DNA from: Candidatus Omnitrophota bacterium
GTDB lineage: Bacteria > Omnitrophota > Omnitrophia > Omnitrophales > Aquincolibacteriaceae
Reading direction: 5' to 3'
Length of the DNA stretch: 64,000 bases
Assembly: GCA_903884815.1 (NCBI GenBank)
Contig: CAISGE010000002.1
Span: forward strand, 45,955 to 109,954
In this document: one piece after another, positions 1-64,000 of the stretch
Position numbering within the stretch: position 1 is the first letter of the stretch
Layout of the letters: each line of letters opens with the position of its first letter
The notes under the pieces: model-generated
Seen by the model: only the letters and a program-made list of their open reading frames with translations
What the model was told of the DNA's origin: nothing
Database searches by the model: none
Made by a program: the position numbers and the translations under genes

Positions 1-773
1 CCGGTCTCGATCGCGGCTTTCGCGCGCATAACGACCTGCCCGCGGCCCGTCTCATACGCTTTTTTGATCCCGTCGCGTCCGACAATGAGTCCGGCGGTCG
101 GAAAATCCGGCCCCGTGACGATCTTGGAAAGTTCTTTGACGGTCACGTCCGGGTTGTCGATCGTGGCGAGCATCGCCTTCGCGACCTCGGTTAAATTGTG
201 AGGCGGAATGTTGGTCGCCATACCCACCGCGATACCGCTTGAGCCGTTGATGAGCAGGTTGGGAAGCTTAGAAGGAAGGATCGAAGGCTCGACCAACGAC
301 TCGTCAAAATTCGGGACGAAGTCAATGGTATCCTTGTCAATATCCGTCAGAAGCTCGTTGCTCATGCTGGAAAGCCGGGCTTCGGTGTAACGCATGGCGG
401 CCGCGTTGTCGCCATCGATCGAGCCGAAGTTCCCCTGGCCTTCCACGAGCGGGTAACGGAGCGAAAAATCCTGCGCCATGCGGACCATCGATTCATAGAC
501 CGCGGTGTCCCCGTGCGGATGGTATTTCCCAAGCACTTCTCCGACAATACGGGCGGATTTCTTGTAAGCCTTGCTGTGGGTGAGTCCGAGTTCGTTCATC
601 GCGAACAGAATGCGCCGGTGTACGGGTTTAAGCCCGTCGCGAACATCCGGCAACGCTCGGCCGACAATGACCGACATCGCGTAATCGATGTAGGAATCCT
701 TCATCTCCTCTTCGATGGGGCGGAGGATGATCTTTTCATTCATTGCGTACAGATTTTTTTGTTCTTCTGCCAT
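1..773 (-). CDS. gyrA: DNA gyrase subunit A, N-terminal part. The gene continues beyond the window start.
   Basis: Reverse-strand translation from the ATG (complement of 771-773) gives [63 protein letters not shown]...[39 protein letters not shown]. This is the canonical GyrA N-terminus with the active-site region. An RBS (aaggga) lies upstream. It is absent from the ORF track only because it is truncated at the edge. Confidence 0.9.
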
Positions 774-797
774 GATAGCGTTCCCTTTTTTCTTGGA

Positions 798-3651
<2,854 letters not shown>

Positions 3652-3683
3652 GAAAAGCGTTCTTTTATCGGCTTTTTGTTTTA

Positions 3684-4784
3684 TTAGTTAAGCTGCATCG
3701 GCATGATCACGTAAAGATACCCTTCTCGCCCGCGTATCAACCCCGGCTTGTCGGGACTTGTCAGGGAGATGCTAATATTTTCATCAGATAAATTCTTCAG
3801 CACGTCTAAAAAATAGACGGGGTTAAACCCAATCGTGATCTCTTCCCCTTTAAAAACGGCGGAAAGCTCTTCTTTCGCCTCCCCCATATTGGGTGTTTTC
3901 GCGGAAACAATAACTTTGTTTTTAACGAAATCAAATTTGAGCGCCGGCGCTTCCGCGGAAGTTAGTAAGGTTGCTCTCCGGACAGCCTGGAGGAATTCCT
4001 CTCTATTTGCCTGAACGGTCGTTTTTTATTATTTCGGGATCACTTTATCATAGTTTGGAAAATTCCCCTCAATAAGGCTCGAGGTCAGAAAGGTGTCTTC
4101 GAAAGAAAAAATAATTTTATTTTGGGTGTGGACGATTTTCACCACCCCTTCCCACTCCAATAATTTTAAAAGCTCGTGGATGGTTTTTGCAGGTATGATC
4201 ATTTCCGCGCTTTTTGTGTTCTTTTGCTTGGTTTCTTTTTTATAAAAAGCAAGCCTTCGCCCGTCGGTCGCCACAAAGCGGAGTTGATTCCCTTGAATCG
4301 AAAGAAGAACGCCATTTAAAACATATCTTGTTTCGTCATGGGAGATCGCGAACGCTGTTAAAGAAAGGCTTTCTTTAATAACCGCTTGTTCTATCTCTAT
4401 CGCTTCCTCTAAAGAAAAATCAGGGAGTTTTGGGTATTCCTCTTTATCTAATCCCATAATTTTAAAATGGGACTTCCCTGCTTTAATATTCACTGTGTTG
4501 TTTTTCGTTACGGTGACTTCTACAATTCCCTCAGGGAGTTCTTTAATAATATCAAAAAATTTTCTTGCCGGAACCGTGATGCTTCCTGGTTGGATGATCT
4601 CCACGGGAAGAAGCGTGGAAATCCCAACCTCCATATCTGTGGCAACAATCTTCAACTTACCTTCTTTTTGAGTCTCAAGAAGAAGATTGTTTAAAATGGG
4701 AAGAGTGCTAGGTTTTGAGGCGGCAATATTCACACCTAAGGTAATTTTTTTTAAGAGATCACTTTTTTGAACCTTTATCTCCAT
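3684..4784 (-). pseudogene. dnaN: DNA polymerase III beta sliding clamp, interrupted by two consecutive in-frame TAA codons at 4026-4031.
   Basis: The N-terminal fragment 4029-4784 (MEIKVQKSDLLKKITLGVNIAASKPSTLPILNNLLLET...FPNYDKVIPK) and the C-terminal fragment read in the same frame. Manual translation across the gap gives ...YDKVIPK * * KTTVQANREEFLQAVRRATLLTSAEAPALKFDFVKNKVIVSAKTPNMGEAKEEL...YLYVIMPMQLN. The total is 367 codons, which matches full-length DnaN including the C-terminal MPM(R/Q)L signature. The minus-strand sequence reads aaa TAA TAA aaa acg. Confidence 0.6.
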
Positions 4785-4917
4785 AAAGACTCCTTATGCT
4801 TTTATTCTATATTTTAAAAACAGTAACCGTAATAACAGGACCTGTGGATTTGTGCATATCCTACACAACTATCTAAAAAAGAACGAGATATAAAAAAGTT
4901 TTTCTGTGGAAAAGAAC
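4785..4917. promoter_or_regulatory. AT-rich dnaA-dnaN spacer with DnaA-box-like sequences. It may be a secondary oriC element or the dnaN promoter.
   Basis: The 133 bp spacer is strongly AT-rich. The minus strand holds TTTTCCACA (an 8/9 match to TTATCCACA, within ttctgtggaaaag) and AAATCCACA (within cctgtggattt). Confidence 0.35.
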
Positions 4918-6306
4918 CTACTTTTTCAACAGTCCCAAAAGTTTTTCCAGCAAAAGACGAACCTCGACATCTTGGTCCCGTTCTTTTGCGATCTTAGAAC
5001 AAGAGTGGAGTACGGTGGTGTGATCTTTCCCGCCAAAAAATTCTCCGATCTCTGGAAGCGAGTGAGTTGTGAGCTCCCGAATAAGATACATCGCGATCTG
5101 GCGAGGGCGAACAATAGAAACTGTCCGCCGCTTGGCCCGAAGGTCCGAAACCTTCACATTAAAATAATCAGCCACCACCTTTTGAATACCCTCTATGGTA
5201 AACTTCTGGGATTCTTCCTTAAAAGCGTCTTTAAGCACCTCTTGAGCGAGACGGACATCGATCTTGGAGTTTGTAAGGGTGCAATATGCCACAACCCGGA
5301 TCAAGGCGCCCTCTAACTCTCGGATATTAGACTTAATTTTTCCAGCGATAAAATAGGCCACATCATCAGGCACCACAACGGTTTCCCTCTCCATCTTCTT
5401 TTTTAAAATAGCAACGCGCGTCTCAAAGTCTGGCGGTTGAATATCAGTTACGAGACCCCAGCCAAAACGGGAGACGAGGCGCTCCTCAAGACCCGGGATT
5501 TCCTTGGGGGGGCGGTCGCTTGTGACGACGATTTGCTTATGAGCATCGTAAAGAGTGTTGAATGTATTAAAAAACTCTTCCTGGGTGGAGTCTTTTTCAG
5601 CAATAAAATGGACATCGTCTATTAGCAAGAGGTCGAGAGTGCGATACTTTGCTCGAAATTGAGGCGTGGACTTTGTTTGTATCGCGGTGATCAGCTGGTT
5701 GGTGAATTTCTCGCTGGAAATGTACAAGATCTTGAAGTCCGGGTGACGCCGCTTCATTTCATGGGCAATAGACTGCAAAAGATGGGTTTTCCCGAGACCT
5801 GTGGGCCCGTAAATGAAGAGAGGGTTGTACTGTTTGGCCGGAGACTCGCTGACTGCTACCGAGGCAGCATGGGCAAAACGATTCCCAGGACCGATCACGA
5901 AGTCATCAAAGGTATAGCGCTGATTCAGCCCCACAAGAGCCTCTTCCCTTTCTTTCGGGGATTGCGGCGCCGAGGCCGGGAGAGAGGGGGCAGCCCTAGG
6001 AGGCTCCACCACCCGATAGATAATTTTTAAAGAATGGCCAAAAACATCCTCAACCGAAGAGAGGATCAGGTTTTGGTAATGGTCTTCGAGCCATTTTCCG
6101 TAATATTGGTCCGGGACGCTCAGGGTTAAAGCCTCAGGAGAAACCTCAAGCAAAGAAACCGGCTCAAACCAGGTTTTGAAGGAGCGTTCGCTCAATTCCC
6201 GGGAAAGGATCAAGCAAATCTTTTTCCAAAGCTCCACAGCGGAAGTGTTCGCTAGAGGTAAAAGAGGTGATGTCATAGGAAGAAAAAGCTTTCCATTGTT
6301 ATCCAC
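4918..6306 (-). CDS. dnaA: Chromosomal replication initiator DnaA.
   Basis: The 462 aa ORF has the AAA+ Walker A motif (GPTGLGKTHLL), a sensor and Walker B region (LLLIDDVHF) and a C-terminal DNA-binding domain (IAMYLIRELTTHSLPEIGEFFGGKDHTTVLHSCSKI). The 6306 start is a GTG. An in-frame ATG at 6274-6276 (MTSPLLPL...) is an alternative start. Confidence 0.95.
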   Translation of the reverse strand: MDNNGKLFLPMTSPLLPLANTSAVELWKKICLILSRELSERSFKTWFEPVSLLEVSPEALTLSVPDQYYGKWLEDHYQNLILSSVEDVFGHSLKIIYRVVEPPRAAPSLPASAPQSPKEREEALVGLNQRYTFDDFVIGPGNRFAHAASVAVSESPAKQYNPLFIYGPTGLGKTHLLQSIAHEMKRRHPDFKILYISSEKFTNQLITAIQTKSTPQFRAKYRTLDLLLIDDVHFIAEKDSTQEEFFNTFNTLYDAHKQIVVTSDRPPKEIPGLEERLVSRFGWGLVTDIQPPDFETRVAILKKKMERETVVVPDDVAYFIAGKIKSNIRELEGALIRVVAYCTLTNSKIDVRLAQEVLKDAFKEESQKFTIEGIQKVVADYFNVKVSDLRAKRRTVSIVRPRQIAMYLIRELTTHSLPEIGEFFGGKDHTTVLHSCSKIAKERDQDVEVRLLLEKLLGLLKK

Positions 6307-6620
6307 AAGTTGTTAATAGGATAATATTGATTATTTATCAAAACGTATTCGAGAACAAAAAAAATGACACAAAAGCATAAATAGCTTATAAACACGTTAT
6401 CCACAAGAAGAAAAAGGCCAAAATAAATGTTCGTCCCCCAGAAGGAGACGAACAGATGTGGATGCGAAAAGGATTCTACAGCAAAAAAGGTATTTGTCCA
6501 CGAGGAAACAAAAATATTTTTCAAACAAGATCTGAAAAACGCACAAAGCCTTTTTTGCCCAACTAGAAACAAAAGCCAAACAAAAGGCTGGATATTCCAA
6601 ACAAACTTCACTATAATCCC
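6299..6620. promoter_or_regulatory. Candidate oriC and dnaA/rpmH promoter region, containing a DnaA-box cluster in AT-rich DNA.
   Basis: Perfect TTATCCACA boxes occur at 6299-6307 and 6397-6405. Variants are GCATCCACA (minus strand near 6455) and TTGTCCACG (near 6494). Among them lies an AT-rich tract (aatattgattatttatcaaaacgtattcgagaacaaaaaaaatgacacaaaagcataaatagcttataaacacg). A TATAAT sequence sits at 6612-6617, immediately upstream of rpmH. Confidence 0.6.
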
Positions 6621-6626
6621 CGCCTC

Positions 6627-6764
6627 ATGAAAAGAACATACCAGCCTTCCAAGAGAAAACGTCGTAACAAGCACGGCTATCTTGCCCGAAAGAAGACGGC
6701 GGGAGGACGAAAAGTCCTCGCAGCGCGCCGTAAAAAAGGGCGGAAAAAGCTGACCCAAGTCTAG
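6627..6764 (+). CDS. rpmH: 50S ribosomal protein L34 (45 aa).
   Basis: Manual translation gives [45 protein letters not shown]. It is below the track's 60 aa cutoff. It occupies the classic position upstream of rnpA. Confidence 0.9.
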
Positions 6765-6843
6765 CGCTGTGTCGACATTGATTTTACGGTTCACCGCGCT
6801 ACCTCGTGGCCCCGTAAAAATCAAACAGACACGGTGGTAAGCG

Positions 6844-7221
6844 TTGGAGCCCAGGAAGCGCCTTTTTTCAAGCCAGCGAATCCGGCGGCAAGCAACCTTC
6901 AAACTACTCGTTGAGAAAGGAACTTTTTCTCGAGGGGAGTTTTTTTACTTGTGGGCCAGTCGCCGTGCCGACATCGGAGAAGTGTCCCCGAAAGCGAGAC
7001 CCATGATCGGGATCGTGGTAAGCCGTAAAGCGGATCCACGCGCGAGCGGGCGGAACATCTGGAAGCGCCGCGTCCGGGAGATTTTCCGGGAAAAGCAGGC
7101 GATGCTTCACCCCGAAGCCGTTTGCCTTGTGAAAGTCCGGACGACGCAAAGGAAGCCTTCTTACGCGGCCATGGACGAAGACCTCGTCAAACTTTTCAAA
7201 AAAACAGGAGCCTGGGCGTGA
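6844..7221 (+). CDS. rnpA: Ribonuclease P protein component.
   Basis: The 125 aa basic protein (RKRLFSSQRIRRQATFKLLVEKGTFSRGEFFYLWASRR...) fits the RnpA pattern and lies between rpmH and yidD. The exact start is uncertain. Confidence 0.8.
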   Translation: MEPRKRLFSSQRIRRQATFKLLVEKGTFSRGEFFYLWASRRADIGEVSPKARPMIGIVVSRKADPRASGRNIWKRRVREIFREKQAMLHPEAVCLVKVRTTQRKPSYAAMDEDLVKLFKKTGAWA

Positions 7222-7427
7222 AGCACTTTTTGATCCTTATGATTCATGCTTATCGCGCGCTCATCGCTCCCCTTCTCGGTCCTTGTTGCCGTTTTACTCC
7301 CAGTTGCTCCGCGTACGCGGAAGAATCTCTTCGAAAGAACGGAGCGTGGTCCGGCGGCAAGCGGGCGCTCCAAAGATTTTGTAAATGCCACCCCTTTCAC
7401 CCCGGCGGGTTTGATCCCGTTCTATAA
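7218..7427 (+). CDS. yidD: Membrane protein insertion efficiency factor YidD.
   Basis: The motif HAYRALIAPLLGPCCRFTPSCSAYAEESLRKNGAWSGG is the YidD signature (C-R-F-x-P-S-C-S-x-Y). The likely start is the GTG at 7218, which overlaps the rnpA stop (GTGA). The track ORF 7122-7427 starts too early. Confidence 0.8.
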   Translation: MKHFLILMIHAYRALIAPLLGPCCRFTPSCSAYAEESLRKNGAWSGGKRALQRFCKCHPFHPGGFDPVL

Positions 7428-7437
7428 AGGAAACAAA

Positions 7438-9084
7438 ATGGATAAAAATACCGTAAAAGCGATTGTTCTCGCCATGGCTGTCATGCTGTTTTACCCGATG
7501 GTGGTTAAAAAGTTTTATCCTGCAGCGTATCAGAGAACACCGGGCGCCACGACAGCAACGCAGCTCGCCCCCGCAGCGCTTCCCACAAGAGTGCCGCCCA
7601 CGGCCATTTCTGAGGTGACGGGAGGAACGAACCTGGAAAAAGCGGCGGCCCCCGCCGTGACGCTTCTGAAGAATAACTTTTATCAAGCCGAATTTTCCAC
7701 GCTCGGCGGAACCCTCACAAGCCTTTCCTTTCTCGGCGAAGCCGGGAGACAGAATTTTACAAAAACAGATTTTTTTGTGGGTGATCCGCGCGAGTCCGGC
7801 ATTTTCGGGGTGAGTGTTCTTCGCGAAAGAGCGGATCTTTCGGAAACGATATTCAAGATGGCCCGGAAAGGAGCGCGAGGAGAGACCCTGGAGTTTTCTT
7901 ACGAACTGCCTGGCGAATATCAGTTTATCAAGACGTTTACGGTGCGCGAAGATAAGCCCGTGATCGATCTCACCGTCAGGATCAAGAACCTTTCCCCCAT
8001 TACAAAGCATTTCCCCGTGACCCTGAACTACGGCATAAGTTATACCGAAGGCTATCAAAGAAGTTATGGTTACTATGACGCGGCAGCCTATACGGACAAG
8101 GTCCAGACGAAGGGCCTAAGAGATATTAAGAAGAAGGGGTATTTCTTCCCCGAGCAAACCGTGTGGGCGGGATTTATAAAAAAATATTTCGCGCTGCTTA
8201 TCAAGCCGGACGCAAAGATCATCGAGGGAAGCGCTCGCGCGGACACAAAGGATCTTTTTGGAGAAATGACCCTGGAGCCGTTGACGGTTCTGGCGGGCGG
8301 CGAAGGCGAAAGAAGCTTTTTGATCTATGCCGGAACGCAGCGCTACGAAGCGCTTAAAAGCTTTGGCGTTGGATTCGAGGAGGTTTTCTCCAGGGGTTTC
8401 TTCGGGCTCTTCAAGACATGGATCCTTATGGCGCTTAAATTTCTGAACCAATACACGCACAACTTTGGCTGGGCGCTTGTGATCCTCACCTTCTTGATCA
8501 AGCTGGTGTTCGCGCCGCTGACGCACCTTAGTTACTCGAACATGAAGAAAATGCAACTCCTCTCGCCGAAAATGAAGGCGATCCAGGAGCATAACAAAAA
8601 AGATCCCGCGAAATCCCAGCACGAGCTCATGATGCTCTACCGGCGGAATAAAGTGAATCCGATGATGGGTTGTCTTCCCATGCTGATACAGATCCCCGTT
8701 TTTATCGCGATGTTCAAGCTTCTTCCCGAAGCGATCGAGCTTCACGGCGCGCCCTTCATTTTTTGGATCAAAGATCTTTCTTCGCCGGATCATTTCATGA
8801 CGCTCCCCTTCACCGTTCCCCTGCTCGGGTGGACCGCGCTGAACATCCTGCCGCTCACCATGGCGGCTTCTCAGGTCTGGTATCAAAAACTCATGCCGGC
8901 GCAGCCGGGGTCGAGCCCGGAGCAGCAGACCATGATGAGCATCATGCCGGTCTTTTTTGGCTTCATGTGCTACAACATGCCTTCGGGCCTGACGCTTTAT
9001 TGGACGCTGCAGAATATGTTCTCGATCATCCAGCAGGTTTTCATCAACAGGATCGCGATCATTCTGCATCACGAAGATCAATAA
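7438..9084 (+). CDS. yidC: Membrane protein insertase YidC.
   Basis: An ATG at 7438 follows an aaggaaac RBS (MDKNTVKAIVLAMAVMLFYP...). The conserved YidC/Oxa1 core is present (WALVILTFLIKLVFAPLTHLSYSNMKKMQLLSPKMKAIQEHNKKDPAKSQHELMMLYRRNKVNPMMGCLPMLIQIPVFIAMF). The track ORF 7246-9084 starts too far upstream. Confidence 0.9.
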   Translation: MDKNTVKAIVLAMAVMLFYPMVVKKFYPAAYQRTPGATTATQLAPAALPTRVPPTAISEVTGGTNLEKAAAPAVTLLKNNFYQAEFSTLGGTLTSLSFLGEAGRQNFTKTDFFVGDPRESGIFGVSVLRERADLSETIFKMARKGARGETLEFSYELPGEYQFIKTFTVREDKPVIDLTVRIKNLSPITKHFPVTLNYGISYTEGYQRSYGYYDAAAYTDKVQTKGLRDIKKKGYFFPEQTVWAGFIKKYFALLIKPDAKIIEGSARADTKDLFGEMTLEPLTVLAGGEGERSFLIYAGTQRYEALKSFGVGFEEVFSRGFFGLFKTWILMALKFLNQYTHNFGWALVILTFLIKLVFAPLTHLSYSNMKKMQLLSPKMKAIQEHNKKDPAKSQHELMMLYRRNKVNPMMGCLPMLIQIPVFIAMFKLLPEAIELHGAPFIFWIKDLSSPDHFMTLPFTVPLLGWTALNILPLTMAASQVWYQKLMPAQPGSSPEQQTMMSIMPVFFGFMCYNMPSGLTLYWTLQNMFSIIQQVFINRIAIILHHEDQ

Positions 9085-9095
9085 AATCGCACAAC

Positions 9096-9150
9096 GCGCA
9101 ACGCTCAACGGACAACGAATCGTTGCGCTTTGCGCGCTGCGCGCTGAGCG
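9096..9150 (+). terminator. Cluster of GC-rich hairpins between yidC and mnmG. It is a likely terminator or attenuator and has no clear U-tract.
   Basis: The sequence cgcaacgctcaacggacaacgaatcgttgcgctttgcgcgctgcgcgctgagcgttgaacg contains the palindromes caacgaatcgttg and cgcgctgcgcgc, and caacgctca pairs with tgagcgttg. Confidence 0.35.
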
Positions 9151-9160
9151 TTGAACGAAT

Positions 9161-10981
9161 ATGAATCCCATCCAAAGATACGCTGCCATCATTGTCGGAG
9201 CCGGCCACGCCGGCGTCGAAGCTTCCCTTGCCATCGCCCGAGCGGGTTTTCCCGTGCTGGTGATCACCATGGACACGAACGCCATCGCGCGCATGTCGTG
9301 CAATCCCGCGATCGGCGGGCTCGCAAAGGGCCACATGGTCCGTGAGATCGACGCGCTCGGCGGCGAAATGGGTCTCGCGACGGATGCCACCGGCATTCAA
9401 TTCCGCATGCTCAATAAATCCAAGGGCCCCGCCGTTTGGGCGCCGCGCGCGCAAGCCGACAAAAAACAGTATGAGCTTTATATGAAGCGCGTGCTCGAGG
9501 CTGAAAAAAACATAACGCTCTTACAGGGACAGGTCGTGGAACTTCTTGTGAAAGATGGCGTTTGCTATGGCGTACGAACGAAGAGCGGCGAAACATTTTT
9601 TGGTGAGTACGTGATTCTGACCACGGGAACCTTTTTACAGGGACTGATCCATGTCGGCGAAGAAAATTATCCGGGAGGACGCCGGGGTGAGGCGCCCGCG
9701 GTCGGGCTTTCGGATTCTCTGCGCGCTCACGGGATCGATCTGGTGCGGTTCAAGACGGGAACGCCGCCGCGACTTCATAAGGACAGCATTCGTTGGGACA
9801 TTCTGGAGGAGCAGAAAGGCGATGAACCGCCGCTCCCCTTTTCTTATCGAACAAAGGATTTTAAGGTCGAGCAGCTTTCCTGTTTCATGACCCACACGAA
9901 CGAAAAGGCCCACGCGATCATTCGCAAAAATTTGGATCGCTCCCCGCTTTATGCCGGAAGGATCGCCGGCATCGGACCGCGCTATTGCCCCTCGGTGGAA
10001 GACAAGGTCGTGAAATTTCCCGATAAAAAATCCCATCAGATTTATCTTGAGCCAGAGGGACGCGACACTGACGAAATATACATGAACGGATTTTCAACGT
10101 CCCTTCCGAAGGATGTCCAGGAAGTCGCGCTTCGCGAGATCCGGGGTCTTGAAAAGGCGGAAATTCTGAAATTCGGATACGCAATCGAATACGATGCCGC
10201 TCCCCCGATGCAGCTCAAGCATTCTCTGGAAACCAAAAAAATAAAAAATCTTTTTTTTGCCGGACAGATCAATTGCACCTCCGGCTATGAAGAGGCCGCG
10301 GCGCAAGGGCTTATGGCGGGATTCAATGTGATACGGAAATTGTGCGGCCAGAGTGAATTCGCGCTCGACCGGACGGAGGCCTATATCGCCGTGCTGATCG
10401 ATGACCTTGTGACCTGCGGGACGAACGAACCCTATCGAATGTTTACTTCACGCGCAGAATTCCGTCTGTTGCTTCGCCAGGATAACGCCGACGAACGGCT
10501 CATGCTTTACGGATTTCAGTTCGGGCTGATCGGCGAAAAAACATTCGAAGAGTTCAATCAACGATTGGACCGGATGCGGGCCGATGTGAAAGAACTAAAA
10601 GCAAAGCGCTTTAAAAACGATACTCTTTATCAGTATTTAAAGCGGCCCGAGATAAGATATAAAGAATTGCTGTTAAATGATTTGCACTCATCTATTCTTA
10701 AGGACGATGAGATCCATCGCGTCGAAAGCGAGATTAAGTATGAAGGCTATATCGCCCAACAAAAGACCGAGGTAAAAAAATTCTTGAAACTCGAGAAGAA
10801 AAAAATACCGGAAGATCTAGACTACGAAAAAATGCCAGGCATTGGGCGAGAAGCTAAAGAGAAGCTAAAAAAGATTCGTCCTGAATCAATAGGCCATGCG
10901 GCCAGAATTTCCGGGATTTCCACATGCGACCTATCTATCCTGGCGGTTTTCATAGAAAAGACGGCGAAAGAAAAAAGATAA
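9161..10981 (+). CDS. mnmG: tRNA uridine-5-carboxymethylaminomethyl modification enzyme MnmG (GidA).
   Basis: The 606 aa protein has an FAD-binding N-terminus (IVGAGHAGVEASLAIARAG) and a GidA core (MSCNPAIGGLAKGHMVREIDALGGEMG, FAGQINCTSGYEEAAAQGLMAG). Confidence 0.95.
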   Translation: MNPIQRYAAIIVGAGHAGVEASLAIARAGFPVLVITMDTNAIARMSCNPAIGGLAKGHMVREIDALGGEMGLATDATGIQFRMLNKSKGPAVWAPRAQADKKQYELYMKRVLEAEKNITLLQGQVVELLVKDGVCYGVRTKSGETFFGEYVILTTGTFLQGLIHVGEENYPGGRRGEAPAVGLSDSLRAHGIDLVRFKTGTPPRLHKDSIRWDILEEQKGDEPPLPFSYRTKDFKVEQLSCFMTHTNEKAHAIIRKNLDRSPLYAGRIAGIGPRYCPSVEDKVVKFPDKKSHQIYLEPEGRDTDEIYMNGFSTSLPKDVQEVALREIRGLEKAEILKFGYAIEYDAAPPMQLKHSLETKKIKNLFFAGQINCTSGYEEAAAQGLMAGFNVIRKLCGQSEFALDRTEAYIAVLIDDLVTCGTNEPYRMFTSRAEFRLLLRQDNADERLMLYGFQFGLIGEKTFEEFNQRLDRMRADVKELKAKRFKNDTLYQYLKRPEIRYKELLLNDLHSSILKDDEIHRVESEIKYEGYIAQQKTEVKKFLKLEKKKIPEDLDYEKMPGIGREAKEKLKKIRPESIGHAARISGISTCDLSILAVFIEKTAKEKR

Positions 10982-11232
10982 GACGAAGAGAGTCCTTCGA
11001 AAAAAGAAATACCTGCACCAAGGGGCCCCAACGAAAATCCCCCGAGCGATCGCGCGCCACGCATCCTTATAGTCTCCTATAAAGCAACGCCGCAAGCCGT
11101 GTGTTCGCATATGACAAGGTCTATTAGTCTTCGATAGCGCACAGATATTGCCCATCTAAACACAATACAAACTTGACCGTGATGTGATTTTTATTATTGA
11201 TAATCTGGAATTCGCCTCATGATAAAATTAAA

Positions 11233-11248
11233 CGTTTCACGTGAAACA
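11233..11248. promoter_or_regulatory. parS: parS centromere site (cGTTTCACGTGAAACa).
   Basis: The 14 bp perfect palindrome GTTTCACGTGAAAC matches the ParB-binding parS consensus tGTTTCACGTGAAACa. Confidence 0.8.
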
Positions 11249-11374
11249 TGCCAAACGTCAAAAAAGCAGACAAAGGAGTTCTTGCGTAATAGCGCGCGAT
11301 CGCCAGCTCTCGCCATTGGAAAAAGAGAAGGTTTTCGGAAATAAAGTTCTCGATTAAACGAGCGTAAATTTTTA

Positions 11375-11402
11375 TTGCAAGCCTCTGGAATCTGTGTAAA
11401 AT
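11375..11402 (+). promoter_or_regulatory. Sigma70-like promoter for parAB (TTGCAA-N16-TAAAAT).
   Basis: The -35 TTGCAA (11375-11380) and -10 TAAAAT (11397-11402) are separated by a 16 nt spacer, about 90 nt upstream of the parA start. This is a sequence match only. Confidence 0.35.
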
Positions 11403-11465
11403 ACGGCACGGGTAGAAACACAGCCCTTTTGCATTGAGCGCACAATTGTTCGTGTTGCCACGCAT

Positions 11466-11481
11466 TGTTTCACGTGAAACA
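11466..11481. promoter_or_regulatory. parS: parS centromere site, a perfect 16-mer TGTTTCACGTGAAACA, lying between the putative promoter and the parA start.
   Basis: It matches the parS consensus exactly and lies 13 nt upstream of the parA RBS and start. Confidence 0.85.
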
Positions 11482-11493
11482 TATGGAGGCTCT

Positions 11494-12465
11494 ATGGGGA
11501 AAATATTCTCTTTCTTTAATCAAAAAGGTGGTGTTGGAAAAACAACGTCTGTCGTGAACATAGCCGCCGTTATAGCCGCTTTTGGAAAGAAGGTTCTTCT
11601 TATAGATCTAGATTCGCAAGGTAATGCAACAAGCGGACTTGGAATAGAGAAAAACGAGAATGAATCCACAGCTTATCAACTTCTTGTGGAAAACTCTGAT
11701 CCAAACGAAAGCATCAAAAAAACAGAGATTGAAAACCTTTCTATCGTCCCATCGAATGCCCATCTTTCCGGAGCGGAAATGCATTTGATAAGCCGCGATC
11801 AGAGGGAGTTCGTTCTTCGAGAGCAATTAAAAAAGATAAGCGGGAGCTATGATTTTATCCTCTTGGACTGCCCGCCATCGCTTGGACTGACAAGCATAAA
11901 TGCTTTAACATCAAGCGATTACATTATTATTCCTCTCCAGTGCGAGTATTACGCCTTGGAGGGTCTTGGCCAACTCCTGAATACATTTCAGCTTGTCAAA
12001 AAAAATCTTAGCGTGAATCTTGAGCTCGGGGGCGTGATTCTGACGATGGCGGATATCAGGACCAATCTGACGCAGCAGGTGATCGAGGAAGTCCGGAACT
12101 ATTTCAAAGAAAAAGTATTTCAGGCAGTTATTCCGAGGTCTGTGAAGCTTTCTGAGGCGCCAAGCTTTGGAAAGCCAGCCGTGATTTATGACCCTCATAA
12201 TAGAGGCTCGCAGGCTTATGTCGAGCTTGGGAAAGAATTTTTGGTGCGCTTTGGCTCCGACGAAGATCGTCAAAAGATCTCCGAGAAAGGGGCGGAAGCC
12301 TTTACAGTCAAATCTGTTACGCCCGAATCCAACGAAACGAAATCAGAAGAAACAAAAACGGTTACAAGCGAGACTACCGTTGAAACGGTAACTTCCGACA
12401 ACGGGACCGAGGCGGAGCCCCAAGCTGCAAGTGAAACCTCGTCTACCACACCCACAAATTCTTAA
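11494..12465 (+). CDS. parA: Chromosome partitioning ATPase ParA/Soj, with an unusual Ser/Thr/Glu-rich C-terminal tail of about 70 aa.
   Basis: An ATG at 11494 follows a ggagg RBS. The protein begins MGKIFSFFNQKGGVGKTT (deviant Walker A) and shows the ParA core to about residue 255. The tail reads SDEDRQKISEKGAEAFTVKSVTPESNETKSEETKTVTSETTVETVTSDNGTEAEPQAASETSSTTPTNS. The track ORF start at 11434 is upstream of the parS site and is unlikely to be real. Confidence 0.9.
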   Translation: MGKIFSFFNQKGGVGKTTSVVNIAAVIAAFGKKVLLIDLDSQGNATSGLGIEKNENESTAYQLLVENSDPNESIKKTEIENLSIVPSNAHLSGAEMHLISRDQREFVLREQLKKISGSYDFILLDCPPSLGLTSINALTSSDYIIIPLQCEYYALEGLGQLLNTFQLVKKNLSVNLELGGVILTMADIRTNLTQQVIEEVRNYFKEKVFQAVIPRSVKLSEAPSFGKPAVIYDPHNRGSQAYVELGKEFLVRFGSDEDRQKISEKGAEAFTVKSVTPESNETKSEETKTVTSETTVETVTSDNGTEAEPQAASETSSTTPTNS

Positions 12466-12500
12466 ACGCGAAACGTTCTATATAAGGAAGGAGCCTTCTC

Positions 12501-13448
12501 ATGAAAAAAGCACTCGGCAGGGGATTGAGCGCGTTGATCCCGGACAGTTACAAAGAGCAGATGGTCGCGGAGAGAAAAGAAGCTCCGGCCGCCACCGTGA
12601 CGCTTAACGCGGAGCCGGAGGTTTCCATCACGGCGCCGGTCTTTGACGCGAAAACGCAGGCTTTTCAGCTGATACCGATCGCGCAGATCGCAACGAACGC
12701 GGATCAGCCGCGCAAAAATTTCAATACCGAAACTATCGAGGAGCTCGCGAATTCGATCCGAGAGAAGGGCGTGCTCCAGCCGATCATCGTTAAAAAGAAA
12801 GAAAGCGGAGGATACGAGATCGTCTGTGGGGAGAGGCGATTTCGCGCAGCATCGCTCTGCGGTCTCACCGAAGTACCCGCGATCATTAAGGATATTGCCG
12901 CTGAAGATTTTCTGGAATGGGCGCTCATCGAAAATATTCAGCGGGAAGATCTGAATCCGATCGAAGAAGCCGAGGCTTATCAGCGGCTCGTGGAAGAGCG
13001 CAGGATCTCTCAAGAGGAGGTCGCGAAGCGCGTCGGCAAGAACCGCGTCACAGTGACAAATACCATGCGACTGCTGCGCCTGCCGCAGGAAGTGAAGCAG
13101 TCTTTGGTCGAGGGAAATCTCTCGGCGGGGCACGCCCGGGCGCTCCTGGGTCTTCTGACGCCGGAGCACCAGCGGCATATGGCGAAACGGATTGCCGAGG
13201 AGAATCTCTCGGTGCGCCAGGTCGAAGCCATTGTGAACCGGAGCAACGCGCATAAACGGAAAGCCAAGACCGCGCGGCATTTAAGCGCCGACATCGTGGA
13301 CCTTGAAACGAGGCTCACGCATTTTCTCGGGACGCAGGCGAAAATTTATCCGCGCAAGAATCAAAAAGAAGGCCGCATCGAGATCCAGTATTTTTCTCTC
13401 GACGATCTCGATCGCGTACTCCAGAAGATCGGTTTGCCGCGAGGCTGA
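12501..13448 (+). CDS. parB: Chromosome partitioning protein ParB/Spo0J.
   Basis: The protein starts MKKALGRGLSALIP (the ParB N-terminal box), carries the GERRFRAA box (CGERRFRAASLCGL), an HTH (QEEVAKRVGKNRVTVTNTMRLLRLP) and a C-terminal dimerisation region. Confidence 0.9.
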   Translation: MKKALGRGLSALIPDSYKEQMVAERKEAPAATVTLNAEPEVSITAPVFDAKTQAFQLIPIAQIATNADQPRKNFNTETIEELANSIREKGVLQPIIVKKKESGGYEIVCGERRFRAASLCGLTEVPAIIKDIAAEDFLEWALIENIQREDLNPIEEAEAYQRLVEERRISQEEVAKRVGKNRVTVTNTMRLLRLPQEVKQSLVEGNLSAGHARALLGLLTPEHQRHMAKRIAEENLSVRQVEAIVNRSNAHKRKAKTARHLSADIVDLETRLTHFLGTQAKIYPRKNQKEGRIEIQYFSLDDLDRVLQKIGLPRG

Positions 13449-13493
13449 CGCTCGAATCCGTCTGAAAGAAAAAACGTTACGAAAGAGCCGCGT

Positions 13494-14897
13494 ATGAACC
13501 CGCAGCGCGAATACCGATTCTTGGAGCAGACGCTCAGCCTGTGCCCGCAGTGTTTGATGCGCGTGGATGCGAAGATCGTTCTCAAGAAAAACTCTGTTTA
13601 TCTCTTGAAATTCTGTCCCGTCCATGGCCCCCAGGAGGAGATCCTGGAAAAAGACGGCGATTACTATCTGCAACGAATGAAATACGACAAGCCCGCCACG
13701 GTTTCCAAAACACAAACGGAGCGAACGCTCGGCTGTCCTTTTGACTGTGGGTTATGCCCCGAGCACGAACAACACACCTGTAACGGACTTATCGAAATTA
13801 CAAGCGAGTGTGATCTGAAGTGCCCGGTCTGCTATGCGGAGAGCGGCCAGGGGAGGCACCTTGCCCTGGAAAAGATCGATTCCATGCTGGATTTTTTTGT
13901 TGACTCCGAATTTGGCGGGGCCGAAATCCTTCAGATCAGCGGTGGGGAACCGACAAGACATCCCGATATTCTCGAGATCCTCCGACGGGCGAAGGAGAAG
14001 AAGATCAAATATGTGCTGCTCAACACGAACGGCCTTCGCATGGCGGAAGATGAGGCTTTTGTCAAAGAGCTGAGCCGGTTCATCGGCGGGTTCGAAGTCT
14101 ATTTCCAGTTCGATGGGTTTGATCCCAAAACCGATCAACGACTCAGGGGCAGAAAGGTTTCCGAACTTAAGCAGGCAGCGATTCAGCGCCTCGAGCAATA
14201 CGGGATCCCCGTCACGCTGGTGACGACGGTGGATGCGGGCGTGAACGACCATGAGATCGGGCGGATCCTCGAATATGGCATCCGGGCAAAAAATATACGA
14301 GGCATCAATTTTCAGCCGGTCGCCTTTTTCGGACGCCACCACGAGGCGGTCACAGAAGGGCGCGCCACTCTCTCCGGGATCCTCGAAGAGATCGAGAAGC
14401 AAAGCAAGGGGATGCTTCTTAAAAAAGATTTTTTTCCGTTGCCCTGCGATGTCGACCGCGTTGCGATCACCTATCTCTACAAGACAAAAAAAGGTTTCGT
14501 TCCACTGACGCGAAATTTTAAAGCCGAAAAACACCTGCCCATGATCCGGAACACGTTTCGCTTCGATCCAGACGATTTTTTAAAGGATCTGGCCAAAAAC
14601 ATTTTCTCCACAAGCTGTTGTGATTATCTGGGATTTTTTTCCAAACTTCGGAAACTTATCCCCCAAAATTATTTTCTAAAAACAGAGCAGGAAAAAGTCG
14701 CCTACGTGAGCGAAAACACTTTCAGGGTCAGCGTCACTTCGTTTCTCGACGCCTATAATTTCGACATGAAGTCGATGAAGAAAGAATGCGTGCACATCAT
14801 CACTCCGGACCTGAAAAAGATCCCGTTCTCGGCGTATAACATTCTCTATCGTAACCGCAAAACTGAAGCCGAGACGGTTCCGGAGAAAAAACAATGA
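13494..14897 (+). CDS. Radical SAM enzyme (467 aa) with an N-terminal Cys4 ribbon and an extra CX3CX2C cluster. It may belong to the Tes/GDGT-MAS-like lipid C-C synthase family.
   Basis: The radical-SAM signature is CDLKCPVCY (CX3CX2C) followed by the GGEP glycine motif (ISGGEPTRHPDI). A second CX3CX2C (CPFDCGLCPEHEQHTC) lies upstream of it. An N-terminal Cys ribbon CPQC...(17)...CPVHG resembles rubredoxin. There is no SPASM or twitch tail. The family-level call is an inference. Confidence 0.8.
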   Translation: MNPQREYRFLEQTLSLCPQCLMRVDAKIVLKKNSVYLLKFCPVHGPQEEILEKDGDYYLQRMKYDKPATVSKTQTERTLGCPFDCGLCPEHEQHTCNGLIEITSECDLKCPVCYAESGQGRHLALEKIDSMLDFFVDSEFGGAEILQISGGEPTRHPDILEILRRAKEKKIKYVLLNTNGLRMAEDEAFVKELSRFIGGFEVYFQFDGFDPKTDQRLRGRKVSELKQAAIQRLEQYGIPVTLVTTVDAGVNDHEIGRILEYGIRAKNIRGINFQPVAFFGRHHEAVTEGRATLSGILEEIEKQSKGMLLKKDFFPLPCDVDRVAITYLYKTKKGFVPLTRNFKAEKHLPMIRNTFRFDPDDFLKDLAKNIFSTSCCDYLGFFSKLRKLIPQNYFLKTEQEKVAYVSENTFRVSVTSFLDAYNFDMKSMKKECVHIITPDLKKIPFSAYNILYRNRKTEAETVPEKKQ

Positions 14898-15502
14898 CGC
14901 TGCTCGAGGTTTTTTATGCGGGGATCAGCCTTCTCGTGGCGCTTTCCGTTTTTGCCGTTCTTACGGCTGTTCTTATCGATTTCATAGAAATCCATAAAAA
15001 AAGCCAGACCAAAAAAGAAAAAAAGAGCATCGTCGCCACGGGAACCATGCTTCTTTTTTTCCTGCTCTTTTATGCGGTGATCCGGCTTCGTCTGGGGCAG
15101 GTGCCGGTGAATCCGCCGTCCTTAAGGATGTGTTTTGTTTTGGCGGGGCTGGCCCTTGTCATTACAGGGGCGATCACGAATATTCTGGGGCGTTTGGCCC
15201 TGGGGAGAAATTGGGCGAACCATATCAAGATCTACAGCGACCACGCTCTGGTGTCGGGAGGCGCGTACAAAATCGTCAGGCATCCTCTTTACGCGTCGCT
15301 CATCTGGATGTTCTTGGGGGCCAGCCTGGTCTATCTTAACTATCTGGCGTTTTTGGCGAACGCAATTATTTTTGTTCCGTTTATGTATTACCGGGCCAAA
15401 CAGGAGGAAGATCTTCTGTCCAAAGAATTCGAAGAATATAAGGATTATCAAAAAAATGTCGGAATGTTTTTCCCCAAAATATTCAGGAGGACGAAAACGT
15501 GA
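14894..15502 (+). CDS. Integral membrane methyltransferase of the ICMT/PEMT family.
   Basis: The 202 aa protein has several transmembrane segments and the family motifs LVSGGAYKIVRHPLYASLIWMFLG plus a C-terminal EEDLLSKEFEEYKDYQKNV region. Its start overlaps the radical-SAM stop (ATGA). Confidence 0.6.
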   Translation: MTLLEVFYAGISLLVALSVFAVLTAVLIDFIEIHKKSQTKKEKKSIVATGTMLLFFLLFYAVIRLRLGQVPVNPPSLRMCFVLAGLALVITGAITNILGRLALGRNWANHIKIYSDHALVSGGAYKIVRHPLYASLIWMFLGASLVYLNYLAFLANAIIFVPFMYYRAKQEEDLLSKEFEEYKDYQKNVGMFFPKIFRRTKT

Positions 15503-15945
15503 TCCCTTCCAAGCCTGTGTCTGTGCTCAAGCACGCGTTTATTTTTTGCCGCTATGGCGTCGCGGTGTTGATCTGGGCCGCGTTTTTTATGAAGCTTAAA
15601 TGGCTGATGGCAGCCGTCTTTGCGATTTTGTTTCTTTCCGCGCTTCTGAAGGTTGGGAGAGCTCCGATGATCCTTCTTTACTCCCACACGATTAACAAGA
15701 TTTTTCGTTCGGAACACTATGAGGTGCTCAACGAAAACGCCATGAGGTTCGCGCACGTCCTTGGGAGCGCTCTGAGCCTGGCCTGTGTTCTGACGCTTTA
15801 TTTTTTTAACGAAAGGACGGGCTGGGTGATGGTATTCTTTTTTGCGATCCTGAAAACGATCTCTGCGCTTGGATTTTGTCCGGCTTCCAAGCTTTTTGAT
15901 TGCGCCACAAGCGGTTCTTGCTGCTCGTTCCTTAAAAAATCATGA
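15499..15945 (+). CDS. Small polytopic membrane protein with a C-terminal Cys-rich motif. It may be DUF4395-like.
   Basis: The 148 aa protein has four predicted transmembrane segments. Its C-terminus reads GFCPASKLFDCATSGSCCSFLKK. It is translationally coupled to its upstream and downstream neighbours. Confidence 0.45.
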   Translation: MIPSKPVSVLKHAFIFCRYGVAVLIWAAFFMKLKWLMAAVFAILFLSALLKVGRAPMILLYSHTINKIFRSEHYEVLNENAMRFAHVLGSALSLACVLTLYFFNERTGWVMVFFFAILKTISALGFCPASKLFDCATSGSCCSFLKKS

Positions 15946-16712
15946 CCGATCCGCATGTTTATCCGGCAGGCTGGGGGATTAAGCCGGTCTTGTTTCATCT
16001 GGGAGCCGTGGAGGTCCCATCGTACTCTTTTTTTGTGCTGCTGGGGCTTGTGGCCGGGCTCACAGTGTATTTCCGTGAAGCCAAGCAGCAGAAGGACTTG
16101 GGGGAGCGCTCCTTTTTCATTATCGCGGGCTCTTTGATCGGCGGGATGCTTGGCGCCAAGGGTTTGGAGTGGGCGATCAACTATCCTGAGATTCTGGATC
16201 GCGGGTTGGCTGCCGACTTTCTTTTGAACGGAAAGACGATCATCGGCGGATTGATCGGAGGGATGCTCGGCGCGAACATCACCAAAAAGTTGCTGGGGAT
16301 CAAAACGAAGAAGGGGAATTTGATCGCCCCGGGCATCGCCTTGGGCGTCGCGGTCGGGAGGCTCGGGTGTTTTCTCCACGGCTGTTGTTACGGAAAGCCG
16401 ACCTCTTTGCCCTGGGGCGTGGATTTTGGGGATCATGTTCTCCGGCATCCGACGCAACTTTACGAGGGCCTTTTCATGCTCGGGATGTTTTTCTACCTGG
16501 AGAGGATCAAAGTCCGGCCGGGGCTGAAACCCGGAGAACTTTTTAAGATCCTGATGATCGCTTATTTCATTTTTCGATTTCTGATCGAATTTATCCGGGT
16601 CGAGAAAGCGGCCTTTTGGGGGCTGACCGTTTTCCAGGTTATCGCCCTGGGCGTCCTGGCTTATTTGTTGAAAGATAACCTCAGGAGGACAGAAACTCAT
16701 GGCGGAAAATAA
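15942..16712 (+). CDS. lgt: Prolipoprotein diacylglyceryl transferase (Lgt family), a Cys-rich variant.
   Basis: Motifs include the Lgt signature RHPTQLYE and GVAVGRLGCFLHGCCYGKPTSLPWGVDFGD, which corresponds to E. coli GAGRLGNFINGELWGR. The topology fits Lgt. Its start overlaps the upstream stop (ATGA). Confidence 0.75.
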   Translation: MTDPHVYPAGWGIKPVLFHLGAVEVPSYSFFVLLGLVAGLTVYFREAKQQKDLGERSFFIIAGSLIGGMLGAKGLEWAINYPEILDRGLAADFLLNGKTIIGGLIGGMLGANITKKLLGIKTKKGNLIAPGIALGVAVGRLGCFLHGCCYGKPTSLPWGVDFGDHVLRHPTQLYEGLFMLGMFFYLERIKVRPGLKPGELFKILMIAYFIFRFLIEFIRVEKAAFWGLTVFQVIALGVLAYLLKDNLRRTETHGGK

Positions 16713-17013
16713 TGAGATCAAAAAAGAAAACGAGGGAAGTTTTCTCGGGGGATTCTTTATAGGATTTTCGATCGTGTGTGGCTGCGGTATTTTGTACTTT
16801 TTCCCCAGCATGTGGCCGACCCATCATTTCTCCAAGATGTTTTTTTTATCAGCCGCTGAGCTCAGCGCGCTGGCAGGGCTCGTGGCATATGCTACGGGAA
16901 GAAAAAAGTTAGCACGCGGCATGGCGGTTGGCTTTGCAGGCGGCATTATAGTCTTTCCCCTTACCATTCCTTTTATTCTTCTGGGGGGATGCCTCTTGGC
17001 GGGGAGCCGTTGA
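16699..17013 (+). CDS. Small two-TM membrane protein, paralog 1 of 3.
   Basis: The C-terminal half (GRKKLARGMAVGFAGGIIVFPLTIPFILLGGCLLAG) is shared with the next two ORFs. Confidence 0.5.
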   Translation: MAENNEIKKENEGSFLGGFFIGFSIVCGCGILYFFPSMWPTHHFSKMFFLSAAELSALAGLVAYATGRKKLARGMAVGFAGGIIVFPLTIPFILLGGCLLAGSR

Positions 17014-17083
17014 GTTCAGGTGCGGGGAACCCCGGGAGCTTCGGCATATTTACGGCAAGACAAACTTCGGCGGGAAAAGGCGT

Positions 17084-17365
17084 ATGCAGAAAATGAAGGA
17101 TCACAAAACAGAAGGCGCGGAGGCCTTCATAATCGCTTTGGGTGCGGCATTCCTTGTGGAAAGTTTTCTCGGGGTTTTCGGGATGATGGCGGTTGTCAAA
17201 ATGACCGCACCCATGAGGGTTTACATGCTTTTCGGCGTGCCCGCTTTGACAGCGGCACTCTTTTTTTGGAAAGGGAGAAAAAAAGTAGCCATGGGGATCT
17301 TGGTTGGCGCCTTAGCGCCCTTCATTGTTTTCGGAGGTTGCTTGTTGGCGTTCGTAGTCGGTTGA
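17084..17365 (+). CDS. Small two-TM membrane protein, paralog 2 of 3.
   Basis: It carries the shared C-terminal motif FFWKGRKKVAMGILVGALAPFIVFGGCLLAFVVG. Confidence 0.5.
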   Translation: MQKMKDHKTEGAEAFIIALGAAFLVESFLGVFGMMAVVKMTAPMRVYMLFGVPALTAALFFWKGRKKVAMGILVGALAPFIVFGGCLLAFVVG

Positions 17366-17482
17366 AAGGGTTTATTGGATGATAGACCGCGACGGGGCCC
17401 AGCATTTCACGCAGGAGGTAGATCAGGACTAAAACTCGCTACGTCATTTATTCAGGAGAAACTCAAAAGAGGAACGACTTAA

Positions 17483-17776
17483 ATGGAAGACGACAAAAAG
17501 CCCCTCGCGGTAAGAATCGCGATTTTTATTGGTGGGTGGGCAGTGGGTTTTGCGCTGGCGTGCGTCTGCATCTTTTCGGGACTGGGTCTTATCATTAATG
17601 CAACCCCCCGCGCCGATCTCTATGGCGCCATTAAACTACTCTCTGCTTCCGTGGGGTTTGCAGGGCTCGTGGGTTGGGCTTTTTGGAAAGGGCAAAAAAT
17701 ACTGGCGCTTGGAGTGATCCTTGGGGCTATAGCACCCTTTCTTGCTTTGGGAGCATGCTCCATGGCGATTCGTTGA
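17483..17776 (+). CDS. Small two-TM membrane protein, paralog 3 of 3.
   Basis: It carries the shared C-terminal motif AFWKGQKILALGVILGAIAPFLALGACSMAIR. A GC hairpin (gggccggcgaaggccc, 17777-17792) follows its stop. Confidence 0.5.
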   Translation: MEDDKKPLAVRIAIFIGGWAVGFALACVCIFSGLGLIINATPRADLYGAIKLLSASVGFAGLVGWAFWKGQKILALGVILGAIAPFLALGACSMAIR

Positions 17777-17991
17777 GGGCCGGCGAAGGCCCCACCCGCG
17801 CCCGGCTCGCGAGCCGAGCACGCATAAGGGCGCGAACAGAGAACCGCTTCAAGAGAAAAGGGCCTTTACAGAAGTCCCGGGCGCTATGCTATAATTCGCG
17901 GCCTATAGCGATGCTTTTTTAGCGCGCCATCATAAAAAGAAGTTGTTCCTCGCGGAGCCGGTCAACGCCTTTCAAACGAAGGGAATTCCGT

Positions 17992-19287
17992 ATGTCGAAA
18001 AGTTTTTGGGCGAAGGGTTTTTCCATTCTTTTAACAATCTTTGTTTTGGCCGGCTGCGGTTCACCGGTTGAAACGGGAGCGAAGGGCGTCACGGAAGTGA
18101 AGGTCAGTTTTTGGGGGACGCCCGAAGAGATTGGCATTATTACCGAAGCCCTCGCGCCATGGCAGACCGCACATCCCGAGATCAAGATCGTTTTCGAGCA
18201 TACGCCTTATACCGGCTACATCAGCAAAGTCCTGACCCGCATCGCGGGAGGCGCGGCCCCCGATATTATCGCCACGGAAGTCGATTATTTCGTGACGTTC
18301 GCGACAAAAGGAGTTTTGGAGGATCTGAACCCATATGTGATCTCGGATCCGGCGGGCTTCGACAAAGCGGATTTCTTCCCGCAAATCGTTGACAGGTTCA
18401 CATATCAGGGAAAATTCCTCGCGGCGCCGCGGGATATCGCGCCGTTTGCCTGCGTCTTCTATAATAAAAAAGTTTTTGATCAGGCGAATCTCCCTTACCC
18501 GACCGATGACTGGAATTGGAGCGACATGTTGCGTCTCGCGCGCGAGCTGACCAAAAAAGACGCTTCCGGTCGCGTGGAGCAATACGGATTTTATACCTGG
18601 GCATGGCAGAACTTTCTTTATGGCAATGGCGGCGGCCTCGTGGATAACGTGCAGAACCCCACAAAGACGATGATGGATGATGACCGCTCCATCATGGGCC
18701 TCCAGTTTTATTCGGATCTGAGCAATCTTTATGAGTCGATGCCGACTCCGACTGCGTTCACGAATTTCGGGATGGGCGCGGACCGGATGTTCGCTAACGG
18801 TCGCATCGCCATGTTCCTCTCGGGGATCTGGGAAACGCCACAGTTCCGCAATTACGATTTTGAATGGGACGTCGTGATGTTTCCTAAGAATGATAAAGGC
18901 GTTCGGGCCTTCGGGACGGGGGGGACCGGATACGCGATACTGAAATCTTCCAAGCATAAGAAAGCGGCGTGGGAAGTGATCAAGGCTCTCACCGGGCCTG
19001 AAGGACAAAGGGAGTTCGCCCGCAGGGGTCTTGCCCAACCCGCGCGCATGTCCGTGGCAAAAAGCGACGCGTTTGCGGATGACAAGTCCGTGCCCCGGAA
19101 CAAGAAAATGTTGAATGAAGCGGTTCAGTATGCCGTGTTTAGCCCCTTCCATCCCAAGTGGCGCGAGATCGAAGAAAAATATATCCGCCCCCAGCTCGAC
19201 CTCGTTTTTAACGGGAAGAAAAGCGCCGCGGAGGTCGCCAAAGAATTGGCCCCCGAGGTGAACGCCCAGCTGAAGCGAGACGAATAA
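17992..19287 (+). CDS. ABC transporter sugar-binding lipoprotein (family 1 extracellular solute-binding protein).
   Basis: A signal peptide with lipobox LAGC|GS precedes a roughly 400 aa periplasmic binding-protein fold with a typical sugar-SBP composition (WGTPEEIG..., FYNKKVFDQANLPYPTDDWNWSDM). No permease genes are adjacent. Confidence 0.7.
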   Translation: MSKSFWAKGFSILLTIFVLAGCGSPVETGAKGVTEVKVSFWGTPEEIGIITEALAPWQTAHPEIKIVFEHTPYTGYISKVLTRIAGGAAPDIIATEVDYFVTFATKGVLEDLNPYVISDPAGFDKADFFPQIVDRFTYQGKFLAAPRDIAPFACVFYNKKVFDQANLPYPTDDWNWSDMLRLARELTKKDASGRVEQYGFYTWAWQNFLYGNGGGLVDNVQNPTKTMMDDDRSIMGLQFYSDLSNLYESMPTPTAFTNFGMGADRMFANGRIAMFLSGIWETPQFRNYDFEWDVVMFPKNDKGVRAFGTGGTGYAILKSSKHKKAAWEVIKALTGPEGQREFARRGLAQPARMSVAKSDAFADDKSVPRNKKMLNEAVQYAVFSPFHPKWREIEEKYIRPQLDLVFNGKKSAAEVAKELAPEVNAQLKRDE

Positions 19288-19328
19288 ACGATCTCTTTTT
19301 TAAAATTATACAAGGAGCTCCCGCACCC

Positions 19329-21785
19329 ATGCCGAGAAAATCAAAGACCCGAAAAAAAGCCGAAGCCAAAATGTTGCAGCAGGAAGATCATTCCGGGAAA
19401 AAGTTCGCCTCAAAATACGGTTACTTCACGCCGGACGGCCGCGAATACGTGATCACCCGCCCGGACACCCCGCGCCCGTGGGTGAACGTAATTTCGAACG
19501 GGGACTACGGCACGATCGAATCGCAGGCAGGTTCCGGATTCTCTTGGCGTGACAATTCCAATCTTTCGCGCGTGACGCGTTGGGATCAGGATCTTATCCG
19601 AGATAACTGGGGCAAATATATTTATGTGCGTGACCGAGACAATGGGGACTATTGGTCGGGGACCTGGAAGCCGTGCATGCCGAAATACGATTTTTTTGAA
19701 GTGCGCCATGGGCAGGGCTACTCGGTTCTGACCAGCAAGCTGAACGGAATTCGTCTCGAGAAAACCATCTTTGTGGATGTCGAAGATCCTGTCGAGGTCT
19801 GGAAGATCGTGCTCACAAACCAATCCGGGAAAAAACGCCGGATGAGCCTCTTTACTTATTTTGACTGGTGTCTCGGTAATTGGTCGGACACACACCGTGA
19901 ATTCCACAAAACTTTTATCGAAACCTGGATCGACAAAAAATTCGGTTGCATTCACGGTGTCAAGCGCGCGCCGCTCGTGCCGGGCTTTATCTCGACAGGC
20001 ATGACGGAAAAACCGCTACAGGGTTTTCACGCAGCCTATCCCAAGCCGGTAGCGTACGACGGAGACAAGGAATCTTTTCTCGGACGCTACGGCGAGATCC
20101 ACGCGCCGGCGGCAGTGGTGGAGGGAAAATGCCGCGGGTCGGAAGGAAAGTGGGGCGATGCCTCCGCGAGCCTTCAAGTCGATGTGGACCTGGAAGCCAA
20201 GGAATCGAAAACCGTGATCTTTACACTCGGCTCCACGCGCACGCGCGAAGAGGCTGAACGCATCATTCAGAAATATGCGAATCCCCGGACTGCAGACCAG
20301 GAGCTTAACAAGGTCAAGGCGCTCTGGGATTCGTTTGTCCACGCTTCCGAGGTTGAGACGCCGGACGAGGCGCTTAATTTCATGACGAATATCTGGATGA
20401 AATATCAGGCTATTTCCGCCCGAATCTGGGCAAAATGCGCGTATTACCAGTCAAGCGGCGGGTACGGCTTCCGCGACCAGTTGCAGGACTGCCAGATCTT
20501 TTTTGCGACGCGTCCGGAGCTCGCGAGAAAGCAGATCCTCCTTCACGCCGAACAGCAGTTTCCCGACGGGACGGTGTACCACTGGTGGCATCACGGCACG
20601 AATATCGGAGCGATCACGCATTGCTCCGACGACCTGCTGTGGCTGGACTTTATCACGTTGAATTATCTGGACGAAACGGCGGATGACGCGATCCTGGACA
20701 CGGTGGTGAAATTCCTCCCTGATCCGAAGACCAAAGAGATCACTTCCGGAACGCTTTATGATCATTTGCTCCGGGCGATCGACAAGGCATTCACGCGGTT
20801 TTCGCCGCGCGGGTTGCCTTTGATCGGCGAATGCGACTGGAACGACGGGCTTAGTCACGTCGGGACAAAGTGGAAAGGCGAATCAATCTGGCTCGGACAT
20901 TTCCTCTACGGGATCCTGAACCGCATCGCGCCGATCATGGAAACGCGCGGGGACAAGGCAAAGGCGGCCGAGTATCTCCGCCGCGCGGAATCGCTGAAAA
21001 GGTCGCTCAACAAGGAGGGCTGGGACGGGGAGTGGTATCTTGGGGCAACGCGCGATGACGGGCGGCCGCTCGGCAGCAAACAATGCGAGACCGGAAAGAT
21101 ATTCCTGAATTGCCAGACGTGGGCCGTGATCACCGGTGTTGCTGACGCGAAGCGCGCTCGGGTTGCGATGGATTCTGCCGCAAAATGGCTTTACAAAAAA
21201 TATGGGCCACTGCTTTTGACGCCGGGGTATAACCAGACCGACGCCACGATCGGCTACATCACGCGTTACGCGCCCTCGGTCCGCGAGAACGGCGGGCTTT
21301 ACACGCATGCTGGCACCTGGGCGGTTCAGGCCGAAGCGATGATGCGTGACGGAGAAAAAGCACATCAGGTTTATGATAGCTTCAATCCCGCGACGCGGGG
21401 TCTTGAGCCGGATATTTATTACAGCGAGCCTTACGTGACTCCGGGGAATGTGGACGGGCCAGATTCGCCCAACAACGGACGCGGAGGCTGGACTTGGTAC
21501 ACGGGTTCTGCCGCGTGGTATGCCGTGGTTGCGATGAATTGGATGCTAGGGATACGCCCGGTTGCCAAAGGACTTGCCGTCGATCCCGTGATCCCGAAGA
21601 AGTGGCCGGGTTTCAAAATGAAGCGGCTTTTCCGCGGCAGCACGTATTTGATCGAGGTCAAAAATCCCGCTCAGACAGGGCAAGGTGTCCAGTCGCTCCT
21701 GGTTGACGGGAAAAAGCAGAAAGAAAATCTCATTCCGGATTTTCGGGATGGGCGGACGCACCGGGTCGAAGTCACGCTCGGGTAA
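19329..21785 (+). CDS. GH94 glycoside phosphorylase (cellobiose, cellodextrin or beta-1,2-oligoglucan phosphorylase family).
   Basis: The N-terminus is YGYFTPDGREYVITRPDTPRPWVNVISNGDYGTIESQAGSGFSWRDNSNLSRVTRWDQD, and the protein spans about 800 aa, the typical GH94 length. The true start is probably the ATG near 19371 (MLQQEDHS...). Confidence 0.75.
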   Translation: MPRKSKTRKKAEAKMLQQEDHSGKKFASKYGYFTPDGREYVITRPDTPRPWVNVISNGDYGTIESQAGSGFSWRDNSNLSRVTRWDQDLIRDNWGKYIYVRDRDNGDYWSGTWKPCMPKYDFFEVRHGQGYSVLTSKLNGIRLEKTIFVDVEDPVEVWKIVLTNQSGKKRRMSLFTYFDWCLGNWSDTHREFHKTFIETWIDKKFGCIHGVKRAPLVPGFISTGMTEKPLQGFHAAYPKPVAYDGDKESFLGRYGEIHAPAAVVEGKCRGSEGKWGDASASLQVDVDLEAKESKTVIFTLGSTRTREEAERIIQKYANPRTADQELNKVKALWDSFVHASEVETPDEALNFMTNIWMKYQAISARIWAKCAYYQSSGGYGFRDQLQDCQIFFATRPELARKQILLHAEQQFPDGTVYHWWHHGTNIGAITHCSDDLLWLDFITLNYLDETADDAILDTVVKFLPDPKTKEITSGTLYDHLLRAIDKAFTRFSPRGLPLIGECDWNDGLSHVGTKWKGESIWLGHFLYGILNRIAPIMETRGDKAKAAEYLRRAESLKRSLNKEGWDGEWYLGATRDDGRPLGSKQCETGKIFLNCQTWAVITGVADAKRARVAMDSAAKWLYKKYGPLLLTPGYNQTDATIGYITRYAPSVRENGGLYTHAGTWAVQAEAMMRDGEKAHQVYDSFNPATRGLEPDIYYSEPYVTPGNVDGPDSPNNGRGGWTWYTGSAAWYAVVAMNWMLGIRPVAKGLAVDPVIPKKWPGFKMKRLFRGSTYLIEVKNPAQTGQGVQSLLVDGKKQKENLIPDFRDGRTHRVEVTLG

Positions 21786-21796
21786 TCGGACAGCGC

Positions 21797-23893
21797 ATGA
21801 AATTCCCCAGAGAGCGCTTTTCAGGTTTTCTAAACAGCCGGAGGAGTGCTCTTTGTTTTTTTGCTGCGGCGCTTTTTATCGCCGCGGTTCTTCCGGCACA
21901 GAGTTTTGCCGCACCCGAAAAAAAGAGCAAGCCCTCCGGGATCATCGTGCAACAGATCGGTCCTGCCGGTGAAGAAGCCCCCCTCGATATCGGGAGCATC
22001 TACAAGAGCGTCCCCCCGGATAAGCCCCTTCAGTTCTCGACGCGGTTCAGGGTGGTCGATGATTTCTCGACCAAGGAACTCAAAAATCGCCTCGGGGGCA
22101 GTTGGTCCGTGGAGACGGGCAAAGAGAAAAGGGTCACGCTCGAATTCAAAAAAGATGACGCCCGGGGCACGCGTTCAGGGGCGTCCCTTTGGGCGCGCTA
22201 CAACCTTAAGAGCAAAGAAACCGCCGTATTCGAGACCTCGCTTGATAAACTCGACATGAGTGCCGCGCAATATCTGGCAATCCAATGCCAGACGCAATCC
22301 CTGGCCGCTTCGAAGGGGCGCTTCCGGGTGTCGCTTACGGATTGGGCCGGAAAGACCGTGGAGCGCGACATCACAGATGCCTGTAGCGCCAAGGAGGGCT
22401 GGAATGAAGAGATCCTCCCGCTTTCTGTTTTCCGGGGAGTGGATCTCAATCAACTGAACACGCTCTCTTTTAATTTTGTCGCGCGCGGAAAGAATGCAGC
22501 GGGAAAAGTGGGAGTAGATGAGATCGCCTTCTTCGGGCCGCCGGAAGTCGGTTTCGAGAGCGTTCTGGACAACATGAAGGGGTTCCCCCTTGAGACGCTT
22601 GATGAATCCCGACGCAAGGAACTGCTCGGGACGGCAAACGACAAGGAGCTTCTTCTCAAGATTGCGAAAGATACGTGGCGATATTTCGAGGACGCGGCGG
22701 ATAAAAAGAATAATCTGGTGATCGACCACATCAAGACCGGGGATTTTCCTCTGGCGGCCGCCTACACCTCTCCCACGAATATCGCTCTGGACCTGATGGG
22801 GGCCGTGGCCGCGCGCGAACTGGGATTTCTCTCTCCCGAGGCGGCTACTCAGCACGTCGAAAAGGTAATGGCCACACTAAAAAAAATGAAGACCTGGAAG
22901 GGATTCTTTTTAAATTTTTATGAAACGTATCAGCTTGGCGTCAGCCGGTCTTTCGCCTCGAGCGTGGATAACGGATGGATTGCCATTGCGCTCGTGGTAG
23001 TCCGGCAAGCTTTTCCAGGAGAGATCGCGCGTGATGCGACCGCGATTCTGGACAAAATGGATTTCGAGGATTTTCTGGATCCCGACAGCAATCATCTTGC
23101 GATCGGCTATGATCTGGAGAGGCAGGGGCCGACCCCGTACCACTATGGCATGCTCGTGACAGAAGCTCGCGCCATGAGCCTTTTGGCGATCGGGAAAGGG
23201 GATCTCTCCGAGGCACACTGGTGGTCGCTTTATCGCGTGGGGCCGGAGTCCTGGGACTGGCAATCGCAGAAACCTCAGGGAAAAAAGATCGAGCGCGGTA
23301 GCGTCAGTTATTTTCAGGGTTATTACAAGGACGGGAAGCAGAAGTTTGTGCCGAGCTGGGGAGGTTCTTTCTTTGAGTTTCTGATGCCGACCCTGGTGAT
23401 CAATGAGAAAAAATTCGCTCCCAAAGGTTTAGGGATGAACGACAAGATCGTGACCGAGCTCCAGCGGGACTACGCGCTCACGGAGAAAAAGTATCCTGTC
23501 TGGGGGATCTCGCCCTCGTCGACGGCGGATGGGCGCCGGTGGCAATACGGTGAATACGGCGTTAAAAAGCTGGGGGTGAAGGGCTACCCGGACCGCGGAG
23601 TGATCACGCCTCACGCAAGCTTTCTGGCGCTTGAGACGCTCCCCAAGGACGCGATCAAGAATATCCGCAAGCTTCTCACGTATAAAATGTACGGGGAATA
23701 CGGTTTTTATGACACCGTCACTTTTCCGAGCGAGAGAGTGAATACTCAATATCTGGCGCTGGATCAGGGCATGGAGCTTATTCCGATCGCGAATTATCTG
23801 AAAAACGGTGTGATCCAGGAATATTTCCATAAAGATCCGTACGGAAAGAAGGCGCAGAAACTTTTGGAGCAGGAAGACTTCTTCAAAAACTGA
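21797..23893 (+). CDS. Secreted glucoamylase-like (six-hairpin) glycoside-hydrolase-family protein. It may be a beta-glucanase acting upstream of the GH94 phosphorylase.
   Basis: It has a signal peptide (FFAAALFIAAVLPAQSFAAPEKK) and is 698 aa. The C-terminal region (WGISPSSTADGRRWQYGEYGVKKLGVKGYPDRGVITPHASFLALE..YGFYDTV) resembles DUF3131/glucoamylase-like domains. The functional call is an inference. Confidence 0.35.
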   Translation: MKFPRERFSGFLNSRRSALCFFAAALFIAAVLPAQSFAAPEKKSKPSGIIVQQIGPAGEEAPLDIGSIYKSVPPDKPLQFSTRFRVVDDFSTKELKNRLGGSWSVETGKEKRVTLEFKKDDARGTRSGASLWARYNLKSKETAVFETSLDKLDMSAAQYLAIQCQTQSLAASKGRFRVSLTDWAGKTVERDITDACSAKEGWNEEILPLSVFRGVDLNQLNTLSFNFVARGKNAAGKVGVDEIAFFGPPEVGFESVLDNMKGFPLETLDESRRKELLGTANDKELLLKIAKDTWRYFEDAADKKNNLVIDHIKTGDFPLAAAYTSPTNIALDLMGAVAARELGFLSPEAATQHVEKVMATLKKMKTWKGFFLNFYETYQLGVSRSFASSVDNGWIAIALVVVRQAFPGEIARDATAILDKMDFEDFLDPDSNHLAIGYDLERQGPTPYHYGMLVTEARAMSLLAIGKGDLSEAHWWSLYRVGPESWDWQSQKPQGKKIERGSVSYFQGYYKDGKQKFVPSWGGSFFEFLMPTLVINEKKFAPKGLGMNDKIVTELQRDYALTEKKYPVWGISPSSTADGRRWQYGEYGVKKLGVKGYPDRGVITPHASFLALETLPKDAIKNIRKLLTYKMYGEYGFYDTVTFPSERVNTQYLALDQGMELIPIANYLKNGVIQEYFHKDPYGKKAQKLLEQEDFFKN

Positions 23894-24049
23894 GCGCCAC
23901 AAGCGTTTGTGAGAGAAGGGTTTAGGTCTTTGCGTAAGACGGATGGCGGGAAAGTCTTAGGGCAGTCCCAAATTAACTCTTTGAAAAAGCATATCGTGGA
24001 GTTAAAATGAGCGCCGCATGTGGCACTTATATAGCTATGAAATAACAGG

Positions 24050-25303
24050 TTGCGAAAAGAACAAAATTCGAAAGGAGAGGCTCTCATGATCATCAAACAA
24101 ATGCTCAAAGACAGGACGCTGACGGACAAGGAGAGAAAAAATCTCGCCATTCTCGAAGTAGTCCGCAAGAATGGCCCCATCTCCCGCACCGATATTTCCA
24201 AACTCACCGAGCTGAACATCGTCACTGTCTCCAATTATGTGAGCCATTACATCAAAAAAGGCCTCATGATCGAGGGAGAACTGGATGAATCGACGGGCGG
24301 CCGCAAGCCGGTGCTCGTGGAGCTCAACCCCAAGGCGGGCTACATTGTCGGCGTGGGCCTCAACATGATGAGCATGGTCGCGGTCTTAGTGGACCTTGAG
24401 ATCAATGTCATTAGCGAGATCAAGCGCGAGCGGGCTCCGGAAAATTCCGAAACCGTCATCCTCCAGATGGTGGATCTTGCTGCTGAGATCATTGAAAAAG
24501 CCGAGATCGATAAGTCCAAGATCGTCGGCCTCGGGGTCGGTATCCCCGGCATCATCGATGAACGCGGGCGGACGATCCGCTGGCCGCAAAGCCTGGGCGA
24601 CAAGGATATCTCGGTCTGCTCCTCTATTAAGGACACCTTTGAAAAGCGACTCAATATTCCCACGATCGTGGAGAATGACGCGAACGCGGCGGTGCTCGGA
24701 GAGAAATGGCTCGGCCTTGATCGCGATGTACGGAACATGGTGTATATGTTTTCGGGCGTCGGCTGCGGCATTTTAATCAATGAGGAGATCTACCGGGGAG
24801 CGAACGGCGCCGCGGGAGAGCTCGGGATTACGAGCACGCACGCCAGCAAAGACTATTCGTTTAAGATCGCGACGCAACTCGGCCGCTGGGAAATGGATAT
24901 CGGCATGGTCCGTCACGCCAAGGAACGCATCGAAAAAGGGGAGCCTTCGCTCCTCAAAGATCTCGTGAAGGGCGACCTTTCGAAGATCACGTTCCGGGAG
25001 ATCGTCAAGGCCATCAAGGAAAAAGACGCGGTCGCGCTCAAGGTGGCAGATCAAGCCGGGCAAGATCTCGGCAAAAAGATCGCCTTCATCGTGAACCTTC
25101 TCAACCCGGAAGTGGTCGTGATCGGCGGCGGCATTGAGGATTGCGGCGCGGTGCTCCTGGATTCGATCAAGAACACCATCAAGGAATGGTCCGTGGAAGA
25201 AGCCGCGACGCAGGTCAAGATCATTCCGTCCGCTTTCGGCGAAAATGCCGTGGCGCTCGGCGTGGTCGGCATTGTGGCCCGCGAAATCTTCGCGCAGGCT
25301 TAA
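24050..25303 (+). CDS. ROK-family transcriptional regulator (NagC/XylR-like).
   Basis: An N-terminal wHTH (LAILEVVRKNGPISRTDISKLTELNIVTVSNYVSHYIKKGLM) is followed by a ROK sugar-kinase-like fold (GVGLNMMSMVAVLVDL..., IVENDANAAVLGEKWLG, ELGITS). The start is likely the ATG near 24086. Confidence 0.75.
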   Translation: MRKEQNSKGEALMIIKQMLKDRTLTDKERKNLAILEVVRKNGPISRTDISKLTELNIVTVSNYVSHYIKKGLMIEGELDESTGGRKPVLVELNPKAGYIVGVGLNMMSMVAVLVDLEINVISEIKRERAPENSETVILQMVDLAAEIIEKAEIDKSKIVGLGVGIPGIIDERGRTIRWPQSLGDKDISVCSSIKDTFEKRLNIPTIVENDANAAVLGEKWLGLDRDVRNMVYMFSGVGCGILINEEIYRGANGAAGELGITSTHASKDYSFKIATQLGRWEMDIGMVRHAKERIEKGEPSLLKDLVKGDLSKITFREIVKAIKEKDAVALKVADQAGQDLGKKIAFIVNLLNPEVVVIGGGIEDCGAVLLDSIKNTIKEWSVEEAATQVKIIPSAFGENAVALGVVGIVAREIFAQA

Positions 25304-25315
25304 AGCCGTTTCTTT

Positions 25316-26377
25316 TTGACGCCACCGATGAAAGCCTTCATTCAGGAGCTTAAGTCCCGGGTTCTCTCGGGCGGGGCCATCACTCAAGAAGAAGCCCTTC
25401 GTCTCGTTTCGATAGAGGACGTTTCCACCCGCGAGATTTTGGCCGAAGCCGCGCACGCGCTCACCGAAAAATTCTGTCCCTCCAAACCCGATCTCTGTTC
25501 TCTTGTGAATGCCAAAAGCTATCTTTGTTCCGAAGACTGCGGCTTTTGTTCCCAGTCTTCACATTACAAGACCGGCGTGAAGCGTTACCCGCTGATGCGG
25601 CCCGAAGAGGTGCTGGTACAGGCTCAAACGGCTGAGGCGAACGGGGTGCAAAGTTTTTGTGTGGTGACAAGCGGCGAGACCTTGAATGACGCGGAATTCG
25701 AACAAGTTCTCGCGACCTTCCGGCTTTTGACCGAGAAAACCGGACTTCGGCTTGACGGCTCGCTTGGGAATCTTACGGCGGAACAGGTCCGGAAATTACA
25801 GGAAGCTGGCATGCGTCGCTTTAACCACAATCTCCAGTGCTCGCGCGAGTTTTATCCCGAAATCGTGTCCACCCATACCTACGACGAGCGAATGGAGACT
25901 TTAAAGTTCCTGGAGCAGAACGGAGTGGAAGTTTGTTCCGGCGGCATTTTCGGCATGGGGGAAACGCGGGAGGACAGGATCCGTCTCGCCTTCGAGCTTA
26001 AACCTTATGACCTGCACTGCCTTCCCATTAATATCCTGAACCCGCGGCCGGGAACGCCGTTGGAAAGCCGTCTTCCGATCGATCCGGCGGAGATCCTCAA
26101 GACCGTCGCGATCTACCGCTTCATTCATCCGAGAGCGAATATCAAGCTCGCCGGCGGCCGGGAGCTCAATCTCGGCGTTTATTTTCAGGAAAAAGCCTTG
26201 CGCGGCGGTGCGAACGGTTTTGTGGTCGGCGGGTATCTCACCACCACCGGCAACCCTCTTGGCGAGGATTTCGACATGCTTCGGCGCGCGGGTTTTTCAG
26301 TGGAAGCGGGCCGCGAGCAAAGCTGCTGCTGTGAGACGCAGGCGGGATGCTCCTCCGGTTGCGGACAAAAAAGTTAA
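25316..26377 (+). CDS. bioB: Biotin synthase.
   Basis: It carries the radical-SAM motif CSEDCGFCSQS and the BioB-specific FNHNLQCSREFYPEIVSTHTYDERMETL with a C-terminal [2Fe-2S] region. The likely start is the ATG at 25328. Confidence 0.9.
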   Translation: MTPPMKAFIQELKSRVLSGGAITQEEALRLVSIEDVSTREILAEAAHALTEKFCPSKPDLCSLVNAKSYLCSEDCGFCSQSSHYKTGVKRYPLMRPEEVLVQAQTAEANGVQSFCVVTSGETLNDAEFEQVLATFRLLTEKTGLRLDGSLGNLTAEQVRKLQEAGMRRFNHNLQCSREFYPEIVSTHTYDERMETLKFLEQNGVEVCSGGIFGMGETREDRIRLAFELKPYDLHCLPINILNPRPGTPLESRLPIDPAEILKTVAIYRFIHPRANIKLAGGRELNLGVYFQEKALRGGANGFVVGGYLTTTGNPLGEDFDMLRRAGFSVEAGREQSCCCETQAGCSSGCGQKS

Positions 26378-26389
26378 ACCAGCCTTGGA

Positions 26390-27113
26390 AATGCTCCTTA
26401 AAGATAAAACGATCCTTATCACCGGCGGAACAAGCACCCTCGGGCAAGCCTTTGTCCGGAAAGCGTCCACCGCAGGAGCCCGCGTTTTTTTTACTTATTT
26501 CAACTCTTCCGTCGTGGCCCGCGAACTTGAATCCTGCGGGGCAATGGGCCTTCCTCTGGATCTCGCTGACATGCGGGCGATCGATGCTTTTGTTGCGGAG
26601 TTCACAAAAAAAGCAGGGGGGCTCGACATCCTGATCCATAATGCCGCCGCGTTCGCGAATGCGCTCATCGAGCAAATGACCGAAAAGCAGTGGGACGATG
26701 TTCTTCGGGTCAACCTCAAGGCGCCTTTTTATCTGACGCGAAAACTTCTGCCCCTTCTCATGCAGAAAAAGCCGAGTAAGGTTTTTATGATGATCAGCCG
26801 TACGGGTTTAAGCGGGCTTGCCGGCGCCGCCAATTACGCGGCCTCCAAAGGGGGGCTGATCGCGATGACCAAGTCGTTAGCCAAAGAGCTGGGGCGGAAG
26901 AAGATCCTGGTGAATGGCGTGAATCCAGGGTTTATGGAGTCCGGCATGACCCGGAGCCTTTCCGAAAAAACGCTTCAGATAAATCTCGAAGAAAGCCCCC
27001 TCAAAAGTTACTCGGACCCTGAAGAAGTCGCTGATTTTCTCGTCTACCTTGCTTCTGACCAGATGCGGCAAGTCACGGGGCAAGTGTTTCATTTTGAATC
27101 CCGGCCTTTCTAA
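26390..27113 (+). CDS. SDR-family 3-oxoacyl-ACP reductase-like protein (FabG-like), embedded in the biotin cluster.
   Basis: It has a Rossmann fold (ILITGGTSTLGQAF) and a catalytic NYAASKGG region. The start is an ATG at 26390 (MLLKDKTIL...). The track ORF start at 26208 lies inside bioB. Confidence 0.7.
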
Positions 27114-27158
27114 GGTAGAATTTTCTCCTACTTCACACCGGAAGGAGTTCCCCAGAAC

Positions 27159-28364
27159 ATGAAACGACGCGTCGTAGTGACGGGCATGGGCGTGCTTTCT
27201 CCGATCGGCAATACGCTTGCCGAATTCCGCGAGAATCTCAAGGTGGGCGTCTGCGGTAAAGACAGCAAAGACTATATGACCGCAGGAGGCTACAGGTTCC
27301 CGCCGGTGTTTCCCCTCAAGGACTTCAGCCCGCGTCCTTACAACACGCAGCTACACGATCCTTTTATACAATATGCCGTCGCTGCTGCGGAGCAAGCCGT
27401 CGCTGACGCGCATTTCGATCTCAAAGCGGTTGATCCATACACGATCGCCCTCTCTGTGAGCTCCAGCAAAGGCGGCGTCCACAGCCTTGGCCGTTTCAAA
27501 GAGCGATTTCTCCGTAGTCCGAGCGCGATGCTGGGGGCGCGGATGTACACGAGCGCGGTCCCCAATTTCGCCGACCAGTGGATCGCCCGGCGCATGAAGA
27601 TCCAGGGGCCGGCCAAATGTTATGTCGCGGCTTGCGCAACTGGCACCGTGGCGATCACCCAGGGGTTTCGCATGGTCTCGGAAGGTCAGGCCGAATATTG
27701 TCTCGCGGGGGCGACCGACGCTTCGATCACGCCGCTGATGCTCGGAGGCTACGACAGTATGAAGGCGCTGGCAAAGCACGATATTCGTCCGTTCGACAAG
27801 CGGCGCGACGGCTTTCTGGTTGGCGAGGGGGCGGGCGTGGTCTTTCTCGAGACCCTTGAGAGCGCTAAGGCGCGCGGCGCCCGGATCTACGGCGAGATCA
27901 TCGAAGCAGCTAACGGACAGGACAGCAAACATCCCATTCAGTTCGATCTTGAGGAACACGCACTGTCGTACACTTTGAATGTCCTTTTGAAGCGCGCCGG
28001 GATCACGGCGCGGGAGATCGACTACATCAATCTGCATGGCACTGGAACGCGGCATGGTGATCTTTATGAAACGTTGGAGCTTAAAGAGGCGTTCGGAAGC
28101 GCGGCCTATAAGATCCCGATGAGCTCCACCAAAGGCGCGACGGGGCATATGCTCGGGGCGACCGGCGCGATTGAGATCATCGCGACGATTCTCGGGATCG
28201 ACGAAGGCTTTGTGCCACCGACACTGGGACTGGAAGAAAATGATCCTGAGTGCGATCTCGATTACACGCCGCTTAAGATGCGTCCACACAAAATTACGAA
28301 TGCGATCAAACTCTCCATGGGGTTTGGCGGAAATGTCGCTGCTATTCTATTGCGCAAGGTATGA
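27159..28364 (+). CDS. Beta-ketoacyl-ACP synthase I/II-like enzyme (FabF/FabB family), embedded in the biotin cluster.
   Basis: The thiolase-fold KAS has the active-site Cys (AACATGTVAI) and two catalytic His residues (HGTGTRHGD, GHMLGATGA). It begins VVVTGMGVLSPIGN and is 401 aa. Confidence 0.8.
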   Translation: MKRRVVVTGMGVLSPIGNTLAEFRENLKVGVCGKDSKDYMTAGGYRFPPVFPLKDFSPRPYNTQLHDPFIQYAVAAAEQAVADAHFDLKAVDPYTIALSVSSSKGGVHSLGRFKERFLRSPSAMLGARMYTSAVPNFADQWIARRMKIQGPAKCYVAACATGTVAITQGFRMVSEGQAEYCLAGATDASITPLMLGGYDSMKALAKHDIRPFDKRRDGFLVGEGAGVVFLETLESAKARGARIYGEIIEAANGQDSKHPIQFDLEEHALSYTLNVLLKRAGITAREIDYINLHGTGTRHGDLYETLELKEAFGSAAYKIPMSSTKGATGHMLGATGAIEIIATILGIDEGFVPPTLGLEENDPECDLDYTPLKMRPHKITNAIKLSMGFGGNVAAILLRKV

Positions 28365-29503
28365 AAAACAACTATCGCCAGGAACTCGAAGAGCTGAAAC
28401 AAAAAAACCTCTACCGTCGTCTCCGCGTCCTTGAGGGAAATGAAGGAACACGGGCCGTTTTCGAGGGCCGGAAGATCCTCCTTTTCTGTGGCAATGATTA
28501 CCTGGGACTCAGCCGTCACCCGCGAGTGATGGTCGCCGCGCACCAGGCGATCGATCGCTACGGCGTGGGTGCGCGTTCAGCCAGGCTGATCGCCGGGACC
28601 ACCGAGGCGCACGCTTCCCTGGAAAAAAAGATCGCGGAGTTCAAAAACAAGGAAGCCGCGCTCGTTTTTGGCTCCGGCTTTCTCGCAAATCTCGGGATCC
28701 TGACCGCTTTCGCGGACAAAGATGATGTCGTGGTCATGGACAAGCTGTGCCACGCGTCGCTGATTGACGGGGCGAGACTTTCCGGGGCGGAGCTCCGCGT
28801 CTTTCCGCACAAGAATTATGAGAAATGTGAAGAGATCCTAAAAAAATGTACGGCCCCCCGGAAGCTTCTTGTGACGGAGAATGTTTTCGGCATGGACGGA
28901 GACCGGGCAGATCTTCCGGCGCTGATACGTCTCAAGAAAAAATACGGCGCGCTCCTCATTGTGGATGACGCGCATGGCACCGGGATCTTTAAAAAAACCA
29001 GCCCCGGTTCGACGGCGCATTTCTCCAAGGGCATCGATGTGATCATGGGAACGCTTTCCAAGGCCATTGGCGGACTCGGGGGGTTTGTGGCGGCGGACCA
29101 GGAACTGATCGATCATCTGGTCAATTTCGCGAGGCCTTTCATTTTCGCGACAGCCCTGCCGCCTGTCCTTTGCAAAGCCGCGCGCGAGGCTTTTTGTGTG
29201 ATCGAAGAGGAGCCGGGGCTTCTCAAGAAGCTATGGACGAATATTCGCGAAGTTCATCAGGGGCTCACGAAGCTTGGTTTCTCTCTCGCTAAGCCCGAGT
29301 CCGCGATACTGCCCGTGATCCTGGGCGACGAGGGGAAGGCCATGGCTGCCTTTGAAAAGCTTCTCGCTCACGGACTCTTTATTCCCGCAGTCCGCTATCC
29401 GACCGTGCCCAAAGGCAAAGCGCGCCTCCGCATTACCGTCTCCGCCGCTCATACGGCCCAGGACATTCAAACGCTTCTCAAGGCATTCAAGGCCCTGGCA
29501 TGA
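28361..29503 (+). CDS. bioF: 8-amino-7-oxononanoate synthase.
   Basis: This PLP-dependent acyl-CoA/ACP:amino-acid C-acyltransferase has a PLP Lys region (GTLSKAIGGLGGFVAAD) and an N-terminus LFCGNDYLGLSRHP. Its start overlaps the KAS stop (ATGA). Confidence 0.85.
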   Translation: MKNNYRQELEELKQKNLYRRLRVLEGNEGTRAVFEGRKILLFCGNDYLGLSRHPRVMVAAHQAIDRYGVGARSARLIAGTTEAHASLEKKIAEFKNKEAALVFGSGFLANLGILTAFADKDDVVVMDKLCHASLIDGARLSGAELRVFPHKNYEKCEEILKKCTAPRKLLVTENVFGMDGDRADLPALIRLKKKYGALLIVDDAHGTGIFKKTSPGSTAHFSKGIDVIMGTLSKAIGGLGGFVAADQELIDHLVNFARPFIFATALPPVLCKAAREAFCVIEEEPGLLKKLWTNIREVHQGLTKLGFSLAKPESAILPVILGDEGKAMAAFEKLLAHGLFIPAVRYPTVPKGKARLRITVSAAHTAQDIQTLLKAFKALA

Positions 29504-29597
29504 AAACGGCCCCGGACGCCCCATTGAAAGTGAAGGATTAGGAGGTATTTGTGAAACTGGAGAAAGAAGCGAGAGCGCAGAAAAGGGGATTGTGGAA

Positions 29598-30080
29598 ATG
29601 AAAAAGTGTCCGATGTGCGCGGAAAAAATTCAAGACGAAGCGATTTTGTGCCGCTTCTGCGGAAAATCGACGGATCCGACTCGCCCCAAGATGGGCGCTC
29701 AGAAATGGTTGTGGGCTTTAGCCCTGCTGCTCTTAGCAACCTCGGGCCTTTATATAATTGGCTTGCAACAGTCAACTTCGGCAAAATCGCGAAATGTTTC
29801 GAACGAAGCAAAGGGGCGCCCCTCTCCGCGAGCGTACTCGACGGAGAATACCTCGGGCTACAGTGTGTTTAGCGTGGACCGTAAGTTTAATTTTGTGGTG
29901 GCTAAAATCGGGCTACAGGATGGGATCAAGAAAGGGGACTTGTTGAAAGTCTTCAAGGGTGGCAAAGAGATTGCCACGATCAAGGTCGAAAAACTTTATG
30001 ATGCATTCTCCGCTAGCGGGATTCTCAGGGAGGACTTGTCGCAACGCATAGAGGAAGGTGATGAAGTACGAAAGCTGTAA
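29598..30080 (+). CDS. Zinc-ribbon membrane protein (160 aa).
   Basis: The protein begins MKKCPMCAEKIQDEAILCRFCGK (a CxxC...CxxC ribbon), followed by one transmembrane segment and a C-terminal soluble domain. The start is the ATG at 29598. The track ORF 29352 overlaps bioF. Confidence 0.5.
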   Translation: MKKCPMCAEKIQDEAILCRFCGKSTDPTRPKMGAQKWLWALALLLLATSGLYIIGLQQSTSAKSRNVSNEAKGRPSPRAYSTENTSGYSVFSVDRKFNFVVAKIGLQDGIKKGDLLKVFKGGKEIATIKVEKLYDAFSASGILREDLSQRIEEGDEVRKL

Positions 30081-30404
30081 ATGGAAAGGATTGAACGGAT
30101 GAGTCATGAAACGAAGAACCTTAAGGTGCTGCTTCTCGTGGCTGCGCTGATGATGTGCGTTGCGGTGATTCCGAATCTGCCGCAGGTTTTCTTCACGCTC
30201 CTGCGATGGGTCGTTTGCGGCGCGGCGGCCTACGCGGCTTATAGGCTAAGGCTGAATCCGAAACTTAGCCGTCACTTCGTCCCGCTCGTAATCGTGGCAG
30301 CGCTCTTTAATCCCTTGGTGCCGGCGCCTCTGACGCTGCTCCTCTGGCTCCTGCTCGATCTCGCTGGCGCCGTTTATTTCCTGCAGCTATCCAAGAAACT
30401 TTAA
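30081..30404 (+). CDS. Small hydrophobic membrane protein (107 aa).
   Basis: It has three predicted transmembrane segments. Its stop overlaps the zinc-ribbon gene. Its function is unknown. Confidence 0.4.
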   Translation: MERIERMSHETKNLKVLLLVAALMMCVAVIPNLPQVFFTLLRWVVCGAAAYAAYRLRLNPKLSRHFVPLVIVAALFNPLVPAPLTLLLWLLLDLAGAVYFLQLSKKL

Positions 30405-30411
30405 TGCTCGG

Positions 30412-31563
30412 TCAGACGGTTCTGCGAAGGATAGGGATTCGCTGGATCAGGAGCACTGCGAGGAGCGATAGAAAGTAAACAGTCGACGCAACGAAGGGGA
30501 TGATAAAAGCCGGATGCCAGATGTTCGACCGGAGGGTGAAACCCCAACGCCCGTGATTCAGAACGTCGATGAACGTGGGGTGTATCAAATAGATCCCGAA
30601 ACTTGCTCCCGCCACCAGGCCCGTCATGCGGCGCCACCTACCGGTTACCTTTTTCCCCATCATTGGGGAGGCCTGCTTCAGCAAGATGAAAAAAGCGGCG
30701 GCGAAAAATAAGTGGTTGGGCGCCATGTTGTCATAGAAAATCGTCGAGAAGGAGTGGATGCGGGCGCAAGCCCAGGCCGTTCCGAAGAAACACACGAGAA
30801 GGCTGAGCCCCCATACAAGCCAGGCCGTCGGAACAGTCTTTTCTGAAGCGTATTTCCGGAGAAAATAGCCCAACACGAAATATCCGACGAAGCCTTGCAC
30901 CGGTTCGATCACCAGCTTGATATGGAACGGGTGGCCGACGAGCCCCGCCAGGCTTTCCACAAACGGTAGAAGGAAGCTGACCAAGAAACAAAGCCCGAGA
31001 AAATAGCCCAGGTCCTTCTTTGAGGCGTTTGCGACAAGGACGCGTAGCCACGGGGTGATCAGATAAAGTCCGATTAGCACATACATGAACCAGAGATGGA
31101 AATACACACGGTCGGTCGCAAAGCGCCTGAGCATTTCCGCAGGGCCGAGGGTGGGTTCATAAAAATGACGCCGCCACAGGAGATAAAAAAGGCTCCAGGC
31201 GAGGAAGGGAATAAGTACCCGGCCGAAGCGCTTGCGGAAAAAGGCACGGTAGCTTTCGGCCTGCGGAAGCAGCAGAGCTCCGCTCAACATAATGAAGATT
31301 GCGACGGGGCCTCGGGCGAGGGAATCATAAAAATTAGCCGCCCCCCACCAACTATTTGGAAGCGTACCCCATTCGGTAATGACGTCGGCGGCGACATGGA
31401 TCACGACCACACTCCACATCGCGATCACGCGTGCTACGTCGACCCAAAGAAGGTCCTCTGGCGGCGCCTTTGTTGTTGACGGGTTTGTTTGAGGCATGCC
31501 TCTTTTATCGGCAAGTGATGGAAATAACAAAGCTTTTGGATACGGCGCCTTAGACGGTCCCAA
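30412..31563 (-). CDS. Membrane O-acyltransferase of family 3 (OatA/OafA-like).
   Basis: It has about 10 transmembrane segments and the family-3 N-terminal pattern (VDVARVIAMWSVVVIHVAAD...). It is 383 aa from the track start. The start is more likely the internal ATG at 31495-31497 (MPQTNPST...). Confidence 0.6.
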   Translation of the reverse strand: MGPSKAPYPKALLFPSLADKRGMPQTNPSTTKAPPEDLLWVDVARVIAMWSVVVIHVAADVITEWGTLPNSWWGAANFYDSLARGPVAIFIMLSGALLLPQAESYRAFFRKRFGRVLIPFLAWSLFYLLWRRHFYEPTLGPAEMLRRFATDRVYFHLWFMYVLIGLYLITPWLRVLVANASKKDLGYFLGLCFLVSFLLPFVESLAGLVGHPFHIKLVIEPVQGFVGYFVLGYFLRKYASEKTVPTAWLVWGLSLLVCFFGTAWACARIHSFSTIFYDNMAPNHLFFAAAFFILLKQASPMMGKKVTGRWRRMTGLVAGASFGIYLIHPTFIDVLNHGRWGFTLRSNIWHPAFIIPFVASTVYFLSLLAVLLIQRIPILRRTV

Positions 31564-31576
31564 TCCTTATCATCCC

Positions 31577-31603
31577 GCCGCCACAAAGGCGGGATGGAGC
31601 CGT
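31577..31603. terminator. Hairpin (catcccgcc...ggcgggatg) followed by a T-run. It is a likely terminator or insulator between the acyltransferase and bioA.
   Basis: A perfect 9 bp stem catcccgcc/ggcgggatg flanks a 9 nt loop. ctgcttttttgg lies 13 nt downstream. Confidence 0.4.
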
Positions 31604-31714
31604 CCAAACTGCTTTTTTGGAAAAGAAATAGAAAGTTTGAACGGAGGTTGATTGAAGAATAGCAAGCCGTCTATAATTGACACCCATTAACGCGATAATG
31701 CTAAGGAACAAGGA

Positions 31715-33070
31715 ATGGAAAAGATGAAAACGGATGAGTTGATCGCGAAAGACCGGAAACACATCTGGCACCCGTTTACGCAGATGAAGGATTGGCAGGT
31801 CGATGACTTTCCGGTGATCGAGCGTGGCCAAGGGTGTTATTTGGTCGATACCGAGGGCCGCAGGTATCTCGACGGCGTGTCGTCCCTTTGGTGCAATGTG
31901 TTCGGGCACCGGGTCCCTGAGATCGATAAGGCGATCAAAAAGCAGCTCGGAAAGATCGCGCACACGACATTTCTTGGCCTCACGCATCCCACGTCGATCG
32001 AACTCGCAGGAAAACTGATCCGAGTCGCACCGAAAGGCCTCTCTCGTGTGTTTTATTCAGACTCCGGTTCTGAGGCGATGGAGATCGCGCTCAAGATGGC
32101 TTATCAGTACTGGCAGCAGCGCGGCGAGACGAAAAAGAAAAAGTTCGCAAAACTGACGAACGCTTACCACGGCGACACGATTGGATCGGTAAGTCTCGGA
32201 GGCATCGACCTTTTCCATCAGATCTATAAGCCGCTTCTCTTCGAGACGCTCGCGGTGCCGTCACCTTATCGCTATCGTTGGTCTTCCGGTGACGATCCGG
32301 AGCGAGTCAAAAAAGAATCACTCGAGGCGATGGAGAAAGCGTTGCGTGAGAATGCCGGCGAGCTTGCGGCGTTCGTGATGGAACCCCTCATGCAGGGCGC
32401 CGCCGGGATGATCGATCAGCCGAAGGGATATATTTCCCGTGCCAGAGAGCTGGCACGAAAGTATAATACGCTCCTAATTTTTGATGAAGTAGCGACCGGA
32501 TTCGGGCGGACGGGCAAGATGTTTGCCTCGGAGCATGAAGGTGTGACGCCGGACATTATGGCGGTGGCCAAAGGCATTACGGGAGGTTATCTTCCTCTTG
32601 CCGCAACCCTTGCGACAGAAGAGGTTTACGAGGCGTTTCTGGGGAAATACGAGGATTTCAAGGCTTTCTACCACGGCCACACGTACACGGCGAATCCGCT
32701 GGCGTGCGCGGCTGCGATTGCAACGCTTGATCTTTTTAAGAAGGACCGGACGATCGAAAAGCTTCAGCCGAAGATCCGGATGATGCAAAATCGCCTAAAA
32801 GATTTTTATAAACTCAAGGCGGTCGGTGATATCCGGCAGGTCGGCACCATGATTGGGATCGAGTTGGTCCTGAACAAAGCGACGAAAGAAAGTTTTAGAC
32901 CGCAAGAAAAGATCGGCGTTCGCGTGATCGAGAGCGCTCGTAAAAAAGGCGCGATTCTGCGGCCCTTGGGTCCCGTGATCGTTCTGATGCCGCCGCTTGC
33001 GATGACGGCGCGCGAGTTGGACAAGCTGTTCGATATTACGTATTCATCTATTGAGGAAACAACAGAATGA
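31715..33070 (+). CDS. bioA: Adenosylmethionine-8-amino-7-oxononanoate aminotransferase.
   Basis: The class III aminotransferase has the BioA N-terminus IWHPFTQMKDW and a PLP Lys region (AVAKGITGGYLPLAA). It is 451 aa. Confidence 0.9.
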   Translation: MEKMKTDELIAKDRKHIWHPFTQMKDWQVDDFPVIERGQGCYLVDTEGRRYLDGVSSLWCNVFGHRVPEIDKAIKKQLGKIAHTTFLGLTHPTSIELAGKLIRVAPKGLSRVFYSDSGSEAMEIALKMAYQYWQQRGETKKKKFAKLTNAYHGDTIGSVSLGGIDLFHQIYKPLLFETLAVPSPYRYRWSSGDDPERVKKESLEAMEKALRENAGELAAFVMEPLMQGAAGMIDQPKGYISRARELARKYNTLLIFDEVATGFGRTGKMFASEHEGVTPDIMAVAKGITGGYLPLAATLATEEVYEAFLGKYEDFKAFYHGHTYTANPLACAAAIATLDLFKKDRTIEKLQPKIRMMQNRLKDFYKLKAVGDIRQVGTMIGIELVLNKATKESFRPQEKIGVRVIESARKKGAILRPLGPVIVLMPPLAMTARELDKLFDITYSSIEETTE

Positions 33071-33834
33071 AAGCTGGAATATTCATCACAGGAACGGACA
33101 CGGACGCGGGAAAAACCGTGGTCTCCGCGGGGTTGGCGCTGGTTCTCCGGGATCGCGGAATGAAAGTCGGCGTGATGAAGCCTGTCGCGACCGGCTGCTA
33201 CGGTGCGGATGAGCGGCTGATCTCGCAGGACGCGGCCTTTCTAATGGAAGCCGCGCAAAACGAATACCCGCCGCTGACGAGCCCTTCGCGTTACCGCAAC
33301 CCTCTTTCGCCCAATGTTGCGGCGATGCTCGAGAAAAGAGAAGTCGATGTTCCCGCCATTCTTAAAAGCTACCAGCAACTTCAAAAACATTATGATTTTA
33401 TGATCGTCGAGGGGATCGGCGGCCTGATGGTCCCTCTGAAAAAAGATTATTACGTGGCAAATTTGATCCGCGACATGGGGCTCCCTATTGTCATCGTGAC
33501 TTACGCGGGCCTCGGCGCGATCAATCATACGTTACTCACAGTCGATGCGGCCATGATCCGGGGAATCGAGGTCCGGGGGATCATTTTCAACCGTGTCTCC
33601 GTGACGAATTATTCTCTGGCCGAGCTTACCAATCCGAAAGTTATACACGATCTTTCCGGCGTTCCCGTTCTCGGCAGCCTTCCCGATATCCAGGGTCTTA
33701 ATCTAGAAAACTGCCAGTTTGGAAAACTCAAGGACATCTTTCGGGAACGCATCCAGATCGATAAGATAGTCGGTCCCAACACCTATCAACCGGAGCAAAG
33801 CGGAGGTTGGGGTCGTCCAAGCCACCCTTCATGA
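33067..33834 (+). CDS. bioD: Dethiobiotin synthetase.
   Basis: It begins with a P-loop (IFITGTDTDAGKTVVSAGLA) and has the BioD fold. Its start overlaps the bioA stop (ATGA). Confidence 0.85.
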   Translation: MKAGIFITGTDTDAGKTVVSAGLALVLRDRGMKVGVMKPVATGCYGADERLISQDAAFLMEAAQNEYPPLTSPSRYRNPLSPNVAAMLEKREVDVPAILKSYQQLQKHYDFMIVEGIGGLMVPLKKDYYVANLIRDMGLPIVIVTYAGLGAINHTLLTVDAAMIRGIEVRGIIFNRVSVTNYSLAELTNPKVIHDLSGVPVLGSLPDIQGLNLENCQFGKLKDIFRERIQIDKIVGPNTYQPEQSGGWGRPSHPS

Positions 33835-33904
33835 AAAGAAAAAAGGACTTGGACGGAGGTTTCGCCGGCGTCCCCCCTGCAAAGTAGTACGAAAGGAAAG
33901 TCCC

Positions 33905-35197
33905 TTGTCTTTAAAGCTTCCACTCGGTATTCGTCTCGAGAGAAAAAAAGATGCCAGCCTTCTGAACTGGAACCTCAAGCGTCCTTACCCGCCTGAAAAG
34001 ATCCGCGTGCCCGTGCCTTTCAATGCAGAGCCCTGCGTTCGTATCGGAGACAAGGTGGTGACGGGACAAAAGATCGCGGAAGCGAATGGGACGGAAGGCG
34101 TCAGCGTTCACGCAGGCATGTGTGGGACTGTGGAAAAGGTCGCGGAATATCCGGATCCGACGGGGAAGCAAAGCTTGATGATCGAGATCCGTAGATACGG
34201 CGAGCCCAAGCCCAGTGCGCCTTGGGATCTTCGGAAAGATTGGGAGCAGATCCCCGCGGAGCAACTTGCCGGGATATTCCGGAATGCCGGACTGGTGACG
34301 ACGGGTCCGCGAAGCGAGCCGGTGCATGTGAAGCTCGCCCGTCACGCCGCAGCGCGAACGCTCGTGATCAATATCTGCGCACCCGAACCTTATATCACCT
34401 GCGAGCTGGTGCTCGCAATGTCCCATCCCGTGGAGATCCTGAGAGGCGCCGAACTTTTACGAAAAGCCTGCCATGCCGAGAAAGTTGTGTTTGCGTTGGA
34501 AGATTCGAACCGGGAAACGGCCGAGCTCATCAAGAGCAAGATCTACTTTCTTAAGTGGACACACGCGGAAGTGCGGACGGTCCCCGCCATTTACCCCCAG
34601 GGACTTGAAAACACACTGCTCCAGGCCTGGTTTTCCGGAGAAGAAGACCAGGCTTTGGTTTTTCCCGCGTCCACCGCCTTCGCGGTCTACGAAGCGGTTG
34701 CGCTCGGGAAGCCTTTTTATGAGAGGGTGGTGACGGTGGGCGGCGAGTGCGTGGTCGAGCCGCGCAGTCTCTGGCTCCCTCTGGGTATCTCCTTTCACGA
34801 CGCGATCCGCACGTGCAAAGGCGTGATGCGCGAACCCCGCAAGGTTTTGATGGGGGGTCCCCTGGCAGGGACTGCGCAAGCCAGCCAGGAAGTGCCTTTG
34901 ATGGCTTCCACGAATGCCGTTCTGGCGCTTCCTCAGGAGATCGTCACGGAAGCGGAGCGGTCTGCCGAACCCTGTATCCGCTGCAATCTTTGTGTGGACC
35001 ATTGCCCGGCCGCCCTTTCGCCCGCGATGATCACTCTGGCGGCGGAAGCGAAAGAGTTCGCCATTGCCCGTGAATGGGATGCTGCGGAGTGTTTTGAATG
35101 CGGTATCTGCGCGTATGTGTGCCCCTCGAAGCGGCCGATGCTTGAACTGATACGCGCCGCGAATCACCCGGCGGAAAAGAAGGTGGCTCATGTCTGA
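33905..35197 (+). CDS. RnfC-like subunit that retains 2x[4Fe-4S] motifs but lacks the NADH/FMN-binding glycine motifs.
   Basis: It has an N-terminal RnfC barrel-sandwich region (PFNAEPCVRIGDKVVTGQKIAEANGTEGVSVHAGMCGTVEKV) and C-terminal ferredoxin motifs (CIRCNLCVDHCP, CFECGICAYVCP). Where canonical RnfC has GGAGFP and INGAECEP, this protein has LVTTGPRSEP and INICAPEPY. Confidence 0.55.
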   Translation: MSLKLPLGIRLERKKDASLLNWNLKRPYPPEKIRVPVPFNAEPCVRIGDKVVTGQKIAEANGTEGVSVHAGMCGTVEKVAEYPDPTGKQSLMIEIRRYGEPKPSAPWDLRKDWEQIPAEQLAGIFRNAGLVTTGPRSEPVHVKLARHAAARTLVINICAPEPYITCELVLAMSHPVEILRGAELLRKACHAEKVVFALEDSNRETAELIKSKIYFLKWTHAEVRTVPAIYPQGLENTLLQAWFSGEEDQALVFPASTAFAVYEAVALGKPFYERVVTVGGECVVEPRSLWLPLGISFHDAIRTCKGVMREPRKVLMGGPLAGTAQASQEVPLMASTNAVLALPQEIVTEAERSAEPCIRCNLCVDHCPAALSPAMITLAAEAKEFAIAREWDAAECFECGICAYVCPSKRPMLELIRAANHPAEKKVAHV

Positions 35198-36044
35198 AGA
35201 GAAGCCTTCCTTTGCGCAAAGTCTTCCGCCGCATATTCGCTCCACGGATTCTCTCACGAAGCGGTCCTGGGGACGAACCCTCGCGCTGCTTCCGCTTTTG
35301 CTCGCAGCCTGCTTGACTGGACACGCTCAGATCTTACGCGTGCTTTTGCTCTGTCTGGTGAGCGCGGTCGCGTTCGAATTCCTGGCGAAGAAACTTTTAA
35401 GAAAAAAAGAGGAGCTGCGGAACGGCGAAACGGTGCTGGTCGCGGTCCTTTTCTCGCTCCTGATGCCCTCACGTTGTCCCTCGGAGCTGGTGATCCTGGG
35501 CGTTTTTTTAGCGGTCGTCATGGGTAAAGAACTTTTCGGCGGAACTGGGGGGTATCCTTTGCCACCGGCCTTGATGGCCCGCGCGATACTCCAACTCAGT
35601 TTTCCGAAAGTGATGGCTGAGCCGATGCTTTTGGCGGGGGATGTCAGTCCCTGGTTGGTCGTGGCGATAGGGCTTGGCGGGATCCTTCTCCTGCGACAAA
35701 AAAAAAGTTATTGGGAGACTCCCGTTCTTTTTACGGCTGTTTGTTTTATCTGCGGTGATCTCTGGGGCGGAGCTGAGGTGCCCACTGCTTTTTTGAGCGG
35801 CGTTCTCTTTACGGCTTTTTTTCTCCTCGCGGATCCCGTGACACTGCCGCTGACGCGAAAAGGGAGCGCATTGTTTGTCTTGGGAGCCGCGATATTAAGC
35901 TCGACCCTTGATCCCCATGGGTTTTCGATCGGCGCGGTTGTCTTCGCCGTTCTTTGGATGAGCCTTTTGACGCCCTGGCTGGATGTTTGGCTCAAGCCGG
36001 TTCCGTTTATATTCAAACGTTTGATCAAGGCGACTTACCCGTGA
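35190..36044 (+). CDS. RnfD/NqrB-like membrane subunit lacking the flavinylation loop.
   Basis: The motifs MGKELFGGTGGYPLPPALMARAIL and LLADPVTLPLT align with RnfD FGG..NPFNPA and L.DPVT. The periplasmic loop that carries the D-x-x-s-G-A-T FMN-attachment motif is absent. The protein is 284 aa against about 350 for canonical RnfD. Confidence 0.5.
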   Translation: MSEEKPSFAQSLPPHIRSTDSLTKRSWGRTLALLPLLLAACLTGHAQILRVLLLCLVSAVAFEFLAKKLLRKKEELRNGETVLVAVLFSLLMPSRCPSELVILGVFLAVVMGKELFGGTGGYPLPPALMARAILQLSFPKVMAEPMLLAGDVSPWLVVAIGLGGILLLRQKKSYWETPVLFTAVCFICGDLWGGAEVPTAFLSGVLFTAFFLLADPVTLPLTRKGSALFVLGAAILSSTLDPHGFSIGAVVFAVLWMSLLTPWLDVWLKPVPFIFKRLIKATYP

Positions 36045-36173
36045 TGAACATCAGAAAGATTCTTTCTACTTTGGGACAGTATCTGTTCCTCGCGCTTTTT
36101 CTCGGGTTGCTGGTCGCGATTCTTTACGTGGCCAAGATTTTGAGAGGATGAAGATGATGACTTTGGGGCAAAA

Positions 36174-36701
36174 ATGAAGTTGCCGGAAAACCTTTTCTCG
36201 CGGCTGCTATTGGCTTACCTTCCGTTCATGGTTTATCCGTACGGTCTTTTTAAAACGGGTGTCGCGGCACTCTGGGTCGCGATGTTCCTCTGGATCACCG
36301 TTTCTTTTTTCTGGCTGACCCGAAGTTTTTTTCCGGGGCGCTCGCTCAAGCACGCTTTTTTTCTTTGGCTAGTCGTATGGGCACAGGCCGTCTGGACGCT
36401 CACCAAACTCCCCCCGCTCTGGATCTTAAGTGTTTTCTTTTTGATGCCGGTCTCGTTTCTCGAAAGCGCGGTGAGGCCCGAACGCGTCAGCGTCTTTTCC
36501 TGGAAAGTGCCGCGGTATTTTTTTGAGCGAGCACTGGCCGGTGTCGGGTTTGTGATCTTTGTGGTGGCGATGGCCCTGGTCCGGGAGGCCTGTGAAAAAG
36601 GGCTCGGGATCAAGCTCTTCGAGCAGCCTGCGGGACTTTTGTTTGTAATCGCAGCCATCGCTTTTTTGTGGAAAAACCAACCTTTCCGAAGGCGGGCCTA
36701 A
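36174..36701 (+). CDS. Polytopic membrane protein, possibly a degenerate RnfE/RnfA-family subunit.
   Basis: The 175 aa protein has about 5 transmembrane segments. Its C-terminus (FEQPAGLLFVIAAIAFLW) resembles RnfA/E C-termini, and it lacks the LGLCP motif. Support is weak. Confidence 0.3.
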   Translation: MKLPENLFSRLLLAYLPFMVYPYGLFKTGVAALWVAMFLWITVSFFWLTRSFFPGRSLKHAFFLWLVVWAQAVWTLTKLPPLWILSVFFLMPVSFLESAVRPERVSVFSWKVPRYFFERALAGVGFVIFVVAMALVREACEKGLGIKLFEQPAGLLFVIAAIAFLWKNQPFRRRA

Positions 36702-37208
36702 ATGTATTTTCTGATCATTCCCTTGGGTTTTGTGTTGGCGTTGCGGGGGGGGCGTTCCGTGCCCTTGCAGCGGCCGGTCGAAGGTCTCACTCGGGTTTGG
36801 CGCGAAGCGGCGGATCTCTTTCTGACCACGAGTCTGATCCTGACCCTTGGGGTGGTGGTGCTCGCTTGGGAGCCATGTCGGGGAGTCGCGGGGGAATACA
36901 CGATCCTGGGTCTTGGAGTGGTGGCCTACGCGCTCGCACGCTATCAGAAAAAATCGGATGTTTTTTTCCTTGTCTCGATGCTGATCGCTTTCATGATCCA
37001 TTCCAGGCCAGTCGATCTGCTGTCCGGACTTTCTCTAGCGTGGGCCGTGAGCGTCGGGATCGCGATCTTTCAGACCTGCTTTCTCGGGCTACGCTACCGG
37101 CTTCTTTTTTCGAATGTTCCTGCGGCCGTAAAAGGATGGCCAATGTTTTGCCTCTTGGCGGGGTTCCTGTCGGTGGTCCTGTGGAGCGTCGGAAGACTGA
37201 TTTTCTAA
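36702..37208 (+). CDS. Polytopic membrane protein, possibly a degenerate RnfA/RnfE-family subunit.
   Basis: The 168 aa protein has a C-terminus (SNVPAAVKGWPMFCLLAGFLSVV) resembling RnfA [20 protein letters not shown]. It starts 1 nt after the previous stop. Support is weak. Confidence 0.3.
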   Translation: MYFLIIPLGFVLALRGGRSVPLQRPVEGLTRVWREAADLFLTTSLILTLGVVVLAWEPCRGVAGEYTILGLGVVAYALARYQKKSDVFFLVSMLIAFMIHSRPVDLLSGLSLAWAVSVGIAIFQTCFLGLRYRLLFSNVPAAVKGWPMFCLLAGFLSVVLWSVGRLIF

Positions 37209-37283
37209 GGTTTTCTCCGGGGAAGTCGAAAATAACGGGAGGAAGCATTCCCGCAAACCGAATTTATCTTAAAGGAGCATGCC

Positions 37284-38366
37284 ATGGGTATCGAAGAGAT
37301 CTTGTTAGGCGCTATCGTGCAGGAAGCCTCGGACATTCATCTGACCGTGGGCCGGCCAGTGACCTATCGTTTGATCGGGGACCTTGTTTCGGTCGGGGAG
37401 AAAATGCTGACGCCGATGGACACGGAGGCCTTTGCCAAGGAGATCACGACAGAGGTTCAGCGAAAGAGGGTTGAAGAGGTCGGCGGCATAGACTTCGGTT
37501 TTTCATTCAAGGAAAAGGCCCGATTTCGCGTCTCTTGTTTTAAACAACAAGGGCATTATTCCCTGGTGTTGCGCCTTCTGCCCTCGAGGTTTTTCAGTTT
37601 CGAGGATATCGGACTGCCGCCCCAACTGGTGGAGACGATCAGCCTGCCCCGGGGTCTGGTGCTTGTGACGGGACCCACGGGATCCGGTAAAACCTCCACG
37701 CTTGCCACCATGCTCAATTTTATCAATGAGAACTTTCCGAGGCATATTATTACAGCCGAAGATCCGATCGAATTTGTTCACAAGCATAAAAAATCCATCG
37801 TGACCCAGCGCGAGGTGGGCGAGGATGTCCCGAGCTTTTCCGAGGCGATCGTGAAATCCCTGCGTCAGGATCCCGATGTGATCTTGATCGGAGAAATGCG
37901 CGACCTGGCGACCATGGAATCAGCCATCCGCGCGGCGGAAACCGGACATCTTGTTTTTTCCACACTTCACACGACGGGCGCCGCCCGGACCGTGGATCGC
38001 ATTATCGATGTTTTTCCCTCGCACCAGCAGGCCCAGGTTCGCGTCCAGCTTTCCGCTACCCTTGTGGCCGTAATCTCCCAGGTGCTTGTGCCGCGCCTCG
38101 ACGGAAAAGGACGTGTGGCGGCTTTTGAGATCATGTTCGCGACGCCGGCGGTGCGCAATCTTATTCGCGAAGGGAAGACCTATCAGATTCTCTCCGAGCT
38201 TCAAACGGGGGCGCGTTACGGCATGATCATGCTGGATGATAATCTGAAGCAGCTTTATGCCCAGGGGACCATCGGCTATGAGGCGGCACTTGAAGTGGCC
38301 GTGGACCCCCGTGAGCTTGCCCTGCAGCTTTCTAAGATCCAACCTCCTGGCAAAGGCAGACGATAA
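37284..38366 (+). CDS. pilT: Type IV pilus retraction ATPase PilT (twitching motility protein).
   Basis: It has a Walker A motif (GPTGSGKTSTLATMLNFIN), Asp and His boxes (ITAEDPIEFVH, VLIGEMRD) and AIRAAETGHLVFSTLHT. It is 360 aa. Confidence 0.85.
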   Translation: MGIEEILLGAIVQEASDIHLTVGRPVTYRLIGDLVSVGEKMLTPMDTEAFAKEITTEVQRKRVEEVGGIDFGFSFKEKARFRVSCFKQQGHYSLVLRLLPSRFFSFEDIGLPPQLVETISLPRGLVLVTGPTGSGKTSTLATMLNFINENFPRHIITAEDPIEFVHKHKKSIVTQREVGEDVPSFSEAIVKSLRQDPDVILIGEMRDLATMESAIRAAETGHLVFSTLHTTGAARTVDRIIDVFPSHQQAQVRVQLSATLVAVISQVLVPRLDGKGRVAAFEIMFATPAVRNLIREGKTYQILSELQTGARYGMIMLDDNLKQLYAQGTIGYEAALEVAVDPRELALQLSKIQPPGKGRR

Positions 38367-38400
38367 CCGACCGAGAAGACATCCTTAGAAGACTTAAAAT

Positions 38401-38440
38401 AAAAACCCCCGCGCTCCTTAAAGAAGCACGGGGGTTTTTT
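38401..38440. terminator. Bidirectional rho-independent terminator between pilT and the convergent gene on the opposite strand.
   Basis: The sequence aaaaacccccgcg...cacgggggtttttt forms a GC stem (cccccg/cggggg) flanked by an A-tract and a T-tract. Confidence 0.7.
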
Positions 38441-38461
38441 GTGAAGAATGGCGGCTCGGAT

Positions 38462-38806
38462 CTACTGGCGACGTGATTTTTTCGCTTTGGAAGCTTTTGC
38501 CGTAGTAGTCGTTTGTTTGACTTCCGGAGCGGGTGTCGCTGCAGGGGCCGTTGCCGCACCCTGAGGTGTTAGGGTGGGCATGACCTGGCTCAGACGAACT
38601 AAGGTGTCAAGTTTTGCCTGGCGTTCCGCGGGAGTTCCAGATCCCAGAAGACTATTAAGCGCTGTGACAGGATCCGCGCTTGAAGCCGGAGCTGGCGTGG
38701 CGGCAGGCTTTTTAACTTCCGTATTTGTTTCTGAGTTTCCCCAGTCATAACCGGAAAAAGCAAAAAGAACGACGATGGCGCAAGATAATGCGAGGATTTT
38801 TTTCAT
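38462..38806 (-). CDS. Small secreted Ala/Pro/Thr-rich protein.
   Basis: A signal peptide (MKKILALSCAIVVLFAFSG) precedes a low-complexity region (PAATPAPASSADP...AATAPAATPAPE) and a basic C-terminus. The start is the internal ATG at 38804-38806. Confidence 0.5.
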   Translation of the reverse strand: MKKILALSCAIVVLFAFSGYDWGNSETNTEVKKPAATPAPASSADPVTALNSLLGSGTPAERQAKLDTLVRLSQVMPTLTPQGAATAPAATPAPEVKQTTTTAKASKAKKSRRQ

Positions 38807-39211
38807 GGGACCCCCTGGTTGAACATGTTTTTTTGACGCGTTATGCGGCAGGGGCGTATTATAAGACAAGCTTATTTCCAATGCAAGGGGTTGCGGAAAT
38901 CAAAAATATCGGGAATCCGGCGGCGAGAAAGGATAAAAGCTGCAAAGCCCTGCATTAATTCCCGGAATTGGTGTGGGGAAAGACGATAGACCGCTTTACC
39001 CCAAAAGCGAGCAAAATAAAGCTTGACCCTATAGAGGGGGTTGGGTATCCTATGCCCGCTCTAGAGTAGAGGATGTAAGAAAATTCCACGCAGAAGAGAT
39101 TCATTTCTAACTTAATCCCAGAGATTTAAACCGCCTCTTTCAGCTCTTTCCGCGACTTTTCTTAGAAAAACGAACCCAGGATCGAACATCCAAGCCCAAT
39201 TAGATCTTAAA

Positions 39212-41926
39212 ATGACAAAACAGACCCCGAAAGAAAAGTCTCAAGGGGGGAAACTGTTCCTGGTGGACGGCCACTCCTTGTGCTACCGGGCGTTCTATGC
39301 GATACAGAATCTGACAAATTCGAAGGGGGAACCGACGAACGCCATCTACGGGTTCGTGACCATGCTGCGGAAGATCCTGGATGAACAGAAGCCGGATCAT
39401 GTGGCCATGTGCTTTGATCGGAAAGAGCCGACCTTCAGGCATCTTCAATACAAGGATTACAAAGCGCACCGCAAGCCGATGCCCGAAGAGCTGGTGAGCC
39501 AAATCGAGCCGATCAAGGAATTCTGCCGGATCTCGAATATCGCGATCCTGGAAAAGGCGGGTTACGAGGCCGACGACGTGATCGGGACCTTGGCGAAGCA
39601 AGGGAAGGGAGAGGGATACCAGGTCTTCATTATCACCGGGGACAAGGACGCCTTTCAGCTGGTCGACGAGCAGGTCAAGATCCTTCAGCCGCACAAAGAG
39701 AATCTCGTCTATGACAGCGAAAAGGTCCGGGAGCGTTTCAGCGGTCTCGGACCGGACAAGGTCGTGGATATTCTCGCGCTGATGGGCGATGCCTCGGACA
39801 ATATTCCCGGCGTGCCGGGGATCGGTGAAAAGACGGCGATTAAGCTGATGCAGGAATTTGGGTCGGTTCAGGGGCTTATCGAACGCCTCGACGAAGTTTC
39901 CTCGGAAAAGCAAAGACAAAAGATCAAAGAGAATATCGAGGACTTGAAGCTCTCCCAAACCCTTGCGACGATCGATACGGCGGTGCCGCTTGAGATCGAT
40001 TGGGACGCGATACGCGTGACCGAGCCTGACCAGGCGGCCTTGATGGAATTTTACAAGCGCTATGAATTCCGGGGGCTTCTAAAAAGCATCGCGCCCCAGA
40101 GAGAACCGGAGGCTGGCGAGCGGGATTATAAAGCGGTCCAAACCCCGCGTGAGCTCGAGATGTTTGCCCAAGAGCTTCGGAAGGTGAAGGCCTTCAGCTT
40201 TGATACCGAAACGACCTCTATCGATCCGATGAAGGCTGCTTTGGTCGGTATGAGTTTTTGCATAGAATCTTTTAAAGCCGCTTATGTTCCCGTGGCGTCC
40301 AAAGTACATCAGGGGCCGGGCTTGCCGCTCGAGGAGGTTTTAAAGGTTCTGGGGCCGAGCCTGGAAAATGAAAATGTAGCCAAGTACGGGCAGAATATTA
40401 AATATGACGAGATCGTGATGGCGCGTCACGGCGTCCGGCTTTCCGGCGTCGCATTCGATACCATGATCGCGAGCTATCTGGTCGATCCCGTAAAACGGAA
40501 TCATAATCTGGATGATCTTTCGCTCGAGTATTTGAGTGTCCAGAAGATCACGACCGAGAGTCTGATCGGAAAAGGCGCGAAGCAGATCACGATGGACGCG
40601 GTCCCGCTTGAGCAGATCACGGCTTACGCCTGCGAGGACGCCGATTGCGTGATGCGTCTTGTGCCGCTCCTCAAAGCCAGGATGAAAGAAAGCGAGCTTA
40701 CGAAGCTCTACGAAGAGGTGGAGTTGCCTCTTTCCGGAGTGCTGGCGAAGATCGAAAAAAACGGCGTGGCGCTGGATCTTGATTTTTTAAAAGAGCTTTC
40801 GGACAAAGCCGCTAAAGAGATCGACGCGCTGGTGAAGGAGATCCACGCGGATGCCGGGACCGAATTCAACCCGGATTCGCCGAAGCAGCTCGCGGACGTG
40901 CTTTTTGTTCAGAAGAAATTGCCGGCTTTAAAGAAGATCAAGACCGGGTATTCGACGGACGCGAGCGTGCTCGAGAAACTCGCTCTTTCCCATGAATTGC
41001 CGAGGAAGATCCTGGAATACCGGGAACGCGCGAAGTTGAAGTCGACTTATTTGGACGCGTTGCCGGAAATGGTGAATACGGAAACCCATTGCGTGCACAC
41101 GTCTTTTAATCAGACGACCACGGATACGGGGAGACTTTCGAGCTCAGACCCGAACCTCCAGAATATCCCGATCAAAACCGAGATGGGACGGCTGGTCCGC
41201 AAGGCCTTCGTGGCCCGTCCGAGAGGGAAGGGGAAAGGCAAGATCCTTTCCGCGGATTATTCGCAGATCGAGCTGAGGATTCTCGCGCATTTTTCGGGGG
41301 ATCCGGGGCTGACCAAGGCGTTCGAGGAGGATCGTGATGTGCACACTTACACGGCGACGCTTCTTTACGACGTGAAAGAAAAGGACGTGACGCGCGAGAT
41401 GCGGAATGCCGCCAAAACCATCAATTTCAGCATTGCGTATGGGAAGACCAGCTACGGACTGTCGCAGGATCTGAATATGTCGATCCCGGAAGCGGATCAG
41501 TTCATTAAAAATTATTTTACGCGGTATGCCAAGGTGAAGGAATTCCTGGACGCCCAAAAGGAGAAGGCGCGGGCGGACGGATTTTTAACGACGATCCTCG
41601 GGCGCCGCTCCTATTTTCCAAACATCAAGGCGTCGAATGCGCAACTGCGGCAATATGCCGAGCGCTCGGCGATCAATGCTCCGATCCAGGGATCGGCGGC
41701 GGACCTGATCAAGATCGCGATGATCTCGATCCAGCGGCGGCTCGAAAAAGAACAAAGCGAGAGTCTGATGATCATGCAAGTGCACGACGAACTCGTTTTT
41801 GACGCGCCGGCCGGTGAGACGGACGCGCTCGCGACGTTGGTCAAAGAAGAGATGGAAGGCGCTTACAAGCTGAAGGTGCCGCTTAAAGTCGACATCACCG
41901 TGGGGGAGACGTGGTACAAAAAATAG
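39212..41926 (+). CDS. polA: DNA polymerase I, with 5'-3' exonuclease, 3'-5' exonuclease and polymerase domains.
   Basis: The 904 aa protein has a 5' nuclease N-terminus (LFLVDGHSLCYRAFYAI), motif A (ILSADYSQIELRILAHFSGD), motif B (RNAAKTINFSIAYG) and motif C (MIMQVHDELVFD). Confidence 0.95.
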   Translation: MTKQTPKEKSQGGKLFLVDGHSLCYRAFYAIQNLTNSKGEPTNAIYGFVTMLRKILDEQKPDHVAMCFDRKEPTFRHLQYKDYKAHRKPMPEELVSQIEPIKEFCRISNIAILEKAGYEADDVIGTLAKQGKGEGYQVFIITGDKDAFQLVDEQVKILQPHKENLVYDSEKVRERFSGLGPDKVVDILALMGDASDNIPGVPGIGEKTAIKLMQEFGSVQGLIERLDEVSSEKQRQKIKENIEDLKLSQTLATIDTAVPLEIDWDAIRVTEPDQAALMEFYKRYEFRGLLKSIAPQREPEAGERDYKAVQTPRELEMFAQELRKVKAFSFDTETTSIDPMKAALVGMSFCIESFKAAYVPVASKVHQGPGLPLEEVLKVLGPSLENENVAKYGQNIKYDEIVMARHGVRLSGVAFDTMIASYLVDPVKRNHNLDDLSLEYLSVQKITTESLIGKGAKQITMDAVPLEQITAYACEDADCVMRLVPLLKARMKESELTKLYEEVELPLSGVLAKIEKNGVALDLDFLKELSDKAAKEIDALVKEIHADAGTEFNPDSPKQLADVLFVQKKLPALKKIKTGYSTDASVLEKLALSHELPRKILEYRERAKLKSTYLDALPEMVNTETHCVHTSFNQTTTDTGRLSSSDPNLQNIPIKTEMGRLVRKAFVARPRGKGKGKILSADYSQIELRILAHFSGDPGLTKAFEEDRDVHTYTATLLYDVKEKDVTREMRNAAKTINFSIAYGKTSYGLSQDLNMSIPEADQFIKNYFTRYAKVKEFLDAQKEKARADGFLTTILGRRSYFPNIKASNAQLRQYAERSAINAPIQGSAADLIKIAMISIQRRLEKEQSESLMIMQVHDELVFDAPAGETDALATLVKEEMEGAYKLKVPLKVDITVGETWYKK

Positions 41927-42525
41927 TCGTCGGGCTTACCGGAGGCTTCGGGGTCGGGAAAAGCTCGGTCGCGCAGCGCTTCAAGAACTTTGGCGCAGAG
42001 TTGATCGATGCCGATGATATCGCCCATGCGTCCATGAAAAAGGGCAGCCCGATCTTTGACGCGATCATCGAAAATTTTGAGGAGGCGCTGCATCCGGGAG
42101 GCAAGAAAATGGACCGGGAAATGCTCGCTGAGATCGTTTTTCAGGATCCCAAGAGGCGCAAGGAGCTCGAGGCGATCATTCACCCTTACGTGTATGAAAA
42201 GATTAAAGAAAAGATCGAAGCGTCCGACAAGAGAGTGATCCTCGTGGAAGTGCCGCTCCTCTTTGAAGCCGGCTTCGAAAAGCTCTTCGATAAAATCCTG
42301 GTCGTGACTTGTAATTCTACCGTCAAGTTGAAGCGTCTGAGATACAAGGGCTTCCCGGAGGCCGAGGTACGGGCGCGGGAACGGGCCCAGATGCTTGAAT
42401 CTCTGAAAGCGCAAAAAGCGGATTATCTGATCGACAATTCGAAGACTATTTATCAAACACAAAGGGAGATCGAACGGCTTTGGTACAAGTTCGTGAACCT
42501 TTCCAAAGGAGCCAATAAACCATGA
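41911..42525 (+). CDS. coaE: Dephospho-CoA kinase.
   Basis: It starts at a GTG with a P-loop ([16 protein letters not shown]). It is 204 aa. It overlaps the polA end and the rho start. Confidence 0.8.
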
Positions 42526-43958
42526 TGAGAGAAACAAGAGAAACGCGGGAGCCCCGCGAAAGAACCCAGCCGCATCACCGTCGCGAAGAGGACGGGAATG
42601 CCGCAAAGCCGCGCATGCCCCGGGTCATTCAAGAAGACGCGGCCGCGAACGGCGAAGCTCTGGAGAAAGCGATCCAGCAGCAAAAATCCGGCGAGAAGCC
42701 GCTCGATGTGGTCAGCCTAAAGCAGATGAAGATCAGCGAGCTTCAGAAAATGGCGCACAAATTCAAGATCGAGAATATCGCCGGGCTCAAGCGCCAGGAC
42801 TTGATCTTCAAGATCCTCCAGGGCCAGGCCCAGCAGTCGGGGCTCATGTTCGGGGAAGGCGTGCTCGAGATCCTGGAAGATGGGTTCGGTTTTTTGCGTT
42901 CTCCCAATTACAACTATCTCCCTTCGCCGGATGATATTTATGTCAGCCCGAGCCAGATTCGCCGCTTCAATTTGAGGACCGGCGATGTGGTGGGCGGGCT
43001 TATCCGTCCTCCGAAAGAAGGGGAGCGTTATTTCGCCCTTCTCAAGGTGGAGCTCATCAACTTTGAAGCGCCGGACAGCGGGAAGGACAAGATCGCGTTC
43101 GATAATTTGACACCGCTTTATCCGGACCAGAGGATCAAGCTCGAGACGACGCAGGAAGAAGCCTCGATGCGCGTGATGGACCTCCTGACGCCGATCGGTT
43201 TTGGCCAGCGCGGCTTGATCGTGGCGCCGCCTTACAGCGGCAAGACGATCCTGCTCCAAAAGCTTGCCAACAGCATCACGACAAATCATCCGGATTCGTA
43301 CCTGATCGTGCTGCTTATCGATGAACGTCCCGAGGAGGTGACGGACATGCAGCGTTCCGTGAAAGGTGAGGTCATCGCCTCGACTTTCGACGAACCCGCG
43401 GACCGTCACGTGCAGGTCGCCGAGATCGTGCTGGAAAAAGCCAAGCGTCTCGTGGAGCACAAACGGGACGTGGTCATCCTGCTTGATTCGATCACCCGCC
43501 TCGCTCGCGCCTACAACACTGTGGCGCCGCATTCCGGCAAGATCCTTTCAGGTGGCGTGGATTCCAACGCGCTTCACAAGCCGAAGCGCTTTTTTGGTTC
43601 GGCCCGTAACGTGGAAGAGGGTGGCAGCATGACGATCATCGCGACCGCGCTCGTGGACACGGGGTCGCGCATGGACGAAGTTATTTTTGAAGAGTTCAAA
43701 GGCACGGGCAACATGGAGCTCCAGCTGGACCGCAACCTTTTCCAGCGCAGGATCTATCCGGCCATTGATGTGAAGAAGTCCAACACCCGCAAGGAGGACC
43801 TGCTGATCCCCGCCGAAGAACTCAATCGCGTGTGGATCCTCCGCAAGGTCCTCAATGAGCTGAACCCGTCAGAGGCCATGGAGCTTCTGGTGGACCGTCT
43901 TAAAAAAACCAAATCCAACGCTGATTTTCTTATCAGCATGAACAAAGTAAAGGAGTAA
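42522..43958 (+). CDS. rho: Transcription termination factor Rho, with an N-terminal extension of about 60 aa.
   Basis: It has the Rho N-terminal domain ([30 protein letters not shown]), an OB fold and a RecA-like core with Walker A ([22 protein letters not shown]). It is 478 aa against about 419 in E. coli. The extra sequence is a charged N-terminal region ([25 protein letters not shown]...). Confidence 0.9.
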
Positions 43959-43962
43959 CACA

Positions 43963-44286
43963 ATGAAAAAAGGTATTCATCCGAAATACGGCCCGGCCAC
44001 CATTAATTGCGCGTGCGGCAATTCGATCCAGACCTCCAGCGTCATGACGGAGATCCGTGTCGATGTGTGCTCGGCGTGCCATCCGTTCTACACCGGGACG
44101 CAGAAGATCATGGACACCGCCGGGCGCATTGACCGGTTCAAGAAGAAGTTCCAGGATCGCGTCGCCGTGAACAAGAAAACGACCAAGGTGGTTGCCAAGA
44201 TGCCGGTGAAGCTCAAGTTCTCCGACGTCGCCCAAAAGGAAAAGCTCCAGGCGCTGAAGGCCAAGGTCCAGGCGGAAGGGAAATAA
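43963..44286 (+). CDS. rpmE: 50S ribosomal protein L31, with a C-terminal Lys-rich extension.
   Basis: It begins [45 protein letters not shown] (the L31 zinc-ribbon signature). An extra tail of about 35 aa follows. Confidence 0.8.
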
Positions 44287-44302
44287 AACGTAACGGCGGA
44301 AG

Positions 44303-44352
44303 GCGTACGGTGTACGGCGAAAACGAAACGCGCCACGCCGTACACCGTACAC
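44303..44352 (+). terminator. Long perfect hairpin between rpmE and prfA. It may be a terminator or an mRNA-processing element.
   Basis: gcgtacggtgtacggcg ... cgccgtacaccgtac(accgtac)gc forms a stem of at least 16 bp with a 17 nt loop. It contains three direct copies of the 7-mer accgtac and has no U-tract. Confidence 0.4.
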
Positions 44353-44368
44353 CGTACGCGAGACGCAA

Positions 44369-45439
44369 ATGAGAATCCGAGAGCGTTTAGAAAAAACCGA
44401 GGCGAGGTTCCGCGAACTCGAGGCTTTGATGGGCAGCCCTGACACGCCCCCGAGCAAGTTCCAGGCCCTGAACAAGGAGCTGTCTTTGATCAAGCCGATC
44501 ATGGACCTTTTTCAGAAATACAAGGGCACGGAGCACGAGCTCGTGGGGTTGAAACACAGCTTGGCGGAGAGCCAAGGCGATGAGGCCATGAAAAGTCTGA
44601 TCTCCGATGAGCTCGCGACGCTCGAGGCCGGACAAATCGATCGGGAAAGTAAACTCGAGGAGCTTTTTCTCCGCGACATGCAGCCGGATGCGGCGCGCGA
44701 TGTGATCGTGGAGGTGCGCGCGGGGACCGGAGGCGAGGAGGCCGCGCTTTTCGTGGCGGATCTTTTTCGCATGTACAGCATGTATGCCGGGAATCACGGG
44801 TTGCGCGTCGAAGTGATCGACTCCAATCCCACGGGGATCGGCGGTTTCAAAGAGATCATTTTCGGCGTGACGGGCGACCGGGTTTTCAGCTTTTTTAAAT
44901 ATGAAAGCGGGATCCACCGTGTCCAGCGCGTGCCCAAGACCGAAGCGAGCGGGCGCATCCATACTTCGGCCGTGACGGTCGCGGTACTGCCGGAGGTCGA
45001 GGAAGAAGAGGTTGTGATCAATACAGACGATCTCAGGATCGACGTGTATCGCGCCTCCGGGGCCGGGGGGCAGCACGTGAACAAGACCGAGTCCGCGGTG
45101 CGCATCACGCATATGCCGACGGGATTCGTGGTCGCGTGCCAGGACGAGCGGTCTCAGCAGAAAAACAAGACGAAGGCCATGCGCATTTTGCGGGCGAAGA
45201 TCTTTGATTTCCAGAGGGCGAAGCAGCAAGCGGAGCAGGCGCAGAATCGCAAGGCGCAGATCGGCTCCGGGGACCGGTCCGGCAAGATCCGGACTTATAA
45301 TTATCCGGACAATCGCCTGACGGACCACCGGATCGGGCTCACGCTTCACAGTCTGAACCAGATCTTGGATGGGAAATTGGACCCTGTCGTTGAGGCTCTC
45401 GCGGAAGATGAAAAGGTCCGGTTGCTGACGACATTATGA
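44369..45439 (+). CDS. prfA: Peptide chain release factor 1.
   Basis: It has the GGQ motif (GAGGQHVNKTESAVRITH) and an RF1-type tripeptide in RVQRVPKTEASGRIHTS (a PxT class; PKT is also found in mitochondrial mtRF1a). prmC lies immediately downstream. Confidence 0.9.
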   Translation: MRIRERLEKTEARFRELEALMGSPDTPPSKFQALNKELSLIKPIMDLFQKYKGTEHELVGLKHSLAESQGDEAMKSLISDELATLEAGQIDRESKLEELFLRDMQPDAARDVIVEVRAGTGGEEAALFVADLFRMYSMYAGNHGLRVEVIDSNPTGIGGFKEIIFGVTGDRVFSFFKYESGIHRVQRVPKTEASGRIHTSAVTVAVLPEVEEEEVVINTDDLRIDVYRASGAGGQHVNKTESAVRITHMPTGFVVACQDERSQQKNKTKAMRILRAKIFDFQRAKQQAEQAQNRKAQIGSGDRSGKIRTYNYPDNRLTDHRIGLTLHSLNQILDGKLDPVVEALAEDEKVRLLTTL

Positions 45440-46317
45440 GCGGTTCGAAAAAATTGAAAAGTAACGAGATCTTCGAGTTGATCGCCCAGGGTCGCGAGGG
45501 GCTTTCGCGGGCGGGGATCGAGGAAGGGCAGGAAGAATGCGAACGCATCTGGATGAAGCTTTTGGGATGCGCGCGTTCCGCCATCTATCTCGAAAAGCAT
45601 GAGCTGGCGCTTTCCGGCGCGCGCGAACGATTTTTGGCCATTCTTGAGAGGCGGGCTCAAAGGATCCCGTTGGCTTATCTTTTGAAGGAAGTCGATTTTT
45701 GGCAGGAAACATTGTTCGTGGATGAGCGTTGTCTTATCCCGAGGCCCGAAACCGAGATACTCGTCGAACAAGTCTTGAAAGCGCTCGGTACGGATTACGG
45801 CAAAAGTTTTTCTTTTTTGGATATCGGCACGGGTTCGGGAGCGATCGCGGCGGCGGTTCTTAATGCCTGTCCGAGCAGCCGGGGAACACTTCTTGATATT
45901 TCCGGAGAAGCGCTGGACGTGGCTCGCGAGAATGTGAAACGCTATGACCTGGAAGACCGGGCGAAACTCGTATGCGGCGATTTGTTTAACGCGTTGGATG
46001 CAAGTGATCGGTTTGATTGGATCGTGTCGAATCCGCCTTATTTGTCGGAGACGGATCTGAAAGAGCTCCAGGAAGAGCTGAAAGTCGAGCCCCGGCAGGC
46101 CTTGGATGGCGGAAAAGACGGCTTGGACTTTTACCGAAGGATTATCCGGGAGGCCTCGGGCCGTTTAAACCCCGGCGGGCGGTTGGCTCTGGAATTGGGG
46201 CAGGGGCAGGCGGAAAGGGTTTCAAAGTGGCTTCACGAGGCGGGTTATGATAATATCCACCGTTTCAAAGACCACTTGCAAGTCGAACGGGTCATTCTAG
46301 CCCAGAGGCATTCTTGA
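45436..46317 (+). CDS. prmC: Release factor glutamine N5-methyltransferase PrmC (HemK).
   Basis: It has a SAM-binding motif (LDIGTGSGAIAAAV) and the NPPY motif (IVSNPPYL). Its start overlaps the prfA stop (ATGA). Confidence 0.85.
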   Translation: MSGSKKLKSNEIFELIAQGREGLSRAGIEEGQEECERIWMKLLGCARSAIYLEKHELALSGARERFLAILERRAQRIPLAYLLKEVDFWQETLFVDERCLIPRPETEILVEQVLKALGTDYGKSFSFLDIGTGSGAIAAAVLNACPSSRGTLLDISGEALDVARENVKRYDLEDRAKLVCGDLFNALDASDRFDWIVSNPPYLSETDLKELQEELKVEPRQALDGGKDGLDFYRRIIREASGRLNPGGRLALELGQGQAERVSKWLHEAGYDNIHRFKDHLQVERVILAQRHS

Positions 46318-46323
46318 TCTTTT

Positions 46324-47589
46324 ATGGATAAAATTATTATAGAGGGCGGTTTTCGACTTAAGGGCGAGGTGGATGTCTCGGGATCCAAGAACGCCGTCCT
46401 GCCTATTATGGCGGCGGCGCTTCTATCCGAAGAAGAGTCTGTGATCACGAACGTGCCTTCACTTTGGGACGTGCACACGATGGTCAAGATCCTGCGGACG
46501 CTTGGGGCCAAAGCGATCCTTGAGAACGGATGCCTGAAGGTAAAGCCGGGCAAGAATCTTAAGCCGCTCGCCCCTTATAAACTTGTAAAGACCATGCGCG
46601 CGTCGGTGTGCGTGCTCGGGCCGCTTTTGGCGAGACTTGGTGAGGCGGAAGTTTCGCTTCCTGGCGGATGCGCGATCGGGCCGCGGCCGATCGATCTCCA
46701 TCTGAAAGGTCTGGAGGCCCTGAATGCCGAGATCGATATTCAGCATGGCTACGTAAAAATTAAAGCCAAGAAGAAATTACGCGGGTCCGAAATTTATTTG
46801 GGCGGCGCCTATGGCTCTTCGGTGCTGGCAACAGGCAATGTGATGATGGCGGCGACGCTCGCGCACGGAAGGACCGTGATCGAGAACGCGGCCTGCGAGC
46901 CCGAGGTGGTGGACCTCGCAAGATTCCTTAAGAAAATGGGCGCCAAGATCACGGGGGAAGGTTCCCCGAGGCTTGAGATCGAAGGTGTCCGGAAATTGCA
47001 CGGCGCTGAGCATCATGTGATCCCGGACCGTATCGAGGCGGGGACATTCCTTTACGCGGCGGCGATCACGGGCGGGGATATTCTGGTCCGCAAGATGGAC
47101 CCGGGGCATCTCAATGCGGTGATCGACAAGCTCCATCAGGCGGGCGTCCGCGTCGAGAAGTTCAAGAATTCCGTGCGCGTGAGAAAGAACGGGCGTCTCA
47201 AGCCCGTCGACATCACGACGCTGCCGTACCCGGCTTTCCCGACGGACTTGCAGGCGCAGGCGATGGCCCTTGCGACCGTGACGCCGGGGATCAGCATTTT
47301 GACGGAGAAGATCTACCCGAATCGTTTTATGCATGTGCCCGAACTCGGCCGTATGGGCGCGAAGGTGTTCTTGGAAGGGCCGAGCGCCATTGTGCATGGC
47401 GTCAAAAAGTTGAGCGGCGCGCCGGTCATGGCGTCCGATCTCAGGGCCAGCGCGGCGCTTGTGCTCGCGGGCCTGGTCGCGGAAGGCGCGACGGAAGTTC
47501 AGCGCGTGTATCATCTGGACCGGGGTTATGAGAACCTCGAACAAAAACTCACCTCTCTCGGAGCTTCGATCCGCAGAGAAAAGGAATAA
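46324..47589 (+). CDS. murA: UDP-N-acetylglucosamine 1-carboxyvinyltransferase.
   Basis: It begins [34 protein letters not shown], has an active-site Cys region ([15 protein letters not shown]) and is 421 aa. Confidence 0.95.
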
Positions 47590-47595
47590 ATTTTA

Positions 47596-47620
47596 AATCT
47601 CAAATCTCAAATTTGAGATC
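47596..47620 (+). terminator. Palindrome downstream of murA (aaatctcaaatctcaaatttgagat).
   Basis: atctcaaat/atttgagat is a perfect palindrome preceded by a direct repeat of aatctca. It is AT-rich and has no long U-tract. Confidence 0.3.
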
Positions 47621-47638
47621 ATTACTAAAGGAGGCAAT

Positions 47639-47899
47639 GTGGCAGTTAAAATCAGAATGAAGCGTTTTGGCACCAAGAACAGCCCCAAGTGGCGCATCGT
47701 GGTCAGTGACGCGAAGATGCCGCGTGATGGGCGTTTTATCGAGGAGATCGGCTATTACGACGCTCTTCCCAAAGAAGATATTTTTGTCGTGAAGCAGGAT
47801 CGTCTTGATTATTGGGTGAAGCAGGGCGCGCAGATGAGCGTGGCCTTGAAGAGCTTGGTGCGTCGCGAGAAGAGAAAGACCAAAGCGAAGAAAGCCTAA
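47639..47899 (+). CDS. rpsP: 30S ribosomal protein S16.
   Basis: It begins MAVKIRMKRFGTKNSPKWRIVVSDAKMPRDGRFIEEIGYYDAL (the S16 signature). An aaggagg RBS lies upstream. Confidence 0.9.
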   Translation: MAVKIRMKRFGTKNSPKWRIVVSDAKMPRDGRFIEEIGYYDALPKEDIFVVKQDRLDYWVKQGAQMSVALKSLVRREKRKTKAKKA

Positions 47900-47924
47900 G
47901 ACCTTTGGGCCAGGAAGGCGTTCC

Positions 47925-48593
47925 ATGCTTACGATCGATATCGTGACGCTCTTCCCCGGTTTTTTCGAAAGCCCGCTCGAGGAATCGCTTTTGGAGAAGG
48001 CCCGGGCGAAGGGGCTTGTGAAGATCCGGGCGCATAATCTGCGGGACTGGACGCACGATCGCCACAAGACGGCCGATGACAAGCCGTTCGGAGGTGGGGC
48101 GGGGATGGTGATGAAGCCCGAGCCGATCTTTGAATGCGTGGAAGCGCTCGGCGGGAAGCCCTGGGTCGTGCTGATGGACCCGCAGGGCGAGCCGATGAGC
48201 CAGACGCTGGCTGAAAAGCTTGCGAAGAAGAAGCATCTGGTCCTGATCGCCGGTCATTACGAAGGTGTGGATCAGCGGGTGAAAGATCATTTGGTCGATC
48301 AGGAAATTTCGGTCGGGGATTTTGTCACCATGGGCGGCGAGGCGCCGGCCCTTTGCCTGATCGAAGCGGTGACGCGGCTTCTTCCCGGCGTGCTCGGGAA
48401 CGCGGAGTCGATCAAGCACGAAAGTTTTCAGACCGGGATGCTGGAGCATCCCCATTACACACGGCCCCGGGAGTTCCGGGGGTGGAAAGTTCCCGACGTT
48501 CTGGTGTCGGGAGACCATAAGGAACTGGATGCCTGGCGGAAAAAAACCGCTGAGCATGCCACCAGAAGCAAACGACCCGATCTTTTGAAATAA
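47925..48593 (+). CDS. trmD: tRNA (guanine37-N1)-methyltransferase.
   Basis: The 222 aa SPOUT/TrmD protein begins MLTIDIVTLFPGFFESPL and contains DDKPFGGGAGMVMKPEPI. Confidence 0.9.
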   Translation: MLTIDIVTLFPGFFESPLEESLLEKARAKGLVKIRAHNLRDWTHDRHKTADDKPFGGGAGMVMKPEPIFECVEALGGKPWVVLMDPQGEPMSQTLAEKLAKKKHLVLIAGHYEGVDQRVKDHLVDQEISVGDFVTMGGEAPALCLIEAVTRLLPGVLGNAESIKHESFQTGMLEHPHYTRPREFRGWKVPDVLVSGDHKELDAWRKKTAEHATRSKRPDLLK

Positions 48594-48638
48594 TTTCACG
48601 GGACGCAATAAAGTAAACTCTAACGGGGGAAACATCCA

Positions 48639-48947
48639 ATGAGCAAAATGGACATCGTCGAAAAAGAATACGCAGACAAAAAAGCGCCGGCATTCCGCGT
48701 GGGCGACACCTTGAAGGTGCACGTTCGCGTGAAAGAAGGTGACAAGACCCGCACTCAGCTGTTTGAAGGCGTTTGTATCCGCATCAAAGGCAAAGGGGTC
48801 CGCGGAAGTTTTACCGTTCTGAAAGAAACCTACGGCGATAAGGTCGAAAAGATCTTCCCGCTTCATTCGCCGAACGTGGAAAAGGTCACCGTGAGCGTGA
48901 AGGGCAAGGTCCGACGCGCGAAGCTTTATTATCTGAAGGACAAGTAG
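48639..48947 (+). CDS. rplS: 50S ribosomal protein L19.
   Basis: Motifs include FRVGDTLKVHVRVKEGDKTRTQLFEGVCIRIKGKGVRGSFTV...FPLHSP...RRAKLYYLK. Confidence 0.9.
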   Translation: MSKMDIVEKEYADKKAPAFRVGDTLKVHVRVKEGDKTRTQLFEGVCIRIKGKGVRGSFTVLKETYGDKVEKIFPLHSPNVEKVTVSVKGKVRRAKLYYLKDK

Positions 48948-48964
48948 TCCGTTTCCGGCCCGGC

Positions 48965-49651
48965 TTGATGGAGACGGCTCCCAAAGTATCCCGCAAGGCG
49001 CTTCTGCTTGAGAAGCTCCGGGCTTTTGACCTCGAAGAAGCTCCCGCCGCCGGCGGGGGATGGATGGCCGGTGTGGATGAGGCCGGCCGGGGCCCTTTAG
49101 CGGGCCCGGTGGTCGCGGCGGCCGTGATCCTCTTACGGCCGGAACTCCTCACGGGCATTAACGACTCCAAGAAACTCACCGCGGCACTTCGCGAAGAACT
49201 TTACCTGCAAATCGCCCGTTCCTCGCTCGTCGGCATCGGGTTCGCCGACGAGAAGCAGATCGACAAACTCAACATTTATGAAGCCACGCGCCTTGCCATG
49301 AAAAAGGCGGTTTTAGACCTTCCGCACACTCCCGCAAAACTCCTGATCGACGGTCCCATGCGCCTCGATCTCGCGCTCGAGCAAAAGGGAATCATTCACG
49401 GTGACGGAAAATCGGCGAGCATTGCCGCGGCCTCGATCGTCGCGAAAGTCTTTCGGGATCACTGGATGCGCAAGCTCCACGAACTCTATCCCGCCTATGC
49501 GTTCCATAACCACAAAGGCTACGGGACTGCCGAACATATGCAGGCGCTTCTTGAAAAGGGCCCTTCGGCGGTTCATCGCTACAGCTTCGCGCCGGTTCGT
49601 GAGGCAGCGCTGCTTTTTCCTGAAGCAAGAAACGCTGGAGCGGCGGCGTGA
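48965..49651 (+). CDS. rnhB: Ribonuclease HII.
   Basis: It has the catalytic motif GVDEAGRGPLAGPVVAAAVIL and downstream DDSKKLTAALREELY. It is 228 aa. Confidence 0.9.
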   Translation: MMETAPKVSRKALLLEKLRAFDLEEAPAAGGGWMAGVDEAGRGPLAGPVVAAAVILLRPELLTGINDSKKLTAALREELYLQIARSSLVGIGFADEKQIDKLNIYEATRLAMKKAVLDLPHTPAKLLIDGPMRLDLALEQKGIIHGDGKSASIAAASIVAKVFRDHWMRKLHELYPAYAFHNHKGYGTAEHMQALLEKGPSAVHRYSFAPVREAALLFPEARNAGAAA

Positions 49652-50046
49652 AGCTCACGCCGAATCCGGCGCCTTTCCGCTTCTCCCTTGGAGACCGGGG
49701 TGAGATGGCGGCTTGCGGCTTTCTGAAAGAAAAAGGTTACGCGATCCTTGAGAAGAATTACAAATGCAAGATCGGCGAGATCGATGTTATTGCCCGTCGG
49801 AACGGTCGGTTGGCGTTTGTCGAGGTGAAAACTCGAACGGGGACCGGCTTTGGCATGCCGCAGGAGGCGGTCGACCGGAAAAAGCAGGAAAAAATCTTTA
49901 AGCTGGCCGAGTGGTACATAAAAGAGAAAAAACTCGAAACGATTCCGGTCGCCTTTGACGTAGTGGCGGTGCTTTGGAAAGAGGGTGGGGCCCCTGAAAT
50001 GCGTCTGATCACCGATGCTTATGAAAAAGAAGACAAAGCTTATTGA
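49648..50046 (+). CDS. yraN: UPF0102/YraN-family putative endonuclease.
   Basis: It has a restriction-endonuclease-like core (GEIDVIARRNGRLAFVEVKTR). It is 132 aa. Its start overlaps the rnhB stop. Confidence 0.7.
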   Translation: MKLTPNPAPFRFSLGDRGEMAACGFLKEKGYAILEKNYKCKIGEIDVIARRNGRLAFVEVKTRTGTGFGMPQEAVDRKKQEKIFKLAEWYIKEKKLETIPVAFDVVAVLWKEGGAPEMRLITDAYEKEDKAY

Positions 50047-50125
50047 TTCTCGCGTCCAAACGGTGCAAAATATCGCGCGTTCATTCCTTCAGAAAACAGA
50101 ATAAAAGCCGAAAACATTTTGAGCG

Positions 50126-51454
50126 ATGACCCCAAAACTGAATAAATCTATTTGTTTTTTCTGTCTCGGACTTCTTGCCTTTTCTCTTTTCGCATATGCC
50201 GAAGAGAAGAAGGATGATCTTTATGCCCCGACGTACACCCAACCCCTGGCTCCGGAGCCGCTCAAGGGCGCCCTTTCCCGCATTATTGAATTTCCCCTCA
50301 AGTTGGCCAAGTGGCCCATGGACCAGGGGATTCTCTTTAATGACCGGCATCGGGTTGACAAAAAGGCGATCTGGCTTTACGAAGAATCGTTGCGACAAGG
50401 CGTTAAACCTCTCGTTGGATTTTCGGATCTTTCTGCGTTGCCCTACTACGGCGCTGAGTTTAACCTTCTGACGCTTGCCCGCCAGAAAGAACGATACCCG
50501 GATTTTTTTGCCACCACCACGATCCTTCACTGCCCTGCGGTTTTCTTCATGGTTGGGTCGGAGATCGGAGCTCAGCAGATCGGCGGGACCGGGTTTCACG
50601 CCAAAGGTCTTTTTAATTATTCCCGCGATGAAAAAGAGCCTTTTTACGGTATCGGGCCCGACACGAGCCATGGGGACAAATCGTCTTACCGGATGGAAAC
50701 CACCCGGGTAGGCGTTGAGGCTGGCTACGAATTTTCCCCCTCGTTGGATATCACCACCGGATTTGATTACAAGAACGTCAATATCCGCAGCGTGGTTCAT
50801 GACAACACGGCCAGCATTTCCGGCCTCTTTTCCGGCCAAAACATTCCGGGTCTGAGTGGCGACAATCTTCTGGATTATTCCGTGGCTCTCGGACGTGATA
50901 CCCGAGACAGCAAAGACGATGCAACCCAGGGGAGTTACCAGAAACTTCGTTTTGAATTTACCGACGGCGTTAACGGCTCAACGGCTAAGTATTTCAAGTA
51001 CCAGTTGGATATGGCCAAATATTTCCGGCTCTGGTCTCCGCGCCGCGTTTTAGTGGCGCGTCTCTTTGGCGAGCACAATGACGAAGTCGGGGGCGGAAAC
51101 ATTCCTTTTTACAACCTCGCCAAACTGGGAGGCGCGGGGGCTACCAACGCGCGGCAAAGCGAGACCCTGCGCGGCTATGTGTATAACCGCTTTTACGGGG
51201 AAAGTTCCCTGCTGCTTAACTTGGAATACCGGTACACGGTGATGGAATATAAGGAGTTTAAGGTGAAAACCGCTTTGTTTAACGACTTGGGGCAGGTCTT
51301 CGGCGAGATCCATGAGTTTCAGATCAAGGATTTCAGGGAAACCTACGGGGTCGGTTTATATCTTAGCTATTCAAAGAATACGGTCGTGAATTTTTCGGTC
51401 GCCCACAGCAATGACGGTACGCAATTTTATGTCAAAAACAAACTCGCGTTCTAG
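50126..51454 (+). CDS. Outer-membrane beta-barrel protein, Omp85/D15 surface-antigen-like and without POTRA domains.
   Basis: It has a signal peptide (CFFCLGLLAFSLFAYA), an alternating amphipathic beta-strand pattern and ends in an aromatic residue (KNKLAF). The 442 aa length is too short for BamA. Confidence 0.4.
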   Translation: MTPKLNKSICFFCLGLLAFSLFAYAEEKKDDLYAPTYTQPLAPEPLKGALSRIIEFPLKLAKWPMDQGILFNDRHRVDKKAIWLYEESLRQGVKPLVGFSDLSALPYYGAEFNLLTLARQKERYPDFFATTTILHCPAVFFMVGSEIGAQQIGGTGFHAKGLFNYSRDEKEPFYGIGPDTSHGDKSSYRMETTRVGVEAGYEFSPSLDITTGFDYKNVNIRSVVHDNTASISGLFSGQNIPGLSGDNLLDYSVALGRDTRDSKDDATQGSYQKLRFEFTDGVNGSTAKYFKYQLDMAKYFRLWSPRRVLVARLFGEHNDEVGGGNIPFYNLAKLGGAGATNARQSETLRGYVYNRFYGESSLLLNLEYRYTVMEYKEFKVKTALFNDLGQVFGEIHEFQIKDFRETYGVGLYLSYSKNTVVNFSVAHSNDGTQFYVKNKLAF

Positions 51455-51498
51455 GGTGGTATGGATGAATAAAAAACTTAGAGCACCTCATAAAACTT

Positions 51499-51524
51499 GT
51501 AGGGCAGGTTTAAACCTGCCCTAC
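51499..51524 (+). terminator. Perfect 13 bp stem hairpin downstream of the Omp85-like gene.
   Basis: gtagggcaggttt/aaacctgccctac forms the stem, followed by a C/T-rich tract (cccctcctc). Confidence 0.45.
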
Positions 51525-51563
51525 CCCCTCCTCAAAGGACAGATTTTGGTAGAGGTTCGCCGA

Positions 51564-53159
51564 ATGGCAACCGTTGGAATGTTCGGTCTCTTGATCGCGG
51601 GTTTTAGCGGCACGGTCTGGGCAGCAGAGACGGTCCAGTACAAGACACAGGAAGCCACTCACAACAGCGATTTTTTTGATTCGAATGTCTATAACGAAGG
51701 CGTGAATCAACTCGATTTGGGGCGCTGGGGAAGAAGGATTTCCGGTGCGGCGCTTCCCTCGAAAAATGTAAATATCTTTGATGAGGTGCCGGATTCCGGG
51801 TTTTTCACCAATCGCCAGGGCCGCACGCGCCTTTCCGCCGAGGCTCTTGGAACGGGTTTCCAGGAAACGTCCGGACCCGACCTGAGCAGCCCTCTACAGA
51901 TCATGGCGGCGGAACAGCGGGGGATCTATCCCAGGTTTTGGGCGAAGGACGCGCGAGGAGATGAGTATCTTCTGGAATTCGACCCCCAAGGGAAATTCGA
52001 GCTGGTGACGGGCGCGGAAGTGGTGGCTGCGCGGTTTTATCACGCCCTCGGTTATTTTGTGCCGCAATACACGATCGCGATGATTCCTGCCGATCGGTTT
52101 CAGGCGACTCCTGATGCCACCACCTGGGAAGAAACGGGATTCAAGAAGAAGTTGACGCAGACGCGTCTCGAGGAGTATTTGGCGGTGCTGCCGCAGAACG
52201 AAGCGGGCCTTTACCGGGCCTCCGCGTGCAAGATCCTGAGGGGGGGGTACCACGGCAGCTTTAGTTTTGAGTCCCGCCGAAAAGAGGATCCCACGGATCT
52301 CGTGAATCATCGCGACCACCGTGAGATCCGGACGCTTGGCATTTTTGCAGCGTGGCTCAACCACTACGATCTCAGGGAAAGCGATACTCTGGATATCTCC
52401 GTCGAGGAGAACGGGCAGACCGTGCTCACCCATTATCTGGGCGATTTTAACGGAGCCTTAGGGGCCACGCAGGAAGGCCCGAAAGCGCCGATGCTCGGTT
52501 ACGAGCACGCGATTGATTATGGCGAGACCTTTAAATCAGTTCTGGCTCTCGGGTTCCGCGAGAAGCCCTGGCAGAAAAAGTGGAAACAAGCGGGCGAGCA
52601 GAGCCTCGCGGCTCCGGCCGTGGGTTACTTCACGAATGATCTTTTTGATCCCGCGCGTTATAAAGCCGAGTTTCCCTATGAAGCCTTCCGTCTTGTCACG
52701 CGTGCCGACGGATTCTGGGCCGCAAAACTTCTTTTGAGCTTTTCGGATGAAGACATCAAGACGATGGTGGGCGCCGGAAAATATACCGATCCGGCGGACG
52801 CCGCGACCCTGGCAAAAACGCTGACCGAACGTCGTGACATTATCACCCGCTACTGGCTTTCCCGCGCCAATCCTCTGGACGGATTTTCGTTCTCCGGCGG
52901 GAAACTATCTTTCAAAGACCTTGCGCCCCAGGGCGGTACGGTTTATTCCGTGGAAGTCCTGAAAGAAAATGGAAAAGAAAAGATCACACAGTTTGAAACT
53001 AAGGAATCTGTTTTTGATGTTCCCGCGGGAGAGCTCCCCGCAAACGGCGAGGTCCGGATCCTGATCCGGGTTCTTCGCCCCTCCTCCAAGGCCGCCAGTC
53101 CCGCTGTCACCGTTCGCTTGAACACCGCGGGCATTCAGGGCATTCGCCGCGAAGACTAA
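51564..53159 (+). CDS. Secreted protein of unknown function (about 531 aa).
   Basis: The signal peptide MATVGMFGLLIAGFSGTVWA|AE starts at an internal ATG of track ORF 51411-53159. I recognise no catalytic motifs. Confidence 0.4.
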   Translation: MATVGMFGLLIAGFSGTVWAAETVQYKTQEATHNSDFFDSNVYNEGVNQLDLGRWGRRISGAALPSKNVNIFDEVPDSGFFTNRQGRTRLSAEALGTGFQETSGPDLSSPLQIMAAEQRGIYPRFWAKDARGDEYLLEFDPQGKFELVTGAEVVAARFYHALGYFVPQYTIAMIPADRFQATPDATTWEETGFKKKLTQTRLEEYLAVLPQNEAGLYRASACKILRGGYHGSFSFESRRKEDPTDLVNHRDHREIRTLGIFAAWLNHYDLRESDTLDISVEENGQTVLTHYLGDFNGALGATQEGPKAPMLGYEHAIDYGETFKSVLALGFREKPWQKKWKQAGEQSLAAPAVGYFTNDLFDPARYKAEFPYEAFRLVTRADGFWAAKLLLSFSDEDIKTMVGAGKYTDPADAATLAKTLTERRDIITRYWLSRANPLDGFSFSGGKLSFKDLAPQGGTVYSVEVLKENGKEKITQFETKESVFDVPAGELPANGEVRILIRVLRPSSKAASPAVTVRLNTAGIQGIRRED

Positions 53160-53321
53160 ACGCTCTGCTGAAAAACAGTATGTAGTATGTTGGTAAAAAA
53201 TAAGCCGGCAAGATTGTGTGACATACGGCCGACGATATATAGAGATGCTGTGTCCCCCGCTTTTCTCCGGACGTTCTCGTTGCCTTCGCAAAAAAATGTA
53301 GCCGCCACGATTGCACAAGTG

Positions 53322-53343
53322 CTATCATTTGCGCAATAATGAT
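53322..53343. promoter_or_regulatory. Inverted repeat TATCATT-N8-AATGATA upstream of the HTH-receiver gene. It is a candidate operator.
   Basis: tatcatttgcgcaataatgata has perfect 7 bp arms with an 8 bp spacer. It lies 49 nt upstream of the ATG at 53392 and overlaps TTGCAC/TTGCGC -35-like hexamers. Confidence 0.35.
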
Positions 53344-53391
53344 AAATATGCACTACTAATTAATGCGAAATGTGCAAGAGGGGGGCTGGCC

Positions 53392-53946
53392 ATGGAGGAA
53401 AAACTTCTAAAGGTTTCGGACGTGATGAAGCGTCTGAATGTTTCCCGCCGAACGATCTATTATTGGATCGATGAGGGGATCATCAAGACCATTCGCATCG
53501 GAGGCATGTACCGCTTTCACCCGGAAGATATCGCCCAGCTGATCGAGTCGGGCCGCAGCGCCCCCGCGGTCAAACAAAAAAAGATTCTCGCGGTCGACGA
53601 CGACATCCTCGTTCGGGAGTCCATCAAATTGTTGCTTGGCCGTGAAGGTTATTCGGTGACCGCCGTACCTGACGGAAAATCTGCTGTGATCTTGTCCACC
53701 CAGCAGGATTTCGATTTGACGCTTGCGGACATGAGAATGCCCGACATGAATGGCCTGGAAACTCTCAAGGCGATCCGCAAGGCCCGGAAAGACGAGGGCA
53801 AGGAACTCAAGCCCGAGATCATTATGACAGCCTATGAAGACGGCAAGGCAAAGAAGGAAGCCAAAGCGATCGGCGTGAAGGAATTTGTGATGAAGCCTTT
53901 CGAGCTGGACCACTTTCTGGACCTCGTGAAACAGAATATCGGCTGA
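53392..53946 (+). CDS. Response regulator with an inverted architecture: an N-terminal excisionase/MerR-type HTH fused to a C-terminal CheY-like receiver.
   Basis: The HTH region is LLKVSDVMKRLNVSRRTIYYWIDEGIIKTIRIGGMYRFHPEDIAQL (the HTH_17/excisionase pattern). The receiver has KKILAVDDD and the phospho-acceptor context DLTLADMRMPDMNG. It is 184 aa from the ATG at 53392. Confidence 0.7.
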   Translation: MEEKLLKVSDVMKRLNVSRRTIYYWIDEGIIKTIRIGGMYRFHPEDIAQLIESGRSAPAVKQKKILAVDDDILVRESIKLLLGREGYSVTAVPDGKSAVILSTQQDFDLTLADMRMPDMNGLETLKAIRKARKDEGKELKPEIIMTAYEDGKAKKEAKAIGVKEFVMKPFELDHFLDLVKQNIG

Positions 53947-54552
53947 ATTCTGTACTGAATTAAAACCTCGAAGTCATACCCTCCCCGTTCAATGCGTTTG
54001 TAGCTCCCTCCAGCCCAAGGGCATTCCAACTCGTTTCCCGTGGCGAAGAATGGCAGTTGACTTTTATTGCGCAGAATAATACAATTTGCACAATAGTATC
54101 AATATCAACGCTATAAGGTAATACAGAATGAGCAAAAAGAATAAGTACATTCCCGGACCTGAAAGTGAAAAAATCTCCCACCTCCAATCAACCATTTTCA
54201 GAGCAAAGAATCCGCGGATTGCCGCTCATGGTCTATGGTACTTAGCTTATGGGTCTGTAAGACTTTCTTATATCTTAATAGTCTCTATGGGACATTAATT
54301 TATGTTTTCATATATTAATACAAGCCAATTACTTTTCATAGCTCTCTAGAAATCATAAATGCCATAAATTCTATAACATACTATTTCATATTATATAAAC
54401 GCTATGTATTGCTATGCGCTTAATGTTAGGCATTGCTATATCAAACTAGATTGTCAGCCATTGCGCATGTCTTGCGCGTCAATGAGGGTTTAACCAGGAA
54501 GAGCAGAATTTATCCCTGAAATGAAATTCTAAGATCATCGGGAGACAGAAGC
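53947..54552 (+). promoter_or_regulatory. A 600 bp AT-rich leader upstream of the giant adhesin gene. It contains a strong sigma70-like promoter (TTGACT-N17-TACAAT, 54057-54085) and a possible 56 aa small ORF (54128-54298).
   Basis: GC falls to about 30% over 54230-54480, against about 58% in the flanking genes. The hexamers are TTGACT at 54057-54062 and TACAAT at 54080-54085. Repeated attgctat motifs are present. The small ORF reads MSKKNKYIPGPESEKISHLQSTIFRAKNPRIAAHGLWYLAYGSVRLSYILIVSMGH* and has a weak RBS. Confidence 0.4.
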
Positions 54553-57500
54553 ATGAAAAACACAATCGTAAATCGCGGGACTGCAGCGGCGCTTTGTTTT
54601 CTGATGTGTTTTATTTCGATACCGGTGATGCCGGCGCATGCGATGGTTACACAAAAACCTTTGGTTTTTGGTACCTCCTCGAAAGGATCCCAGCAGTCTG
54701 GGGTGCCCGCGGATAAGGTCGATACGACGGCGAAACAAGAGGTGCCGGTCGAGCCGAATGCCGGCTTCATGAACCCTTCGGCAATAAGAGCCGCGACAGT
54801 AAACACGCCGTCGACAACGATGACACCTTCTATCGACACTCAGAAGCCTTCGGTGCCGACGGGACTTGCGGTCTCGAATGTGACGGCGACGGGCGTGAAG
54901 CTTAGCTGGAATGCCGTGACGGATAATGCCGGAGGTTCCGGTGTGACGGGTTACGATATCTACAAGGATTCGGCCCTTTTCGCGACGGTGGCCGGGAATG
55001 TTACGACCTACACGGTGACGGGGCTTACGGAGGGTACTGCTTATACCTTCACGATCAAGGCCAAGGACGCGGCGAATAATGTCTCGGATGCAAGCGATCC
55101 GCTTTCAGTCACGCCGTCGTCGGTCAATCAGCCGCCGGTGGCGACAGCGCCCACCGTGAATCCTTTTAATGAGGATACGCCGCAAGCCATCACGCTCGGC
55201 GGCACGGACCCGGATCATAATCCGCTCACGTATGTCATCGTCACCAGACCGGCGCACGGGTCGCTGGTGCATGATCCCGCATTCCCGAACGATCCCTCCA
55301 AGTTCCTTTACACGCCCGTTGCGGACTACAACGGGACTGATTCGTTCACGTATAAAGTGAACGACGGCACCGCCACATATACGGCGACCGACACAACCGC
55401 AACCTCCGCCGCCGCGACGGTTTCACTGACCATCAACGCGGTTAACGACGCGCCGGTGGCGACGACGACGCGGGTGGTGAATATCCTCCAAAATACGGCC
55501 CGCACCGTCACTCTCGGGGCATTGAACGTCGATAAGGACACGCTTTCCTACACGATCCTGACGCGGCCGGCGAAGGGGACATTGTCGTGCACGGGAGCGG
55601 CGTGCACTTATACGCCAGCGGCGAATGACTTTGGGACGTATTCTTTCTCGTACAAGGTAAGTGACGGGACGCTGGATTCACAGCCAGCGATCGTGACCTT
55701 TGAGGTCGTCAAGCCCGCCGCGGCGCCGGTCATGATGGCGGCCCAAACGGGGACGACGGGGGAAAGCCTTTCGTTCACGGTCCCGAATGCCGCGGCATAC
55801 ACGTTTGACGCGTTTGACGGGGAATCGCTTCCGGCGGGCGCGCATTACGACGCCGCAAACGGTCAATTCACCTGGACGCCGACCTACAACCAGGCGGGAG
55901 TTCACGTGTTGCAGTTCGTCAAGGACCAGCAGACTTATCAGACGCTCCTGGCCGTCAGCTACGTTCCTCCGATCGGGATCTCCAATCCGGAGTTTGGGAT
56001 CATGGAGACTTACCGGATGTATGATGACATCGCGAAGCGGAATACGGCACTCACCTACTATCGGAACGACGAAGGCGGCTTTTACACGCATTATATCGAC
56101 AACGGAGCCGGGTGCTCCGACTCCGGCAACTCCGCCGGGACCGCGGCCAGTCCGCGGTGCACCATCCCGTCCGAACTTCCCGCCGGCGCTGTCATCGAGC
56201 TTCATGGCGGACCGTATACGAATATCACAAGTTGGCAAAACGCCGTAAACGGAGCGGGAACGCAAGATAAACCCATCTTTATTCGAGGGAATGGCGTGAG
56301 AATTGATGCGAGACTGAGTATCTACACGAGGCCCACGGAGGAGAACAGTTATGTGATCGCGGAAGGACTCAATGCGTATGCTGTCAACATAGGCGCACCG
56401 AGCAACCATGTCGTACTGAGAAACTCAGATGTTCACGGGGATGCGAGCGGCGGCGGTGTTTCTTTGCAAAGGCCGACGGAAAGCACCAAGGCCAATCCCA
56501 ACAATGCTATATCCAATGTCACCCTCTACAACAACACGATCCACGATAACGGAATCTGGCAACCGGAACTTGCCGAGGGAGATCGGGATATTCACGGACT
56601 GGTCATCGGTTGGTTTAGTCTCGTAGACCATGTCTGGGTGCTGGATAACGATATCTATCACAACGAAGGCGATTCGATTCAGGTCAATGCGGGGCCGCAC
56701 GTGACGCCGTCCAACGTCAACAACATCTACATCGGACGCAACGAAATGCATGACGATAAACAGAGCGCTTTGGGTGTCAAGAGCGCGAAGGATGTTATTA
56801 TTTCTGAAAATGACATGTATGGAATCCGTGTAAGCAGTTCGGCGTCGGGCGATTGTACGGGTAATTCGGATGACGGACCGGAATCTGTCTGGTGGCTTTA
56901 CAACAAAATTCATGATGGAGCCTTAGGCTTCAAGTTCTCCGGCAGCGCTGTCGGAACCTACGGAATGATCGGGAACCTGATCTACGATATCCATGGCGCC
57001 GGGGGACCGCTCTCGGGCGATTATTCTCAATCCGGCCAAGCGATGACGGATTGGCATGGCAATATCATCAAGTACATCGTGAACAATACCATCTATGATA
57101 CGGATTACGGTTATTCGGTGTGGCAGGGCGGACGTCCCAACAATGAGTCGTTTACCCTTGTCAATAATATCGGCGTCACGACACTGACCGGTTATGCAGC
57201 CTCCAGCATACTTCATTCCGATGCCATCAACCTCTCGGACAATATCACGGGAAGCAGCGCCCTTTTCGCCAATGTTCCCGCGTTCTCGACGCGTCTCGAT
57301 GATTTTCAATTTACGGCCACGGCCGGTCAAATGCGTTCGGCGGAGGGCGGCACGAAGACCATGCTGACGGTCCCAGGCGCGGATTTTACCGCGTTGGGCG
57401 TCAAAGCGGGAGACCGTCTCGACCTGGGGGCGGCGAGGACAGATCAAAACGGGAAAAAGATTATGAATCCCGCCGTCTCTGTTTATTCATCCACGTGGAT

Positions 57501-60500
57501 GTACATCGAAAGCGTGAACGGAGATACGATCACCTTAAAAGATAATGTCTGGCTTTGGGATTCGAACGCGGTGAAGTTCTCGATCTATTATTATCCCTAT
57601 CCGAAGGTGAACACGAACGAACTGTATCTCGACGATGTTTCGAAGTTCAGCGTGGGAGACGTTATCGAATACAACCATGACGGCGTTGCCAGGAGAGTGG
57701 TCAGCGTCGATACCAATGTCATTTCGGATTCCATCGGACCCAAAGGCCGGATCGTGTTGGACAGTCCTGTGCCTAAGCTCATCTCGCAGGCTTCGATCAC
57801 CAACTGGGGGCCGAAGACTGACAACAATCTTGTGTGGGACCTGAGTCTGAAGGCCGGCTCCGCGGCCATCGGAAAAGCCGAGTCCCTTCAGACGATCACG
57901 GCCATGGATCACTCGGGGAATCCGGTCCTGGATGGGGCAGGCAAGCCCGTCTCGCTTGCCGCCTATTTTAATACATTATACGGGATACAGCTCCCGGCGA
58001 ACCCGGACCTCGGGGGGTCTGACTACACGGACGCGGGCGTGCCGGCTGTTTCTTATTATGTCGGGAATGATTACACAGCCGACTCGACCCATTTCACAAC
58101 CGTACAGGCTGCTCAGAGCCGGATCGCGGCGGATATCGCGGCGCATGCGGGTGATCCTTCCTGGATACAGCCTGCCTACACGGTGCTGATCAAAGCGGGC
58201 GTGTATCAAAACGTGGCGGGAAACTGCTCAGGCGCCACTTGTAATCTTGTCAATGTGACAGTTTCAGGGACCGCGAGCGCGCCGATCACTTTTAAACCCT
58301 TGGGAGACGGGCCCGTTGTTTTCCGCGGATTTGGATTTGAAGATCGTGATCTGAACGGTGACGGAATGGCGGATGGCCCGGCCGATCCTAACAAACGCGA
58401 AACGCTCATGCGGATCAGCGGCAATTACATCCATGTCGAAGGTCTTGAGTTCACGAACTCCCAGCAGGGGGGACTCGTCATCGAGGGGAGCTTCAACCGA
58501 ATCGAGAACGTCAGCTCCCATGATAATTGGACCATCGGGATCAGCATCGGAGATGCCGGCAACCGCCGCGTTGAGGGGAATGTCGTCACCGGCTGTGAAG
58601 CCTACAACAACCGTCATTACGTGGGCATTGCGATCAACTTCGCGCAGCAGACGAATTGGAATCCGGACTGGCTTGTGACGAAAAACATCATTGAGAACTC
58701 ACTTTCTTACAGGAACGGTTACCTGCCCGACGGAACCAAAGTGCTGCCTATCGGCGGTGATCCGCAAGGGGGAGGGAATTCGGACGGGATCATGGCCACC
58801 AAGTTCTGCGCTTCAGGGAAGACTCAGAACGCGTGCCCGGATAATATTTTCCGCGGGAATATCGTCTGGTCGAACGCCGATGACGGTATTGACGTGAGCT
58901 TCTCCGACTCGCTGATCGAGAACAACATCTCTTTTGATAATGGGCCGTCGGGCAGCATGGGATTTAAAGTGTTCTTCGAAAATGTAAAGAACAGCTTTGT
59001 CGGGAACATCGCCTACGCGAACGATGGAAATGGTTTTGACTTGCGCAGCACGACAACCGGCATCTTTCTCAATAATCTGGCTTTGAATAACGGCGCGTGG
59101 GGATTTTCGGGGGGTAACTTCGAAACCAATCACAATAACATGGCGTACGGGAGCGTTCTTAACGCGGACATGTCGATCCCGGCCGCCTGCGCGAATTCGA
59201 CTTGCTCGAATAACTGGAACGGCAAGGGCAGCGGGCCCTTGAGCGGCGACCCCAAGTTGGCGAACACGACGCTCTTCAAAGGCTCGAACGGACAGATCGT
59301 GTTCAGTCTGCCGGCGGGAACGATAGACCAAAAAGTGGCCTGGCTCAAGGGTCAGTTTGCGACCGCTTTCAGTTTGCAATCTGGAAGTGGGGCGATCAAC
59401 GCCGGGGTCGCGGCCTCCTATACGGACCCGATCACGGGGGAGACGCTCTCCAGAACGGTACTAGGAAGCGCGCCTGAAATAGGGGCTTATGAATACACGG
59501 ACGGTACGACGCCTCCGCCCGACCAGACGGTTCCCGTGATCAGCGCCGTTCTTTCAAGCAGTGTGACGGTGAACGGGGCGGTGATCAGCTGGACGACCAA
59601 TGAGGCTAGTGATTCCCAGTTGCAGTATCGCGTGCAAGGGACCACGACCTGGTCGAACACGACCCTCAACACGTCACTTGTGACGAGCCACTCCGTGACG
59701 CTCAGTGGGCTGAACGCACGCACGGTGTATGAATATCAGGTGAAGTCCAAGGACCAAGCCGGGAATCTTGCCACTCAGGCAACGATTTCCAATTTCACGA
59801 CGCTGACTCCGCCGCCAACCGGCGCGATCCCGTTGAGTGGCGGACGGACCGCGGATTATGTGTCGGCCGCGGATTCCTCCATTCTGAACAAACTTACGGT
59901 CTATGATGCACAAGGCGTCGTGCAGGCGGTGAGTTATATCCCGAGAGCTTATGTGGATCTGGACCACGATGAGGTTACAGTGGTAAGCGGTCAGGTGAGG
60001 ATCACGCGGCACTACAAGAACCGGACGACGGTGGATGTGTTCGATCAATTCGGGGTTCTTTTGACGCTCGATTCCCAGGGGAATATCCAGAGCGGCAAGA
60101 TCGTGAACTCTGTTTCCGCGACGATCTCCGGGGTTCAGCAGACGCGTTACTCAACGGTCGCGACGGTGAATTATCAGAATCAGCTTCCCGTCTCGGTTGT
60201 GAAAGCCGCAACGGACAGCGTCACGGTCGCCTATGCCCCCGGGACTTCGAACGTGACAGGTTACACTTATAAGAACGCTGCCGGAGCGATCCTGGCGGAG
60301 GCCGTGCCCGTGGCCGGCGGTCTCTTCCGGGTGAATGCTCCGGCGCTTGGCATTGTTCTGGAGCAGGTGAAGATCCAAAGTGCTGCGGACGCGTACCGGT
60401 TGATGGCGAAACTGGCGAGCACCATGAAGCGCCTGGCGGATTACAAAACGGAGCTTGTGCAGGCCTACGGGTTTCTTTACGGAACCGCGACCGCAACTGA

Positions 60501-63500
60501 GATGGGGAATCAGATCCTGCTTCCCACGACGGTGAGCAGTCTTGTGACGACCCCTGATGACCTGAATCTCTCGCTCACGGGCGCCGTCGGCAGTACCTAT
60601 GCGCTCAATTACTGCACCATGAACGATCTGAACACCACGACTTCCGCCTGCAGTGAAATGAAAGTGACGCCTCCGAGCGGGGCGCTCATCGGGGTCTCAC
60701 TGACCTTTGACATCCAGCGGCGTTTGATCACACAGGTTTTTGCGAACGGAAATGTCCGCACCTTTCATTATAATGCGCAAGGCGTCTACGATGCATACAG
60801 TGAGACGGATACGGCCGGCAACGGCACGACCTACGTTCAAAACGGTGTTTTTGCTCCGGGAGGGCGGGTGCTAGGGGAGGTCGTGAACGGCGAAAATGTG
60901 TTTTATGTGGGTTTCGCGGACAAAGGCTTCGCGGCGGACAAGATCCAGGCTGCGATCGATCTCGCCCCGGCGGGCGCCGTGATCCTGCTCGCGGTCGGAA
61001 CTTACGTGAACGGTTTTAATCTGAACGCGGGAACTAAAGAGCTGACGATCCGTGGGGACGGGGCCGTGGTGATCGACGGGAGCACGGGCGCCGAACGTTT
61101 CGCGAGCGTTTTAAGCGGTGGGCAATTACATCTCGAACACCTGACGTTCCGGCATTTCAACATCCATCCTTACGCGAGCGGCACCTCGGTTAATCCCGCC
61201 GGGAAGGGCATCCTCTACGTGGGAGAGGGCTCCCGGCTGACGGTGGACGGCGTAACTTTCGAGAACGATCAAATGTCGGCCGCCGGCGGCCTGATCTACG
61301 CGGTCGGAGGTTTGACCGCGGCGAAATTAGCCGACGTGACAATTACAAATTCGACCTTCCAAAATAACACCCTGATCTCCGCGGCAGGGGCGGCAATGCC
61401 GGCCTCGACGATCACGAATACTGAAGTTGTCGGCGGGAAGAATATGTTCACATTTACGACCGTTGCGGGATGCACCTACGATATTCAGAATTCCACGGAC
61501 CTGGTTCATTGGACGACGATCACCGGACCGGTCACGGCGACGGGCGATCTGTCCGTCGCGACTGCGGCCACTACGACACCGAGCGGCTTTTTCAGGGTCC
61601 GGACGCTGACGGGGCAAGGCGGCGGGTCGAATGCCGCGGTCCAGGCCTTTCAAGCGAATGTCCACATCTCGGGTTCTCTTTTTGAGAACAATCAGGTCGG
61701 GGCAGGCGCCGGGGCGGTGTCGATGAGCGGGCTCCAGGGCGGTTTCAACGGAGTGATCGAGAACACGGTTTTCCGGAACAACAGCGCGACGTCCCAATAC
61801 GGAGCCGGCGGCGTGATGGCCCTGAGCGGAAATATCACGATTGCCGGCTGTGACTTTATTGGAAATACTGCCACCGAGGGCTACGGCGGCGCGATCCGTC
61901 TCGGGGGAGCGCAGGCGACGCTGGACCACAATCTGTTCGTCGGGAACAAGGCTCTCTATGGCGGCGCGATCCAGACCACGTCAGCCGGTTCTTCATTCTC
62001 TTCGGGCTCTTTTTACGCGCCGGAAACCCGGGAAGTTCACATCAGTTTTTCGACTGTCGCGGACAATGTCTCCCTCGCGGGCGGAGGCGTCATTGATTCA
62101 AGGGATTGGATCAATCCGGTGAACGGGCAGCGCATGACCGTCGCCAAGAGTATTTTTTCCGATGCCGGGCAGTCGGATATCACCGGAGATCCTCAGGCCA
62201 CGCTAACGATCACGGATGCGTTGAGGACCGGAACGGACCCGCTCTTTATAGATGCCGCGAACGGCGATTACAGGATCCGCCCGAATTCCCCCGCCCAATC
62301 GCAGGTCAATAATAGCGCCGTGGCCTGGGGGAGCGAAGGGTTTGGGCCCGCGATCCAGTATTTGCTTGCGCCGGTCGATCCAGCTTCGATCCCGGTTCTT
62401 ACGAACCAGACCTCGCTTTCGATCTCGTTCCAGCTGAGACCGGTGTCTGCGATCAATCAGCTGACGCTAAAACAGGTGACGTCAAACGCCGCTCCTTTCA
62501 CCTTCACGATCTCGGTCTCGCTGCTCCACGAAGGTTTGAATTCGGGTCTCAAGGCCGTCCTGGACAATGAATACGGCCATTTTGAATACGTGCTTCCCGA
62601 CATCATCCGGGACACGACCCCGCCGGTGCTAGCGGTGTTACCGCCTTCGAATGCAACGCAGAGCGCGGTCACGATCAACTGGACGACGACCAATGAAGCC
62701 AGCGATTCTCAGGTTCAGTATCGCGTGCAGGGGCAGGGGACCACGGCTTGGTCGAACACGACCCTCAACACGTCACTTGTGACAAGCCATTCGGTGACGT
62801 TTAGCGGGCTGAGCGCGAACACGGTGTACGAATATCAGGTGAAGTCCAAGGACCAAGCCGGGAACCTCGCCACTCAGACGACGATTTCAAACTTCACGAC
62901 GCCGGCTCCTCCCGAAACTCCGGCTGTTTCGATCATCGCGCAACACAATTACGAGAATGTTCCAGAGAGAGGCACCGTCGGCGGAGGGATTTGCATTATA
63001 GCGGACGTGACGAAAATTGCGGGCGTTATTACTTCGGTTGATTTTTATATGGACGGAGTCTTGGGGTGGACCCAGAATGTGAATTTCTATTGGCCGTTCT
63101 ATAGCGAAGGTAAGCCGAACGGTACGCATATTTTCACCGCGAAAGCCAAGGATAAAGACGGTAATATTATCTCCACGTCCTTACCCATCACCATTAATAT
63201 TCAAAATGCTCCGGACAAAACTCCGCCGACATTCACGTTCGCCTCCGAGCTTGCAAATAATCCCATCATAACGGGGAGGACCTATGTTTATGGTACAGGC
63301 AGAGATCCACTGGTAGAAGGAGCCACCACGTCGGGGTTTGCCGGCATTCAATATAGGGTTGAGAACTCGCACGGGGAAGTGACGTTCCTCGGAGACGAGA
63401 CCGTAGCCCCTGCTTATTGTGCTCTCTTGGATCCCGCATCTGATCCCGCTCATTTGGCCAACGGTGATTACACGCTGTTCGCCGTTGCCCGCGACGCGGC

Positions 63501-64000
63501 CAACAACACATACGAAACTAGTGTTCCCATTACGATCAATTATACCGGGCCTATTGTTCCCCCGGATCCGCCGGCGATCAGCGCCCAGCCCGTGGGAGGA
63601 AGCGTTGCGCTAGGCGACAGTCTGACTTTAACGGTGGTTGCGAGCGTTCCTGCCGGCTCCACGCTTTTGTTTCAGTGGCAGAAAGACGGGGCAAATGTAG
63701 GCGAGCCGACGATGGGCGATGCGACGAGCAGTAGCAGTTACACGATCTCCAGCGCGGCCCCTGCGGATGCCGGGAGGTACCGTTGCATCATCAAGCGAAT
63801 GAACGGCACGGAGCTCAGCGAAGTAACAAGCAGCGAAGCCCTTGTGTCCATTCCCGATCATGAGGCGCCGCGGAAGCCGACGTGGCTGGATTTGTCGCCG
63901 ATCTCCAATCCGATCTCCAATCTAACGAGTACTTCGGTGACGCTCTCGTGGAACGCGACGACGGACAATATCGGAGTGACGGGCTATCAAATCTTCAAGA
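54553..64000 (+). CDS. Giant secreted multidomain surface protein or adhesin (more than 3149 aa, running beyond the window). It combines FN3, cadherin-like, right-handed parallel beta-helix and Chlamydia-PMP-like repeats with Ig-like domains.
   Basis: An ATG at 54553 follows a gggaga RBS. The signal peptide is MKNTIVNRGTAAALCFLMCFISIPVMPAHA. I translated the whole frame by hand and found no stop up to 64000. FN3-like segments include LAVSNVTATGVKLSWNAVTDN...GYDIYKD and repeated VISWTTNEASDSQLQYRV...YEYQVKSKDQAGN units. Cadherin-like VNDAP repeats are present. Many NxxxN/NNI beta-helix turns occur. PMP-type motifs include GYGGAIRLGG...FVGNKALYGGAIQ and FENNQVGAGAGAV...FRNNSA. A possible CarboxypepD-reg/Ig region lies at the end. 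Confidence 0.75.
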   Translation, partial: MKNTIVNRGTAAALCFLMCFISIPVMPAHAMVTQKPLVFGTSSKGSQQSGVPADKVDTTAKQEVPVEPNAGFMNPSAIRAATVNTPSTTMTPSIDTQKPSVPTGLAVSNVTATGVKLSWNAVTDNAGGSGVTGYDIYKDSALFATVAGNVTTYTVTGLTEGTAYTFTIKAKDAANNVSDASDPLSVTPSSVNQPPVATAPTVNPFNEDTPQAITLGGTDPDHNPLTYVIVTRPAHGSLVHDPAFPNDPSKFLYTPVADYNGTDSFTYKVNDGTATYTATDTTATSAAATVSLTINAVNDAPVATTTRVVNILQNTARTVTLGALNVDKDTLSYTILTRPAKGTLSCTGAACTYTPAANDFGTYSFSYKVSDGTLDSQPAIVTFEVVKPAAAPVMMAAQTGTTGESLSFTVPNAAAYTFDAFDGESLPAGAHYDAANGQFTWTPTYNQAGVHVLQFVKDQQTYQTLLAVSYVPPIGISNPEFGIMETYRMYDDIAKRNTALTYYRNDEGGFYTHYIDNGAGCSDSGNSAGTAASPRCTIPSELPAGAVIELHGGPYTNITSWQNAVNGAGTQDKPIFIRGNGVRIDARLSIYTRPTEENSYVIAEGLNAYAVNIGAPSNHVVLRNSDVHGDASGGGVSLQRPTESTKANPNNAISNVTLYNNTIHDNGIWQPELAEGDRDIHGLVIGWFSLVDHVWVLDNDIYHNEGDSIQVNAGPHVTPSNVNNIYIGRNEMHDDKQSALGVKSAKDVIISENDMYGIRVSSSASGDCTGNSDDGPESVWWLYNKIHDGALGFKFSGSAVGTYGMIGNLIYDIHGAGGPLSGDYSQSGQAMTDWHGNIIKYIVNNTIYDTDYGYSVWQGGRPNNESFTLVNNIGVTTLTGYAASSILHSDAINLSDNITGSSALFANVPAFSTRLDDFQFTATAGQMRSAEGGTKTMLTVPGADFTALGVKAGDRLDLGAARTDQNGKKIMNPAVSVYSSTWMYIESVNGDTITLKDNVWLWDSNAVKFSIYYYPYPKVNTNELYLDDVSKFSVGDVIEYNHDGVARRVVSVDTNVISDSIGPKGRIVLDSPVPKLISQASITNWGPKTDNNLVWDLSLKAGSAAIGKAESLQTITAMDHSGNPVLDGAGKPVSLAAYFNTLYGIQLPANPDLGGSDYTDAGVPAVSYYVGNDYTADSTHFTTVQAAQSRIAADIAAHAGDPSWIQPAYTVLIKAGVYQNVAGNCSGATCNLVNVTVSGTASAPITFKPLGDGPVVFRGFGFEDRDLNGDGMADGPADPNKRETLMRISGNYIHVEGLEFTNSQQGGLVIEGSFNRIENVSSHDNWTIGISIGDAGNRRVEGNVVTGCEAYNNRHYVGIAINFAQQTNWNPDWLVTKNIIENSLSYRNGYLPDGTKVLPIGGDPQGGGNSDGIMATKFCASGKTQNACPDNIFRGNIVWSNADDGIDVSFSDSLIENNISFDNGPSGSMGFKVFFENVKNSFVGNIAYANDGNGFDLRSTTTGIFLNNLALNNGAWGFSGGNFETNHNNMAYGSVLNADMSIPAACANSTCSNNWNGKGSGPLSGDPKLANTTLFKGSNGQIVFSLPAGTIDQKVAWLKGQFATAFSLQSGSGAINAGVAASYTDPITGETLSRTVLGSAPEIGAYEYTDGTTPPPDQTVPVISAVLSSSVTVNGAVISWTTNEASDSQLQYRVQGTTTWSNTTLNTSLVTSHSVTLSGLNARTVYEYQVKSKDQAGNLATQATISNFTTLTPPPTGAIPLSGGRTADYVSAADSSILNKLTVYDAQGVVQAVSYIPRAYVDLDHDEVTVVSGQVRITRHYKNRTTVDVFDQFGVLLTLDSQGNIQSGKIVNSVSATISGVQQTRYSTVATVNYQNQLPVSVVKAATDSVTVAYAPGTSNVTGYTYKNAAGAILAEAVPVAGGLFRVNAPALGIVLEQVKIQSAADAYRLMAKLASTMKRLADYKTELVQAYGFLYGTATATEMGNQILLPTTVSSLVTTPDDLNLSLTGAVGSTYALNYCTMNDLNTTTSACSEMKVTPPSGALIGVSLTFDIQRRLITQVFANGNVRTFHYNAQGVYDAYSETDTAGNGTTYVQNGVFAPGGRVLGEVVNGENVFYVGFADKGFAADKIQAAIDLAPAGAVILLAVGTYVNGFNLNAGTKELTIRGDGAVVIDGSTGAERFASVLSGGQLHLEHLTFRHFNIHPYASGTSVNPAGKGILYVGEGSRLTVDGVTFENDQMSAAGGLIYAVGGLTAAKLADVTITNSTFQNNTLISAAGAAMPASTITNTEVVGGKNMFTFTTVAGCTYDIQNSTDLVHWTTITGPVTATGDLSVATAATTTPSGFFRVRTLTGQGGGSNAAVQAFQANVHISGSLFENNQVGAGAGAVSMSGLQGGFNGVIENTVFRNNSATSQYGAGGVMALSGNITIAGCDFIGNTATEGYGGAIRLGGAQATLDHNLFVGNKALYGGAIQTTSAGSSFSSGSFYAPETREVHISFSTVADNVSLAGGGVIDSRDWINPVNGQRMTVAKSIFSDAGQSDITGDPQATLTITDALRTGTDPLFIDAANGDYRIRPNSPAQSQVNNSAVAWGSEGFGPAIQYLLAPVDPASIPVLTNQTSLSISFQLRPVSAINQLTLKQVTSNAAPFTFTISVSLLHEGLNSGLKAVLDNEYGHFEYVLPDIIRDTTPPVLAVLPPSNATQSAVTINWTTTNEASDSQVQYRVQGQGTTAWSNTTLNTSLVTSHSVTFSGLSANTVYEYQVKSKDQAGNLATQTTISNFTTPAPPETPAVSIIAQHNYENVPERGTVGGGICIIADVTKIAGVITSVDFYMDGVLGWTQNVNFYWPFYSEGKPNGTHIFTAKAKDKDGNIISTSLPITINIQNAPDKTPPTFTFASELANNPIITGRTYVYGTGRDPLVEGATTSGFAGIQYRVENSHGEVTFLGDETVAPAYCALLDPASDPAHLANGDYTLFAVARDAANNTYETSVPITINYTGPIVPPDPPAISAQPVGGSVALGDSLTLTVVASVPAGSTLLFQWQKDGANVGEPTMGDATSSSSYTISSAAPADAGRYRCIIKRMNGTELSEVTSSEALVSIPDHEAPRKPTWLDLSPISNPISNLTSTSVTLSWNATTDNIGVTGYQIFK
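59578..59820 (+). repeat. Intragenic direct repeat, copy 1 (an FN3-like unit inside the giant adhesin).
   Basis: It is nearly identical at the nucleotide level to 62668-62910 (for example tggtcgaacacgaccctcaacacgtcacttgtgac...gaatatcaggtgaagtccaaggaccaagccgggaa). Confidence 0.8.
62668..62910 (+). repeat. Intragenic direct repeat, copy 2 (an FN3-like unit inside the giant adhesin).
   Basis: It shares about 90% identity or more with copy 1, which lies 3.09 kb upstream in the same reading frame. Confidence 0.8.

Follow-up and report, generated by a model that had tools for sequence, protein, structure and literature searches.

The Rnf complex (RnfABCDGE; 7zc6, 9eri and 8ahx) is a Na+/H+-translocating ferredoxin:NAD+ oxidoreductase. 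A 2025 review describes strict conservation of the membrane-subunit cofactors in both RNF and NQR (PMC12174285), and the riboflavin ligands of NqrB (N200, N203 and D346) have been described as absolutely conserved (PMC9293633). In A. woodii, mutation of the [2Fe-2S] cysteines removed a key cofactor and served to validate the electron pathway (PMC11889175). The A. woodii model couples Na+ binding to reduction of the [2Fe-2S] cluster adjoining the site, and in the structure the N-terminal RnfD stretch containing PPHIRS contacts RnfC. Other Omnitrophota carry rnfBCDGEA (PMC8542988 supplement). NqrA of Na+-NQR is a precedent for a cofactor-less RnfC homologue that is still an integral and conserved part of its complex, its role being thought structural (PMC12174285); the membrane core of NQR keeps every cofactor and still pumps. 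Meheust et al. 2021 described NQR/RNF-like partial systems within flavinylation gene clusters, in which an RnfD/NqrB domain is fused to an NqrF NAD-binding domain, with ApbE-dependent flavinylation, an FMN-binding partner and proposed outward electron transport (PMC8238504). PrdC, associated with proline reductase, is an RnfC-family protein found outside the canonical Rnf complex.

Analyzing a 64-kb stretch of DNA (the window), we found at positions 33905-37208 five tightly coupled genes in the canonical rnfC-D-G-E-A order. That they are Rnf-derived and cofactor-stripped we consider nearly certain; the operon appears to be an Omnitrophota-specific descendant of the rnfCDGEA(B) operon that has kept the Rnf architecture and shed the electron-transfer chain. 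The gene order matches that of Rnf (C, D, G as anchor only, E, A). The RnfC-like protein (C') retains the N-terminal barrel-sandwich, Nuo51-like, SLBB and two-cluster ferredoxin domains, the RnfD-like protein (D') the ten-helix core motifs PHIR, FGG, xDP and PW.D, and M1 and M2, modelled with six helices each, have RnfE/NqrD and RnfA/NqrE as their nearest solved folds. Unlike Rnf, the module has no RnfB, no RnfG FMN domain, no flavinylation linker and no [2Fe-2S] cysteines, and two riboflavin ligands are changed; unlike RnfC, C' has neither a GGAxF loop nor the ECEP cysteine, and it carries three or four new conserved cysteines. Canonical RnfA still shows 47-54% identity between E. coli and distant bacteria; the membrane subunits of the module, by contrast, evolve fast. 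NqrA has lost its Fe-S clusters too while C' keeps both, and it is the membrane core that is stripped here, in contrast to NQR. The module shares with the systems of Meheust et al. that it is a partial Rnf/Nqr derivative, mainly of uncultivated lineages, yet it has neither a flavinylation site nor an NqrF domain. Against the PrdC model (TIGR04481) C' scores 99.8 bits with a cut-off of 490, and PrdC, unlike C', is not co-encoded with RnfD/E/A-type membrane subunits.

Layout of the operon and its neighborhood

The genes of the module and those adjoining it are as follows.

31715-33070, + strand: bioA, upstream of the module (context only)
33067-33834, + strand: bioD, directly upstream of C' (context only)
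33905-35197, + strand: C', RnfC-derived cytoplasmic subunit, 430 aa, TTG start
35190-36044, + strand: D', RnfD-derived membrane subunit, 284 aa
36044-36151, + strand: mu, single-helix micro-protein of 35 aa in the RnfG slot
36174-36701, + strand: M1, RnfE-derived, 175 aa, six predicted helices
36702-37208, + strand: M2, RnfA-derived, 168 aa, six predicted helices
37284-38366, + strand: pilT, 360 aa, TIGR01420 446 bits (context only)

The start of D' overlaps the stop of C' by 8 nt, the ATG of mu overlaps the stop of D' (TGATG) and M2 starts directly after the stop of M1; the overlapping start and stop codons indicate that the module genes are translationally coupled. Homologues of RsxA/B/E/G, NqrC/D/E/F and ApbE were not detectable in the 64-kb window by tblastn. 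RsxA/B/E/G-type genes were likewise absent within about 6-10 kb in related loci, and rnfB, rnfG and apbE were found neither in the window nor in any related locus.

Mapping of the module across related loci showed an identical gene neighborhood in all those recovered, with the operon intact in each. bioA and bioD lie directly upstream in the same direction in every locus reaching far enough; the gap from bioD to C' shows no promoter-like site, and the two genes may be co-transcribed with the module. pilT is next downstream in all loci reaching that far except L011, where a Fic gene takes its position; L020 keeps pilT although the genes beyond it differ. A strong bidirectional hairpin follows pilT at 38401-38439, and the 64-kb window holds no other pilus genes. 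Five deeper loci (L011, L018, L021, L030 and L031) have an additional gene between C' and D', encoding a DsbA-like protein with a CPFC motif and an N-terminal membrane anchor. This gene overlaps both neighbors in L021, sharing 4 nt with the C' stop at its start and running into the D' start at its end. The window has no such gene, nor do those closer relatives that were examined for one.

Cofactor sites of the five gene products

For comparison, we assembled canonical sets from metagenome loci (60 RnfC, 55 RnfD, 37 RnfA and 37 RnfE), in which the residues missing here are 97-100% invariant; the similarities of the module to Rnf subunits are far above chance. C' exceeds the cut-off of the NCBIfam rnfC model (TIGR01945, 279 bits vs 246; E 4.6e-83) and carries RnfC_N, Complex1_51K, SLBB and Fer4 domains; annotation pipelines label C' and D' as Rnf subunits. 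Alignment with the solved RnfC chains (7zc6_C, 9eri_C and 8ahx_C) and E. coli RsxC places GLVTTGPRSEPVHVKL (aa 129-144, nt 34289-34336) where RnfC has the FMN/NADH glycine loop G(I/V)xGxGGAxFPTxVKL, and INICAPEPY (aa 155-163; NICAPEPY at nt 34370-34393) where it has N(G/A)xECEPY. The GGAxF loop occurs in 60/60 canonical RnfC; its positions are variable in the C' family, reading G-P-R-S-E in the window, and L011 and L020 have lost the former loop by deletion. For the ECEP cysteine the counts are 60/60 in canonical RnfC vs 0/24 in the C' family. Both CxxCxxCxxxCP motifs are intact (aa 357-368, nt 34973-35008; aa 396-407, nt 35090-35125), and all 24 members keep the eight 4Fe-4S cysteines. The family-specific cysteines are Cys44 (23/24 in the family vs 0/60 canonical), Cys158 (23/24 vs 2/60), Cys282 (24/24 vs 0/60) and Cys304; the C' family has gained three conserved cysteines of its own (44, 158 and 282). 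A family motif, ELIKSKIYFLKW, lies at nt 34523-34558. At the ExE motif the window protein deviates from its own family (ICAPEP vs GCEPEP).

D' matches PF03116 (E 3e-50) and remains under the rnfD cut-off (131 vs 207 bits), its match falling into two pieces. Residues 6-144 align to 5-143 of 7zc6_D and residues 152-272 to 183-305. Since the region of 7zc6_D between 143 and 183 is skipped, the linker with the flavinylated Thr153 is absent; the deletion junction lies within nt 35598-35681. The flavinylated Thr and both riboflavin-ligand Asn are found in 55/55 canonical RnfD; the linker is missing from the window D', and Tyr and Pro occupy the Asn positions, within FGGTGGYPLPPAL (nt 35535-35573), so that two of the three riboflavin ligands are replaced. 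The third, the Asp of LLADPVT (nt 35823-35843), is kept in the window and is Glu or another residue in deep relatives. FGG, TM2 Glu63 and the N-terminal PPHIRS are retained. Positions of D' conserved to at least 93% consist only of Pro, Gly, Phe, Leu, Trp and one C-terminal Asp.

The mu gene encodes a conserved one-helix protein of 35 aa, MNIRKILSTLGQYLFLALFLGLLVAILYVAKILRG. Compared with the N-terminus of a degenerate RnfG-position protein in L019, which weakly matches the canonical RnfG profile, it scores 46 against 21-23 +/- 4.5 for shuffles (0/2000 reach this score). The match is limited to the membrane anchor, and mu is homologous to the N-terminal anchor of RnfG, the FMN domain having been lost. 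The gap between D' and M1 leaves no room for mu in L018 and L021, both of which have the DsbA-like gene; L011 carries both.

The likeness of M1 to RnfE is weak and extends over the whole length (E 5.9e-4 local and 6.4e-5 global against the RnfE profile, nothing against RnfA). PF02508 is matched by 7/26 members of its family, the six top PDB matches of its model are all NqrD or RnfE, and LLAYLPFMV (nt 36207-36233) aligns to RnfE LLGLCPLLA with Leu replacing Cys. M2 matches the 37-sequence RnfA profile (hhalign probability 96.5%, E 7.8e-10; nothing against RnfE), most strongly in the C-terminal third, where VPAAVKGWPMFCLLAGF (nt 37116-37166) corresponds to RnfA VPxxxxGxPIxLxTAGL; the top PDB matches of its model are the RnfA chains 8ahx_A and 9eri_A. 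M1 is RnfE-derived and M2 RnfA-derived. The four [2Fe-2S] ligand cysteines, each present in 36-37 of 37 canonical RnfA/RnfE, are all missing from M1 and M2, and neither family has a conserved cysteine or an invariant polar or charged residue. Among the cofactor sites, invariance is confined to the eight cysteines that belong to the two RnfC 4Fe-4S clusters; for the RnfC FMN, the RnfD covalent FMN, the RnfG FMN and the intramembrane [2Fe-2S] cluster, ligands or attachment sites are missing.

These comparisons bear out much of the initial annotation, which had described an RnfC-like protein with both ferredoxin motifs and without the GGAGFP and ECEP sites (as seen against the 60 canonical RnfC), an RnfD-like protein with FGG and LADPVT and without the flavinylation loop (as the 7zc6_D alignment confirms), and two polytopic RnfA/E-like proteins without LGLCP. 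The alignments show neither an intact GGAGFP nor an SGAT motif, and in profile comparisons C', D', M1 and M2 all match Rnf/Nqr subunits, as do the models of M1 and M2 in structure comparisons. Its statement that RnfB and RnfG are missing stands for RnfB and has to be amended for RnfG, whose slot holds the 35-aa anchor gene; because mu is conserved there, the module has five genes rather than the four counted.

Selection and spread

Values of dN/dS for C', D', M1 and M2 ranged from 0.09 to 0.32, an M1 pair of low divergence being the one exception (0.56), and those of neighbor genes from 0.03 to 0.09 (pairs with unsaturated dS). The module is under purifying selection that is relaxed relative to its neighbors, which speaks against decay. 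Between L020 and the window BioA, BioD and PilT are 72-79% identical, and C' 48, D' 30, M1 45 and M2 34%. C' is the best-conserved subunit of the module, and the membrane subunits are its fastest-evolving parts (25-45% identical where PilT is 77-81%). Full-length loci examined had no frameshifts or stops. We recovered more than 110 homologues of D', 115 of M1 and 112 of M2. Linkers of at most 30 residues occur in 70 of the 141 closest 50%-identity D' representatives, and none carries a strict flavinylation motif. Clustered at 50% identity, loop-less RnfD relatives make up at least 70 groups; all those that bear a name are from Omnitrophota.

Possible roles of the module

Given the loss of nearly all flavin and membrane iron-sulfur sites, the complex cannot work as annotated and is very likely not a canonical Rnf pump, in agreement with the doubt that the initial annotation had cast on a working ferredoxin:NAD+ oxidoreductase; the complex probably has a new role. 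We propose that D', mu, M1 and M2 would still assemble as a membrane scaffold with C' docked on D', consistent with conservation of the PHIR stretch of D', the RnfC-contacting part in A. woodii. There would be no electron route out to the periplasm and back, and for this reason ferredoxin:NAD+ oxidoreduction would not be coupled to ion pumping. The working part would be C', as a membrane-tethered two-cluster iron-sulfur protein whose former flavin pocket would be rebuilt around Cys44, Cys158, Cys282 and Cys304; a new metal, cluster or thiol site may have arisen from them. The most likely activity of C' would be one-electron transfer or redox sensing at the membrane, the Rnf-derived subunits providing an anchor and a docking platform for a partner. 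The DsbA-like protein is probably part of that partner in deeper lineages. Weighing identity and mechanism together, we judge this reading moderately probable; the function itself, an iron-sulfur module on an inert scaffold, is put forward tentatively. Against it, motif loss is no proof of cofactor loss and non-covalent flavins could sit in the rebuilt pocket, a 23-helix anchor seems extravagant as a mere tether, the pace at which the membrane subunits evolve would also be expected of a dispensable complex in slow decay, and the riboflavin Asp and conserved TM2 Glu still appear in D'.

The initial annotation had offered both a repurposed scaffold and a diverged ion-translocating core; we favor the former because invariant polar or charged residues and [2Fe-2S] ligands are absent, the membrane subunits evolve fast, and C' is the best-conserved subunit and has new cysteines. 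Transport of an ion or solute by D' and M1/M2, with C' as a redox-sensing cytoplasmic regulator, is unlikely. It would draw on the RnfD fold, structurally related in RnfD/NqrB to Amt and urea transporters, and on the inverted-topology RnfA/E heterodimer, a rocker switch in Rnf that alternates inward and outward (PMC12174285, PMC11889175). The FGG, Glu63 and LLADPVT Asp of D' and the intactness of all four membrane genes under purifying selection would suit such a transporter. However, M1 and M2 have no invariant polar or charged residue, the strongly conserved positions of D' are Pro, Gly, Phe, Leu and Trp apart from one C-terminal Asp, the LLADPVT Asp is exchanged in deep relatives, and the membrane subunits evolve fastest. 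In the A. woodii model the RnfA/E Na+ site is gated by the [2Fe-2S] cluster, for which no cysteine ligands are left here. A further alternative, which we rate as quite unlikely, is an envelope thiol-disulfide system in which the cytoplasmic iron-sulfur and thiol chemistry of C' is linked to the periplasmic DsbA-like oxidoreductase; this protein would have taken the position of RnfG, and its gene would have moved or been lost in the lineage of the window. The placement of the gene between C' and D' in the five deep loci, its overlaps in L021, the gained cysteines of C' and the missing space for mu in L018 and L021 fit this idea, but the DsbA-like gene is absent from the window and from the closer relatives examined for it, L011 has both genes, and D', M1 and M2 offer neither conserved cysteines nor cofactor sites to pass electrons across the membrane. 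Moreover, as the whole region is conserved housekeeping synteny, adjacency to this gene is weak evidence.

Improbable, too, is a non-functional relic, a decaying Rnf remnant under weak selection or with recently lost function. All catalytic sites are eroded, C' varies in its former FMN loop and dN/dS is two to four times that of the neighbors, with far larger sequence divergence; yet dN/dS stays well below 1, reading frames are open in the full-length loci examined, homologues of D', M1 and M2 exceed 100 each, start/stop overlaps couple translation, and the eight Fe-S cysteines are invariant together with the newly gained ones. That the complex still works as Rnf, with non-covalent flavins and with RnfB and RnfG encoded elsewhere in the genome, we hold to be very improbable. 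C' does pass the rnfC threshold, C' and D' are given Rnf names by annotation pipelines, and a conserved Rnf complex has been ascribed to Omnitrophota in published reconstructions (PMC10066038), but a distant subunit cannot supply the four absent [2Fe-2S] cysteines, whose mutation in A. woodii removed a key cofactor. The FMN linker and two riboflavin ligands of D' and the glycine loop and ECEP cysteine of C' are absent as well, the RnfG slot holds a helix-only peptide, and neither the window nor any related locus has rnfB, rnfG or apbE. Least credible, and highly improbable, is that the complex serves the neighboring PilT ATPase as a membrane platform. The persistence of pilT downstream in nearly all loci, including L020, and the lack of other pilus genes in the window would fit such a platform. 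The adjacency of this orphan pilT noted in the initial annotation is part of a conserved block of housekeeping synteny and no sign of a functional tie, and in L011 a Fic gene stands in its place. pilT is commonly encoded apart from other pilus genes, and identities of 77-86% for PilT against 25-50% for the module across the same lineages indicate that the two do not co-evolve.

Within the family of the proposed scaffold the riboflavin site differs between members. The full N-N-D triad is kept in 12/70 loop-less D' relatives, and some members may therefore still bind riboflavin beside the clusters of C'.

Gene content of the module and identity of its subunits

The module consists of five co-directional genes, defined by ORF listing and by gene calls made independently on public contigs that encode identical proteins (L015).

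Genes of the module (window coordinates)
33905-35197, plus strand: C', RnfC-like, 430 aa, TTG start
35190-36044, plus strand: D', RnfD-like, 284 aa, 8-nt overlap with C'
36044-36151, plus strand: mu, 35 aa, ATG sharing one base with the D' stop (TGATG)
36174-36701, plus strand: M1, 175 aa
36702-37208, plus strand: M2, 168 aa, start at the base after the M1 stop

The initial annotation had counted four genes and missed mu, which gene callers predicted independently on other contigs. A conserved single-helix gene between the RnfD-like and RnfE-like genes, mu is kept in all close relatives; in distant ones the gene called at this place encodes 35-42 aa. Its product matches the N-terminal anchor of a 200-aa protein encoded 3' of the RnfD relative in the comparison locus L019 (score 46 versus 21-23 +/- 4.5 for shuffles, 0 of 2000 shuffles reaching 46). 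This 200-aa protein, which occupies the RnfG position, weakly matches the canonical RnfG profile, and a Pfam search of it found neither FMN_bind nor any other domain. The closest loop-bearing RnfD relative, also in L019 (197-1739, on a contig of only 1.9 kb), has 312 aa and a linker containing 'GIAASTPL'; this locus may mark a step part-way through the loss of cofactors.

C' passes the NCBIfam rnfC model TIGR01945 with all RnfC domains present, and D' matches PF03116, the sole domain found in it, strongly and in two blocks; against NqrB models D' scored 45-69 bits with cut-offs of 350-792. The two remaining polytopic proteins had been described as having RnfA/E-like C-termini, and this kinship holds for M2 as an RnfA derivative and for M1 as a more diverged relative of RnfE. 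When a profile of M2 built from 25 homologues was run on the PDB, all chains matched were RnfA or NqrE; hhalign with an RnfA profile of 37 sequences gave a probability of 96.5% (E 7.8e-10) with no match to RnfE, and the AlphaFold model (pLDDT 74.5, six helices) had the RnfA chains 8ahx_A and 9eri_A as its first Foldseek matches. By profile and predicted fold, M2 is RnfA-derived. In M1, Rnf-Nqr was the sole recurring Pfam family (7 of 26 members, best E 5.8e-5), and M1 aligned with its deep relatives matched the RnfE profile (hhalign E 5.9e-4 over 154 columns, 6.4e-5 global) with no match to RnfA. The six best PDB matches of its model by Foldseek were NqrD or RnfE, and its 'LLAYLPFMV' aligned on RnfE 'LLGLCPLLA', a stretch that still reads 'LLAVCPALF' in the deep relative L011. 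Each line is weak singly; the four are concordant and together point to an RnfE origin of M1. The hhalign significance needed the broader M1 alignment and the 37-sequence RnfE profile: with M1 as a single sequence, hhalign gave no significant match to E. coli RsxE or RsxA, the M1 profile found no match among PDB sequences, and in deeper relatives M1 and M2 went unrecognised by Pfam.

With M2 as RnfA, M1 as RnfE and mu as the RnfG anchor, the gene order becomes C-D-G(anchor)-E-A, which is the canonical operon order and is also reported for other Omnitrophota (PMC8542988).

Cofactor sites in the module

To compare cofactor sites, canonical rnf operons were gathered by a metagenome scan with the C' alignment (L033-L101), yielding 60 RnfC, 55 RnfD, 37 RnfA and 37 RnfE sequences. 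The PF03116 alignment of D' skipped residues 144-182 of C. tetanomorphum RnfD, the segment that carries Thr153, the covalent FMN site (PMC9588780). The flavinylated threonine is present in 55/55 canonical RnfD; D' lacks the linker, with 23 residues between the anchor motifs versus more than 50 in canonical RnfD, and the periplasmic motif Dxx(s/t)gA(T/S) was not found in it. The riboflavin ligands N200, N203 and D346 of NqrB are described as 'absolutely conserved' (PMC9293633). At these positions D' carries Y-P-D and so keeps one of the three, while canonical RnfD has N-N in 55/55 and D in 53/55, the other two being alignment gaps. The N-N-D triad occurs in 34/42 long-linker versus 12/70 loop-less RnfD relatives (those without the linker), indicating that loss of the FMN loop is accompanied by erosion of the riboflavin site.

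Each cysteine ligating the intramembrane [2Fe-2S] cluster is found in 36-37 of the 37 canonical RnfA or RnfE sequences. None of these four cysteines was found in M1 or M2: in M1 no alignment column reaches 50% cysteine, and the cysteines of M2 lie off the ligand positions and are not invariant. The periplasmic FMN-binding domain of RnfG with its flavinylated threonine is likewise absent, the gene at the G position encoding 35 aa only.

Alignment of C' to three solved RnfC chains and to E. coli RsxC bore out both the substitutions in the RnfC motifs and the two intact 4Fe-4S motifs reported in the initial annotation. The GGAxF loop, present in 60/60 canonical RnfC, reads G-P-R-S-E in C', and the ECEP cysteine is found in 60/60 canonical RnfC versus 0/24 members of the C' family (24 distinct members, deep lineages included), so that C' lacks both motifs of the RnfC FMN/NADH site. 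Every family member (24/24) and every canonical RnfC (60/60) keeps the eight cysteines of the two CxxCxxCxxxCP motifs. Four further cysteines distinguish the family to differing degrees.

Additional cysteines of C' (window coordinates of the codon, plus strand)
34034-34036: Cys44, 23/24 family versus 0/60 canonical RnfC
34376-34378: Cys158, 23/24 family versus 2/60 canonical RnfC
34748-34750: Cys282, 24/24 family versus 0/60 canonical RnfC
34814-34816: Cys304, 21/24 family versus 27/60 canonical RnfC

Together these four residues may make a new site, for a metal, a cluster or a disulfide, at the old FMN position. The former glycine loop varies across the family and is deleted in two relatives (L011 and L020), and a motif new in the family, ELxKSKIxFxKW, is nearly invariant. 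The changes in C' look like remodelling and not mere decay.

Spread, selection and gene neighbourhood

Word-indexed searches recovered more than 110 homologues of D', 115 of M1 and 112 of M2; those of M1 and M2 are almost all unnamed or 'hypothetical', and every named match is from Omnitrophota. The D' proteins of eight related loci (L001-L008) are 63-66% identical to that of the window, six of these loci being Candidatus Omnitrophota. MAGs that carry the operon include JBAZER01, PLLJ01, JAZDFE01, JBDRCT01, GCA_016196555.1, GCA_964373045.1 and GCA_964410905.1. HMMER, run exhaustively over 1.84 billion representatives, yielded 3084 matches to the RnfD family. Among the closest 141 of the 50%-identity representatives, on which linker classes were scored, the linker was at most 30 residues in 70, intermediate in 29 and long in 42; the strict flavinylation motif was present in 0/70 of the short-linker class.

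Pairwise Nei-Gojobori dN/dS among relatives was 0.09-0.24 for C', 0.13-0.18 for D', 0.09-0.16 for M1 (with one low-divergence pair at 0.56) and 0.16-0.32 for M2, and 0.03-0.09 for bioA, bioD, pilT, polA and coaE where dS was unsaturated, with two more divergent pairs at 0.16-0.18. Between the relative L020 and the window, BioA, BioD and PilT are 72-79% identical, as against 48% for C', 30% for D', 45% for M1 and 34% for M2; canonical RnfA shows 47-54% identity between E. coli and unrelated bacteria. Together, the dN/dS values and this contrast in identity indicate that the module genes are functional, under much weaker constraint than the core of a working Rnf. On these sequence comparisons C' is the most constrained subunit.

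In the window, bioA and bioD are upstream of C', and pilT, polA, coaE and rho are downstream of M2. Where contigs reach, the recovered loci are arranged as bioA-bioD(-mnmA)-C'(-dsbA-like)-D'(-mu)-M1-M2-pilT. No promoter-like site was found between bioD and C' in the window, so the genes from bioA to pilT may be transcribed together. A link to biotin synthesis was considered, bioB needing a low-potential electron donor and bioA-bioD lying upstream throughout; it was not adopted because its basis is adjacency within a long conserved housekeeping block. Just 3' of pilT, an 18-bp GC-rich hairpin between A and T runs (38401-38439) looks like a bidirectional terminator. The module is ~28 kb from dnaA, which belongs to a chromosomal origin region (about 4000-13500) with dnaN and dnaA on the minus strand followed by rnpA, yidC, mnmG, parA and parB.

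In five deep loci a DsbA-like gene lies between C' and D'.

DsbA-like genes between C' and D' (coordinates of each locus)
L011, 8699-9964
L018, 5766-7034
L021, 1812-2561
L030, 8029-9096
L031, 2720-4006

Their products are membrane-anchored with one or two DsbA domains and CPFC in each. In L021, mnmA-C'-dsbA-D'-M1-M2 make a run of six genes that touch or overlap, and mnmA is often directly upstream of C'. No DsbA-like gene was found in the window or in the closer relatives examined. From gene context alone, we infer that the DsbA-like protein could be a partner of the complex.

Several genes of related genomes carry a recurrent in-frame segment of ~28 codons, internal or terminal, that resembles RSQYPSIGAERRLGPSKLPFWKRKKKFG: inside M1 of L001 (about 3000-3090) with matching stretches in L002, L003 and L008, at the M1 tails of L005 and L006, and as C' inserts or extensions in L001, L003, L005, L006 and L008. 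The C-terminal tail of the window bioD (33790-33834) resembles it too. The segment looks like a small mobile insert tolerated in coding regions. A search for small repeated elements in the window found none. A giant gene starts in the window (about 54400-64000, plus strand), its product exceeding 4193 aa on a matching contig and containing fn3, cadherin-like, Big_9 and Ig domains; it carries a 3.1-kb internal repeat (59592-59813 versus 62685-62912, 86-87% identity).

Relation to known systems and possible function

The module resembles Rnf (RnfABCDGE) in that homologues of RnfC, D, G, E and A stand together in operon order, with mu at the G position. No RsxB-like sequence was found in the 64-kb window or adjoining the module in any related locus, the fetched flanks of related loci (about 6-10 kb) contained no RsxA/B/E/G-type genes, and the window contains no ApbE flavin transferase. 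Homology, gene order and the two 4Fe-4S motifs of RnfC are common to Rnf and the module; since seven defining cofactor or subunit features were looked for and not found, we do not file the module as an Rnf complex. Unlike Na+-NQR (NqrABCDEF), it lacks the NqrF FAD/[2Fe-2S] subunit, NqrC and the N-terminal quinone-site helices of NqrB, and no NqrC or NqrF match was found in the window. Cofactor loss has a precedent in NqrA, but this concerns a single subunit and leaves out the membrane core. The partial systems that Meheust et al. 2021 describe as NQR/RNF-like depend on flavinylation (PMC8238504) and join an RnfD/NqrB domain to the NAD-binding domain of NqrF (PF00175) in an ApbE/FMN_bind cluster; D' lacks PF00175, neither an ApbE nor an FMN_bind gene lies nearby, and the module differs from them in kind. 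Full-text literature searches turned up no account of an Rnf paralogue devoid of cofactors, and the supplements of Seymour et al. 2023 contain KO lists for ancestral nodes only, with no per-genome Rnf subunit tables. An ancestral pre-Rnf transporter was rejected because canonical rnfBCDGEA occurs in the phylum and relics of cofactor motifs survive: 'LAVCP' in M1 and a short 'D..SGTP' linker in D' of L011, and N-N-D in 12/70 loop-less forms.

In Rnf, electrons pass from RnfB to the [2Fe-2S] cluster in RnfA/E, the FMN in RnfG, the FMN and then the riboflavin in RnfD, the 4Fe-4S clusters and FMN of RnfC, and NAD+ (PMC12174285, PMC11889175). The module has no ligands for the RnfB, [2Fe-2S], RnfG FMN, RnfD FMN and RnfC FMN steps and one of three for riboflavin; the missing [2Fe-2S] cluster is the one whose reduction is coupled to Na+ binding in the A. 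woodii model (PMC11889175). As the ligands of most steps are missing, the canonical ferredoxin:NAD+ reaction appears excluded on sequence grounds; we infer that the module would be unable to run it, and a still-working Rnf is highly improbable. What would remain is C', an iron-sulfur subunit with two clusters, on a scaffold that still assembles. Our leading, if tentative, proposal is that the module serves electron transfer or redox sensing through Fe-S/thiol chemistry, tethered to the membrane by an Rnf-derived platform that is itself catalytically inert.

A possible though doubtful broader reading is that an Omnitrophota Rnf was converted to a different membrane complex, in which the C' flavin was swapped for a new cysteine-ligated centre beside the two 4Fe-4S clusters and the cofactor-free core serves a non-Rnf role with a periplasmic thioredoxin-fold partner, e.g. 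in envelope thiol-redox coupling or redox-gated transport. Taken by itself, a redox-regulated transporter seems unlikely, and an envelope thiol-redox system with the DsbA-like protein rather more so. The DsbA-like gene is the only clue to a partner. A non-functional relic is improbable for genes with the dN/dS values reported here. That the module serves as a platform for PilT is barely credible, and the pilT link was rated low, as L011 has no pilT at that position and PilT divergence is decoupled from that of the module.

Reviews describe the cofactors of the RnfAEDG/NqrEDBC core as strictly conserved and mechanism-defining (PMC12174285); a widespread, selected variant that keeps the protein shell without the [2Fe-2S] cluster, both covalent FMNs and most riboflavin ligands was unexpected. 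A graded series appears to document step-wise cofactor loss and a possible new cysteine site.

Graded series of cofactor loss
Stage 1: canonical Rnf
Stage 2: L019, linker kept, degenerate G protein
Stage 3: L011, short linker, one relic 'CP' motif
Stage 4: loop-less forms, the window module among them

The module would offer a natural control for the argument over the ion path, RnfD/NqrB versus RnfA/E, showing how the scaffold behaves without redox chemistry. Annotation pipelines label C' and D' RnfC and RnfD, with mu, M1 and M2 given as hypothetical proteins, and published reconstructions let Omnitrophota conserve energy through a conserved Rnf complex (PMC10066038). If a lineage has only the module operon, the ferredoxin:NAD+ coupling and the ion-motive force predicted for it would be wrong. 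Were the converted complex real, it would be the first natural Rnf/Nqr core working without its 'strictly conserved' cofactors, and 'Rnf' in part of the phylum's metabolic reconstructions would not be an energy-conserving pump.

Two other loci carry related clusters. In L033 (3679-6751), from a different organism, rnfC-rnfD-rnfB with canonical RnfC motifs and SAPT in the RnfD linker lacks rnfG, rnfE and rnfA and is followed by a 442-aa ORF and mnmA. Another Omnitrophota MAG (L009, 6484-13665) carries a full nqrABCDEF-apbE operon, the NqrD of which reads 'ITNT' where the cluster-ligand cysteine ('TNC') is expected.

Follow-up and report, generated by a model that had tools for sequence, protein, structure and literature searches.

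The window, i.e., the whole 64,000-nt stretch of Candidatus Omnitrophota DNA analysed here, contains the larger part of a gene that probably encodes a Sec-exported, multi-modular carbohydrate-active protein, which would bind, depolymerise and deacetylate polysaccharide. The open reading frame, its domains, the conserved SGNH residues and a gene-neighbour (fusion) link are observed here. The protein is of an ordinary kind for Omnitrophota, whose large ORFs have been proposed to act in attachment and in polysaccharide or cell-wall degradation (10.1101/2023.11.21.568195; PMC10066038). Unless stated otherwise, all features lie on the forward strand.

Gene and domain organization

The frame starts with an ATG at 54553 and reaches the window end (64000) with 3,149 sense codons and zero stops (frame translation), while 141 and 113 stops interrupt the remaining two forward frames along this stretch. 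A Shine-Dalgarno-like GGGAG (54540..54544), read directly from the sequence, is found 8 nt ahead of the ATG. Public copies of the locus are available on 5 independently assembled contigs, which are identical or 1 nt apart. The product called there comprises 4,193 aa (complete gene at L046:4387-16968; 4,193 codons, 12.6 kb), i.e., the window ends within the gene, and a single residue (F867L) sets the full-length protein (P0115) apart from the window translation. This agrees with an earlier note on this DNA, which had described an uninterrupted ORF of at least 3149 aa running past the window; the in-frame stop codon it had named as refuting evidence is absent from the window translation. Its entry started at 53947, which is the first base past the stop codon of the upstream regulator gene; the single long ORF stands, but begins at 54553. 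The Omnitrophota-like lineage it had guessed is matched by the window's MurA, which clusters at >=90% identity with proteins of 'Candidatus Omnitrophota bacterium' MAGs.

By eye and in a hydropathy scan, MKNTIVNRGTAAALCFLMCFISIPVMPAHA/M at the N-terminus looks like a Sec signal, as the earlier note had it. The respective signal peptide (aa 1-30, AHA/M; 54553..54642) is the sole strongly hydrophobic segment, with its cleavage site read by eye. Along the protein follow an FN3/cadherin-like/Ig block, three beta-helix modules, long FN3/Ig arrays and a C-terminal SGNH esterase of the BT4096 family. Pfam matches above threshold (fn3, Cadherin_5/Big_9 twice, He_PIG, Ig_3 and Beta_helix) bear out the mosaic of FN3, cadherin-like and pectate-lyase-like beta-helix domains claimed before. 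The N-terminal binding/spacer block (54844..55938) is composed of FN3 (aa 98-190), two cadherin-like/Big_9 domains (aa 191-386) and a He_PIG Ig domain (aa 396-462). An FN3 domain of purple-acid-phosphatase-N type (aa 1665-1760; 59545..59832) has a second copy at aa 2699-2792 with ~87% DNA identity. It is followed by a region of ~365 aa without family assignment (aa 1761-2125; 59833..60927) that shows YD/RHS-like hairpin motifs; RHS_repeat at E 0.11 is its sole Pfam signal, and a PDB sequence search was empty. The C-terminal FN3/Ig array starts within the window (aa 2692-3149; 62626..63999) and extends to aa ~3781. When the gene is followed to its C-terminus, where a sorting signal or beta-barrel had been considered, an SGNH/GDSL esterase domain is found; an autotransporter barrel, a PMP middle domain, a sorting signal and internal TM helices are all missing from the complete 4,193 aa. 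T2SS, T9SS and TPS signals were likewise not found.

Beta-helix modules

The protein carries three separate right-handed beta-helix modules (A, B, C). Module A (aa ~472-1170; 55966..58062) consists of a core helix (aa 480-880), a low-confidence insert of ~180 aa and a cap. Its 88 homologues are mostly stand-alone 'right-handed parallel beta-helix' proteins of 500-1000 aa (best 62% identity), and the invariant Lys as well as the nearly invariant Arg and Asp of this family are all kept. The AF2 model shows pLDDT > 90 across module residues 1-400. Its Foldseek neighbours are Pel9A, PL6 lyases, AlgE4/AlgE6, tailspikes and GH136, the top ones all being polysaccharide-active enzymes, while the adhesin PfbA is found at rank 38. 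The respective TM-scores (0.25-0.37) are low since confidence is limited to part of the model. The predicted fold thus resembles the polysaccharide lyase/epimerase/depolymerase type.

Module B (aa ~1171-1651; 58063..59505) is covered by Pfam Beta_helix (38.1 bits) as well as NosD, and its only sequence match in the PDB is the pectate lyase Pel9A (1ru4; E 0.0017). It ends in a choice-of-anchor-Q-like cap (EIGAYEY), which scores 23.8 for NCBIfam choice_anch_Q and is thus below the cutoff of 25.

Module C (aa ~2126-2620; 60928..62412) is the part that had been called PMP-like. It reaches 28.6 bits for Pfam Beta_helix, holds a beta-sandwich-like insert of ~65 aa (aa 2286-2352; 61408-61608) with FFRVRTL at its end, and closes with a DPLFIDAANGDYRIRPNSPA cap.

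C-terminal esterase

The SGNH/GDSL domain (aa 3777-4193; L046:15715-16965) lies beyond the window. Its homologues carry PF13472/PF00657, and the residues invariant among them, i.e., the Ser of GDS, the Gly of block II, the Asn of block III and the His of block V, are all present. The Ser is Ser3807 in FAGDSIT, with numbering based on the motif DMTWVFAGDSIT that begins at aa 3798. The triad Asp is displaced from its usual H-3 position (TPDH here, DxxH in homologues). Profile searches identify 7br2 (BT4096) at E 8e-46 over full length, followed by acetyl-xylan esterases (1e-8 to 1e-10), and the AF2 model matches 7br2 with E 1e-17 and TM 0.66 over about 456 columns. On contig L044, from a relative, homologues of the esterase (475 aa, 36% identity) and of module A (553 aa, 62% identity) are encoded by adjoining, co-oriented but separate genes, which provides a fusion link between the two modules.

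Glycosidase, malectin, FN3 and GDSL domains occur together in another mosaic of 4,053 aa (P0118).

Proposed function of the large protein

We infer catalysis, substrate and final location of the protein as follows. After export, the Ig/FN3/cadherin-like modules would keep the catalytic modules in place on a polysaccharide surface and set their spacing; this surface could be a host or prey cell envelope or capsule, or an environmental exopolysaccharide. There, the beta-helix modules would cleave or remodel the polysaccharide backbone alongside deacetylation, with the esterase stripping O-acetyl (or similar acyl) groups.

The protein had been regarded as the major surface adhesin of the organism, and a large, Sec-targeted mosaic of FN3, cadherin-like and beta-helix modules is indeed observed. 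'Adhesin' alone is nevertheless too narrow, given an SGNH esterase at the C-terminus and beta-helices similar to those of polysaccharide lyases/depolymerases. We consider it unlikely, though not negligibly so, that the protein is a non-catalytic adhesin whose beta-helix, FN3, Ig and cadherin-like modules solely bind a host or prey surface. Its many Ig/FN3/cadherin-like modules would suit that role, beta-helix folds are also known in pure adhesins (with PfbA among the fold matches), and an adhesin role is often discussed for large Omnitrophota ORFs (PMC10066038). However, the catalytic SGNH residues Ser, Gly, Asn and His are retained in the C-terminal domain, which is related to a characterised esterase over the full length, the best fold neighbours of module A are enzymes, and the family of module A consists mostly of small stand-alone proteins next to esterases, i.e., an un-adhesin-like context.

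Far less probable is a substrate of two-partner-secretion type, with an Omp85-family protein, whose gene lies 3 kb upstream, as its exporter. The Omp85-superfamily gene (50126-51454) is located on the same strand and TpsA substrates are large beta-helix proteins, but the N-terminus of the large protein has no TPS/Haemagg_act domain and the Omp85 protein fits generic Omp85/BamA rather than ShlB/FhaC models. Furthermore, its gene is part of a conserved housekeeping block (trmD-rplS-rnhB and following), and the regulator-plus-large-gene pairs of relatives have no adjoining Omp85 gene. Almost certainly, the protein is also no homologue of the Chlamydia-type polymorphic membrane proteins (type V autotransporters), whose GGAI/FxxN repeats had been reported for it. 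GGAI/FxxN-like turns are restricted to module C (about 5 FxxN), with 2 GGA[ILV] tetrapeptides in the entire protein, and the faint Chlam_PMP signal of this module (11.3 bits, E 0.47) stays below the gathering score of 20.6; the NCBIfam POMP repeat has zero matches at E <= 0.1. That is, the formal search yields similarity to beta-helix families but not to the PMP family, and we rejected membership given the sub-threshold repeat and a complete protein that lacks ChlamPMP_M and an autotransporter beta-barrel and ends in an esterase. The carbohydrate-active reading is the one we favour.

Leader and putative promoter

Upstream of the gene, a non-coding spacer of 606 nt (53947..54552) is identical in all public copies. 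Its GC content of 38% drops to 27% per 200 nt and to 21% per 100 nt (at 54294), in line with the AT-rich stretch of ~600 bp noted before. Likewise recovered is a promoter-like site where a near-consensus sigma70 promoter some 470 nt from the ATG had been described: TTGACT-17-TACAAT at 54057-54085, 468 nt ahead of the ATG, is the best among 5 promoter-like sites (shuffles yield 3.0 +/- 1.7). Transcription probably starts here, as judged by promoter rules that are not established for Omnitrophota.

The earlier note had left room for a riboswitch or structured 5' UTR, or else a small ORF. We regard control of the large gene by a cis-regulatory RNA or a functional leader peptide as improbable. About 460 nt separate the promoter-like site from the ATG, a gene for a c-di-GMP signalling protein is located in the vicinity, and an ORF of 56 codons (54128..54298), with AAGG about 9 nt upstream, starts 36 nt past the predicted transcription start. 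On the other hand, the covariance-model scan found no Rfam family at gathering score (only chance-level matches at E <= 10), and the MFE of the leader (-90.4 kcal/mol) shows no excess stability over shuffles (-93.0 +/- 5.2; z +0.5). The 56-codon ORF has a non-coding-like codon composition (GC3 0.386 vs. 0.61-0.71 in neighbouring genes), no Pfam match and no call in any public assembly; it is probably not a gene. Moreover, the gap between regulator and large gene is merely 7-49 nt in relatives. The AT-rich stretch between promoter and ATG therefore most likely serves as a leader without structure or as a regulatory spacer, not as a riboswitch.

Regulator and shared box

The gene upstream (53392..53946) encodes a response regulator of 184 aa with an N-terminal HTH_17 (MerR/excisionase-type; 52.6 bits) and a C-terminal receiver (Response_reg, 85.6 bits). 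The acidic pair (VDDD) of the receiver is intact, and so are its phospho-acceptor Asp (LADMRMP), Thr (MTAY) and Lys (MKPF). We found 56 homologues of about 184 aa, all named ones being from Omnitrophota, and this family often adjoins unrelated large secreted proteins.

The promoter region of the regulator gene (53290..53391) contains TTGCACAA at 53311-53318 and a TATCAT -10-like element followed immediately by TTGCGCAA at 53329-53336, a palindromic box where a palindromic operator had been proposed; TTGCACA is found on the reverse strand (53371-53377). Orthologues in L047, L049 and L055 are preceded by TTGACT/TTGAAT-17-CATCAT/CATTAT and then TTGCGCAA or a close variant. The promoter-like site of the large gene (54057..54093 with its box) holds TTGCGCA within the spacer (54067-54073) and TTGCACAA immediately past the -10 (54086-54093), such that the layout '-10 then TTGCRCAA' is common to both promoters. 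The 10-mer ATTTGCRCAA occurs twice in the 64 kb, once in each of them (expected 0.35); this count alone is weak because 7/100 shuffles also reach 2.

The regulator had been termed an orphan, but a convergent cluster just past the far end of the large gene encodes a PAS histidine kinase, a REC-GGDEF-EAL protein and a single REC. In the simplest model, the phosphorylated regulator would bind the TTGCRCAA boxes at both promoters, with its signal input coming from this flanking PAS kinase/c-di-GMP cluster. We rate the HTH_17-REC family and the shared -10/TTGCRCAA box as more interesting.

Comparison with known systems

Like other response regulators with HTH_17 output, the regulator combines a receiver holding all phospho-transfer residues with an HTH_17 DNA-binding domain. 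It differs by its reversed domain order (HTH first) and by belonging to a family essentially confined to Omnitrophota and often located beside large secreted proteins; a literature search found no characterised member.

With chlamydial Pmp proteins, the large protein shares parallel beta-helix turns with Gly-Gly-Ala-Ile/Phe-x-x-Asn-like motifs in one module only, whereas it stays below the Pfam repeat threshold and lacks the middle domain and the autotransporter barrel. Closer are the beta-helix lyases and depolymerases (PL9 Pel9A, 1ru4; PL6 alginate/chondroitin lyases; AlgE mannuronan epimerases; phage tailspikes), which share the right-handed parallel beta-helix core in a high-confidence model. 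Sequence identity to these is 9-17%, however, with no catalytic residues mapped and no CAZy family assigned. As in multi-modular secreted carbohydrate-active enzymes, enzyme modules are linked through FN3/Ig spacers, but a single chain of 4,193 aa that holds three unrelated beta-helix modules and an esterase is unusually large. BT4096 (PDB 7br2), a GDSL/SGNH esterase of Bacteroides thetaiotaomicron that deacetylates diltiazem, is matched over its full length, i.e., the SGNH domain plus a beta-sandwich/helical extension of ~220 aa, with conserved Ser/Gly/Asn/His blocks. In contrast, identity is about 20%, the triad Asp is displaced, and BT4096 is a stand-alone enzyme of 450 aa and not the C-terminal module of a giant protein. 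SGNH acetyl-xylan esterases (Axe2, 7ddy) are more distant relatives.

Compared to the large and giant Omnitrophota ORFs (West-Roberts et al. 2023, 10.1101/2023.11.21.568195; Seymour et al. 2023, PMC10066038; Nielsen & Lui 2026, 10.64898/2026.06.07.730766), the gene is shorter (12.6 kb vs. thresholds of >20 kb or >10,000 aa), and its product has a single signal peptide only, without transmembrane helices, SecA-DEAD domain or dockerins. It nevertheless comes from the same phylum and is, like those, a very long, poorly conserved extracellular protein that combines adhesion and carbohydrate-degradation domains.

Gene, public copies and full-length product

The earlier note had described a giant uninterrupted reading frame that continues beyond the window. 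It begins with the ATG at 54553, with a Shine-Dalgarno motif (GGGAG, read in the sequence) ending 8 nt ahead, and stays open over 3,149 codons up to the window end; along its length, the two remaining forward frames contain 141 and 113 stops. Position 53947, which had been given as its start, is the first base after the stop codon of the upstream gene. Public copies of the locus were identified by an exact-match look-up with this upstream gene, which encodes a regulator (53392-53946, plus strand), and are present in many assemblies; we compared the fetched loci L001-L004, L043 and L046. Five ENA/JGI metagenome copies are identical to the window or show a 1-base difference over 15-20 kb, and a 4,193-aa product is called in all of them. 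Given such identical copies and the uniform call, a sequencing or assembly artefact is very unlikely.

The complete product was obtained via P0115, a 4,193-aa protein from an exhaustive search of 50% representatives that differs from the window translation in one residue. Its contig L046 carries the complete gene plus the downstream region, which extends the protein to its C-terminus. There we find an SGNH esterase domain, and neither a beta-barrel nor, in the complete protein, a sorting signal. No intrinsic terminator was found 3' of the gene. When compared with metagenome and genome collections, aa 2850-3149 yield distant Ig-domain matches only, mainly from Verrucomicrobiota.

Domain architecture

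Pfam and NCBIfam scans recover most modules of the FN3/cadherin-like/beta-helix mosaic described before. The signal peptide (aa 1-30) is the sole strongly hydrophobic segment of the protein. It is followed by an FN3 domain (aa 98-190), two cadherin-like/Big_9 ('tandem-95') domains (aa 191-386) and a He_PIG Ig domain (aa 396-462). Next come two right-handed beta-helix modules, i.e., module A (aa ~472-1170) and module B with a choice-of-anchor-Q-like cap (aa ~1171-1651), another FN3 domain (aa 1665-1760), and ~365 aa that match no family but contain YD/RHS-like motifs (aa 1761-2125; window 59833-60927). A third beta-helix, module C (aa ~2126-2620), precedes an array of about 12 FN3/Ig/Big domains (aa 2692-3781) and the final domain (aa 3777-4193), which opens with …DMTWVFAGDSIT….

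Two of the FN3 modules (purple-acid-phosphatase-N type) that are 3.1 kb apart share 87-88% DNA identity (window 59470-59650 vs. 62570-62750; L046:9468-9647 and 12567-12746), compared to 62-78% for the remaining copies, which suggests that a duplication or gene conversion took place within the gene fairly recently. In the middle of module C, we observe an insert of ~65 aa (aa 2286-2352; window 61408-61608) that ends with …PSGFFRVRTL and is presumably similar to small beta-sandwich modules that many surface proteins of Verrucomicrobiota/Planctomycetota contain. The YD/RHS-like motifs within aa 1761-2125 include …LTVYDAQG… and …VRTFHYNAQGVYDAYSETD…. For giant Omnitrophota proteins, RHS-like antiparallel beta-helix tubes were described by West-Roberts et al. 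(10.1101/2023.11.21.568195).

Beta-helix modules and family assignment

Over the whole protein, the Pfam model Beta_helix (PF13229, pectate-lyase-like superfamily) scores 58.2 bits in 4 stretches (gathering threshold 25.9). By segment, modules B (38.1 bits) and C (28.6 bits) are above the threshold, while module A alone is below (20.6 bits). For module A, we found 88 homologues, nearly all of which are stand-alone 'right-handed parallel beta-helix' proteins of 500-1,000 aa. An AF2 model built on an alignment with 52 of them shows all-beta coils with a pLDDT > 90 across the first ~400 residues. That is, module A is predicted to adopt the beta-helix fold. Foldseek relates the model with probability 1.00 to Pel9A, PL6, AlgE4 and tailspikes. 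Its top PDB neighbours are the pectate lyase Pel9A, PL6 mannuronate/alginate/chondroitin lyases, AlgE4/AlgE6 epimerases, phage tailspike depolymerases, GH136 lacto-N-biosidases and the Vibrio RbmB lyase, with the adhesin PfbA only at rank 38. The fold match to Pel9A comes at 13% identity only; module B shows a weak local sequence match to the same enzyme (E 0.0017 over 68 residues).

These results bear on the earlier proposal of a PMP-like adhesin, for which module C had provided the repeats. On this module, the Chlamydia Pmp repeat model PF02415 reaches 11.3 bits (E 0.47) vs. a gathering threshold of 20.6. A scan of the whole protein does not yield it at E <= 0.01, and the NCBIfam POMP repeat (TIGR01376) has no match at E <= 0.1. 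GGA[ILV] tetrapeptides occur 2 times in 4,193 aa, and the reported GGAI/FxxN pattern is that of the generic Gly-rich turns of many parallel beta-helices. Furthermore, the middle domain and barrel expected for a Pmp or autotransporter (PF07548, PF03797) are found neither in aa 1-3149 nor in the last 1,044 aa (E <= 1), where the C-terminus is instead the SGNH esterase. We thus reject the PMP assignment. Export by two-partner secretion, with the product as TpsA, would draw on the Omp85-family gene encoded upstream; the protein gives no match to the N-terminal TPS domain (Haemagg_act) and this Omp85 matches PF01103/BamA-type models only instead of ShlB/FhaC-type transporters, such that this route is rejected as well. 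A type II secretion system, as reported to adjoin giant Omnitrophota genes, was not seen next to the gene; a PilT-like ATPase at a distance of 16 kb is all that the window contains. In view of the esterase and the lyase-like helices, the suggested major surface adhesin is better read as an 'adhesive multi-enzyme'.

C-terminal esterase domain

A Pfam scan of the last 1,044 aa at E <= 1 gives no match at all for the C-terminal domain, Lipase_GDSL and Lipase_GDSL_2 included; its four homologues P0265-P0268 do carry Lipase_GDSL models. When aligned with these four, the domain shows F27-G29-D30-S31, G64, N94 and H187 (domain numbering) as invariant residues. They correspond to the nucleophile Ser within GDS (block I), Gly (block II), Asn (block III) and His (block V), and the blocks align with the GNS…N…H of the Bacteroides GDSL esterase BT4096 (PDB 7br2). 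The AF2 model (pLDDT 73, pTM 0.76) shows an alpha/beta/alpha SGNH fold and matches full-length 7br2 (E 1e-17, TM 0.66), compared to E ~1e-3 for the classic SGNH and acetyl-xylan esterases TesA/EstA/Axe2. In an alignment-profile search, 7br2 is matched with E 8e-46, and acetyl-xylan esterases of the Axe2 type with 1e-8 to 1e-10. Based on the GDSL-bearing homologues, the invariant residues and both the fold and profile matches, we identify the domain as a predicted SGNH esterase, which profile and model-based fold searches firmly place with 7br2.

Block V differs between the protein and its homologues, i.e., it reads TPDH vs. DxxH in 4/4 homologues, which puts the Asp at H-1 instead of H-3. SGNH enzymes using a Ser-His dyad exist, so the displaced Asp weakens the predicted esterase activity but does not exclude it. 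The stand-alone homologue P0267 ends with a PEP-CTERM-like tail (PEPATISLLGLGGLLLVRRRK), which is missing in the large protein.

We also studied the genomic context of the closest homologues. These are P0266 (475 aa) for the esterase domain and P0001 (553 aa, 62% identity) for module A, encoded by adjacent same-strand genes of another organism (L044:8491-11662), next to an AraC-type regulator and arg genes. Two such neighbours that are fused in the large protein ('Rosetta stone') argue for a shared substrate of beta-helix and esterase.

Leader

The spacer between regulator and large gene (53947-54552) comprises 606 nt with 38% GC vs. about 54% for the locus; its GC trough reaches 27% per 200 nt and 21% per 100 nt at 54294. 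The spacer is the same in all public copies. A promoter-like TTGACT-17-TACAAT is located at 54057-54085, 468 nt ahead of the ATG. Both the AT-rich non-coding stretch of ~600 nt and its promoter-like site ~470 nt from the ATG are thus as first described. The suggestion that it holds a riboswitch, an sRNA target or a small ORF did not survive closer inspection. No Rfam 15 family reaches its gathering score anywhere in the window, and at E <= 10 there are only four implausible sub-threshold matches within 53100-54700. The MFE of the 469-nt putative leader (-90.4 kcal/mol) is no better than that of shuffled sequences (-93.0 +/- 5.2; z +0.5). A 56-codon ORF (54128-54298) shows a GC3 of 0.386 vs. 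0.61-0.71 in the neighbouring genes, is uncalled in all public assemblies, and was rejected as a gene. Taken together, we see nothing that speaks for a riboswitch or a leader peptide, and the best reading of the leader is a regulatory spacer rich in AT or a 5' UTR without structure.

Long gaps are also found 3' of the regulator homologues on contigs L049 and L055 (L049:10650-10900, L055:5250-5500). They are unrelated in sequence to the leader and not AT-rich. The two are 79% identical to each other and apparently hold an uncalled small Cys-rich ORF (…CPSKFQCLRDGCCQGCE…CNCPTRCEIYRKYGK).

Regulator and promoter box

The 184-aa regulator combines an N-terminal HTH_17 domain (MerR/excisionase-type) with a C-terminal receiver (PF00072, 85.6 bits). 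Its sequence contains VDDD, LADMRMP, MTAY and MKPF, i.e., all phospho-transfer residues (acidic pocket, phospho-acceptor Asp, Thr and Lys), as in a two-component response regulator. It had been considered an orphan. However, a convergent cluster on the minus strand directly follows the large gene beyond the window's right end (L046:17213-21719). It encodes a PAS-PAS-HisKA-HATPase kinase (760 aa), a REC-GGDEF-EAL c-di-GMP protein (563 aa) and a single-domain REC protein.

The promoter of the regulator consists of TTGACT/TTGAAT, 17 nt, and (T/C)AxxAT, at once followed by the palindrome TTGCGCAA. This layout is kept in the window and in L047, the contig of a 74% regulator homologue, with variants in L049 and L055. 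The site ahead of the large gene has the same layout (TTGACT-17-TACAAT-TTGCACAA) with an additional TTGCGCA in the spacer. Within the 64 kb, ATTTGCRCAA occurs at two sites, namely these two promoters (expected 0.35; 7/100 shuffles reach two), and 8/20 TTGCRCA matches of the window are inside 53311-54467. From this, we infer that 54057-54085 is probably a genuine promoter and falls into one class with that of the regulator. The palindrome is a candidate operator of the regulator at both promoters.

Regulator homologues in other Omnitrophota

The regulator family comprises 56 homologues with 49-74% identity, and those with a named source are all from Omnitrophota. We examined six further regulator contexts besides the window, and four of them show a large secreted neighbour. 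A 74% homologue (L047/48; region L047:10001-16118) is followed after 49 nt by a 1,837-aa signal-peptide protein, and a 52% homologue (L050/51; region L050:10001-14543) after 7 nt by a protein of at least 1,325 aa. Next to a 71% homologue (L052/53; region L052:10001-14809), we find a second paralogue and then a protein of at least 1,158 aa, while a 64% homologue (L054; region L054:23-6048) has a 1,625-aa protein upstream. The homologues of L049 and L055 (65-67%) are without large neighbour. The large proteins are unrelated to each other and to the protein studied here, and have few Pfam domains. The upstream neighbours of the regulator homologues vary among contexts, too. The pattern suggests a conserved regulator with an adjoining slot for variable large proteins. 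A literature search on HTH_17 response regulators gave nothing relevant. As side observations, a REC-PAS-GGDEF-EAL gene follows the large gene of L047 at a distance of 2.5 kb, and exosortase EpsH/EpsI genes are located near a regulator paralogue in L054.

Surroundings of the gene

The window is chromosomal with dnaA, gyrB, yidC, mnmG and parAB at its left end. This origin-of-replication neighbourhood (gyrB, dnaA, yidC, mnmG, parA, parB; 798-13448) puts the large gene ~50 kb from the likely oriC. MurA (46324-47589) falls into a 90%-identity cluster in which every named member is a MAG protein of 'Candidatus Omnitrophota bacterium'; together with the named homologues of the regulator, this agrees with the earlier guess of an Omnitrophota-type lineage. 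Between the Omp85-family gene and the regulator, 51564-53159 encodes a protein of 531 aa. Its N-terminus is signal-peptide-like, neither Pfam nor NCBIfam yields a match, and its 90% cluster comprises only 4 members. Finally, a carbohydrate-uptake/phosphorolysis cluster is located at 17992-25303 (solute-binding protein, GH94 of cellobiose/chitobiose-phosphorylase type, glucoamylase-like protein, ROK kinase).

Discussion

The catalysis, substrate and location that we infer for the large protein can be put as follows. The Sec-exported, multi-modular protein would bind a polysaccharide, deacetylate it, and depolymerise or remodel it. The cluster at 17992-25303 may use oligosaccharides freed by such extracellular enzymes.

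Omnitrophota are uncultured and mostly ultra-small, and a life in attachment to other cells, perhaps by predation or parasitism, is assumed for them. When it comes to host contact and degradation of envelopes, the main candidates are their large extracellular proteins, although most of these are nearly without recognisable domains. With three lyase-like beta-helices plus a recognisable esterase, the protein studied here is unusually legible. Each of these modules can be expressed separately, and the protein is therefore a practical entry to the polysaccharide attacked by such organisms. In addition, the association of regulator and promoter box provides a testable handle on how large-protein genes are switched on.

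Tentatively, and with more doubt than confidence, we propose that the lineage-specific family of reversed-order HTH_17-REC regulators in Omnitrophota may serve to switch a 'large surface protein cassette' whose content is swappable. Here, regulator and promoter (-35/-10 plus the TTGCGCAA palindrome) would be conserved while the adjoining gene is exchanged between lineages for those of unrelated secreted proteins of 1,100-4,200 aa, and the large gene of the window may have gained its own copy of the regulator-type promoter. If true, the cassette switch would be a phylum-specific two-component/c-di-GMP control of host- or prey-contact proteins.

For large Omnitrophota ORFs, attachment as well as polysaccharide/cell-wall degradation were proposed (10.1101/2023.11.21.568195; PMC10066038), which fits the protein studied here. 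Still, it differs from the Archaeovorin/dockerin-type giants (West-Roberts 2023), which exceed 10,000-30,000 aa and show many TM helices and a divergent SecA-DEAD or dockerins: it has 4,193 aa, no SecA or dockerin Pfam match, and one N-terminal hydrophobic segment only. The giant classes defined in these works and in a further one (10.1101/2023.11.21.568195, PMC10066038, 10.64898/2026.06.07.730766) are all much larger. Nor is its architecture unique, since P0118 (4,053 aa, representative search) is a similar mosaic of an apiosidase-like domain, five malectins, many FN3 domains and a GDSL esterase. This is no new kind of system, and its exotic look rested on the PMP and riboswitch ideas, which fail. 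Modestly novel is a by-product, i.e., the recurrent Omnitrophota-specific HTH_17-REC regulator and its box beside unrelated large secreted proteins.
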